Part shown: positions 1 to 46,803 of the stretch, one piece after another | Layout of the letters: every line of letters begins with the position of its first letter | Position numbering within the stretch: position 1 is the stretch's first letter | From: Atractiella rhizophila | Taxonomy: Eukaryota | Reading direction: 5' to 3' | NCBI GenBank assembly: GCA_021432655.1 | Contig: MU271544.1 | Span: forward strand, 1 to 46,803 | DNA: 46,803 nt | Program-made: the position numbers and the translations under genes | The notes under the pieces: generated by a model | What the model was told of the DNA's origin: nothing | Databases searched by the model: none | Seen by the model: the letters and a program-made list of their open reading frames with translations, nothing else

Positions 1-797
1 GACGAACACGAGAGCATTATCGAAGCCCACTTGTGGTGAAAGAGAGGAAAACCTTTTGCTTTCCTTAACAGACTGACAATTGGTATACTGCCGAAGGTGC
101 GCACCATCAAGTTGCACTCTCGTACAATGGTTTGGGAGATGTCAAGTTGGTACAGTGGGAACAAGCATGGTAGATAGATGGGTCTGAGGTTAATTTGGCT
201 TTGCGCCAGTCCTGTTACCCAGCAAGCGCGCAATAGCACTGCCAGTCCTTGTTGGGGTGTTAGTGCGTCGACGTTGGACCTCGGCAAAGGCATAGCGGCG
301 CTTGACGCTTGTTACCTTTGTCTACCGAGGGAGATGTCTTTCAACTCCTCACTCTCCTTCATCTGAAGTCTATGGCATCTGACCCTTCCTGCCGAATCCC
401 TAAATTGGTTGTATATAGACTCTTGACTTCCTCGTTAAGAGCGTTTCTGAAATTGTAACCTGAAGAGTCCTCTCAGGGCTCCCGTGTCATGACGAAGGCT
501 TGTACGCTACAGTCCTGTATTATTGTAGAGTGAATAATGTATTGACATCCGTACTTCAATAGTGGACAGACGAAGAGAAGCTTTCGAGAGGCGTAGGCTA
601 GCTCCAATAGCCAGCATCTTCCGACGCTGACCGTGACATAGAAGAGGCTGAAAAACCTGTCGGGTTCACCAATTAACAAATCTCGACTGAAAGCACAACC
701 ATTACAACCGTCGTACCCCCTAGTTGCGCCGCCAGCTGTTGCTCCATCGAAGCAGTCAAACCCTTTGCCGCCCACGTCGAACTGCATCGGAGACGGG

Positions 798-3700
798 ATG
801 ATCGACCCTGACCTGCACAAACGGCTTGTGGATATCAAGAAAGTGAATACCAAAGGTCTCCGCATCCTTTCAATCGACAATGGAGGTGTTTGCGCTTTCT
901 CTTGCCTTTATATGCTCGAGGCCATTATGGAGCAAGTCGCAGATCTCCTTCCTGGGAAGCCAGATCCCGGAACCCTTCGACCATGTCAATTCTTCGACCT
1001 CATCTGCGGTACATCAACTGGAGGGTGGATTGCTTTGATGCTCGGGCGACTGGGCATGACCGTCCGAGAGTGCATGGACGCGTTTAACGAAATCGTAAAG
1101 GGGGTCTTCTGCGAGAAGAGTCTTTGTACAGGCAGCTCACCTGCTTATTCTGACAAAGCCCTTGAAGAAGTGTTCGAGATGATCGTTAGAGATTACATCC
1201 NNNNNNNNNNNNNNNNNNNNNNNNNNNNNNNNNNNNNNNNNNNNNNNNNNNNNNNNNNNNNNNNNNNNNNNNNNNNNNNNNNNNNNNNNNNNNNNNNNNN
1301 NNNNNNNNNNNNNNNNNNNNNNNNNNNNNNNNNNNNNNNNNNNNNNNNNNNNNNNNNNNNNNNNNNNNNNNNNNNNNNNNNNNNNNNNNNNNNNNNNNNN
1401 NNNNNNNNNNNNNNNNNNNNNNNNNNNNNNNNNNNNNNNNNNNNNNNNNNNNNNNNNNNNNNNNNNNNNNNNNNNNNNNNNNNNNNNNNNNNNNNNNNNN
1501 NNNNNNNNNNNNNNNNNNNNNNNNNNNNNNNNNNNNNNNNNNNNNNNNNNNNNNNNNNNNNNNNNNNNNNNNNNNNNNNNNNNNNNNNNNNNNNNNNNNN
1601 NNNNNNNNNNNNNNNNNNNNNNNNNNNNNNNNNNNNNNNNNNNNNNNNNNNNNNNNNNNNNNNNNNNNNNNNNNNNNNNNNNNNNNNNNNNNNNNNNNNN
1701 NNNNNNNNNNNNNNNNNNNNNNNNNNNNNNNNNNNNNNNNNNNNNNNNNNNNNNNNNNNNNNNNNNNNNNNNNNNNNNNNNNNNNNNNNNNNNNNNNNNN
1801 NNNNNNNNNNNNNNNNNNNNNNNNNNNNNNNNNNNNNNNNNNNNNNNNNNNNNNNNNNNNNNNNNNNNNNNNNNNNNNNNNNNNNNNNNNNNNNNNNNNN
1901 NNNNNNNNNNNNNNNNNNNNNNNNNNNNNNNNNNNNNNNNNNNNNNNNNNNNNNNNNNNNNNNNNNNNNNNNNNNNNNNNNNNNNNNNNNNNNNNNNNNN
2001 NNNNNNNNNNNNCGTGGAGAAGCTAGAGGAAGCAAGAAGGTATCGTTTCCGGTGCGCCACCCTCTCCGAGGAAAAGTACTTGACGGTGAGCTACTCCTAC
2101 TCGACGGCCGTCCAGTACTCAGATCTTTGACTCTCCCCGTTTTTTGCGTGTTTCCTACTATCTAAGACGGTGCCGGAAGTAAAGTATTGGGGTAAGGTGG
2201 GTTTATTCGAAAGCAGACAGGCTGTTGTAGGAAGTAGGAAGGTTTGAGCAGGGTAAGCTGTGGGTGGTAGCACAGTTGCAACTTAGCTACCATCGTTACC
2301 GGCTAGGCCGCCGGGACGTAGAGTAAGAAATAAAGAAACAGCTGTGCCCTCGTCAGAAGGGTGTGAAAAACTTCCGGCGGAGCTGGAGTGAACCGAAACT
2401 AGGTTTAAAGTGGCGACCGGCTTACGGTTGTGGATTTCTCTCCTTTGTTTACTGAAGTTAAGGTTGGGGGGTCTAGAAGAAACGGAGAAAGCGTCGCTTT
2501 TTCCTGCCTAATAACAACGGTTGGTCCTGCATGTGCCAGAACAGCTCTCACTGTCCTCCTTTCTTACGGCCAAGGCGTCTACAACGAGAACGTCGCAGAT
2601 GTTATCTCGTGAACCAACGCCTAGGAGGTCGCTTCCCTTGTGACATTCACGCGTTGAGATCCCCGGACGGCGGTTCTGAGGGGTCACCACGTAGCAATCA
2701 TGGGTCTGGCGGGAAATGGGAAATCGACCGTTGCGCTTTCCGTGTTACATGACGAGTGTGTGAAGCCTGCCTTCATAGTTCGAGAAGGAGATTTTCTTGT
2801 CGAGCGACGCTTTTGGGTCCGTTGTGACGCCTTCACTTCCTTCGCCGGCCTTGAGAACCATTTGTGCTCCCGGGTCTTCGCTCTATCGCGCCAGTTTGGT
2901 ATCACGGATTTGATGGCTGTGGCTGAATTTTTTCAAAACAACAAATGTCTTCTCATCCTGGATAATTTTGAGACACCTGCAGATTCAGATTCGGGACGGA
3001 TGCAACATTTCTTTCAGGCTCTCGTTGGCGAAGCAGGAGTTGGTTCTATTCTCGTGCTTGCCATGCGTGGATATCATGCCCCACGAATCGATGTGAAAAG
3101 CGTTGCTTTTGTGCGAGTTGTCGTTGACACACTGAAGGAGGATAAGGCGGCAGCAATGGATACCTTCTGTCATTTCTATGAGGGTGCTCGGGACCCAACA
3201 AATGCAGCCGTCACATCAAAGATTCTATCGTGCTTAGATCACCATCCCCTCTGTATCCGCCTTTTTGCTCTCAGAGCAAAGCATGATCCATCTTCTAGCA
3301 CGGCGTATCTTCTAGAACTTTGGCGCCGCCAAGCCAGTGCAGTTCTTTCAGAAAACACAGATGGTAGAGACGGTACTCCTACACTCGACATGTCACTTGG
3401 ATTTTCTCTCGCTTCTCCAGTTATCAGAGAACAGCCAGGCAGCTTCCTTGCTTTGTCATTTCTGTCGTGGTCTCCAGATGGTCTCCTGCGAGCCGACTTG
3501 AAGGACTTACTCGCTGGAGATTATCGCGCCATTGATGCCATTCTAAATGTTGGACTAGCAGATGACGTACCTACGATGAAGAGAACCTCAAAGCGCCTGC
3601 GTATGCTCGCCCCAGTTCGAAGGCACATCAACGAACTTGTTTTGAAACAACTGCCCCCTTTCCCTCCGCGAGTCCCAGAGTCGCTTCAACCTCTGTCAAA

Positions 3701-5631
3701 TTGCCTACTACTCAAAGCACAAAAAATAGTCCACCAATTCGAAGCGACGAAGCAGCGGGATGCCTTATTCGAATTGAGAGAAGAATATATGAACTTTCGA
3801 CAAGTCGTTTCTGACACTCTGCTGCATATTGTAGAAATGAGGGGGAGTATCGCCGTATTCCTTTTGGAAAACTCGAATACCCTTCTTTACCAGGGGTTCG
3901 ATACAACACAGCTGTTGCGGCGAATTTTAGCCAACGAGGAGTTATCTGCCCCAGTAAGCGCTCGTTTGCGGCTGTACCTGGGAAAGGCACTTGGATTTCG
4001 AGGCTATATTAAGGAAGCCTTAAAAGAGCTGTATGCCTCAATGAGCGACAGCACAGACATCGAAAACAAAGCAGATTGCCTTGAATCTATGGGGAGGATC
4101 GATTTTCAATGCGGGAGGAACGAGGAAGCGCTGCAGCGATTCAAGGAGGCGGAGGAGCTGTACATCTTGACAGGGAGTACACTTGGGAGAGCAAACTGCG
4201 TCCAAGCCATGGGGGATGTCGACTTTCGATGCAGGAGGAACGAGGAAGCGCTGAGGCGATTCAAGGAGGCGGAGGAGCTGTACATCTCGACAGGGAGCAC
4301 ACTTGGGAGAGCAAACTGCGTCCAAGCCATGGGGGATGTCGATTTTCGATGCAGGAGGAACGAGGAAGCGCTGAGGCGATTCAAGGAGGCGGAGGAGCTG
4401 TTCATTTCGACAGGGAGTACATTTGGGAGGGCAAACTGCATCAAATGCATAGGGGATGCCGATTTTCGATGCGGGAGGAACGAGGAAGCGCTGAGGCGAT
4501 TCAAGGAGGCGGAGGAGCTGTACATCTTGACAGGGAGTACACTTGGGAGAGCAAACTGCGTCCAAGCCATGGGGGACGTCGATTTTCGATGCAGGAGGAA
4601 CGAGGAAGCGCTGAGGCGATTCAAGGAGGCGGAGGAGCTGTACATCTTGACAGGGAAGTACACACGGGAGGGCAAACTGCGTCCAAGCCATGGGGGATGT
4701 CGATTTTCGATGCAGGAGGAACGAGGAAGCGCTGAGGCGATTCAAGGAGGCGGAGGAGCTGTACATCTTGACAGGGAGTACACACGGGAGGGCAAACTGC
4801 GTCCAAGCCATGGGGGATGTCGATTTTCGATGCGGGAGGAACGAGGAAGCGCTGAGGCGATTCAAGGAGGCGGAGGAGCTGTTCATCTCGACGGGGAGCA
4901 CACAAGGGAGGGCAAACTGCGTCCAATCCATGGGGAGGATCGATTTTCGATGTGGGAGGAACGAGGAAGCGCTGGAGCGATTCAAGGAGGCGGAGGAGCT
5001 GTTAATCACGACGGGGAGTACACACGGGAGGGCAAACTGCATCAAATGCATAGGGGATGTCGATTTTCGATGCAGGAGGAACGAGGAAGCGCTGAGGCGA
5101 TTCAAGGAGGCGGAGGAGCTGTTCATTTCGACGGGGAGTACATTTGGGAGGGCAAACTGCGTCCAAGCCATGGGGGATGTCGATTTTCGATGCAGGAGGA
5201 ACGAGGAAGCGCTGAGGCGATTCAAGGAGGCGGAGGAGCTGTACATCTTGACAGGGAGTACACTTGGGAGAGCAAACTGTGTCCAAGCCATGGGGGATGT
5301 CGACTTTCGATGCAGGAGGAACGAGGAAGCGCTGAGGCGATTCAAGGAGGCGGAGGAGCTGTACATCTCGACAGGGAGTACACAAGGGAGGGCAAACTGC
5401 ATCAAATGCATAGGGGATGTCGATTTTCGATGCGGGAGGAATGAGGAAGCGCTGGAGCGATTCAAGCAGGCGGAGAGGATCTATCTTGAGACCGGAGATT
5501 TATATGGCAGGTCTTACTGCCTTGGTCGCATCGCGAAGATTGACACAAAGTCTGGGAGAACTGGATGGACCGTTCAAGATGTTATCGTGCGTCATTTTAA
5601 GCTCCTCCTACATTTCTTCGGTAATCATTGA
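798..5631 (+). CDS. Fungal NLR-like protein: patatin-like phospholipase + NB-ARC/STAND NTPase + TPR repeats (interrupted in this assembly by an N-gap, a mirrored block and a 1-nt insertion)
   Basis: Patatin N-half ILSIDNGG...FDLICGTSTGG (ORF 765-1200). Patatin C-half and the YGRTKEIEEV linker are recovered by reading 2664->2013 backwards. Walker A GLAGNGKST, Walker B LLILDNFET, LDHHPL motif (ORF 2700). 40-aa TPR-like repeats run to the stop at 5631. The true start may lie in upstream exons. Confidence 0.85.
1201..2012. other. Assembly gap (812 N)
   Basis: Run of N. Confidence 1.
2013..2664. other. Mirrored (reversed, non-complemented) block encoding the C-terminal half of the patatin domain
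   Basis: Reading + strand letters right to left gives PLELRTYSVPFAGGSATKCSIVDAARATSAEPAFFPPV...NNNP...EAKKIWG...CFLSLGVG...YHRFNV...QTKAYL, a GT..AG intron, then PLPPRGLCYGRTKEIEEV, which joins in frame to 2665 (RTAVLRGHHVAIMGLAGNGKST). A couple of small indels are present. Confidence 0.92.
4071..5520 (+). repeat. 12 tandem 120-bp (40-aa) TPR-like repeats with very high internal identity
   Basis: Unit ANCVQAMGDVDFRCRRNEEALRRFKEAEELYILTGSTLGR starts at 4071, 4191, 4311, 4431, 4551, 4672 ... 5392. An extra A at 4656/4657 shifts the frame. Confidence 0.95.
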
Positions 5632-6059
5632 ACCGGTACAGTTTCATAGGCAAAGGTGACACATGTTGCCAACTGATACAACGAGATCTTCGAAGTTTCT
5701 CATAATTCTACATATTGCTGTATAGACGCTGAGAAAGTTGTGGATGCTGGCGAAATCCTACCTGACTAGCAACTGGTCCACCTAATCTGGTCTATGATCC
5801 TAAATGCAAGGACCCTGTCCTGACCGGAGGACAGACAATGCCTGGATGTGGTGAAGATGATTATCAGCAGACTGGCGTAGACCAAGATGAGGTATAACAG
5901 TTCCCAGCTTTCATTCTACCGTAATACAAAGTAGATAGGTGCGAAACAAGATAACTTGCGTGCTGCTTCTCATATTCGGCAACTTCTGGTGCCTGACGAA
6001 ATTACTCGCAAACAAACATGACTTCAGCACAGTTCAGACGATATCCAAGCTCTCAATCT

Positions 6060-7345
6060 ACCACTACTCATGTCCGCCCTCTTTCTCTTCTCTTCGACCG
6101 TCTCTTTCCTCTCCGTCTCCTCAGAAGGTTTGTCGAACTACCTCATCCCGTCGTTCAGTCTTGAAAGCACTTTAACCTCTTCCTTTCCACCGTTCATCTT
6201 CACCGTTCATCTTCCCCTGATTCCACAACCGCCCCAGCCGTCTTTTCCAGCTCTTCTCCCCTCCAACTCCTCTTCCAACTGCAACACCCTCGCCCTCAAC
6301 CTTCCATTGGCGACCTCGAGCGCATTAAAAGCGCTCCTGCAACTTCGTCGGATCCAAGGTACCCATCAACCTCTCTGAGTGAGAATCCTGGTCCTGCTGC
6401 TGTCGCCGTGCTTCATGCTGAGACCGCCTTGTCGCTTCAGACCCTAAGTCTGGGATGTTCATCTGGTACTTCCTCCGAACTTGATGGTGTGGAAGGTGTC
6501 GGAGACAGACCGCAGGAATTGTTCCTTGAAGTGGATTTGGGCGGAAGAGGACGTGGAACTGGTTTGTAAGGTTGCGTAGAGGACTTTCGCTTCTTTCGTG
6601 GTGGAGGCGCTGAATCCCTCGACCGTTCTTTTGTGGATGCGCTGGTGGGGCGTGAGGAATCGGGGAGGTGGGAGCTAGGGTGTACTTTTTGGAGAAGTAG
6701 AGGGTGTGTAAGTAGACATAAAGCAGTGGATACGCCGGAAGGAGTGGTGGGGAGAGGTAGAGGAGAGATGGGACAAAATATCTGTGTGGAGGAGGTTGCT
6801 ATGTCGATTTCTCCATCTGTCCATCGCCGCTCATTGAGTCAACATACACTAACAGAATGGACGATGCACCCGTCATCTCTGGTTCCATGCCTTTCAATCA
6901 GACATCAATCCACCTCCACCGTGTCTTGCATTTTCTACATCGGTCCTCCAACAATGCCGTCAGCGTCGGCATCGTCCGCGGTTCCTTTCCCTTCGTCGAA
7001 TGCGTGCCCGCCTTTGATAGGGGAGCTCTCATTTAAGCGAGTATCGGGATCAAAATCGACACATCCACCAATCGCCATCTATGAATGAGTTGAGGTACTG
7101 ATCGACGATGTACATGTCCAACAGCGTCCCGGAATTGACTGGCTGGGGAATACGCCTAAACGCGTTGCGTGAGTGGCGTTTCAGGTGGAAACCTGCGGAA
7201 CGGAGGAAGAGTTGGAGGAGGCGGAGGCGAGGGTCAAGCTAGAGAGATTGGAGGAGGTCTGGCGGGAGGGTGGAGAGGGTGACGTTGGCGTTGGGGTTCG
7301 TGTTCGAGAAGAGCCGCTGGCGTTGAGGGTGCCATTGCCCATGCT
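6060..7345 (-). pseudogene. Possible decayed hypothetical gene (Ser/Pro-rich plus coiled-coil fragments)
   Basis: Coding-like minus-strand pieces (MGNGTLNASGSSRTRTPTPTSP..., NALEVANGRLRARVLQLEEELEG) in different frames with stops; no recognisable family. Confidence 0.25.
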
Positions 7346-7995
7346 GTTCCTGATGAATCCTGCATTGGACTTGGCTGAATGCTGGCGGAGAAAGATGTGA
7401 GGATGAGATGTCGAATGTTGTTTCGAAGGGACGCGACGACCTTATCATGCCGCGGCAATTGATTCCGCAACCATAATCAAACCAACTCCTCCTGCGCTGG
7501 GCCAAGCTGGGCCAAACTGGATTAGCTGCTGGCGAAGATTTATAGTCTGGAGAATCTCTGTGCACCGTCTCTGGAAATACCAAGTTTGTACAATTCTACC
7601 TGTGTTATCGCAATCTCTTTTTGGTCTCTGGACTGTTGCCTTCCTGTAGAGGCAAGCAGGATCCTCTATTATCGAGTGATCAGTGCCCAAAATTCTCTCG
7701 GACAGTCGAACTGATTATCTGACCACATTGATCTTTGAACGAGCGATATTGCCATTACAGACCAGTGCCAAATTGCTGCCTCGGTATCTTGTAATGGTTA
7801 CTGCCGGTGATAAATCATCCATCTTCCTCCTGCTTACTAGTATTCCTGTCACTTGACAGGAAAGCATTAGCTCTTCGAGTATCCATGAAAGCGATTCGGT
7901 AACGCTTCCTCCATTATCGATGGCAACGATGACAGACGTCGAAGAATATCAAACCTGAATTCCAACTGAAACTGACTTCCATCCTCTGCACAGGA

Positions 7996-9643
7996 ATGGA
8001 GAACTACACGATCCACTCCTCCCGCGTTCTTCTTCCCTCAACAAACGAACCGATCGAGGCTGTCCTCACGCTCTCCCCCTCCACAGGCAAATTCGTGTCC
8101 ATCACTCGTGGTCCCCCTTCCGCCGACACTTCCATCAATATCGAACTCCACCACGCACTCGTCTTTCCCGGGTTGGTTGACGCGCATGTACACGTTAATG
8201 ATCCTGGACGGACAGAATGGGAGGAGTGGGGAAGGGCGACGGAGGCAGCTGCTGCCGGAGATTCGGCTTTTACTCTATTGCGACACTGCGATGAGTGGAA
8301 TTGAGAATTGTAATAGGTGTGACGACAATTGTGGATATGCCTCTTAATAGCGTTCCTCCGACTACCACGGTGGCTAATTTCAACACCAAGCTTGAAGCGG
8401 CGAAGAAGAGCATCAACGTAGACGTAGCGTTTTGGGGCGGGATCATTCCAACGAACGCCGTACGTCATTCCTTCTTTCTCTTTACTCGTCATTCTTGACA
8501 TATGTTCACGGAGAATAGGAGGACCTCAAACCTCTCATCGAGAAAGGCGTGAAGGGATTCAAGTGTTTTCTCTGTCCTTCAGGCGTGGACGAGTTCCCAT
8601 GTGTGAACGAGAGCGAAGTTCTGCGGGCCATGAAAGAGCTGGACGTGCGTCGTCCTCACATCTATTCTTTTCTCGCTGCTAACAACTCGTAGGGCACTGA
8701 TGTTCCGTTCCTCTTCCATGCAGAACTCGAGCAAAGTGCCTCCTCTCACCAACAAGAAGGAGGACCAGACGACCCAACTGTCTACGATTCCTTCTTAAAA
8801 ACGAGGCCGGACGATATGGAGTATCGAGCCATCGAATTGGTCATTAAATGTTTGAGGCAATACCCAAGAGTGCGAGCGCATATCGTGCACCTTTCCTGTG
8901 CGTTTCATCCTTCCTCTCATTTCCGACATTTCAGCTAAAAGGAGTGCCCAGCTGCCTCTTGTATTCCTTTGCTCCAATCGGCACAGGGAGAAGGACTGAG
9001 AATAACGGTCGAGACGTGCTTCCACTACCTCTGCCTCTCCGCAGATACCATTCCCGACTCCCAAACGCTATACAAATGTTGTCCACCCATCAGAACACAC
9101 GCCGTTCGTCTTTCCTCCATTCTTCCCCCTTTGCCCTCTAAAAGATACCGCAATCAGAATCGGGAAGCGCTTTGGTCCTCTCTCCTTTCCCCAACCGACG
9201 ACAGTCCGATCTCAATGGTCGTATCCGACCACTCACCCTCCACCAGCTCCTTGAAACACCCGTCCTTCCTCTCCGCCTGGGGCGGCATCTCCTCCCTCGG
9301 CCTAGGTCTACCTCTCCTTCTCACCGAACTGTCCGACCGTGCCGGCCCGCGTCGATACGAGCTTGCACGAAAGTGGCTAGCCGAAGAGCCGGCTCGACAT
9401 GCGGGTCTGCAGGGGAGGAAGGGGAGGATCGAGGTTGGGATGGATGCGGATTTGTGCGTTGTGAGGGAGGAGGAGTGGGTTATTGGGAGGGAGCAGCTGA
9501 GGTTTAAGAATGCTCATTCGCCGTATGCGAGCGAGGGGAGGAGGGTTGATGCGAAGGTCGTTAGGACGTTTTTGCGTGGAGTCGAGGTGTATAGGGAGGG
9601 TGAGGGACTGATGGTTCAGGGAGCTGGAAAGACCTTGTTGTGA
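7996..9643 (+). CDS. DAL1: Allantoinase (metal-dependent amidohydrolase), multi-exon
   Basis: [79 protein letters not shown]; about five short introns. Confidence 0.9.
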
Positions 9644-9875
9644 TGAGTAGCGAATCTATCATGATGCAAATGTACTGAATAGAACTCTCATAGCAGAAAC
9701 TTGAATGTGCAGTGCTGTTTCTCATTCTCAAAAGTGTGCTTCTGCCTGATTTTGTGATCGCACCTTGAATGTGAAGTTGCAGGCACGAAGCACGAAGGAG
9801 GATGAGTTTATTTCTAGATTGGAGAGTAAATGAAAACGATGGCACAACTTGACTTTATGAAAGAAGCATCATGCC

Positions 9876-11585
9876 ATGCTAGCAAGTTCGTGGTGGATGG
9901 TTGCGCGGTGGACAGCGCTCGCTGCTCAGCCGGCACACTTTGCTTTTTGCTTCGGTTCTGTGGCTATCCCGACTCCACGCTGTAGTGGTTCATGGACGAT
10001 CACGTTCGCTCAATCATCTAGCCCAGCAAGAAGGCATCTTGCTGCCAATTGGACAAAAACTGACACACCATCGTTCGAGTATCGAGACTACGAATCGAGA
10101 CCCCATTCAGGCGGTGAGAAGATCGTGGAGAGCGGAAATGGGTTCACTTTTGACTTCATTAACTCGCCCGTCAACCTCTTCAACGGAAAGGGTGTGTCTT
10201 CTTCCTTTGGTTTGGAGGTGGGAGAGCTGAAGAGTAGTGTAAAGGTGGAACTTTCACTTTGGCCGATGACAGTGACTACCCAGGAGGCATTGGCAGCGGT
10301 ATGGCCTCTGTCGTCCTCGTGCTCGCAGTGAGTTGTCCTTCCACGTTTCACTCTCATTTCCCTGAAGCTAAAGCTATTATGTGACAGCCATGCGCTATGA
10401 TTCAACCGCATTACCAACCACGAGTGAACGAGATTGGTTACCTGATTTCCGGAGGTCCCATGCGGTGGGCCACTCAGTTCGAGGCTGGAGAACCTCTCGT
10501 CTACGAATTCCTCCAAGTCGGACAAGCTCTTATGGTGTGTTTCACTCTTTCATTCTTCCAGAAGAAAAAGATATTGAAGGGAATTACAGCTGCCCAAGGG
10601 ATCTATGCACTATGGTCTCGTCTTGGGTTGCGACCCTACCCTTGTTGGCCGCTTTCGAGTATGCCATTCCTAAGCTCATATATGACATTGTCAGCTGACG
10701 AAAATGAACAGTGTTGAGTACCTTGGATTCAACTTGGTCACCTTCGCCTTATAGGGTTTCGACGACGAGACCATTGCCGCCTCTGAGGGGACATACGGTG
10801 TCCAACCCGTAGACTGTACGTTTTCCCCTTCTCTTATAAGTGTGGCAGGCGCTAACGTGAGATGGCCTGTAGTCTCCCAGTTGCCGCAACCGCTCAACTT
10901 GGGCGCTCAACAATGTCTCGACCGCGGCGGCATCGACCGTTCCGCCTTCGACGTCGGACAGACCACCAAGCTCCACGCCAAGCGAGTACTTGCCGGCAAC
11001 CTCTCCACTTTCGAGCCTCTGCCAGACCTCGACCTCACCCAGACTACTCGTACCAACCAAGCACCGTATAGCAACTACGGTATCCCTGAAGTAGCCACCG
11101 CAGCCAGGTTAGTATTCTCCTGCCTTCCATCATCACAACCAACTGACGATTCGATTCTGCAACACAGCGGTCCTGGATCCATCTCAGGAGCTTCCACCAT
11201 CGGAAACCTCTCCGGAGTCGACTGCCAGCGGAAGCGGGAACAAGGTCCAAGGCTCCGTTTCTGACCCGATGGCGAACAACGTGAACCACGTCGACCCCTC
11301 CGCCTGGAATGACAGGTCTGACCGGCACCGTCGGGTCCTCCGTCAACGGCGTCCAACGCTCGCTCCGGCACCCTCTCTAGCTTCGCATTCGACAGTAGGA
11401 GCGGAGGAGACTCTTCGGAACTGAAGAGCTACCGGATCGCGACTTACGTCCTCGCCGCCAGCAGCGCTTTCTTCCTTTCTTCGACCATCTTCCTCTTTTA
11501 GGCGGTCAGCAAACAGAGGAAGTCCGGACAGAGGTTGGGTGGAGGAAGTTCGAAGCCTCTCATGACCCAGGCTTTTGATTCGTAA
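9876..11585 (+). pseudogene. Spherulin/germin-like RmlC cupin with C-terminal hydrophobic anchor, probably pseudogenised
   Basis: Spliced reading gives FTFDF..GKGGTFTLA..YPG..G..LAPCAMIQPHYQPRVNEIGYLISG..LPKGSMHY..GC and QCLDRGGID. Apparent in-frame TAG at 10752 and 11499, plus frame changes in the 3' part. Confidence 0.6.
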
Positions 11586-12274
11586 TGTTCGTTATCGTAC
11601 CCTTCCGTGTTTTAATGATGATGGAATGGATTAACATATGCCTTGAACCCCTCCCCTTTGGGACTTTTCGCCTTTTCGGGCGTGACGTGGAGCTGCCACA
11701 GTAATCTGTTAGATGATAGCTTGCCTTCTGGAATGTTGCATCGTTAATGTTTGATTGACATCGATACTTCCAGCTTCCATCATCATGATGGAGTGGCTGC
11801 ATTATTCCTGAGACCATTGAGTTACGTTAAGCGCAAAAGCTGAAATCAGGAAGTTTACTTCCTCTCCGAAATGTGAGAGTAGCGATAGGGGGCCAGGAGA
11901 ACATCTGAGTACGCTGGCATATTAGCCTACTTCTTCTTTCCTAAGTCAACATCCGTATAGTTACCACATCTCGTTCAAACCAGGCAATGACTCGCCGAGG
12001 GACGTCCAAATTGTACATTATAAAAAGTCCAGCACGGTCCAAGCCTGATTTCGCTTTTATTTGTGAACATCACTCTACTTGTACTCCTATCGTGAGCAAT
12101 GATTTTCAGCCTCCAAAGTCATGGTAAATCTACTCTGGAGCGCGGACACCGTGATGGCGCTCCAAAACGAGCTAGTCTGGCCAATGTGATGTGTGAGCCC
12201 TCGTTTCTCGTGCTAATAATCCAGATCAAGACTGACAAGTAGCCCCAGCTCTCAGGAAACGGAAAACTCAGGCT

Positions 12275-13495
12275 GTGACATCTGAAAGAGACGATCCGGG
12301 GCGGCCGTCGCTCCCATCTGATTTGATCCACCTCATCCTCAAGGGGATTTGGCTTGATGCGTTGGCTTGTTGGAAAGGACATTATGATGCAGTCTGCGAC
12401 TTCTGGCGGTTGAGGATGCTTTCCCGCACGTTTAGAGAAGAGGTTGTGCGATTGAGATGTCGTGTTATCACGGTACACTCTTACCGACAGCTTGAAAAGC
12501 TCATGCGCCGAAGCAACGCTCACCTCCATCCTTTCATTCGTATTGTCGAATTTCACATTGATTACGATCCTGAAACCTCTTCCTCTCCTTTCCTACCTAT
12601 CTTGACCTTTCAGTTCTCCTTGAAACCGATTGCAGATAACGTATGGAGGTGGATGTCTTCCTTGGTCTTTTTGGAAGAGTTGGAGTTTCATGGAGAGTTG
12701 CTCGAACTCGTTGTTCCACCCATTCGGGGTCTTCGCCGTCTACTTCTACGCCGATGGGGAGGTCTGCTCCCTCCACGGACACTACATAACATCGTCCCAC
12801 AATTGACTGATTTCAATTCGTTGGAGTCCCTAGAAATTGACGGATCGATCCATTGTTCCGACGATGCTTCTGCAACCCTTCAAGCCCCTTGCTCCGTACA
12901 AAGATTGTCTACAGGCCAGCATACTGCTGTTTCCAAAAGGAGCAAACCTCAAGGTACGATTAGGACAGTGCCGACTTTTTGTTCTTCACGAAACATCACC
13001 TCGCTTTCAACCCATGAGGCGAGCTGGAGTGTCAGAAAGCTGTATCGAGTGCTCGAGGTGCTAAAATCATCCTTGAACGAGCTTGCAGTTTTGTCCCTAC
13101 GTCGCCTAACACTTCCCGCTCTCCGTGCTCTTCGATGCCTCAAGTTGGATGGGAGATATCCTCACTCTCCCGAGTTCGCTACAATCGCCCCGCACTCAGA
13201 TTGTTGGTCTTCCCTCTCGGTCCTCAGCCTGACTCGCATTTCCATCCGTCAGCTTTCTGAAGAATACGTTCCAATTTACATCACACACTCGCTCACTCTA
13301 AAGGATTGTGTAATTAAGGTGCACGTCGCCGTCAGGTTATTAGAAGTAGAGCAAACAAAATTCCGTTTCGTCGCTTCCAACACGTATTCTTCACCTTCTC
13401 CATCGTACAAAGGACGCAGCAAAGAAAAAGTAGCTGTGTGGGATAGGCTGCGAGAGCAAGATGCAGAGTACGTTAGGCGAAAACAGACATTGTGA
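12275..13495 (+). CDS. Hypothetical F-box-like/LRR-like protein, tandem paralog 1
   Basis: 406-aa ORF with SLPSDLIHLIL F-box-like start and LxxLxL motifs; collinear with 14243-15451; a short upstream exon near 12099 is likely. Confidence 0.7.
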   Translation: MTSERDDPGRPSLPSDLIHLILKGIWLDALACWKGHYDAVCDFWRLRMLSRTFREEVVRLRCRVITVHSYRQLEKLMRRSNAHLHPFIRIVEFHIDYDPETSSSPFLPILTFQFSLKPIADNVWRWMSSLVFLEELEFHGELLELVVPPIRGLRRLLLRRWGGLLPPRTLHNIVPQLTDFNSLESLEIDGSIHCSDDASATLQAPCSVQRLSTGQHTAVSKRSKPQGTIRTVPTFCSSRNITSLSTHEASWSVRKLYRVLEVLKSSLNELAVLSLRRLTLPALRALRCLKLDGRYPHSPEFATIAPHSDCWSSLSVLSLTRISIRQLSEEYVPIYITHSLTLKDCVIKVHVAVRLLEVEQTKFRFVASNTYSSPSPSYKGRSKEKVAVWDRLREQDAEYVRRKQTL

Positions 13496-14242
13496 ATGAC
13501 TTTCATCAATGAGGTGCGTTGGGTACTCGCACAGCGATCAATGTACTTCTAGACTAACTTGTGACAACACGAGGAAGAGGGTCAAGTAGTTTGTTGCTGA
13601 TTTGTGATTTGTAACGATGTAATTTTAGTAGTGCGTCCTACTCACCTTTCCACCTTTATTCATCCTGATTTGTCAGTGAGCACTTGTCTTGATGAATGTT
13701 GGTATCTGCGCTATACAAAGACATTGTGGGGGAGACAACCCAAGTCACAGTATTATCTAGTTGAACGCAAATGCAACCAGTCCCATCAATACTGATGGAG
13801 AAACTTCAAGACCTGCAGGCAATCAACTGAGTACGAAGGCTTACTCAGTGAAAAATTTGTGAAGCGAATCGTCTGGGTCAGCGGAGTAAACTAGGTGTGG
13901 GTACCAGTGCCCGCATAATTAATCACCTGCACAAAGTCACTTAGTACGCATCTACGAGCCACTGGTGACTCGACAAGGGACTTGCTTGGTTAAATAGTAC
14001 CACTCGATCGTTATACTCTTCACTTAGAAGTCCACGTCGATGTATTGGCATTGAGCAATGTCAACTTTGTTTCAATACCGCAGATCTACTTTCCGGCCTC
14101 AGAACGGTGACAGTGCTCCTAAGCAAGCGAGTCTGGGCAAGTTTATTTGTGAGGCGTCATTCTTATGCCCTACTTCTTCTATCCAGAGCGAGACTGACGA
14201 CAGACCCCAGCTCTGAGGAAGAGGAAACCAGGAGTCAACAAC

Positions 14243-15451
14243 TTGGAAAAGCCGTCGCTCCCATCCGATTTGATCCACATCATTCTCAAGGGTATCTGGC
14301 TCGACGCGGTAGCACGCACAAGGGGAGACGCTGTTCACGAATTTTGGCAGTTAAGGACGATTTCTCGTGCGTTTAGAGAAGAGGTTGTCCGACTAAGGTG
14401 CCGCGAAATCACGGTGGGATCTTACGAACAACTCGAAAAGCTGATGTGTACTCAGCATGCTCATCTCCATCCTTTCATTTACAGTGTCAAATTTCAAATC
14501 GATCACAACGGTAGCATTTCGCCGCCACGCTACATGCCCATCTTGACCTTCCAATTTGCCTTTAGAGAACGATCGGACATGATATGGCAATGGATATCTT
14601 CCCTGTCAAATCTGGAAGAATTGGAGTTTCATGGCGACTTGCTCGAACTCGTGGTTCCACCCATTAACCATCTTCGCCGTCTGGTTCTATGCCGTAAGAA
14701 GGGTCTAGTTCCTCGGATAGCTATCCACAACATTGTCCCAAAGCTGGCTGATTTCTCTTCCCTGCAATGCCTAGAGGTCGATGGATCGATTGATTGTGCT
14801 GATGATGCTTCAGTAACTCTCCAAGTGCCTCCTTCCGTGAAGACGTTATCAATAGGACGGCGTGTCGTTCTGCCAGCATTGAAATCCGACATCATGATGA
14901 AGACAGTCCCTATTTTCTGTTTTTCACCACACATCACCTCGTTTTCGACCCACGAAACTGTTTGGCTTGTCGTGGCAGAACTTGAACGAGTACTTGAGGT
15001 GCTACAATCGTCTTTGACGGACCTTTCAGTCCTCGCCTTACATCGTCTCGTACTTCCCGCGCTCCCTGCGCTTCGATCCCTCACTTTGGAGGGGAAATAT
15101 TACACGACTGCCGAATTTTCAACCCTTGCACCCCGCTCAGATTGTTGGCGTTCCCTCTCAGTTCTTAATCTCACTCGCATTTGTATCAAACTGCCTTGTA
15201 GAGCACGGGAATCTGGCGGTCCTATTTTTATTACAAATTCCCTCACGCTCCGATGGTGTGCGATAAAGGTTCACCTGGCTATTGCTTTACTAGAAGTGGA
15301 GCAAACGAAGTACTGTTTCGCAGCTTTCAACGCGTATTCCTCTCCCCCGTACGAAGGATGTAGCGACCTCAAAGTCGCCCTATGGGACAAGATTCGAAGA
15401 CAAGATGCAGAGTGGGTGGAACAAAAGAAAACGCTGTTGTCAAGGGATTGA
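14243..15451 (+). CDS. Hypothetical F-box-like/LRR-like protein, tandem paralog 2
   Basis: 402-aa ORF aligning end to end with paralog 1 (PSLPSDLIH.ILKGIWLDA, FREEVVRLRCR, LEELEFHG.LLELVVPPI, LLEVEQTK). Confidence 0.7.
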   Translation: MEKPSLPSDLIHIILKGIWLDAVARTRGDAVHEFWQLRTISRAFREEVVRLRCREITVGSYEQLEKLMCTQHAHLHPFIYSVKFQIDHNGSISPPRYMPILTFQFAFRERSDMIWQWISSLSNLEELEFHGDLLELVVPPINHLRRLVLCRKKGLVPRIAIHNIVPKLADFSSLQCLEVDGSIDCADDASVTLQVPPSVKTLSIGRRVVLPALKSDIMMKTVPIFCFSPHITSFSTHETVWLVVAELERVLEVLQSSLTDLSVLALHRLVLPALPALRSLTLEGKYYTTAEFSTLAPRSDCWRSLSVLNLTRICIKLPCRARESGGPIFITNSLTLRWCAIKVHLAIALLEVEQTKYCFAAFNAYSSPPYEGCSDLKVALWDKIRRQDAEWVEQKKTLLSRD

Positions 15452-16222
15452 CTTTCCAAGTACATACTTCTTTTGGTGCTTCCATTATTTATCTGCCTTG
15501 ATGGGATCAAAGAGGTCGTGACAAAGTTTGGGTGGAAGCTGTTGGATTTCAGGTTTTGATGTCCTGCTCAGCTGGTGGTTGTTGGTGCTGTTCACGTTAT
15601 TCTAGTCTGGTCTCACGTCCTTTTCTCGACCAATGTCATTCTGCTCACATATAAAGTGCTCGTGGTCTCTCCAACATTGACCCAGTCATCACCATCGCCA
15701 TCACCACCGACGCCACAGCGAAACTCGAAAATCGTCGCAGACGCGCGCCGTCGATCGCTCCGTCTCTCCCACTCCCGCTCACTCCCACCATCGGACTCTC
15801 CCATCCGCTCTCTCGCTCGGTCACATCCATGTCGCTCCCACCTTCATTCCCTCCTTCAGCCGCCCACCTCACCTTCCTTCATCCACCAACAGATGCAAAG
15901 AAAGAGCAGGGCAGATGATATTAATCACCATGACAAAAGAAAAGAGGAAGAGAACATAACCCTCCATCCTCAGGTGACGCTCGAAATTGATTGTCGACGA
16001 TCTTGTAAACGAGATACGATTCAAACGTAGGATTTGCTTTGAGTACGACACAAAAAGGACCTGCACTGTTCAAATATATGCATGCCACTCCAATAACCCT
16101 TGCCACAACTTTGCATGACACCAATGTCCCAAGAAAACTAAACTGTTCAGTCATACCACCCGACTGGAGGAACGAGATCAGGTAGCCTGTGCTTAATGCC
16201 CTCCTATGTACAGCCAGGTCAG

Positions 16223-19200
16223 TCATTGGCTACGTGATATCAGTGAAGGCAAAAAACACACATCAGGGTCCCACTCTGGATCATCCGGGTTCACACCCTT
16301 GCTCTTCACCTCGTTCTGGAACTTCTCCACGATCTTGATCACCTCGAAGACGACAGCTTCATCCACAGGTACGTCTTTCGAGTTAGCCAATGCCTGCGCA
16401 GTTTGGAGGCAACGCTTGATGAGTCGACCGTTTAGATTGTGCTTCGCGAATTTCTCGAGGGATGCACCTGGGGTGAAACTTGGTGCTGGTGAGAGTAGCG
16501 CCGCGAATTTGGTCCATATCGAGAGGCGTTGCTCATAGCCCAAGTTGGGATACTTTAGGGCGATGGAGAAACGAGAAAAGAAGGCGGGGTCGAGGGAGGA
16601 AATACGATTCGTGGTCATGAACTGCAAAAGTCTCATTGTAAAGAGCTAGGTGAAGATGGGAGGTGGGGTACGAACCATGATGCCATCTTGATACTCTATC
16701 ATTCGCAGGAAAGTGGAGACTAGGCCATTCCTCGTAATGTTGTGCTTCGACCTTCTCTCGAGGAACACATCCGCTTCATCGAGTAAAACAATCTAGCAAT
16801 AACAGCCTTCAAATTCACTGGTCGGAAAGAGAGTAAAAAAAAGTTACAGCATTCCAGTCCTTGGCGACATCGAAGATATTCCTGAGGGCAGTCTCACAGC
16901 TCATCGAGTCCCAGCCCATCTCTCCGCTTCCCACGCAATACAGAGGGCGATGCAGAAGTTCTATGCCCCACGCAATCAGCTGAGTTCACCATTTATCTGG
17001 GGAAGCCTAACCGGAGCAGGCTTCGCAAGTCAGAGTCTTTCCCGTCCCCGGAGACCCTTCAAGGAGGATGACCACGCCTCCACTCTTCCCTTGTATCACG
17101 TCCGTTAGTACAAGAGAAGACTTGGCGGACTTGGGCGAGGTGATGAGCGCCTTAATGAGGTTCTTATATGTATCATCCAACACCCTATCCTTCAGATCAG
17201 TACCTCTACCATCCACACCGCAGTCAAAGGGACTACTAACAAATGATCGAAAGCCGCCTCCTCCCACTTAACAGGCCTAAAGCCCTCGATATCCATCTCC
17301 CCCCACTCCTTATACTTCAAACTAAAGCCATAAACGACTGGCGGGAGCAGATGGAATTCCTCCTCCTTCGGCGCCTTCACTTCCTCCTTCTTATCCGGAG
17401 TCCCACCAGCCCTTTGTTGAACTCCAAAAGGCAAGTTCCTAACAGCCATTTGTCGACGGGCCATACGCTGTTGTCGAGCGTGAGAGATAAAATTTGGCCT
17501 GGAGCCGTACGGATCGAACGGGTCGTCTTGGACGTAATTGTTATTCTGTATACCACTCGTCAGCGTGAGCGCCGCGCAGAGGGAGAGAAGGGAGCGTCGC
17601 ACCTCGAGGTTTACCCACCGATCGTAGTTGGGATTCATCTTCCTCCAACTCCTTACATCTATCATCGCCCTCCCATCCGCTCGCAGCTTGATCTTGACCG
17701 CTGGATTGTTGGGTGAGTGCTTTGCGATCGTTCCTGAATATTCAAGGTGATGAACGCCGGCGTAGGACACGTACTATACAAGGGAATCAGATCCTTAAAG
17801 AAGAAAGCAAGGAGGGAGATGGGGACATACCTTCCGCCCTCTTTCGGTGAGCGTCTTCCTCATGTCTTCGTTTAGGAGTATGACGGGCAGCGTCGAGATA
17901 TCTTTCAAGCCCTATCGACGCTCTGTCAGCATGTGACAAGAGACGAAAGCAGACAAGCACCTTATAATCCCTCACTGCCGACTGCAGCGGGATCCTACAG
18001 AACTCCTTCCCTGTGAACTCGAGATACTCGCCGTCAATCAAGAATTGCCTGTTCCCATTCCGATGTCAGGAATCATCATTTAGGCTTAATAAATGGAAGG
18101 CAGGAAGAGAGGAAGACGTACATTCCCTGTTGTGTGTTCTTATAATCCACCTCCAAGATTTCGAAAGCCATCTGTATTGCAACCTATCAGTCCTACAACC
18201 ACGCAACAATCCTCCAACCTTGGAGTACTACAAAGACATAGACAACAAAGGGAAATGGAGCTTACAGGATTCCCGAACTGAGGATCGAGGGTGACAACCT
18301 CCTTCCCAGGGGTAAACAACGTCCAAAGGAGCTTGAACGAGATCTGGCCCTTGGGCAACGAATCCAACTTCAACCTCGTAGTCACGAACGCCTCCTCTAT
18401 GATGAAATTGAGGAGCGTCTTCAGATGGGACAACTGCTGTTTCAACTTCTCAGGGTCCAACTGTCCCTCGGTCACTGTTCCCAGTTCACCCTTAATCATC
18501 TTTCACCAAGATGATTGAAATATAGATGAAAGGTGGACGAACTCAGTTCCGCCCATTCTTCCTTTAACGCGGTGAGCGTTGAATCCTCCTTCTTCTCATC
18601 TTCGTCTTCCTCCTCCTCGTCCTCCTCATCCTCATCCAGCTCCTGCGATCCCTCCCGTTCCTCCTCTGCATCGACATCGAAAGGCGGTTCCACCTTCTCT
18701 CCTTTCTCCAGCTTCTTCACGTCCTCCTCCTTCGAGGTGACGACGTCGGAGAGGGAGGAGTGAGCGAGGAAGAGCGTTTTGCCATCTACTGTCGGTGGGG
18801 TGTCGTAGAGCTCCTCAGTACGAGGGAGGTGCACACTTTCCATCACTTTCGTGAGTTCATGCGGAGGAGGAAATTGAGGATGGACTCACCGTAGACATTT
18901 AAGGAGCAGCGGAGACTTGATGTCGAATTCGAACATGCCCTCCTTGTCTGTTCCATCGTCAGTCAAATTAGTTTAGTTAGCACAGGAGAGGGGAACAGAG
19001 GAGAAGGAAGAGACTGACCATTCCGATCGCCCATCCTGTGTTTGGCGACGAATACGAGACCCTCCCTGTCAGCATAACCTTCGGAGAACATCATTCCCCT
19101 CTCTCCTAGGCACCCAGGTCCTCGCGCTCTGAGACCTGCAACCCATCATCAGCACATCCTCCTGTTCGCAAACAGAGGAAGACGAGAAAGGGAAGAAGGA

Positions 19201-19714
19201 AAACCGACCAAATCTGATTAACCCTCAAAAAAGCGCTATCCCCATCCCCCTTCCTCTCCTCGACTCCATCGTCCCTCTCCTTCCCACCCTTCCCATCCTT
19301 CTTCCCATCTTTCCCTCCGAATCCAGGGTACGCCCCATAAGCAGGGTCAAACGGGTTGCCACCCATTCCCATTCCCATTCCCATCCCCATCCCCATCCCC
19401 ATATACCCATTCCAATTCGATGGGACAAACTCGTTCCCCAGCCCAGCAGCGGCGGGGTACTGGTATCCGAGGAGGACGAGGAAGAAGACGCTTCCTTCGC
19501 ACCGGACGAACTGCTGTTTGGTGGTGGTGGCGCTGGTGGAGGCGGAGGTGAGGGCTTGGAGTTGGGAGAGGAGAGAGGGCGGGAGGGAGGACGAGTGTTT
19601 GAGGAGCAGGGTGAGGGCGTCGTTGAACTCTTCGTTTCCGTTTCCATTCCCTTCGTCCGTGCTCGTGGTTGCTGAGGTGGACTTGGTGGGTTGCGTGGGG
19701 ACTGGGTCGGCCAT
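16223..19714 (-). CDS. Fungal AAA+ ATPase, multi-exon
   Basis: GKSGGVVILLEGSPGTGKTLTCEA (Walker A), RPLYCVGSGEMG, LLDEADVFLERRS (Walker B), FLRMIEYQDG, TTNRI..DPAFFSRFSIALKY, LNGRLIK; N-terminal GM dipeptide run and acidic tract. Confidence 0.88.
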
Positions 19715-20868
19715 GTCGGTCGGTGTTGACGCTTCGACGTGGAATTAGACCAAGTTCAGACGTGCGAACTATGAAACTGAGAGTGGTTGGTGAGCGAGAT
19801 GAGGGTGGATTTATAGATGATGGAGCAGAGGATGACTTGCCACAGGATTCGGGAGTCCTAAATCGCAAGGGAAGACGCGACGCGCGAGTGAGGAGGCAAG
19901 TCAGAGACAATCTGAAATGACAAGTGACAAGTGCAAGTCAGGAGTTGTGACTGGTTTGGTTGGGATTAGCAGATGAATTGATTTGGGCAACGACGCACGC
20001 GAATTGGCAATAAGTGAGGCACTTCTTCGACTGAGTGAGAGGAGAATGGCACCTTGGGTTGGGACGAGCAAGAGTCGATAACTGAAACGCTAAGGCAGGG
20101 AATTCTGGAGGATGTGAAGGCTGTGGAACTTGAGGACGCGCAGCGACGCGACATACCTTGCAGACGCGTTTGTGAGTCATTCTTCCGTTCTCAGGAAGAG
20201 AAAGCTCAGAGGGAGTATGTTAGTGAAAGGGAACATATACTACTAGTAGCAGCGCGTTTAACACAGATGCAGTGAACGGCGGTGAGATTGAGGTGCGCCT
20301 CCACCTTGTTATTGGGTCTCCATTGCGATGAGAGTATGGATCCGCACGTTCAATATTCGTACAGGGACGTTGAAGAGAGACGAGGGGAAGGAGCCCTCTC
20401 GTTGTTTTGTTTTCACGCTCATATGAGCTTTCCAAAGCGGTAGTGATAGATGTGAACCATTATATTTCCTTTAGAGACTCCATACCATACTTAGGAAAGA
20501 GCCGATTTATTGTTGAAGGAGAAGATTAACAATCGAGTCTTTTTGTTTTCAAACGGATTCAAACAAAGATTTGGTCCCATTGCAACTGAGAGAAAGATCT
20601 ACCTGGCCCCTTCCCCTATGCTTCAGTAGGTGCCCGTCCATCAACAGGAGGTTCGAAAAGCATACTACATATGTGAGCAAGGACCGCAGCAAAGACAGCA
20701 AACACTATTTCGTTTGGGATGGTGTAGTGTACCTCGATGATGTAGCCATGTTCAGTCGTATCCTATCCCGTTGAACTTGGACGACGGAATGCGGCAGCAA
20801 CCAGACTTACTACGAATCTCGTTAACCTCCATTGGGGGGCGTCGGTAGATGCTTCCATGTCTGGTGCG
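19674..20868 (+). repeat. ~1.2-kb segment (AAA ATPase promoter + first codons), copy 1
   Basis: Matches the reversed reading of 29738->28592 over its whole length, with scattered substitutions and indels. Confidence 0.85.
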
Positions 20869-20940
20869 GGGGGTAGAAATCAGCAGTTGGGAGATGTTAG
20901 AACTTGCACGTCCGTCATCCTCCTTACCCTTTTATATCCT

Positions 20941-20990
20941 CTCTGTCGCGCGAAACTCTGTCGCGCGAAACTCTGTCACGCGAAACTCTG
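20941..20990 (+). repeat. 3 x 15-bp tandem repeat CTCTGTC(G/A)CGCGAAA
   Basis: Direct reading. Confidence 0.85.
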
Positions 20991-21156
20991 TTCTCTCGGG
21001 CGAAAGAAATCATATCACCCTTCTTTCGCCCGACAGACACACTGGACAGCTTCTTACGAAAGCAATGACAAAGTCTCGTATGGGACCGCGAATGATCAGT
21101 TGAGGTGGACCTTCTTCTAGTTCAAGTCTACTTTCAAACGGACATTCTTGAGTAGG

Positions 21157-21256
21157 ACGGGTACACCCGTGAGCGGCATTAGGGTCATCTGCTATTAGCA
21201 CGGGTTCACCCGTGAGCAGAATCAGTTTCATCTGTGAGCAGCACGGGTCCACCCGC
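21157..21256. repeat. Three spaced hairpin motifs ACGGGTNCACCCG(T/C)G
   Basis: Copies at ~21157, ~21200 and ~21243. Confidence 0.75.
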
Positions 21257-21984
21257 GATTGGTAGGGGCCGCAAACCTCTGGGTTGAAGTCCCAAGGCTA
21301 GAAGTTTGGTGCCCAGGCATGCTTTGTGCCTCCCAACAATTCGCCAAGCCTTTAACAGTGTCTTCTTCCATCTTCATGGCACCTATCTTAAGAATGACAT
21401 GAGCGAATGCTTAGAAACTCGGCAAAATGTTGAAAAGCAAACGTGAGGAAAGCAGCTCTGAGCTGATGTGGTCCTTGAGTTCCACAGGAACTTGCACCCT
21501 TTCACCCGTCAATACGGGTGCTTCAATTTGTCATTCACTAGAAGGAGAGATGGTTCTGAGGGAAGGGAGATTGCAGAAATTTAATGAACTTTGGACCTGA
21601 TGGAGGATGCATATTGTCTTTGAAATGCTGCACGATACGATGTTCGGATGCTCGGTAGCTTGTAGATATGGAAGAATTATGTGGTTCTCCTGTATCCGCT
21701 AGTTCCATCGCAAAACAGCGCATCTTACCATGTCCTTTAGCGTCTATTATCAAAAATCTAAATTGAAAGAGCGTGAGAGCCCGGATGCAGCACAGACTAC
21801 CAACTCCATTTCTTCAAGGACAGCCTCACGTTTCCCATATGGAGTAGTCAAGTTCAAGGTCGTCCTATGGGACTTTGAGAGCTTCGTGACGTTTCATACC
21901 CTTTTATAAAGCGGTAGATTTTCACCATTTTATTTCCTTCACAGACTGACATGAGATGGTCTATTGCATTAAGAAAGAAAGAGA

Positions 21985-22884
21985 TCAATAATAGGGTTTG
22001 AAGGCGATTTTCAATGGACAAAGATGGTGCTCCATTTCAATTGAGGCAAGGCCGTAAGTGCGCCGTATCGTATCCTTCAGTTTCCGCTGAGCATACGAGC
22101 AAGCAATCCAGCGAGGATCTGATTGAGGTGAGGGGTTCGACTGTAAGAGCACCTTCCAATTTAGGTGACCGGGTCTTGTGGCCACTTTCTCCTGTCGAGC
22201 TTCAACTAAGTCGAAGGTGCCACATCTGTGATAAAAATCTTTGGCACTTCTCGGCTGCACTTCAGCATTATTTGGAGGAAGTCTCTCTGATACCTCTGAT
22301 ATGTCCTACTCATCCCTGATTGTGAATCATCCGTTAAATATCAGCCGGAAGCATGACGGGGTCGAAAGCTGCATCAATGTCGGGGCCGTAAAACCGACAA
22401 GTCCATTGCTCCCACATTCTATCAGCGACATCGTTGGATCGAGAAACCTGGACATGTTTCGGCTTGTCCGTCACCACAGGGAACAGGCGGCTGCCGAGAT
22501 CTCCCCATTGTTTCGATGGGGAGATGAGGTGCAGGAGTTCCAAGGACTCTAGACCCGATGTGGGGAGGGAAATTGTCGTTAAAATATTGCACAACTCGAC
22601 AATGAGCAGTCGGAGATGAGGCAGCTGTAGATGCGAGAGAAAAGTGTATGCTTCTCCCTTTATTGCGCCACGAATGCATAGGAGCGACAGGGATTGACAC
22701 TGATTGATGAGTTTGGACAAGGAGAGAGGAGTCTGATCACCGTAGAATTTGCGCTGCCAATCGTAGAAGCGAAGATTTAGAGAGGTAAGGTTACCGTGTA
22801 ACAAGATAGACAGGAATTCTGAGGAACTTGGGGGGTCGATGATGGTGTTGTCGGCTTGTGAATAAGAAATGGCTTGGAAGCTTA
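21985..22884 (-). pseudogene. Fragmented LRR/F-box-like hypothetical gene
   Basis: ORF 22334-22804 (LTSLNL, LQLPHLRLLIV, LESLELLHL) plus the downstream piece 21985-22260; a paralogous fragment lies at 31345-31590. Confidence 0.45.
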
Positions 22885-23970
22885 AAGCGAAACGAGCAGA
22901 ATAATGTTCTTCCGTAAGAAGTGCTTTAAACGTTTATGTATTGGTGTTTTGGTTTCAGATGCTATCTTCTAGAGTACGAGCAGCACACGGTAACGAAACC
23001 AGCACAGCTCAAAGCTTTTTTAAGAGGGATGGAGTACGTTCTCTCCTAGTTCTTATGTAGCAGACAGCATCATGAGGGAAGGGACGGTGTTTTTCCGTCA
23101 GTTACAGAATTTTGTAGTGTTACGAGAATAGCAGCTGTAAAAGTTCCCAATGCGTTAGTGGACACGTAGGATACGGTAAAGACAACCACAGATTGACTGG
23201 CGGACCACATCTAAGCGTTGTCGTGCGTCTTAGGGAAGGTCGACTTTGGACGGAAGGAGAGTCAGCTAACAGAAAGGGTTGCCTGTGTGGGCTAACAAGA
23301 GGGAAGTAGTTAGTTTACTTCTTGTCTAGATATGGAGAGGCGTGAGCTAGGCAAAAACGACCAGTTAGTCCCGTGTGGCTGCTGAAGGTGTTGCGGTGAT
23401 AGTTCCTCAACCATCTTTCACAAGCGCTTCCCCAAGTGGACTTGTTCGTACGGCAAGGTTGGAAACTGTACAAGTGCCGGTTTCTGCTTCTGTAACGTAA
23501 CTTACGAATGCGTAAGCTAAAGAAATTCACTCAAGGAGGAAGACGGAGATGAGGTTCCTGATTGGTATGTAAGACTTTACTTTCTGTACCAAGCCATGGG
23601 CTAAATAACTTTCCCTTGCCCTATTTCTCCCCTTTACAAACCATAGAGGAAGTTTTTGGACAGCGAAACGTAAGCGTTGACGGTTCCTCCGTTAGACCTT
23701 ACACGAGCACCTCCGTCGTTTCTTCGCACCACATCGTCTACTTTCGCTACTCCCGCAGTACCTCGAGGTCTTGCTCGACCTCCGTCTCCCTCTTCGCTTT
23801 CTCCTATAGTACCTCTCTGGTCGTAGGCAGTTTCACACGGTAAGGGAGAATGCAGGACTACTCGTTAGGCGACTTACCTAGCACTCGTCGTTCCACTAAC
23901 CTTATATATGCACCGTTAGAGGAATGAATTCGTTCTCAAGCTGCTCTTCAAAGCGTTTTAAACCCGTATT
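22885..23970. CDS. 3' part of a DDX60-like DEAD/DEAH-box helicase (readable as the plain complement, left to right)
   Basis: FALLVLLQEGILHEICK...LMLVVCHCFGR...SVVVLPSLP...RSVFAGQSGHTDDF...LNAYAFDFFKHG...NGIKRGNVWYLLQ...EFDEKFRKIWA*; three GT-AG introns. Confidence 0.8.
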
Positions 23971-24306
23971 TCATCGTTTTGCCCGACGTTCAAGGGTTGT
24001 TCATCCGTTAGTCTTTTAAGATCCAACAGGAGGAAAAGGAGGGTCAGTCGATCCGCAATAGCACGGTAAGTAAAACAACAAGGTCCGTTCAACTATAAGT
24101 ACAGTAAGAGTTTTGCTCCTACAAGTCCAATAAGTGTCGTGTGCTCTCACTCCTCTCTCAATATTCTAGACCAAAGTGTAGTAAACAAAGAAGTATATTT
24201 ACTGTTACCGTTCAATCATTCACAAAACTGTAGGAAAAGGGGTTGTGTGGGAGGTAAGCTAGCTCGTTCAATGTAAGCAGCGCGTAGCAGTACTGCATCT
24301 AGGAGA

Positions 24307-27168
24307 AATAAGTAAGGGGACGCTTTGGACTCATGCTCCGGTCAACATCGGTGACAGTTGTGTTCGTCTGCTGTAGTCATAGGTTAGGATTAGTATTGGA
24401 ACCGAAGACAGGGCCGGATTCCTGGAGAGTCGGTACATATTTGACGGAAATCTCACCACTGAGGAGGAGCGTCCGTCCCTCCTCTTTCTCATTCCTACTA
24501 CGAATGGCCAGCAAGGAGAACATTAGACGCTTAAACACTTATATGAGGCAGTCAAGGAGCCCAGGCGCTGAAGGCATGAATATTCCCTCGCCGAAGCCAA
24601 AGAGAGGAAGCTAGGTCACTTCCTACCCCCACTTCTAGAAGGTCCGCTATAGCTCAAGCAGTAGAGCCTGCTTTAACCTCACCAGCGGGAACTTTGTCAG
24701 CTCCTAGTTTCGAAGCATACGGATGTGTAGCTGTAGGTGTGTAGGAAGTTAGTTTTACCTGCTGGCCTCTGTCTACTTTTCCGACTGGAGCCCCTAGGAC
24801 TCTAGGCTCTTGGAGGAGAATATGCAGTCCAGGTAAAGGCAACCGTGCCACGCGTATACTTCTGGTCCACGAAAGCGCAAGTAGAACTCCATCTGACGGA
24901 GAGGTCCAACCTGAGCCTACTGTTCGAGCAAGGACCGCTACAGGAACTTCTAAGGAACCCAGTGCAGGAACATGACCTAAGCTTAAAGTCAGAAAACAAG
25001 CAAGTTTCGACATCAGGTTCTAGTGTGTAATTGTTCTACATCATTGCTACATATTGCCCTTTCGCATGGGAACGGCCGAAATTCTTACTTGCCTTGGGGG
25101 AGGGTGGCAACCAACAACTACATGTATTGCTATCGTCGCTTTCACCCTGTCTACCTAGGACACTATAGGTGTAACAGTCGATGTGTTGAAAGATTAACCT
25201 GTCCTCGTTTGACTGGAAATCCGTGTCACAGTAGAAGCTCTATAGGTCCGAAGAGGGGTAATGGTTGTATAACAGGTTCCTCCTGAACTAGGAAAGAGTT
25301 GCCGCGCTATATGGAGTTTCGGAAGTGGAAGAGCAGGGACTATAGGAGTCGCCTCTTTCTGTGCCCAGCAAGGTAGCATTCCTACCTTTCCTGAACCTCA
25401 TCTAGACGCGGGCGGCTTCCGTGTAGTCGTTACTTTGAGCTATAAGGTTCCCCCTTTGGTTGCCAAAACGTAGTGCAGAGACTATTAAGGTTTGAGTAGT
25501 TTCATTGGGGGGAAGGGAGTCAAGGCTTACCAAGGAACTTTCACTAAACCTGTAAGCTCTACTCCACGAACAACTTGCTTACCAGGTCTTCCTGCAAAGG
25601 CTTAGACTCTTACTCCTCCAAGAAGTGGTAGAGGAATGGTTCCATTACCAGCTAGGCCATCCAGACAAGTACGGGTGGTAGTGCTAGTTAATGGGGAGAA
25701 TCCATGCGTTTACCACCACCTTTGCTTGGAGCAGGAGCCAGGTCTCGCGAAAGTCGAGTGGGTAGTAGAGGGATGACGAGCGGTCCAGGAAGGGCTTTCC
25801 AAAGAGCTGGTGCTAGGCTAACTAAGGTCGTGATCACACCAATAAGAAGGAGTTAGGAAATCTCTGACCCTACTTCTGTCTCCCTCCCTCCCGGTACATC
25901 TTATATGCGATAAAGGGGTGTCTCACCGGTCCTTAGACTTACTCTGCTTTGCTACCCTTTTCCTACTTTAGTGTATGCAACGCGAGAAACGGGAATATTT
26001 GGCGAGAGCTAGGCGACCTCGAGAAAGAGGTTTAGGACCTTGGGCAGCAGAAATAGCATAACGGGATAACTGGTGTTGCTTCATATCCTAGTCGGCTTTG
26101 AGAACCCAACTTTCTCCCACTGTACGGTCTTTGCATTCATGTTTACCACTCCTTAAGGAAGTCGAAAACGACAACTCGCCCCTACCCCCAGAACTACATA
26201 ACGCACTAAGCGAAATCCATGAGGACAACCGGTCGCGTTCGTTACAGTAGTCATTCACTGTCATTTTCACCGCCAGGTGTAAGGTGGATAGGGAACTTTC
26301 CTGTCCTAGCCTCCCCTCTACCCACCCCACCTACCTACCCATTAGACTCTGAATGTAGCACTAGGTAAAACCAAGAGCGTATAGGATGTTACACATTAGG
26401 GAGCCCCTCCTTAGGTAACTTCATCTCTGGTTTGTCCCCCCCATACAGATAGCGTTTTGTCGTCTTAGTACAATCGTTGCATAGGAAGAAAATAGGCTTT
26501 AATTCTTACATCTGATCATTAACTCAAGCCCTCTAACCAATAGCCTATTACCAACCTATTCACACTCCGCCCCATTCTTGCACTTGTCACTTGTCGTCAG
26601 GTCCACGGTGGCTTTTGGACACGAGATCGACCCCAAAACCCCGAACACCGGCACATCCAACCTCTCCTTTCAACTTCCGGAGCCCCCTCTCAGACTCTTC
26701 CTTCTTTCGTTCACCCTACGGCTATTACAAGTATAGCGTTGCGGTAATACATACGTTGAGAAGTTTTACTCTCCTCGACCAACTACCTACGTGTTCTTTT
26801 CGTTTGTCTGCGTTTCTCCTTATACAACGACTACTGGCTAGTGGTGAGACGGAGTTAGATCGAACAGTCGCGAGATCGCGAACTTGCTATTCGTAGTATA
26901 TGGGACATACATACATTCTTTCATGGCTTTAGCGAATAGCAACGCTCTTTGTACCTTTCTTCGTAAACTACAGTGTGAGAGGTATTAATAGCAGGGTAGT
27001 GGGGTTGAGCGTTTTGTTGTGCTACGACTGTTCTACTGCTATTACGTTACTCTGTTTCCTCTATGCGTGGAAGAAGAATCGGTTTAGCGGGCTCCGAGGT
27101 TCCTGCTGCTACTGGCATAAGACGAACTCGAGAAGGGGTCTATAAAGTCGCGAAAGTTAACGGCGGTA
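24307..27168. CDS. ZWF1: Glucose-6-phosphate 1-dehydrogenase (readable as + strand letters, right to left)
   Basis: MAAIESAEISGEELKQNTVIVVLGASGDLAKKKTYP...GYART...YMALPP...VEKPFGKD...YRIDHYLGKEMVKN...[20 protein letters not shown]...RWEGVPFILKAGK...YGSRGP...YNWP; many GT-AG introns. Confidence 0.95.
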
Positions 27169-27429
27169 AAGCTTGCGAGCAATAACTTTTTCCTTTTCAC
27201 TCTTCACTCTTACTTTTTCACTCCTTACCTACCACCTAGCCACCTCAACAGACTCCCCTTACCCGGAAGCTACTTCCCAAAACTCCCACTGCCTGGCTAT
27301 GCGCTCTCCCTCTACTACTACTAGTTTAGGCGCCTTGTAGTAGTAAGGAGGAAGGCATAGTAGTTGAGAGTAGCTATTATGAACGTGGAAGGAGGAATCG
27401 CAGGTAAAAGTGTCCCTTTCGATCCTTTG

Positions 27430-27831
27430 TACAAACCCAGACACTCAATAAGGGATTCAGATACCGCGTGTGACGAGTACTGTTAAAGTTCAACTAAGTA
27501 ATACGGAAACTGCGGGAGGAGGAAAGACATCGGGAACGTCCGTAGTTCCATAGAGGAAGGTAGGTAGGAGAACGCACCTAGTACAAAAGTATAGCATACA
27601 CATGTGTCTCTAGATGGCCCGAGTGTAATCGGCAGAGAGCCTAGGTCCCTTTCCTATAGTCCGTCGATCACCCGTAGATGGAACTCAATCAGGTGAACAG
27701 GAACAAAGGGGTGTCTCTAGGTTCGCACGATTGTTAGATACACCGCAAACCCATCCTACCCTCTCACCTGCTACCTAAAGTACTAGCATCGTGATCCTTC
27801 CTTGTCCACCAAGCTCTCCTCCTCCCTAACT
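27430..27831. CDS. ATG44: DUF1748 / Atg44 (mitofissin)-like small protein (readable as the plain complement, left to right), 4 exons
   Basis: MFGS/LIHYAFDALLLSVALAGIK/RSTGLTLAVSRIQGKDIRQLVGIYLE/MGEWTMDFMIVALGRNRWFERRRD*; the LAGIKRxTG, YLxxGE and FxR motifs match the family. Confidence 0.8.
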
Positions 27832-28591
27832 AAGCTCAGGGTAGGGTTTCTTCAAACTCCATGACCATGCAGAGAGGTTGTAATGTCTGAGCCTCGTCAA
27901 GAGTACTTTTAAGCTTCGTCCTATGCAGAAAACAAAGCAAACATCAAGATAGCCAAACCATCACGTTCGTAACAAAGGGGAGTGTGGCGAACGCACCCGT
28001 GAGCCGTAGCGGTAGTACCTGTTGCCTACCGCCTGCCTTACGGTACCTCTCGAGTGTCATGTTTGGCGAGAACGGAGTCGGTACAGCAGTTGTACTTATA
28101 TGATAGACCGCACTAAAGTGCTGGACTCCGTGGGGGCGATAATTTGTCAGAGCTGGAAAGAGGGGAAGTACAGGAGGCAGCTATACTTATGCTAGGTCGA
28201 GACGGGAGTTTGCAAATGTAAAGCAAAAGTGCGCGTGAAGGTGCCTATCAGTATATCAGTATGGGGTGTAGTGCAGCTCCGACGGTTTAGGTCTTGGACA
28301 CTGTAAGGAGGCTGTCTTGCAGTTAGTCGAATGCATGCTCATTTATGACATAGCACGGCTATGCTAGACTTTAACGACTATGCCTTCCGTCAAGCTTTGG
28401 GAACATCACCAAATATTGCTCTCTACAACACAACGAAACACGTTCTAATAAAAGTTTAAGCATGCTGTCACATATAGCGAAAGCATGTTCTGACGAAACG
28501 ATATCGAGACTGACTGCAACCGGCGTTGTATATTTTCATTACTGTTGCTTTCTGAGGAGTCGCGGATTCTAGAGGGTCGTGCAGATAGCTA

Positions 28592-29738
28592 GCGTGTTCT
28601 GTACCTTCGTAGGTGGCTGGGGTTACCTCCAATTGCTCTAAGCATCATTCAGACCACGACGCGTAAGGCAGCAGGTTCAGTTGCCCTATCCTATGCTGAC
28701 TTGTACCGATGTAGTAGCTCCATGTGATGTGGTAGGGTTTGGCTTTATCACAAACGACAAAAAACGACGCCAGGAACGAGTGTATACATCATGCGAAAAG
28801 CTTGAAAGAAAGCCTACCGTCCATGACTTCGTATCCCGTTCCCCGGTCCATCTAGAAAGAGAGTCAACGTTACCTGGTTGAGAAACAACTTAGGCAAACT
28901 TTTGTTTTTCTGAGCTAACAAGGAGAAGAGGGAAGTTGTTATTTAGCGAAGAAAGGATTCATACCGTACCTCAGAGATTCCTTATATTACCAAGTGTAGA
29001 TAGTGATAGCCGAATCTTTTCGAGTATACTCGCACTTTTGTTTTGCTTGCTGCTCTCCCGAGGAAGGGGAGAAGAGAAGCAGGGAAACGTGGTTGTAAAG
29101 TAACGTTACCTTTGGGTTATTAGCTCCTGCTCTGCGTGGAGTTGAGTCAAGTGACGTAGACACAATGTGCACGACCGATGATCATAATATACAAGGAAAT
29201 AAGAAAGACTCGTAAAGACGACATGTAGACTCTTGCCTTCTTACTGGAGTGTTGCGCAGACGTTCCATACAGCGCAGCGACGCGCAGGAGTTCAAGGTGT
29301 CGGAAGTGTAAGGAGGTCTTAAGGTGGACGGAAATCGCAAAGTCAATAGCTGAGAACGAGCAGAGTTCGTTCCACGGTAAGGAGGAGAGTGAGTCAGCTT
29401 CTTCACGGAGTGAATAACGGTTAAGCGCACGCAGCAACGGGTTTAGTTAAGTAGAACGATAGGTAGGGTTGGTTTGGTTCAGTGTTGACAGTGAACAGTA
29501 GAGTCTAACAGAGACTGAACGGAGGAGTGAGCGCGCAAGCGCAGAAGGGAACGCTAAATCCTGAGGGCTTAGGACACCGTTCAGTAGGACGAGGTAGTAG
29601 ATATTTAGTGAGAGTAGAGCGAGTGGCTGGTGAGAGTCAAAGTATTAAGCGTGCAGACGTGAACCAGATTAAGGCAGCTTCGCAGTTGTTGCTGGCTGTA
29701 CCGGCTGGGTCAGGGGTGGTTGGGTGGTTCAGGTGGAG
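28592..29738. repeat. Mirrored second copy of 19674-20868
   Basis: Reverse reading gaggtggacttggtgggt...cttgccacaggattcgggagtcctaaatcgcaaggg...atgcttccatgtc. Confidence 0.85.
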
Positions 29739-29785
29739 AGCGCTAACAAGGTACCAGAGCGTCTATGCCAAGCCTCCAACCTAGG

Positions 29786-29810
29786 NNNNNNNNNNNNNNN
29801 NNNNNNNNNN
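29786..29810. other. Assembly gap (25 N)
   Basis: Run of exactly 25 N. Confidence 1.
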
Positions 29811-30470
29811 TAAGCTCTCGTACGAAAGTCTAAGCTCTCATACGAAAGCAAAGAGAAAATCTCTCGTACGAAAGCATAAGCCCTCGTACGAAAGTCTAAG
29901 CTCTCGTACGAAAGTCTAAGCACTCGTACGAAAGTCTAAGCACTCGTACGAAAGCATAAGACCTCGTACGAAAGTCTAAGCTCTCGTACGAAAGTATAAG
30001 CCCTCGTACGAAAGTCTCAGCTCTCGTACGAAAGTCTAAGCTCTCGTACGAAAGTCTAAGCACTCGTACGAAAGCATAAGACGTCGTACGAAAGTCTAAG
30101 CTCTCGTACGAAAGTATACAAGCTCTCGTACGAAGCATTATAAAGTCTCGTACGAAAGCAGACGAATCTCCTACGAAACCATATAACTCTCGTACGAAAG
30201 CTGTCGTACGAAACTATAAGCCCTCCCTTGTACGAAAGCAGGATAAAGTCTCGTACGAAAGCATACGAAATCTCGTACGAAAGTGTAGAAAATCTCTCGT
30301 ACGAAACCATATGACATCTCGTCCAAAGCAGTACGAACTCTCTCATACGCAACTGCAGGAAATCTCACACGAAAGCAGTACAACATCTCTCATACGAAGC
30401 GAATACAAAGTTTCTCGTATGAAAACTTTGCAAAGTCTCGCACAAAACCAATCTGAAGTCTTGTACGAGT
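29811..30470 (+). repeat. Tandem array of ~18-20-bp units AAGCTCTCGTACGAAAGTCT, decaying rightwards
   Basis: More than 25 copies of (C)TCGTACGAAAG; homogeneous near the gap, degenerate after ~30150. Confidence 0.95.
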
Positions 30471-31344
30471 TTTAACAAAATTATCACGAGAAAGAATGAC
30501 AGGTTGGCTCAAGGGGACATTATGTACTTCAAGTTCGCTTCGGCTCAATTCTTGTAGTTCAATGATCGTCCGAATCGCAGAGCAGCCTAGCCTGAGAAGA
30601 GCTGAGAATGCTGCAAGCGGCGTTGTTGTGTACATCGACTTTCGCTTTGGCACATTATGGTGCATCATACAAACTTTGAAGCCGACAAATGCGAACCCGG
30701 TTATTTGTGTTACAGACTTGCAGACACACAGGAAAGCAGGTCGTTTATTGGACAAAAGTATTAAACAAGCAAATCCTTCATGTGAGATGTGATTTAGAAG
30801 GAATTTATTCCATGAGGAAAACAGCGAAGTCGCGCCTTATTGTATCCTTAACATCTATTTTCCAGAGTATCATTTGGAGAGAGCACACGAGCGAGGAACG
30901 CCGCCAGTACCATTTCTTCAGGAACATTGTAGTGTTCCCCGCTACCTCAATGGTGTAACCATACTCGGTCGTGTCTACGAAACTTGAGAGGTGAACAACG
31001 GAATGAAAGACCTAGAGGCTTACAACGAATCTCCCATCAGGAGGGTGGCAGTGGTGTTGATCTGTGGTGCTAATTCTTGTGGTGGCAGGAGATATCAGAT
31101 TTACGAGTTGCCATCCTCCTAACTTTTATTTGCTTGCGTACGTAGGGAGAAAAGGTTGACCTTTCCTCATATTCATGCCAACTCACTCCTCAATTCATCT
31201 TTTACGAAGGGTGGAGGCATCGCCAACCATGGTCAGCTTGTAGAATTGGAGGACGTGGATTTAGGCATGGGAGTCAGGAAGTGCAGCCATGGCATGACAA
31301 ATGGGTGAGGTCGGGATGTTTTTCGACTCAGTCTTTGGAGAGGG

Positions 31345-31590
31345 ATATTGATTGAGGTGGAGAAGTGCGACTGTAAGAGCACCTTACGATTTAGATGACA
31401 GGGTCTTTTGGTCACTTTGTCCGGTCGAACGCAGGTTGTTGAACTGCAACTAAGTGGAAGGTGTCACCATCTTTGATAACAATCCTCAGCCCTTTTAACC
31501 GCATTTCAACAGTATTTGACGAAGCCTCTCTGATATCTCTGATACGTCCTACTCATGCCTGATCGTGAACCATCCGTTGAATGTCAGCCC
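31345..31590 (-). pseudogene. Paralogous fragment of the 22115-22345 gene region
   Basis: Shared cgactgtaagagcacctt...caactaagt.gaaggtg...tcctactcat.cctgat.gtgaa.catccgtt; peptide RPxHLNxKVLLQS in both. Confidence 0.6.
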
Positions 31591-32268
31591 ATTTTTTGAA
31601 TGGGGGACTTGTGTGGATCTCATCTGACGTACCACTCAATGGAGAAGCCAAGGGGAGAGGTGTGATGTTGTCATTGTGCAGAATAACAATGGGATCTTGG
31701 CTTTTGGCAAGGTGATGTGGTTATTCAAGGTACAATTTGACGGGAACGGCCTTCAACTGCCTTTTGTTCAGCCGTACGGGTCAGCAAGGACTGTGTGTCC
31801 CAGTGAATAACGAGATCTTATTGCCTACTTTACTAAAGCCTGCAACTTCGCTGCTACCTGTGTCAACAATCTTGACTCGGAGTTATTGCGGAGCCTATTC
31901 ACGCAGCCAGTGGACAATAATCGGTGAATTTCTGCAAGTCAGTTGAAGACTTTATCAAACGATCCCAAGGCTTAAGTTTGACATCTGTCTCTGAGTTCGA
32001 GCAAATCTTTGGAAGTAGTTCCTTCAGTAGCGTCACAATGAGTTGGTGGAGTGTATGCCTGTGGGTGCGCGGAATGATCGTGCATGCTTGCTGTGAGAGC
32101 TGGACGCTCATTGTCCCTCAGCCCACATCACACATCCTAGTCTCTCCCTGCCTTTCCTTCTTCCATGTTAGCAACAGTCACGTGACTAGCACGTGACTGG
32201 TGTGCTTTTGTTTGTCTCTCGGACACCTGGATCCCCAGCGGTTTTTCCACCATCTCACGCTTCGCTGG

Positions 32269-32921
32269 TGAAGTCGCTTATCCCGGACTAGAGGGAGAGT
32301 TCGAAGTGGGAATAAACGTTTGGTGGGCAAACACCGAAGCGGCTTAGTGAAAAGGAACTAGGGCAGCAGACTAGTGGTTTTGCAATGAAAAAAATGCGCT
32401 TTCAACACTATAATTGACCCAAAGTACACTAAGCAAGCACCTGAGGATGAGAGAAATAAGTAAGAAGTCAAATGAAAGTGTAGGATGCTCACAGCACGAG
32501 TGAGGAATGATATTTTCATCTAAAACTTCCCCTTTTATAGCTTTTCTCCTCTCCAGCGCTCCACCTGGCTCCACCCCCTTTTCCTCCTCAACCTCTGATC
32601 TCCTACATCCTTCCCCTAAGTCCTACGTTGCCCTATTTCCTTTTATCTTGCCCAGATTTTCTATCTTGTTCAATCGCCATTGTCTTCTCATTTAAGGTTA
32701 AGATGGAGTTTTCTATTTGTCCTTGTTCTATCTTGAATTGGCCTTTGTCTGCTTTTCCTTGTTCCGATTGAATTAACAACATGGTTGCGGAGTTATGCGT
32801 TGCAGTGAAGTACGTAATTTGGTCGGCGTTTGTAGTGAATTAGGCTGTTTGTCTCGCACGTGTCCGTCCTTGACGTACAGTTGTCACGTGATAGTATGTA
32901 CGGACGGGACGGGGTACGTCA
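32269..32921 (-). repeat. 3' LTR
   Basis: TGAAGTCG...TACGTCA; six substitutions versus 41705-42357. Confidence 0.95.
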
Positions 32922-32936
32922 TGTCCCTCCTGTTTG
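32922..32936 (-). promoter_or_regulatory. Polypurine tract
   Basis: Minus strand CAAACAGGAGGGACA abutting the 3' LTR. Confidence 0.7.
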
Positions 32937-33021
32937 CCGAGTCGCCCCCGACGAGTTCAAACTTTAATAGGACCCTAACCCTACGTTGGCCACGTCGTTC
33001 ACCTTCCTGCCCTAAAGTCAA

Positions 33022-33029
33022 TATATAAA
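33022..33029 (+). promoter_or_regulatory. Candidate TATA box for the antisense gene
   Basis: TATATAAA followed by a C/T-rich tract, ~190 bp upstream of ATG 33217. Confidence 0.5.
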
Positions 33030-33216
33030 CCACCATCCCTTCGTCAACCTCCCCCAACTTCAACCACCACCTTCCTCAACCTTCCCCCTTGTTCGTTTGC
33101 AAGCTGTCGGGTCTTAAGGAGCGACTAGCGAGCTACGATTTAGGCGGCGAATTTTTAATTTTTGAGTGAAATTTGCACGGGGTTTCAGTACCCTGTCGTT
33201 TTTCGCTTGCGCTCTA

Positions 33217-35045
33217 ATGGACTTCTCGCTTTCTCCCTCACGTGTGGAGGACCGAAGACTCTTTCTTTTCGACGTCGAAGGCGCTTCCAGGATAGAACTT
33301 GAAAAGAAGGCTGAAGATATTTTGCGTAGGACTCGTTTGCAGACTGGTGAACGTTTGATACAGTTTCCTCGTACGTCCTTCCTTCTGAGTAGTGGCTGGG
33401 TTGGTGTTCATTTTTCCTGTTGGTCCAGCGAATTGGAGTGTTCTTCGTGATTTGCGAAACTTCGATTTTAAATATGGGCATCTGCCTGCCTCATCCGCTT
33501 TTTGGGACTCTCCTCGCCTTGTTGTAGGCTCCCTTGACTTCTCTTCGCTTCCCCAGTTCTTCCTACGTGCGGTTGAAGGTTTCCTCTCCGTCTGGTTAAC
33601 TGTGGAGAAGGCCCAGGAGCTCGCCCGCCTTGTAAACTCGATTTTTCCTCCAAGCTCGACTGATCTTCCTTTGCCCACCCATCGCTACTTCCTTTCTGTG
33701 GTTTATATTTCTGCCTCTTGGTCTGCTGGGCCTGCTATTTGTCTCCTTCGAGTTCGAGACAATTCATGGGAGCCCAAGCAATTTCTGTTCGAAGAGCGTA
33801 AATGGATTGAGCGACAACTCCGCCGGTTGCAACGTATTTTCTTCGAGGACTTCTGTTTTTTCTGGACTCATCGCGCCATTGGCGAAGTCAAGTATGGTTC
33901 CTCCGTCCTTTCTGCGTGGCATGGATGGCAAGAGAGTGGTGCTCGCCCTGAAATGTTGGAGCCTTCCGCAATTATCGCGGCTGTATCATCATCTCGTGTT
34001 TGGGTTCGATTCTCAGCGTAAGCATCCCATCCTTGATCTATGCCCCCCCTTCTTGTGCTGACATGCTATTACTAGGTGGCGCCCTCTATTATCTTCGTCG
34101 TGCTCTCTATACGTTCCTGTGCCTGGCCAAGTCTTCCCTGTTCCTCCTCCTCGCCTTATCCGCCGTGAATATCCCCTATCTTCCGATTTTTCCTTCCCTC
34201 GCATTACCTTCGCCTCTCCGGCTCCTCCAATCCCGTCATCTCCTCCTTATGTTTTCTGTCCTCCCGATCCTTATCCAATTTATGGTCAATCGAACTTCCT
34301 CCCTGCGGTCCTTGGTATTTCCTGGCTGGATGTTTTCGAAATGTTTGAGTCTCAAATGGATGTTGAATATCCGGTCGCGCTCATCACTGATTATAATTTC
34401 TCCTGGGAACTTGAGCTTCGTGAAGACCCTTCAATCGATCGTCGCCTTCGCTATGTTTGCGTCGCCTTTGTCCACGATTCACCTGCTTCCACGTCTCGCG
34501 CCCGCCGCCTCGTTTCCTCCACTGGGTCTTCAGCTTTTCGAGCTCGATTCGGTGCTTTCGTTGGGATTCTCTCATCTGTTATGTACGGTTTCGACGTCTT
34601 TTATTTGAAGCATTGGTTACGCGCGGGCGATTTCTTTGAGTTTGGTCTCGACTCGGAATTTCCATCCTATAAAGAAGCTTGCGATATTCAGACCCAGGTC
34701 CTTCAGACTCCTTTCGACCCAGATCGCTGTCTTTCTTCCGTCGAAGACCTCAAGTCTTCCCATCGTCCTCCTCTTCGAATTTTTGTTACCCAAACATCGT
34801 CCAGTCCAGCGGTTTTTCGTTTTACATTTCGAGGTTCAGAGCATCAAAGGCCTTCAGGCATTCGTTCTGAAGAAGAGCAAATTGAAAGACGAAATAAACG
34901 GAAGACCAATGAGTTGAATAGAGCATTGAAAGGGGATTTGAAAAAGTAAGTCATCTATGTCTATTGGAATGCAGTGATTCTGAGAATTTCAAAATTTTCT
35001 AGTAAACGTCGAAGAGAAAAGGCTAAGCAAAAGCGGAATGTTTAG
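33217..35045 (+). CDS. Spliced antisense gene of unknown function inside the Ty3 element (~551 aa; exons 33217-33370, 33429-34017, 34076-34945, 35003-35045)
   Basis: Three 57-58-nt introns (GTACGT..CAG, GTAAGC..GCTGAC..TAG, GTAAGT..TAG) join ORFs 33166, 33392 and 34119 in frame; basic C-terminus RRNKRK...KNKRRREKAKQKRNV. Confidence 0.82.
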
Positions 35046-35192
35046 CTTTGAAAAAGAAACCAATATCTCCTCCCTCCTGTTTGAATTCTTTGCCTGTATT
35101 TATACCGTTTTCGTATTTCTAGTCTATATTTCCCTCGTTTTTATATTGTGTTATTATTTTTTTATTTTTGTATTTTTTTCCATGTCCTCCAT

Positions 35193-38100
35193 TTATCCCC
35201 AAACATAGTCTTCATCCAGCTGTTTCTTCTTTGGATTTCGCCGCAATGCATACGTCCTCCCTCCTGTTTTCACGACTGGCCCCCCAGTCTGAGCCTCCTG
35301 TCCCTGTACTTGTTGTGTAGCTTTCCTTTGTCCCGGATCGTCTTCGTTTCGTGAGATTAAGTCTTCCTCATCCGTCTCCTCCTCTTTTTCCCTCTCACGT
35401 TCCTCCTCAATCCTCCGTTTCCCCCAAGACGTTAGAGTCTCTTCGATCAGATCACCCTCTCCATCATCCACCACCGCTGTTGTTACACCGTCGTCCACCA
35501 ATTGTTTCCTCAAGTAGTACCGTCTAAGTCGTTTTGCTGCTACTAATCCATCGATTGCTGTCCCATCCAACTCCTCCAACAAATAAGATCCCCTGTCCTT
35601 TCGTTCCTTGATTTTGTAGGGCCCAAACCATCTTGTACGTAGCTTCTTACTATGAGCCATTTCTAGCCTTGCATTCTGCTTTAAAACTAACATTCCCGGC
35701 TCCAGAGGGTCTCGAATTTTATGTGCGTTTCGTCGATCAAGGTATGTCATCCCTTCCTCCCTGGCTTTTCTTAATTTCCTGATCACCCTTTCTAGATCTT
35801 CATCTCGTGCCTCGATTTGCCTCATCCTTGCCGCAATTAAATCCTTCCTCGACATAGTCTCCTCGAATTTAGGTATATAGAATGTCAAAAGTTCGAAGTC
35901 GACAGGTAATAGTGGGTCACAACCCAAAAGTAGTTGAAATGGTGATAGGTTTGTGGTCCTTTGTGTTGACACTCGTTCCGCGAATAATGCCCTGTTGAGG
36001 TGTAGGTGCCATTCCCATGGTCTGTCGCTACTGGCTTTCTCAATTGCCTTTACGATCTCCTGATGCCCTCTTTCGACTCGTCCATTTGCTTCTGAGTGGT
36101 AAGGTGTTGGATTGATGTACTTGCTCCCGCTCATTAAAATTGCAGCCTTCGCCTCTCCCCGAAATTCAGGTCCTCCATCCACAACATAGCATCCAAACGG
36201 TCCCCATCGCCATTTCACTTCCTCCACAAATCTCGCAATATCCTTTGCTCGAATCCTTTTCAACGCTTTCCCTTCTGGCCAACCCGTCAAATCATCCTTT
36301 AATAACAATAAGTAGGGGTATAGTCCCACTCCCATATGCACAACGTCCATTCCAACCTTTGAAAAGATGCCCGTGGGTACAGTTGCTCGGTGCGTTTCTT
36401 CCTCAGTCGTTCTTGCATTTTTCTGACATGCATCACAGCTACGAACATATTTCCCAACCCATCTCTTCATGCCAGGCCACCATCCTCTTGATTTCAGCCT
36501 TCTGTAAGTCTCTTGTTGTCCTCGATGGCCTAAGTCTTCATGTACTGATTTTGCAAATGCTCTACGTTCTTCTTCCCTATCGACTACCCTAACATGAATC
36601 CCATCTTCCTTCCTTCGCCACAGTTCTCCCTCCTGTAAAAAGAAATCCCCAGCTCTCCGTTTAACCCTTTCGAACGCTTTGTCAGAAATACCGTCCATTC
36701 GCTGAAGTGTCTGCAGAAATCGTCCTAACGCTGCGAATTGTGGATCTGGATAGTTATGTGAGTTGAAATTGACCCCCTGCCGCTCCAGTTGGTTGACATT
36801 AAGTTGCAGATTCCCAATCACTTTCTTTTCCTCTTCCTCCACCATATCTTCTGCACTCCTTGCTGGTTCGTCGTGTTCTGTTCTTGCTACTCGAGATAAG
36901 GCGTCTGGTAAAAGGAATTGTGCCCCCGGATGATGTCTAATATCGAATGTAAATAGATGAATAAAGGCATTCCATCGTGCCATTGGTGCATTTGGAAGGT
37001 TGGGTGAGTTTATCATCTGCACTAGAGATATAGCGTCGATGACAAGGGTGAAGTGGGTTCCCCAGAGATCATGTCGCAATTTCGCAAATATCTTCGCCAC
37101 CCCAGCCAGTTCCAGTTTCGATTGTGAGTACCTCTTCTCGACTTCCGTGAAACTTATTGACTCATATTTGACCGGTTGCGGTTTTCCACGTTCATCCTCC
37201 TGTGCCAAAACTCCTCCTGCTGCGACTTGACTTGAATCTACCATTAAGATAATTTTTCCTGCTCCTGGACCTCGATTTAGTGCTTTCAGAAGGATGTCTG
37301 CTCCAACTATCAGTTTCAGCCTTTCGAATGCCTCTTGTTGTTTCTTCCCCCAAAACCATTCTTGTTTATTCTTCAATAATATCCTCAAAGGCGCCGTTTC
37401 GTCTGAGAATTTGGGAATGAAAACTCGAACAAAGGTCACCGCTCCGTTAAAGGTACGCAATTCGTGAACATCTGTTGGTTGGGGCCAATCTAAAATTTTG
37501 TTCCGCTTCCTTGTGGTTATCCTCTTCCCTTCATATCCGCAATCCATTCCTACTATCTCGACAGATGGGCAGCAAATTGCCAGTTTTTCTCCAGATACCG
37601 TAAGTCCCGCTTCTTCTAATCGAAAAAGTATTCGCTCTAATGTAACCGCATATTCCCAGATAAATCGTCGAATCCCAGGATTGTCAGGCAATGCCTCGTT
37701 ATTGTAACGACTTTTAGGACCTTTGACCGTGATATCGTCAATAAAGATAACAGTAAAAGTTGGTATTTCGTCCTTCATGATGAAAACTGTGCAACGCTGA
37801 TATTCTGCCACGGAATTGGTAGCTCCCACCGGTAATCGTCGAAGTCGAAACTGTCCCAAGGGTGTTTGAAAAGCCGTCATGTCCCTCGTCATTTCATCGA
37901 GCTCCCGCTGGTCATATCCTCCCAAAATATCCAAAGCTCCAATACACGCATATCCCACACAATCGTCTGTATGTTCTGCAATGTTAGGAGGCAGCCCACC
38001 ATCTTTAATCGTCACCCCATTGAGTTTTTGTAGATTATGCACTATTCGGATCTTCCCATTCTTCTTCTCGACCGCGAACCAGGATGACAAATAAGGTGAT

Positions 38101-38834
38101 GCAGCAGGTTCGTAAAGTCCCGTTCGAATTCGTTCCCTGATTAACTCGATGACCGCTGGTTTAAGCGCAATTGGAATAGGAATTGGTTTCTCTTGCCATG
38201 GTTCATGTGGCACGGTTGGAATAATGTGCGGATTTGCATACGTCCTCTTTAGAAGGCCTCTTTCCCTGACATCAAAGGCAATCGCTTGCTCCCTCAGTCT
38301 CATCACGTGCAACAATAATTTCCGCTCCTCCTCACTTAGCCATCCTTCCGGTCCAAAATTCACTATCTTCAGTCTGTCTTCTGTCAACCGCCCTCCAGGG
38401 ATAAAAGGTGGTGGTCTTGGAGTCAAAGGCGTCTCGTAAGGATCCCTCGAATAAGGTGGCTGGCACATTGGTACGTTAACTCCTTGAGGCATTGGCACGT
38501 TTACTGGTTTTATTTTCTTGTCCACCGTCTTGTATTTGGTGTTAATTTGTATATCTTCTCTATCCTTGAATGCTTCCATTTCGATCCTTAAAAAGTTTAC
38601 TGCTAACTGTTTCTGTTTTGGAATAGAGATTCCTGCCGCAACCATTAAATGTGCTCTGTCTTCTTCTCCTATCACGTCGATCCTCCAGCTTCCTTCACCA
38701 GGTTCCTCATCCTTGATTTCGCAATTCCATATTTCCACCACTCCTCCACTCATTTCCTTCTTATCACGTTTAGGCAACTCCTCATTCTTCTCCTCTCGAA
38801 CTTGCCTTCTTCGAGAAGAGCCTCTTAGTTTTCC
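35193..38834 (-). CDS. pol: Pol: reverse transcriptase, RNase H, integrase (no chromodomain seen)
   Basis: RLPVGATNS, IFIDDITV, MVDSSQ..AGG, YSQSKLE, HEDLGH..CDAC, MDVVH..VDGGPEF..NGRVER; the frame opens before 38777 and overlaps the ORF1 end. Confidence 0.95.
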   Translation of the reverse strand, partial: GKLRGSSRRRQVREEKNEELPKRDKKEMSGGVVEIWNCEIKDEEPGEGSWRIDVIGEEDRAHLMVAAGISIPKQKQLAVNFLRIEMEAFKDREDIQINTKYKTVDKKIKPVNVPMPQGVNVPMCQPPYSRDPYETPLTPRPPPFIPGGRLTEDRLKIVNFGPEGWLSEEERKLLLHVMRLREQAIAFDVRERGLLKRTYANPHIIPTVPHEPWQEKPIPIPIALKPAVIELIRERIRTGLYEPAASPYLSSWFAVEKKNGKIRIVHNLQKLNGVTIKDGGLPPNIAEHTDDCVGYACIGALDILGGYDQRELDEMTRDMTAFQTPLGQFRLRRLPVGATNSVAEYQRCTVFIMKDEIPTFTVIFIDDITVKGPKSRYNNEALPDNPGIRRFIWEYAVTLERILFRLEEAGLTVSGEKLAICCPSVEIVGMDCGYEGKRITTRKRNKILDWPQPTDVHELRTFNGAVTFVRVFIPKFSDETAPLRILLKNKQEWFWGKKQQEAFERLKLIVGADILLKALNRGPGAGKIILMVDSSQVAAGGVLAQEDERGKPQPVKYESISFTEVEKRYSQSKLELAGVAKIFAKLRHDLWGTHFTLVIDAISLVQMINSPNLPNAPMARWNAFIHLFTFDIRHHPGAQFLLPDALSRVARTEHDEPARSAEDMVEEEEKKVIGNLQLNVNQLERQGVNFNSHNYPDPQFAALGRFLQTLQRMDGISDKAFERVKRRAGDFFLQEGELWRRKEDGIHVRVVDREEERRAFAKSVHEDLGHRGQQETYRRLKSRGWWPGMKRWVGKYVRSCDACQKNARTTEEETHRATVPTGIFSKVGMDVVHMGVGLYPYLLLLKDDLTGWPEGKALKRIRAKDIARFVEEVKWRWGPFGCYVVDGGPEFRGEAKAAILMSGSKYINPTPYHSEANGRVERGHQEIVKAIEKASSDRPWEWHLHLNRALFAERVSTQRTTNLSPFQLLLGCDPLLPVDFELLTFYIPKFEETMSRKDLIAARMRQIEARDEDLERVIRKLRKAREEGMTYLDRRNAHKIRDPLEPGMLVLKQNARLEMAHSKKLRTRWFGPYKIKERKDRGSYLLEELDGTAIDGLVAAKRLRRYYLRKQLVDDGVTTAVVDDGEGDLIEETLTSWGKRRIEEEREREKEEETDEEDLISRNEDDPGQRKATQQVQGQEAQTGGPVVKTGGRTYALRRNPKKKQLDEDYVWG
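38772..38834 (-). promoter_or_regulatory. Predicted -1 ribosomal frameshift signal (slippery site + H-type pseudoknot)
   Basis: G GAA AAC, 7-nt spacer, stem CUCUUCUCGAA/UUCGAGAGGAG, loop AGGCAA pairing with downstream UUGCCU. Confidence 0.7.
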
Positions 38835-41278
38835 GCCTCTTCCTCCTTTTCTTCAATGGATACAGTCGTCATTTTTCCTAGCGCCACATCATCTAGGTTT
38901 CGATATTGCCATTTCAAGTTTTCTGCCGGAATTTTGTAGCGGAGTCGATGGTAGCTCTGGCGGACCGAAATAATAACAGAATCGTCTGGCGTATCGTAAT
39001 TCAGAAATGCTTTCGAGTCGTGAAGGAATGCTTGTCCAAGGATAATGCCGTGGGTTATAGATGGTGTAACGAAGAAATGCTGAGGGATGGTCATAGATCC
39101 TAGATTGATGTCGACATTTTCTGCGATTCCAGCAATAGCGCTCGTGAGGCCATTGACTCCCGTGATAGAATAAGAACTTGTAAGCCGTAAGCTTGCTTGT
39201 ATTGCTTCCTGGGTTGCTTTTGACATTCCATTCATTTGAGCGCCACAATCAATCATTGCAGGATATCGTCGCCCAGCCACGGTTAAGGTCAAATACATGA
39301 GTTGTCCGCTGAAGGTTGGCGGCCTAGGTTTCGCAAAGCGTCGTTCCCTGGAAAGTCCAGTTACTTCTTCTTCTTCCAGCGCTTGTTCTGCCGCTATCCT
39401 TGCGTGATGTTGCGGATGCATACAATCTACCATCTTCCTTCCAACACCCTTTCGAAGTGCTTCCAATAGTGATGGTGCGTATTTTTCCACTATTACTTCT
39501 GCCACTCGTAACTCCTCTTTCATTTTTAGGAGCTCTCTCTGATCCTCCTCGCTAGGCGTATTCTTCTCCTCCATCGTGGTTACTTTCATTTTTACTTCTT
39601 CGACTGGCTCAGGTTCCTGCATAGCAACTTGGGTTTCCTCCTTTTGGTCTGAGATGATAACAGCTGTTTCGAATCGAGTTCCTAAAGCTGGTGGACTCCA
39701 GGATAAATGAATGTTACTGGCAGACAATGTTGACTGAGCATCGTTTGTTGCAGGTACTTCTACAATAGCTGCTGTATTCGCTGTCGTCGTCTCTGGTTTG
39801 GCAGGTAAAGGTGTTGTATTCGTCCCAGTCGCAGGGATCTCTTGCTGATTTTGATTTGTTTGGGGTCCATTGCTTCGTCCAACCCCTCCTCCATATCCTC
39901 CACCTCTTCCTCTCCAGTTATTGTTACCATATCCTCCTCTCCCGCCATTATTCCATCCTCCGCCATTCCAGTTATTATTCCATCCTCCTTGATTCTGGCT
40001 CCATCCTCCTCCATTCCCTCCTAGCCCTGCATTCTCCTGAAGTTGACGCTGAAGGCTTCCCACTGTTTGAGACAAACTCGAAATTTGGTCTTGGAGCGCT
40101 TGAAAGGCATCATCTGGTTTTGGAATGGTAGGTGAAGCTACCTTTGTTTGGATTTTAATCTCATTAACTTTCATGGCTCCCTTCTCCTTGCCTTTGGTTC
40201 GTTTTTTCCTATCCTCCTCTTCTTCGCTTTCAGATTCATCCTCACTATCACTATCCCAGCTTCCCAATCTCAGGCTCACATTGCGGCTCTTTCCCCCATA
40301 ATATCCTTTCCAGGGCTCGCGCCTCCCGTACTCTCCATCCTCCTCTTCTTCCATTATTGTTTTGACATACTCCCAGACTTTATCGACTGTTGGTATGCTC
40401 CTTCTCTTTCTCTTGATTTTTACCTCCCCTTCAGTTCCTTCCATTGTTTTCATTGTTTCTTCCTTTATCCTCTTCATTTCCTCCTCACGCTTCCTTCTTT
40501 CACTAATGACCTCCTGGATGCTTTCTGGTAACGAATCCCAGAAGAAGTGTCGAGCCTCCTCTTCTGTGATCTGGTCATTTTCCAATAAGGAGTCAAGGAT
40601 CTCCTGATATTTTAAGATATAAGTTTTCACTTTCTCTTTAGTGTATCGTTTGGATTTGATAAACTGATTTGCCCATTTTTCCAGGCTCCTCCGGGTGTAC
40701 TCGAATTCTTCAAGGCTAGGCGCCCATGTCTCAATCGCTCTCCTTTTCAGACCTTCCCAATTTCCATCTTTGAACTCTTGCCATCCCCGCACTCGCTTTT
40801 TGATGTCCACCCTTTCGATGTCCACACATTCCAAAAACACTTTTACTTTTAGGCTATCTAAAATTTTCTTCTGGTCCTCCTCTTCCCATATTGCTATCCT
40901 GTCCTCCAACGTTTTCAAGCTCTCCCGAATCTTACTTCCATCGAATTGAATTCCTTTTGCCAGTTTAATGATTGAACCCATCTTGGTTTTTGCCGCCTGA
41001 GGTACGTAATTTTCAGTGTTTTTGATTTGATCGTTGACTGGTATAAAGGAAATTTCCTCTTCTGTTCGTTCAATATCGTCCTCAGCCAATCCTCGAGCAC
41101 TCGCTGGTACCTCTTCTACCAATCCCAAAGCCTCTTCTAGGTTTAAAGTCTGATCACTATCCAATGGTTCTTCGCTTTCTTCTCGTAATCGCTCTAATAT
41201 TCCTTCTCTTGTAGGTAATCCCTTCCTAATTTCCTCCAATTCCCTTCTAACTTCTTTTCCTTTTGGTGTAGACTTCAA
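38825..41278 (-). CDS. gag: Gag with C-terminal aspartic protease
   Basis: 817-aa ORF; FDGSKI..L gag-like region, Gly/Asn/Trp-rich tract, AMIDCGAQMN...IILGQAFL protease motifs; start codon uncertain. Confidence 0.88.
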   Translation of the reverse strand: MKSTPKGKEVRRELEEIRKGLPTREGILERLREESEEPLDSDQTLNLEEALGLVEEVPASARGLAEDDIERTEEEISFIPVNDQIKNTENYVPQAAKTKMGSIIKLAKGIQFDGSKIRESLKTLEDRIAIWEEEDQKKILDSLKVKVFLECVDIERVDIKKRVRGWQEFKDGNWEGLKRRAIETWAPSLEEFEYTRRSLEKWANQFIKSKRYTKEKVKTYILKYQEILDSLLENDQITEEEARHFFWDSLPESIQEVISERRKREEEMKRIKEETMKTMEGTEGEVKIKRKRRSIPTVDKVWEYVKTIMEEEEDGEYGRREPWKGYYGGKSRNVSLRLGSWDSDSEDESESEEEEDRKKRTKGKEKGAMKVNEIKIQTKVASPTIPKPDDAFQALQDQISSLSQTVGSLQRQLQENAGLGGNGGGWSQNQGGWNNNWNGGGWNNGGRGGYGNNNWRGRGGGYGGGVGRSNGPQTNQNQQEIPATGTNTTPLPAKPETTTANTAAIVEVPATNDAQSTLSASNIHLSWSPPALGTRFETAVIISDQKEETQVAMQEPEPVEEVKMKVTTMEEKNTPSEEDQRELLKMKEELRVAEVIVEKYAPSLLEALRKGVGRKMVDCMHPQHHARIAAEQALEEEEVTGLSRERRFAKPRPPTFSGQLMYLTLTVAGRRYPAMIDCGAQMNGMSKATQEAIQASLRLTSSYSITGVNGLTSAIAGIAENVDINLGSMTIPQHFFVTPSITHGIILGQAFLHDSKAFLNYDTPDDSVIISVRQSYHRLRYKIPAENLKWQYRNLDDVALGKMTTVSIEEKEEEAEN

Positions 41279-41684
41279 GATCCTGGTTGATGGCGTGGTA
41301 GTGGTTTTACGAGGGGCACTAGGTACTTCTCGAGGGGTGGATTGTGGCGTCTGTTTCGAAAATTTGCTGCTAAAGAGGGCAAGAGATGAGGGAAGCTCCT
41401 TAAGAGGATATTGGGTTGGTGTCTTCTTCCTTAAGGGATCCAGTTCGTTGATAATCTTGAGGGGAAAGGGGTATGCTGACGAGGTCGAATTAGGAAATGG
41501 TTTGCTGACGAGTTGTCCACATGTGCTCGAAGGCCTTCAATCGCAATCGTGAGTCGTCTACCGTCCTTGTTCTTCTTGAGCTTCAACTGACCAGGCGAAC
41601 CCAGTGCGGTCAAATCTCTCGTTCCCGTCAAAGTTGAATGATCAAACAAATGATAGTCAAAGATAAAAAAATAAAGTGACAAAT

Positions 41685-41702
41685 TCCTCTCTCTGAACGC
41701 CA
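41685..41702 (-). promoter_or_regulatory. Primer-binding-site-like sequence
   Basis: Minus strand TGGCGTTCAGAGAGAGGA 2 nt downstream of the 5' LTR; primer tRNA not identified. Confidence 0.6.
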
Positions 41703-41704
41703 AA

Positions 41705-42357
41705 TGAAGTCGCTTATCCCGGACTAGAGGGAGAGTTCGAAGTGGGAATAAACGTTTGGTGGGCAAACACCGAAGCGGCTTAGTGAAAAGGAACTAGGGC
41801 AGCAGACTAGTGGTTTTGCAATGAAAAAAATGCGCTTTCAACACTATAATTGACCCAAAGTACACTAAGCAAGCACCTGAGGATGAGAGAAATAAGTAAG
41901 AAGTCAAATGAAAGTGTAGGATGCTCACAGCACGAGTGAGGAATGATATTTTCATCTAAAACTCCCCCTTTTATAGCTTTTCTCCTCTCCAGCACTCCAC
42001 CTGGCTCCACCCCCTTTTCCTCCTCAACCTCTGATCTCCTACATCCTTCCCCTAAGTCCTACGTTGCCCTATTTCCTTTTATCTTGCCCAGATTTTCTAT
42101 CTTGTTCAATCGCCATTGTCTTCTCATTTAAGGTTAAGATGGAGTTTTCTATTCGTCCTTGTTCTATCTTGAATTGGCCTTTGTCTGCTTTTCCTTGTTC
42201 CGATTGAATTAACAACATGGTTGCGGAGTTATGCGTTGCGGTGAAGTACGTAATTTGGTTGGCGTTTGTAGTGAATTAGGCTGTTTGTCTCGCACGTGTC
42301 CGTCCTTGACGTACAGTTGTCACGTGATAGTATGTACGGACGGGACAGGGTACGTCA
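41705..42357 (-). repeat. 5' LTR
   Basis: 653 bp, TG..CA, minus-strand TATAAAA near 41970. Confidence 0.95.
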
Positions 42358-42677
42358 CTGGGATCCACGGACGTCGTTCCATTGCATTCCAAGAGCGGTT
42401 TTTCCACCATCTCACACTTCGCTGGGATCCAGCTCACACTTGTGGGCCTGGATTGCAGTATAACAAAGATGAGCTGATCCAGGCAGGGCACGAGTGCCCA
42501 TCTAAGCCAGCAGGCAAGACTGCACAGAAAGGGACAGGGCAGAAGGCTCACCCCAGATGCTGCTTGGCGCTTCAGGACAAAGAGCAGTTAGCGCTTCTGA
42601 CCTGCACCCAGAAGGAAGCGGCGAGAGGCCTGCTTGTGGGAGATGGCGGGTTGGAGGAGGTCTCCGTACTTTGCCTT

Positions 42678-43962
42678 TCATTCCTGCAACTTCTCGTGGC
42701 CCTGGGCGGAGGTGATATCTTTGTTGAAGATGGTCCCAATATCTAAGGGCTCAGCATCATGCTCGAAGGACCGGGCAAAATTAGTGAGGTTAGAGGGGAG
42801 GTGATGGTCCATAGGGAGAAAAACGTCTTTCTGGGCTAGGAGGGTGACTTTGGCGAACTGGTTAGGGATGTAGTCATGAAGGAACCGAAGGTACAACTCA
42901 TAGGATATGGACTTCCACCTGCCGACTAGTCGGATGTATTCTGTCTCAAACCCCAGTTTCAGCCGTAGGGATGTGCCACTGATTCTGAAGCTGTGGCCGG
43001 AAATAGATGCATACCCATTGTCCATCCAAATCTGATTGACCCGGTTGAGGAAGGTTTCCTTTGTGAGGGCATGCATCAATGCCATTTCTGGCTTGAAGCT
43101 AAAAGATCCCCAATCACACAGAAGTGAGCGCAATGAAATGATTGTGTATAGAGTACATCTATTTGAAAGCATACCTAAAAGATCCCCAATCACACAGAAG
43201 TGAGCACAATGAAATGTATTATGATGAGATTGTGGAAAGAAAATATGGATTCCCAGGTGCCTCGACCGGACTTGCAGTGAAGTGCCACATGTTTGTGTCT
43301 GTATCGGAACGTGTGGCAAACACCTCAATACTGTTAGGGCAAACATTATGTGCGGTCGCCGACAGGCAATGCGTCTGTAGTGGAGATAAACCTAAGAGCA
43401 TGATATGACATGAAGACTAACCTGTAGCGGAGATAAACCTAAGAGAATACTCTAAGGTCACCTCCACTACTCTCTGATCTATATATACAAATGGAATAAC
43501 ACTGCCACAGAGTGTAGAGGAGAGCAGATGAAACATGTAAGAGAACTAAAGGGGAAGCGACAGTGGGATTACGTGGACTTAATAAGAGGAGGATAGGCAC
43601 AATTGGGTTAAGTGGTGATGTAGGTGCAAATGGGCGACGGGAGACGCAGAGTGGCGACAGGGCGCTGATTCGCAGGGAACACAAATGGGCAATAGGAGAC
43701 GCAATCCCGCGAATGGGCGCCGATTTGCGTAAGATGCAAACCTGACAAACACGCTTCATATCTCCACCCCATCCTCCAACAGCATCAAGCCTGTCCGCTT
43801 GTTGACATACCGGAAAATGTGGACAGTCTTATCTTCCGTGAAGTTGGTACGAAGGTAATTTGTAAGCAACCCTAATGTCCACCAATGGTGGAACTGTGTG
43901 TCAGGGTTCGAGCCCCTGATATACCTTAAGTACAGACCAAGATGGGTGTAAATACCCATCAT
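42678..43962 (-). mobile_element. Tyrosine-recombinase (DIRS/Ngaro-like) retroelement remnant
   Basis: LTKETFLNRVNQIW...SGHSFRISGTS...IRLVGRWKS.SYELYLR (YR C-terminus); upstream parts deleted or rearranged, with small duplications (43100-43140/43176-43217; 43375-43398/43422-43445). Confidence 0.75.
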
Positions 43963-44175
43963 TAGCTCTTAGTTTAGTTGGTTAGCTGTTGGTCTGCAGC
44001 CATCCTGACACTGCGCTTGAGTGAAGCAGAGGAGGTGAGTGCGTCCATGGGGTTAGGGATTGAGTGCTGCTTAGGGTAACGGAAAGGCGAAGTTGGCAGT
44101 TGAGGACTTCTTCTGCCACCTTAGGATCTCTTTCAAAGACCGGGTTGTGCAGTGTTCGTTCCTTACTTCTGGAAA

Positions 44176-46803
44176 CAGTGTTCGCACTGACAGCTTTACT
44201 TTACCAGTAATTTACTAGTAAAGTACCTGAAGCTTGATGGGGACTGGTAAAGTAAATAAGGTTTGAGGTAAGGTAATCATAATACTTAAGTTCTAAGATC
44301 GGCACCTTGACTCAGAACTAAAGCGGCTCAAGCCGAATTCGGAGGAGGAGTTGTACCTGCCCTCGGGCAGTTGTAAATCACATGATTGAGCTAGGTCCCC
44401 TATGACTTGAAAATGCGAACCCTGTGATAGGAAATTAGTTGTCTGAAAAAAAATTTGAGATAAAATTCGACAAAGTCCATTCAAACTTGCTCAAACCTGC
44501 TGAAACCACAGTTCTGTCAGCTGAAATGCCACGATCTTCCAATAGGCATCTCCTTCATGACTACTACTATAGAGTCCCACGCCAGCGAGGAAATGAGAGA
44601 CTTCACTGCCTTGGATGTTTATCAGTGAAGAAGAATGAAATCGAGAGGCGCCTCTCTGCTCCTGGATCAGAGGGAGAGTTAGCAAAGTATTGTGACCAAA
44701 CAGAGAGGGAGAAAATTATTAGGCAGCCAATGAAGTGAGCCTTGGCCATCAGCACACTGTCATTGCTCGTCATAAAGAGATGTCAGGGCACCTACACACC
44801 CGCATGAACATTGATACTGAGGTTCAACAATATGGGCAGGCTGTGTTCGACTTTATTCAACGAAAAAAAGGGATGGAGGTAAGTGTTTTTGTAGATTTAC
44901 TCTCAGGGTGGCCTAACAACTTGTCAGCCAGTACCTCCTTCAAGTTCAAATCATCAACATACTCACACTTCTCACACCCCTTCTAACACCAGGTCTAATG
45001 TCTCTCCCTTAACCTTGCTGCCTCGTCCTGTCCCTTCTCCAGCCCCTCCTGATGCCCCGTCGATGCACAGCTCGCAAACAATCCTTACTACACGGTCCCT
45101 TCAATGCCTTTGTCCACAAAGGCAGTGGAAGATTGGAAGGGCCAGCTGTGCAAAGCTACCGCTTCAGCTGGCCTTCCATTTCAGTGGATTGAGAATCCTG
45201 CTGCACGAAAGTGCTTTACGATTTTGCGGCCTGCAGTGGAAGAACACTTTCCTTCAGCCAGATCCTTGATGGCGGGATACTAAATCGAGTGACAAATAGT
45301 GAGGATCTGAATCAGAAGACAAAGCTGCAACATACAGATCATCAGTGGGTGGGAATAGGAGAAGATGGTTGGTCAAAGGGGAAGACTCAGTTGGCTGCAT
45401 TTATAACTAGTTACATTGCTGACAGGGGAAGCACCATTCACATATCCATGCTGTTATTGATATTACAGGGCAGCCAAAGGATGCAAACACCCTAACAAGG
45501 CACTTGACAGAACAGGTGATGAAGGTGGAGAGTGAGGAATATGGAGGACGGACAAGTTATATTGTGACGGATGATGGAGGTGAGTGCATGAAAAATAGGA
45601 AGAATCTGTTGCATACCATGCCTTGGATCCTTTTGCTTTTTTGCTGGGCACACCAGGTATGAATTGATCTCGCTTTGAAATGTATTCATTGACAGTAAAT
45701 CAGATTAATTTGATTGTTGGTGACTTCCTCAAAGCAGATGTCCAGTTTCTTGAGACGATTAAAACCGCAACATCTATTGCAACTTGGTTCAATAATCACA
45801 ACAGAGCCCTGGAATGGCTACAAAAGAAGCAGGAGCAAAATGGGCTAAAACCAGTCGTCTTTATCCTTACCGTCATCACTCGCTGGAAAACACATTTTCT
45901 TTGTCTCAATCGGCTCCTCCGCTTACACAGGCACCTTGGTTCTTTGGTGTGGGACAAAAAGGATGAATTAATCAAAACGGCTGGTTCTGGTGCTGCAAAG
46001 GCAAGTGTGAAGAAAATGCTGCAGGAAATAGAACAGTCTGGAATCGGGTCGAAATGGTTCAAAATCAGTTGTGCCCCCTTGCAATAGCAGCAAATGTCGC
46101 TCAAGGTGACTCCTCGTGTTTATACACCATTCTTCTCATGCTGGGACAACTTTTCAACCATTACTTTGATCCTACAACCTCCATCCCTCCTAGCCTTCAA
46201 AGAGCTCTGCTTACAAGCCTCGAGAAACGTTGGAATCGTGCAGATCAACTCATTTTCATTTTTGACGTTGTTTTGCATCCCGCCTTGCGTACTGAAGCTT
46301 TCTCACCAAGTCACACTCATGGCCCTCCTTTTCCATTCAGAGCAGGTTGCAAAACGAATTTTGCTAAGGTGGACAGCAGAGGATCATGATGCCTTCAAGA
46401 AATCAATGACCGATTACCTGGCTCAGAAAGGGGATTTTCACCCTGAGGTGATGGAATAGGTCACGCAGAAACTGACAGGCACTTCTCCTCAAGACCCATT
46501 GACTTTCTGGAACTTTGTTGACACCAGCTGACATGCCCAGCTACTTGAATTTTCTGTTCGAATTCTATCCATTGTCCTGAACATGGCCTTTCTCGAGCAT
46601 ATTTTTTCCAAAATGGGTCACCTGAAACCGAAGCACCGCCACTGATGAGGAACCTCCAAACATCCAAAGCTTACCCGCCTTGCAATCCGGATTGCGGAGG
46701 ACAAAAAAATCAACACAAAAGCAAGGAAGTCATCAAGGAAGTGTCGAAATTTTGGGAGCCTGGACTCAGCTCTACAAGACTTGGTGAATGATGATGATGG
46801 AAG
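44176..46803 (+). mobile_element. Decayed hAT-family DNA transposon (runs off the window)
   Basis: Fragments HCLGC, EDGWSK, QINLIVGDFLK, WFNNH, VITRW, PLAIAANVAQGD, LEKRW, VLHP, LEHIFSKMG with many stops and frameshifts; CAGTGTTCG and TTTAC/GTAAA repeats at the left end. Confidence 0.8.

Follow-up and report, generated by a model that had tools for sequence, protein, structure and literature searches.

Of the programs described to date, the gap filler PBJelly comes closest to the sequence considered here, and it would be expected to write exactly 25 N at gaps that have been overfilled. According to its published description, gaps are defined from 25 N, one-sided extension of a flank shrinks a gap, and gaps at which the extensions exceed the prediction are termed 'overfilled' (English et al., 2012; PMC3504050). 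Fills made by PBJelly are of lower accuracy, with mean identities of 88.6-95.2% in a benchmark on simulated reads (PMC8848313). The block described below resembles such a fill in that sequence added to a contig end reaches into a scaffold gap, of which a shortened remainder is left. It differs from PBJelly output, as far as the description in PMC3504050 goes, in being reversed without complementing. No description of assembly blocks of this kind was found in the literature searched, and the fault may already be on record in subscription journals or software trackers. PBJelly is thus the closest described tool, and by analogy the blocks may be its work.

The window is a stretch of 46,803 nucleotides from Atractiella rhizophila (GenBank assembly GCA_021432655.1, here G000; contig MU271544.1, positions 1 to 46,803 of the forward strand) and contains two runs of N, at 1201-2012 (812 N) and 29786-29810 (25 N, unstranded, the residual gap at the end of a fill). 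A preliminary description of this DNA had reported a reversed, uncomplemented block of about 6.9 kb at 22885..29810. The block is a real feature of the record, although its start had been set 28 bases too far to the right and its end took in the 25 N; the exact limits, fixed by the junction and by alignment to contig C113, are 22857..29785 (6929 bases, strand undefined), and within them the sequence that truly follows the left flank stands reversed in place. The ratio of TpA to ApT and those of other mirror-sensitive dinucleotides flip in sign across approximately 23.0-29.8 kb. In a Markov comparison of mirrored against normal sequence, with the model trained on the window at 6-22 kb, the block scores 297 bits as mirrored, while the best segments elsewhere reach 7 bits (4-22 kb) and 10 bits (31-42 kb).

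The coding signal behaves in the same way. As deposited the block does look gene-free, as had been noted, with a longest stop-free frame of 121 aa; once it is reversed or complemented, frames of 149-180 aa appear, and stretches resembling glucose-6-phosphate dehydrogenase (G6PD) and other coding stretches are found in the translation. Three of four proteins used as tblastn queries match the complement-only form of the window and none matches the deposited form; mammalian DDX60 as a query matched neither. Searched on both strands against the whole assembly, the deposited block matches nothing except itself. Neither of two chance open reading frames of the deposited block occurs in the protein collection under exact matching, a comparison that spliced junk models would escape. 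The window also provides an internal control, in that the plain complement of 28592-29738 matches positions 20868-19674 at 87%.

A normal copy of most of this sequence lies on C113. Along C113:69590-98813 the window aligns collinearly, with single segments at 87-99% identity, and judged from this alignment it is a second haplotype or a duplicate of that region. The normal left flank of the block (20676..22856, plus strand) aligns with C113:96685-98813, so that window position 22856 corresponds to C113:98813; C113:98814 onward then reappears in the block read from 29785 downward, at 37 of 38 bases. Over these first 38 bases past the flank, reversal in place gives 37 matches, complementation in place 9, the deposited sequence 6, and a true inversion none. 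Because the block carries at its far end the C113 bases that follow the flank, 22857-29785 is reversed in place. When reversed, positions 22937-28391 match C113:105608-100159 with 98.4% identity over 5474 columns (E = 0). Over this approximately 5.45 kb, the substitutions between block and C113 number 41 and the indel events 29 (21 of a single base); some of the indels may be allelic, and in a comparison with C113 any long-read errors are inseparable from such allelic differences. Positions 28392..29737 (unstranded) are unlike the corresponding C113:98864-100158 and are mostly a mirrored relative of window positions 19674-20868 (87%) and of C113:90702-92139 (89%); they probably represent another allele. 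This 1.3-kb allele and 80 helicase-coding bases are the only sequence seen in the block alone. A tandem repeat beyond the 25 N was considered as mirrored and rejected, as its core occurs 12 times on C113 in the forward sense and is absent from C113 in the other three readings.

Contigs from four public sequencing runs (X1-X4) were compared with the record over 15000-29785. X1 and X2 derive from one sample, which may be the source of this assembly, and X3 derives from another. In both X1 and X2 a single contig fits the record up to 22856 and then ends in a loose end of 39 bases, of which the 30 letters shown are C113:98814 onward, that is, the far end of the block read backwards; both contigs thus run past 22856. 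Since the run contigs leave the record at this position, the DNA of the organism continues there in the forward sense. X3 has a loose end before 19674 that carries the block's own allele in the forward sense, one base different from C113; its 30-mer is absent from all of the loci compared. Depth was also recorded: X1-X3 cover the flank in 16 of 16 bins and X4 in 11, and inside the block depth is zero in 14 of 14 bins for X1-X4, an observation not counted as evidence since contigs show presence and not absence. For a query made half of flank and half of block, no listed run contains more than 0.35 of its words.

The window holds a second mirror block, at 2013..2664 (unstranded), to the right of the 812-N gap and likewise reversed in place. 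Once reversed, it is 99.1% identical to a paralogue on C538 and 92.8% identical to C113:70911-71560, coincides with a Markov peak of 31 bits at approximately 2.0-2.6 kb, and, read backwards, ends where the right flank begins. Among 71 matches to window positions 1-9000, only the self-match covers 2013-2664. A further candidate at 43376-44333 (27 bits) was rejected, positions 43330-43750 being a normal repeat with more than 30 copies in the deposited sense.

A search for other gap-adjacent blocks had been proposed in the preliminary description, and a sample of the assembly contains such blocks. The scan covered 53 contig stretches with 689,916 non-N bases, including 44 small contigs, and 25 gaps of at least 10 N; the sequence of this assembly read in total was about 0.9 Mb. 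Eight segments were called, three of which adjoin gaps (on C1000, C1005 and C955), so that a mirror block accompanies 3 of the 25 gaps, including two of the three gaps of exactly 25 N; no mirror block was called at the remaining 22 gaps sampled. The block on C1000 (743-3541), when reversed, continues C158 exactly at its start, with 99.2% identity over 1074 bases. There is a 2-kb overlap, at 88.8% identity, between this fill and its own right flank, a resemblance to the 'overfilled' gaps of the PBJelly description (PMC3504050). The blocks on C1005 and C955 are called from composition and frame length only. Two more blocks, found by following a shared mirrored repeat and hence left out of the sampled count, lie on C288 (242 bits, starting from a 25-N gap) and on C121 (182 bits, called to within 330 bases of a 25-N gap). 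Four of the five scan segments away from gaps are natural repeats, those on C996 and C366 being the normal repeat of 43330-43750, that on C920 inverted ends and that on C360 a tandem repeat; the fifth, C370:20905-21299 (20.5 bits), is unexplained. Gap-adjacent mirror sequence makes up approximately 5.5 kb of the 690 kb sampled (0.8%), a share drawn mostly from small contigs and not a genome-wide estimate.

Taken together, these observations make it nearly certain that the block is a software error introduced at the gap-filling step of assembly and not DNA of the organism. The earlier attribution to long-read gap filling stands as regards the gap-filling artefact, which the junction, the run contigs, the other N gaps and the indels all support; the long-read origin, the route by one-sided extension and the use of a PBJelly-like program are what we infer. 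Each fill with verified limits runs from a contig end to a residual N gap: from 22856/22857 to 29785/N25 and from N812/2013 to 2664/2665 in the window, and from 742/743 to 3541/N25 on C1000. In every homology-verified block, whether it lies to the left or to the right of its gap, the true extension of the flank is reversed in place. In the proposed course of events, a gap filler would have built a 6.9-kb consensus outward from the contig end at 22856, written it backwards into the scaffold gap and left the 25-N remainder behind it. The faulty step could have been the complementing of an opposite-strand consensus that was then not reversed, or the reversal of a forward consensus while the complement step failed; these two options give the same data and cannot be told apart.

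Mirroring might instead have been introduced after assembly by file handling, during submission, masking or data-set preparation, for instance by a routine that passes over lower-case letters when reverse-complementing. Gap fills are often lower-case, and file handling of this sort would likewise hit only some segments. A letter-skipping reverse complement of a whole scaffold, however, leaves the skipped sequence complemented in place, which accounts for 9 of the 38 junction bases as against 37 for reversal in place, and the bounding of the blocks by a contig end and an N gap, on either side of the gap, implicates the step at which fills are inserted and not file handling. We therefore consider a post-assembly origin very unlikely. 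Far less probable still is that the mirrored DNA is real and arose by a process that copies a template in the parallel sense. In its favour there is only the repeated occurrence of such sequence in the record; against it, the run contigs part from the record exactly at 22856 and read forwards from there, an N gap adjoins every homology-verified block, and the blocks share 98-99% identity with normal copies. We know of no polymerase or recombinase that makes DNA reversed without complementing. Neither an ordinary inversion nor a chance reading in non-coding DNA is tenable, as the deposited block matches nothing but itself in the assembly on either strand, inversion accounts for none of the 38 junction bases and the mirrored form matches C113 with E = 0. 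Reversal in place, from contig end to N gap, thus excludes both inversion and the letter-skipping reverse complement of a whole scaffold, and a gap-filling error remains the preferred explanation.

Under the gap-filling explanation no biology follows from the block, and its significance is one of data quality. Mirrored fills escape every ordinary search, reads cannot be used to polish them, and genes can lie hidden in them. It is possible, if somewhat short of probable, that the cause is a general fault, so far unreported, of a long-read gap filler in wide use. Backwards-written kilobase blocks would in that case stand beside gaps in many public hybrid assemblies, where BLAST, read mapping and annotation would all miss them, and in some of these assemblies they would hide a gene that has no other copy; a simple test of dinucleotides would detect the blocks and reversal would recover the genes. 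If a common tool does prove to be at fault, it would be worth screening other assemblies, which can be done cheaply.

Three genes are hidden in the block. The first, G6PD (ZWF1), lies at 24503..27168 (unstranded), is read from 27168 downward without complementing, and has 10 exons assigned by homology to C113. It had been described as a complete gene on reversal, and the 10 exons and their introns are indeed in order, with canonical ends at all nine introns (eight GT-AG and one GC-AG); the reading frame, though, is broken by three single-base indels in exons, at approximately 26438, 26000 and 25508, when compared with the C113 copy, which is intact. The C113 gene (G000:C113:101377-104046; a hand-built model) has 10 exons encoding 491 aa without an internal stop, and its G6PD_N (PF00479) and G6PD_C (PF02781) domains score above cut-off in one spliced frame. 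Each domain has a single locus in the assembly, on C113 and in the normal sense. The expectation that ZWF1 would wrongly be annotated as missing is not upheld, because this intact and normally oriented gene is present and G6PD has not been lost. Nothing important is lost here, since C113 carries the normal copies.

The second hidden gene encodes Mitofissin/Atg44 (PF08520, DUF1748) and lies in the plain complement at approximately 27462..27831 (unstranded), as mapped from the C113 copy. The prediction of an Atg44/DUF1748 gene is confirmed by the match of PF08520 to the C113 counterpart, at 45.3 bits against a curated cut-off of 27 (E 7.6e-12). Mitofissin is found not only on C113 but also, as a further paralogue, on C90 and C1056.

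The third, at 22857..23970 (unstranded), encodes the C-terminal end of a DDX60-like helicase of the DEAD/DEAH type; it too is read in the plain complement and is assigned by homology of P0001, the C113 product of the helicase fragment, which is present in the protein collection. Pfam searches of single exons and of P0001, a PDB sequence search and Atlas searches gave no usable match for the helicase, and its identity rests on a search against longer proteins. This search gave 22 longer homologues, mostly fungal DEAD/DEAH helicases, in which the match to P0001 lies at the C-terminus; nearly all of the 22 carry PF00270, PF00271 or PF26076. Mammalian DDX60 is among them (E 3.1e-6), and the DDX60-like C-terminus reported earlier is in this way substantiated. 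We take PF26076 and PF23002 to be DDX60 domains. P0001 aligns to residues 1483-1774 of P0004. Block positions 22857-22936 supply the 80 helicase-coding bases that lie past the end of C113, and a helicase core and N-terminal part (to P0004 residue 1414), probably of the same gene, run off the start of C46; no sequence overlap joining the tail of the block to C46:1-600 was found. All three hidden genes are ordinary members of their families, present in the normal sense on C113. They belong with fungal G6PD (Zwf1), Mitofissin/Atg44 and DDX60-like helicase genes and have 98% DNA identity to the C113 copies, from which they differ only by being written backwards and by small indels.

Blocks written in reverse without complementing, here called mirror blocks, occur at or near N gaps on several other contigs of the A. 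rhizophila assembly. The block at C1000:743-3541 is verified by both homology and its junction, while those on C1005 (about 4342-6324), C955 (about 2758-3524), C288 (from 49880) and C121 (about 37489-42807) are recognized mainly by composition. Within the window, a second mirror block (2013-2664) adjoins an 812-N gap and falls within a multi-copy gene whose 3' part contains a P-loop-like motif and tandem repeats, and which is presumably of the patatin/NB-ARC/TPR type. The nearest relative of this fill is a paralogue on C538. Mirror-like composition is also found away from gaps. A weak segment at C370:20905-21299 (20.5 bits in the Markov mirror-versus-normal score) has no adjoining gap and no match was found for it among the fetched loci. 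The sequence at window 43330-43750 is a dispersed repeat of more than 30 copies that mimics mirrored DNA in composition, and is a false positive for composition-only screens.

Comparison of window 1-22856 and 29811-46803 with C113, a normal-sense near-copy, shows that the window duplicates C113:69590-98813. The right part of the window maps to C113:92147-93014, upstream of the point at which the left flank ends on C113, and the scaffold order of the window conflicts with C113, reflecting either a mis-join or a rearranged haplotype. A single DDX60-like helicase gene appears to be split between the end of C113 and the start of C46, which suggests that these contig ends are neighbours; 80 of the bases missing from the split gene are present in the main mirror block (22857-29785). 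The normal flank at 19096-21897 may itself be an earlier low-accuracy fill, correctly oriented, since it carries several indels of one to three bases relative to the contigs of X1 and X2, public runs of one sample.

A 16-kb stretch of the window absent from the corresponding site of C113 includes an LTR retrotransposon-like element (32269-42357), in which direct repeats of 653 bases (99.1% alike) flank long ORFs on the minus strand (903 and 1219 aa) that we take to be gag/pol. A normal-sense degenerate tandem repeat (29811-30500; unit about 20 bases) has relatives on C113, C81, C103 and C262. A pair of paralogous ORFs, each encoding about 418 aa, is arranged in tandem at 12236-13495 and 14198-15451; their DNA sequences are 68% alike.

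Follow-up and report, generated by a model that had tools for sequence, protein, structure and literature searches.

An intron-bearing antisense gene between pol and the 3' LTR of a young Ty3/Gypsy retrotransposon of the fungus Atractiella rhizophila

Introduction

Catalogues of antisense additional ORFs from LTR retrotransposons, most of them from plants, go back 25 years, and to our knowledge no such ORF has a demonstrated function. In HTLV-1, the HBZ mRNA is spliced and the HBZ protein has a bZIP domain. HBZ is an antisense gene of a deltaretrovirus and modulates the element's own transcription, as stated in a section of PMC11963269. Plant genes of the aORF-3R type, among them gene23 of maize Grande, the gene of rice RIRE2, and the TRP28 ORFs of Retand elements from Silene and other angiosperms, lie antisense in the interval from pol to the 3' LTR, occur in most copies of their family, are transcribed, and are without clear protein similarity, according to the relevant passages of PMC7264820 and PMC11963269. 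The same passages assign to Grande gene23 its own promoter and a nuclear product. A fungal antisense gene, brtn of Boty, was described by Zhao et al. (2011, Virology 417:248), as cited in passages of PMC7264820, PMC8365987, PMC4227169, and PMC5987419. The wtf genes of Schizosaccharomyces pombe are about 1 kb long, contain introns, are associated with Tf LTRs, and are selfish, as given in a part of PMC7175516.

Attention to antisense and spliced transcripts is called for in a passage of a 2020 review (PMC7264820), and the word "intron" is absent from the main texts of PMC7264820 and PMC11963269. A literature search on antisense ORFs of fungal LTR retrotransposons returned no papers; judged by titles and abstract beginnings, none of the papers listed describes an antisense gene with introns inside an LTR element of a fungus, and at the same level apparently none of the listed papers on Atractiella rhizophila is about its transposons. 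The window analysed here is a stretch of 46,803 nt of this fungus (GCA_021432655.1, contig MU271544.1, positions 1 to 46,803 of the forward strand). For the antisense gene found there, the initial annotation had named precedents in plant Ty3 lineages (Retand/Tat); the architectural class fits, and the fungal precedent Boty brtn had been omitted.

Materials and Methods

Contigs came from a DNA run (X1, 205 contigs) and from likely-RNA public runs designated X3, X4, and X5, which belong to three studies and two coded organisms. The RNA nature of X3-X5 is a presumed label; if these runs were DNA, the exon joints would represent processed copies, and splicing would be proven even so. The contigs are strandless, and the strand of the transcripts was deduced from the GT..AG ends of the introns.

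Results

The carrier is a Ty3/Gypsy element 10,089 bp long, coded on the minus strand at 32269-42357 of the window. Its 3' LTR (32269..32921, minus strand) and 5' LTR (41705..42357, minus strand), delimited by blastn and by reading of the ends, are 653 nt each, have TG..CA ends, and differ by six mismatches without gaps. The resulting identity of 99.08% agrees with the value of about 99% given before. The target-site duplication CTGG was read from the flanks (left 32265-32268, right 42358-42361). A putative polypurine tract, with many purines on the minus strand and recognized by position and composition, adjoins the 3' LTR at 32922..32938, and a putative primer-binding site of the minus strand, with TGG.. 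two bases inside from the 5' LTR, is placed by position at 41687..41704. The gag-protease frame (38825..41536, minus strand) is open for 903 codons and the pol frame (35193..38852, minus strand), coding for reverse transcriptase, RNase H, and integrase, for 1219 codons up to its stop at 35193; the frames overlap by 28 nt, with pol in the -1 frame. An aspartyl protease was recognized by Pfam in the upstream frame, followed in pol by RVT_1 (residues 262-436), RT_RNaseH (533-631), and Integrase_H2C2 (760-813), and this order of protease, reverse transcriptase, RNase H, and integrase assigns the element to Ty3/Gypsy. The rve core had no Pfam match in pol, and the D, D, and E of the integrase are visible by eye. 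A Pfam search of the 435 C-terminal residues of pol (E<=10) gave no chromo family, and the integrase C-terminal chromodomain that is the hallmark of chromoviruses was not found in the carrier. No Rfam family was identified in 32000-42600. The element appears intact and is young.

Extra DNA of 2,271 nt, close to the 2.2 kb estimated earlier, separates the pol stop (35193) from the end of the 3' LTR (32921). An origin of this block as another mobile element nested in the carrier, or as an artefact of chimeric assembly, is extremely improbable. The unusual 2.27-kb distance from pol to the LTR is the only feature in favour of such an origin, whereas no flanking repeats, no second target duplication, and no similarity elsewhere in the window were found, and the composition is continuous with that of the element. 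Also, the block is covered by DNA contigs of an independent run, those listed crossing its left edge at the LTR (32895-33090) and the passage from the gene to the spacer (34843-35092); the depth is gapless up to pol, with the boundary at 35193 bridged by none of the contigs listed.

The block codes for a gene on the plus strand, antisense to gag and pol. It extends over 33217-35045 and has four exons and a CDS of 1656 nt for 551 aa, with no internal stops. The initial annotation had joined three ORF pieces by three introns of 58, 58, and 57 nt into an ORF of about this size; the introns and the length stand, and the exons number four, the last being of 43 nt. The sequence TATATAAA at 33022-33029 (plus strand) is the TATA box noted upstream and represents a putative core promoter. 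The 5' UTR covers at least 33042..33216, as given by the starts of RNA-run contigs, and contains no ATG. The coding part of exon 1 (33217..33370, with the ATG at 33217) is identical to the independent public model P0003, a hypothetical protein with the same introns 1 and 2 as the predicted gene. Intron 1 (33371..33428, 58 nt, GTACGT..CAG) is followed by exon 2 (33429..34017), which is covered by RNA-run contigs, and by intron 2 (34018..34075, 58 nt, GTAAGC..TAG), which has a CTGAC branch-like motif. Exon 3 (34076..34945) matches residues 249-537 of P0003 at 100%. Intron 3 (34946..35002, 57 nt, GTAAGT..TAG) precedes the coding part of exon 4 (35003..35045, 43 nt), which carries a KRRR cluster and the TAG stop and, as read from the sequence, completes a bipartite NLS-like motif. 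Retention of intron 3 brings in an immediate stop and gives the 538 aa of P0003. All of these exons and introns are on the plus strand. The 3' UTR extends to at least 35054, where an X4 contig ends, and a spacer of 147 nt, T-rich on the plus strand, separates the convergent stops of the antisense gene and pol (35046..35192).

The initial annotation had equated 57-58 nt with the intron size of the host, an equation that is putative. An intron-like motif scan for the host intron size gave 25 sites versus 22.6 in shuffles. Exon chaining of the amidohydrolase gene, in two attempts, gave zero solutions or ambiguous ones.

All three exon joints were found exactly as predicted in contigs of X3, X4, and X5, each with GT..AG on the plus strand. 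The joint 33370/33429 (intron 1) is present in one X3 contig, with 90 letters on the shorter side, and in one X5 contig, with 30 letters. One X4 contig, 480 nt long, carries the joint 34017/34076 (intron 2) with a shorter side of 33 letters, and the joint 34945/35003 (intron 3) is in X4 (52 letters) and X5 (26 letters); in two of the five contigs with a joint, one side is under 31 letters. No spliced joint of any of the three introns is present among the 205 contigs of the DNA run X1. The check by RT-PCR or RNA-seq that had been proposed for these junctions has its counterpart in likely-RNA contigs with the three predicted junctions and DNA-run contigs with none. Introns are retained in X1 contigs, of which 33943-34277 spans intron 2 and 34843-35092 spans intron 3, and one unspliced X5 contig (33341-33443) retains intron 1.

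The RNA-run contigs start at 33042 (X5), 33058 (X4), and 33070 (X3). The earliest start among the contigs listed, 33042, is 20 nt past the first T of the TATA box, and so the true start is perhaps further upstream. X3-X5 have no depth on the LTR side (32200-33003) or on pol (35148-36200); these runs were picked by the block itself, which makes the zero depth uninformative on sense transcription, and the absence of RNA cover beyond the block is at most a weak hint of the transcript ends. RNA contigs of different runs have different variant letters, for example at 33245, 34082, and 34499, and they diverge by 1-6% from the window copy. This divergence, together with the single copy annotated in protein collections, could mean that the gene was born in the element and is now kept for the host, with transcripts coming from one or a few fixed copies. 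Such domestication is very unlikely, as the element that holds the window copy has LTRs of 99.08% identity and open gag-pol frames, several variants exist, and the variant letters differ between the RNA runs.

In 5000 shuffles the open frame averaged 121 codons and never exceeded 316, compared with 568 codons in the spliced transcript. Opposite gag-pol, no plus-strand frame stays open for more than 161 codons. The other two frames of the CDS contain 9 and 28 stops. Stops make up 2.8% of codons in the block; the strand is pyrimidine-rich and therefore has fewer stops, so that long frames arise here more easily than in average DNA.

Differences between copies are biased to synonymous sites. Among the CDS differences listed, 10 of 18 are synonymous, where a share of 0.274 is expected from the X1 mutation spectrum (P=0.011), and in the four X1 contigs with complete difference lists (records 3-6) the count is 9 of 13 exonic differences (P=0.002). 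The same four records have 2 differences in 69 intron bases versus 13 in 1055 exon bases. Of the 18 listed, 8 alter the protein; R540H and R549Q are among them and fall within the basic tail. The X1 contigs fall into identity classes of 69, 65, 60, and 11, and the variant letter at one site in the gene (33245, 34664) is carried by up to four distinct X1 contigs. Broken copies are also present in X1, with a 1-nt deletion at 33624 (depth 90/644), a 1-nt insertion behind 33703 (depth 94/500), and, at depth 89, a skip of 84 nt (33338 to 33423). The X1 depth is about 1000-5300 on the LTR, about 190-530 on the block, and about 210-900 on pol, in uncalibrated values that do not represent copy number.

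Two of the observations named in advance as arguing against a gene of the element bear on other copies. A one-off insertion is not borne out, as several variants of the block exist in X1. Unconstrained stops or indels in other copies apply in part: some X1 copies carry indels in the gene, and the differences lean to synonymous sites, a signal of purifying selection on the antisense frame.

The antisense RNA could itself be functional, forming dsRNA with the genomic RNA for RNA interference or copy-number control, and the frame would then be incidental. The transcript and the 3' part of the genomic RNA share an overlap of about 2 kb, stops are scarcer on the pyrimidine-rich strand, and a passage of PMC7264820 raises this possibility for antisense additional ORFs. 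Such a role of the RNA with an incidental frame is nevertheless improbable to a high degree, because the 568-codon frame runs over three independently observed joints and exceeds all 5000 shuffles, the differences between copies are biased to synonymous sites, and the frame is opened by the first AUG; RNA and protein roles are also not exclusive. The intact, spliced antisense accessory gene in a young element proposed in the initial annotation is upheld by the joints in RNA-type runs, by introns 1 and 2 of P0003, and by the synonymous bias between copies. It is highly probable that it represents a real, expressed, and selected coding gene of the element.

The CDS has a plus-strand composition of A.19, C.27, G.22, and T.33, close to the gag-pol values for this strand (A.21, C.27, G.19, T.34), while host DNA has about.25 of each base. 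This suggests that the gene has long been resident in the element, its composition tracking the strand bias of the element. Because the composition mirrors the element and no relatives are known from the searches, the protein has likely arisen, or evolved entirely, inside the transposon. A host gene recently transduced by one element lineage, and carried as passive cargo without a role for the element, has very little probability. Capture of genes by LTR elements is documented in a part of PMC7264820, and spliceosomal introns of host type and an own TATA box would fit such an origin. Against it are the strand composition, which is like the element and unlike host DNA, the lack of a paralogue among 1.84 billion representatives and in word-based searches, which returned only the gene itself, and several diverged variants with synonymous bias. 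Of the three roles suggested before (anti-silencing factor, transposition regulator, captured cargo), captured cargo appears the least likely, because the block shares the strand composition of the element and no host paralogue was found.

The 551-aa protein is, as judged by sequence comparison, a lineage-restricted orphan. Among 1.84 billion representatives, the matches were its own model P0003 and one repetitive bacterial protein of 3594 aa, which matched in a proline/serine-rich stretch and was treated as spurious. Word-based protein searches gave no match for exon 3 at near lengths, and for P0003 only itself at near lengths (1 member, 1 contig) and nothing at shorter lengths. Among JGI metagenome contigs, P0003 had 20 pattern matches and the integrase part of pol 359, none of which was confirmed, and no related elements were retrieved. 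No paralogue or internal repeat was found within the window. That no domain is recognisable in the protein, as noted initially, holds in all four resources used. Pfam recognized no family in the exons, the N-terminus, or P0003; a match to CMC4 (E 0.03-0.06, exons and P0003) was below the cut-off and was treated as chance. No PDB sequence matched at E<=10. Features had no match in the ESM Atlas, its own model of the protein having a pLDDT of 0.27 and structural neighbours all with TM<0.4. For AlphaFold2 without alignment, the pLDDT was 33.0 over the whole protein and 37.5 over residues 314-537, a C-terminal helix being the sole confidently modelled element.

The NLS-like basic tail described before is confirmed at residues 506-551, which contain 18 K+R and have a pI of 11.5. 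Exon 4 is needed for the sole K[KR]x[KR] match and also for the bipartite-like one (residues 522-541). No bZIP family was found by Pfam at E<=10, and the basic tail terminates the protein, with no zipper after it. A role as nuclear regulator may be inferred from this tail, which is completed by the splicing of intron 3.

Discussion

The antisense gene of A. rhizophila (33217-35045, plus strand) lies between the end of the LTR (32921) and the pol stop (35193, minus strand), in the position that defines aORF-3R genes. It is probably an accessory protein-coding gene belonging to the retrotransposon family, with the architecture of an additional ORF that is antisense and placed between pol and the 3' LTR. 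Transcription of the plus strand would likely begin at an internal promoter, with the TATA box about 100 nt inside from the 3' LTR, and the transcript is spliced at the three short GT-AG introns, the joints of which were observed. The first AUG of the transcript opens the observed frame of 551 codons. Introns antisense to the genomic RNA of an element cannot be lost from that RNA and are inherited by each new copy. The introns here are on the strand opposite to the genomic RNA, and so every new copy should inherit them; DNA contigs of other copies keep the introns, as this principle expects.

The predicted product would consist of two parts without an assigned fold, a linker rich in proline, and a helical tail of strongly basic character, in which removal of intron 3 would complete the bipartite NLS-like motif. 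The protein could then enter the nucleus and act on the element's own expression or integration. By analogy with Grande gene23, for which such a role is proposed, and HTLV-1 HBZ, for which it is shown, a nuclear protein of this kind is a tentative reading, somewhat short of an even chance. A narrower version is rather unlikely: a nuclear regulator born in the transposon and needed for persistence of the family, with the entry signal present only after removal of intron 3, that tunes or shields the expression of the element, for example by countering RNA-interference or chromatin silencing. If true, it would be a fungal counterpart of antisense retroviral regulators like HBZ, evolved from scratch in a transposon, and the silencing countered would be that provoked by the element's own sense-antisense RNA pair.

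The case is unusually clean, with a young element, a complete gene, three verified splice junctions, and a signal of purifying selection, in a small-genome root-endophytic fungus. It is a concrete demonstration of an intron-bearing gene carried through reverse transcription by placement on the opposite strand. Its role, if testable, would address what antisense accessory genes do for their elements.

The HBZ gene is similar to the A. rhizophila gene in its antisense position at the 3' end of a retroelement, in its spliced mRNA, and in its basic protein, which in HBZ is nuclear. The start of HBZ, however, is in the 3' LTR, and its protein contains a bZIP domain, whereas the TATA box in A. rhizophila is internal to the element and the protein matched no bZIP family and has no sequence relation to HBZ. 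The wtf genes share introns and association with LTRs, as far as the part of PMC7175516 on them states, but there they are flanked by solo LTRs and not placed inside an intact element, and they code for poison/antidote membrane proteins; the A. rhizophila gene gives no hint of membrane segments or meiotic drive.

Boty brtn, as described in passages of the citing papers, through which alone the likeness is drawn, is also an extra antisense gene beside gag-pol in a fungal Ty3/Gypsy element. The host of Boty is an ascomycete, while that of the present element is a basidiomycete, and the Boty integrase has a chromodomain according to a passage of PMC4227169, while none was found in the A. rhizophila element at E<=10. 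Any homology with brtn would be undetectable at this level, as exon 3 matched only its own model among 1.84 billion representatives. Plant aORF-3R genes, in the passages describing them, resemble the gene in antisense position, transcription, and an orphan protein. Their carriers are given there as non-chromovirus Tat/Retand lineages, while the carrier in A. rhizophila is fungal, and TRP28 (PF04195, Transposase_28) had no match in Pfam to the exons or P0003. The two papers on plant aORF-3R genes do not use the word "intron", while three introns were seen spliced in the A. rhizophila gene. In a fungus, it clearly exemplifies a poorly understood class of accessory genes in transposons, to which it adds, beyond the known architecture, three verified introns and a basidiomycete host.

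Carrier Element

The antisense gene is carried by a Ty3/Gypsy retrotransposon of 10,089 bp, apparently intact, which lies on the minus strand at 32269–42357. Its LTRs form a direct repeat of 653 nt (32269–32921 and 41705–42357) with 6 mismatches and no gaps; the resulting identity of 99.08% agrees with the young element with about 99% identical LTRs described in the initial annotation. Both LTR copies have TG..CA ends, and the target CTGG is duplicated on each flank. The gag-PR frame (41536..38825, minus strand) has 903 codons and includes an aspartyl protease. It overlaps by 28 nt, in −1 relation, with the pol frame of 1219 codons (38852..35193, minus strand), where RVT_1, RT_RNaseH, and Integrase_H2C2 were recognized in Pfam. 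The predicted integrase core is divergent: its D, D, and E residues are discernible, and no rve match was found at 35193–36500 (minus strand) in Pfam, even at E ≤ 10. A zinc-binding domain and a weak Tf2-type SH3 match are present in the same region. No CCHC knuckle was found in the element, and no chromodomain in Pfam. The pol stop (35193) and the LTR (32921) are separated by 2,271 nt, the extra DNA previously put at 2.2 kb. As no minus-strand frame in this block exceeds 148 codons, the element is without an env-like gene on its sense strand. A sequence of 32 nt left of the element (32237–32268) is repeated, with 31/32 identical positions, at 42394–42425, beginning 37 nt beyond the right end. 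The insertion thus took place in a local direct repeat, and its target was already a short tandem duplication.

Several other features were annotated on the contig, whose 46,803 nt make up the whole window. At 2658–5444 (plus strand), an open frame of 928 codons matches TPR_12/TPR_11 and includes an array (3951–5571) of about 12 tandem 120-nt units which are 65–91% identical; it encodes a TPR-repeat protein of the host, and its repeat units are very young. Two neighbouring frames at 12236–13495 (419 codons) and 14198–15451 (417 codons; plus strand, 1941 nt apart) share stretches 74–76% identical in DNA, match no Pfam family, and are a tandem duplicate of an uncharacterized gene. A multi-exon amidohydrolase gene at 7933–9643 (plus strand) has Amidohydro_1/3 matches in Pfam to its N- and C-terminal ends in separate frames, and its intron placement is ambiguous. 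About 17 tandem units of 20 nt (29818–30157) adjoin an assembly gap of 25 N (29786–29810). A drop in GC along the composition profile is explained by an assembly gap of 812 N at 1201–2012.

Structure and Splicing of the Antisense Gene

The gene is coded on the plus strand by four exons: coding exon 1 at 33217–33370 with ATG at 33217, exon 2 at 33429–34017, exon 3 at 34076–34945, and coding exon 4 at 35003–35045, ending in TAG. The plus-strand introns are 58 nt (GTACGT..CAG), 58 nt (GTAAGC..TAG), and 57 nt (GTAAGT..TAG) long, and the joined CDS of 1656 nt has 551 codons plus TAG, in line with the ORF and intron sizes proposed in the initial annotation. The only matching protein cluster is named after 'hypothetical protein BT69DRAFT_1338764 [Atractiella rhizophila]'. 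P0003, an independent public model of 538 aa, has introns 1 and 2 at identical places and keeps intron 3, which leads to an immediate stop. A putative TATA box, TATATAAA, is located at 33022–33029, within the element and about 100 nt away from the edge of the LTR, and such an internal promoter may drive the gene.

Twenty-four public runs containing 32922–35192 were listed, and four were aligned to 32200–36200 at 88% likeness. According to the tool's guess, X1 is DNA of organism A, X3 and X4 are RNA of organism B from two studies, and X5 is RNA of organism C. All three predicted joints were seen in the likely-RNA contigs; the skipped stretches measure exactly 58, 58, and 57 nt and are bounded by GT..AG. 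In X3, joint 33370/33429 is spanned by a 246-nt contig with 90 letters on its shorter side, and in X5 by a contig with 30 letters; joint 34017/34076 is present in X4 (480-nt contig, 33 letters), and joint 34945/35003 in X4 (52 letters) and X5 (26 letters). Under the tool's requirement of 31 letters on both sides, every intron is firmly bridged by one contig; for two of them there is also a weaker contig, from another organism. None of the 205 X1 contigs has any of these joints, and X1 contigs are uninterrupted through intron 2 (33943–34277) and intron 3 (34843–35092). Intron 1 is retained in one X5 contig (33341–33443). The contigs are strandless, and a plus-strand GT..AG would read CT..AC on the other strand; the spliced molecules are plus-strand transcripts, because their introns have GT..AG ends on the plus strand. 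Were the RNA label incorrect, processed DNA copies would be the source of the joints, which would prove splicing just as well. The RNA contigs favour the 551-aa form over the 538-aa form of P0003. The listed RNA contigs start at 33042, 33058, and 33070 and reach 35054 at the furthest; as there is no ATG in 33042–33216, the first AUG that these contigs cover is the one that opens the frame.

The whole plus strand of the element is pyrimidine-rich, which lowers the stop-codon frequency (2.8% of codons in the block, 4.0% antisense to gag-pol), and the chance of a long frame was therefore tested explicitly. The spliced transcript is open for 568 codons, whereas 5000 shuffles averaged 121 and reached 316 at most. 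Opposite gag-pol, the longest plus-strand frame has 161 codons, and the other two frames of the CDS contain 9 and 28 stops.

Copies, Constraint, and Origin

X1 contigs cover the block throughout, and up to four distinct contigs have a variant letter at single sites within the gene (33245, 34664). By identity, 69 of the 205 contigs are in the class of 99% or more, 65 in 95–99%, 60 in 90–95%, and 11 under 90%. The block thus exists in several diverged copies, and the one-off insertion considered in the initial annotation is ruled out. Summed X1 contig depth, which is not copy number, is about 1000–5300 on the LTR (32200–32921) and about 190–900 internally, as would fit many solo LTRs. The introns are kept in DNA copies of the block. 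An intron that lies antisense to the genomic RNA is not removable from it by splicing, the principle used in antisense-intron retrotransposition reporters, and so it reaches new copies by way of reverse transcription.

Among the differences listed between copies, 18 are in the CDS, 10 synonymous and 8 non-synonymous, with 146 further differences beyond those listed; the neutral synonymous share computed from X1's own change spectrum is 0.274 (P = 0.011 for 10/18). In X1 records 3–6 (four contigs, 1124 nt), the listed differences equal the contig totals, so that the count is complete: 9/13 exonic differences are synonymous (P = 0.002), and 2 differences are in 69 intronic bases. With 399 synonymous and 1254 non-synonymous CDS sites, the dN/dS comparison suggested in the initial annotation gave an omega of roughly 0.15–0.25, computed by hand from these four contigs. 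Broken copies in X1 have a 1-nt deletion at 33624 (depth 90/644), a 1-nt insertion behind 33703 (depth 94/500), or an 84-nt skip over the exon 1/intron 1 border (depth 89). These depths agree with that of a sub-population about 10% diverged (record 2, depth 77), which is what old, dead copies would show.

Purines make up only 40% of the coding strand of the gene. In base content the CDS (A.19, C.27, G.22, T.33) closely resembles gag-pol when both are read on one strand (gag-pol: A.21, C.27, G.19, T.34); host DNA in the window has an even base composition. This fits a gene long resident in, or born within, an element with A-rich genomic RNA. Recent capture does not agree with this composition, which matches the element and not the even host DNA. 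No host paralogue was found in 1.84 billion representatives and the protein clusters, and the element has no nested-insertion signature.

Antisense Protein

In agreement with the initial annotation, no domain was recognized, as Pfam, PDB sequences, and ESM Atlas gave nothing for the protein. Word-based searches of 5.8 billion clusters returned only its own model. A profile-free search with exon 3 against 1.84 billion representatives returned this model and one repetitive bacterial protein, rejected as a spurious match. AlphaFold2 without alignment gave pLDDT of 33 and 37.5, with a C-terminal helix as the only confident part. By composition, an N-terminal part (residues 1–248), a proline-rich linker (249–320, 19 P), an acidic part (321–505, pI 5.2), and a basic tail (506–551, 18 K+R, pI 11.5) can be distinguished. 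The tail is the NLS-like one noted before, by pattern match only. The sole K[KR]x[KR] match (KRRR at 539) and a bipartite-like pattern (522–541) both need exon 4, so removal of intron 3 creates the NLS-like signal. Nuclear import of the protein is conceivable.

Putative Function and Comparison with Known Systems

The initial observation is confirmed, and splice joints and synonymous bias between copies support the core of the initial reading, a spliced antisense accessory gene. In the proposed mechanism, plus-strand transcription would start from the internal TATA promoter, the transcript is spliced at three introns, the long frame from the first AUG would be translated, and the protein may be imported into the nucleus and regulate the element's own activity. 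This role is the leading, still tentative, candidate and was chosen by analogy with Grande gene23, whose product is nuclear and which is driven by a promoter of its own, and with HTLV-1 HBZ, which is nuclear and critical for the virus, as stated in the accessible text of PMC7264820 and PMC11963269. Ranked below it are a purely RNA-based role of the antisense transcript, passive cargo, domestication, and an artefact.

In plants, antisense additional ORFs located between pol and the 3' LTR form a recognized class (Grande, RIRE2, Retand with TRP28, PvRetro13); among fungi, such an ORF, gene brtn, is reported in one family, Boty, from Botrytis and Sclerotinia (accessible parts of PMC7264820, PMC8365987, PMC4227169, PMC5987419). 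By its architecture, the gene appears to fit this class; it has no match to TRP28 in Pfam. The word 'intron' is absent from the accessible text of both class reviews (PMC7264820, PMC11963269), and searches of the open-access literature, which cannot prove absence, turned up no account of a fungal LTR element whose antisense gene has introns. The gene represents no new principle. Unlike Boty, which has a chromodomain in the accessible descriptions, the carrier here is without one; and in contrast to the known class, the host is a basidiomycete (Pucciniomycotina), and direct evidence shows splicing of the gene's three spliceosomal introns. Verified and spliced, this orphan gene lies antisense within a young fungal Ty3/Gypsy element and is apparently under selection; it is a clean test case for a gene class with no known function.
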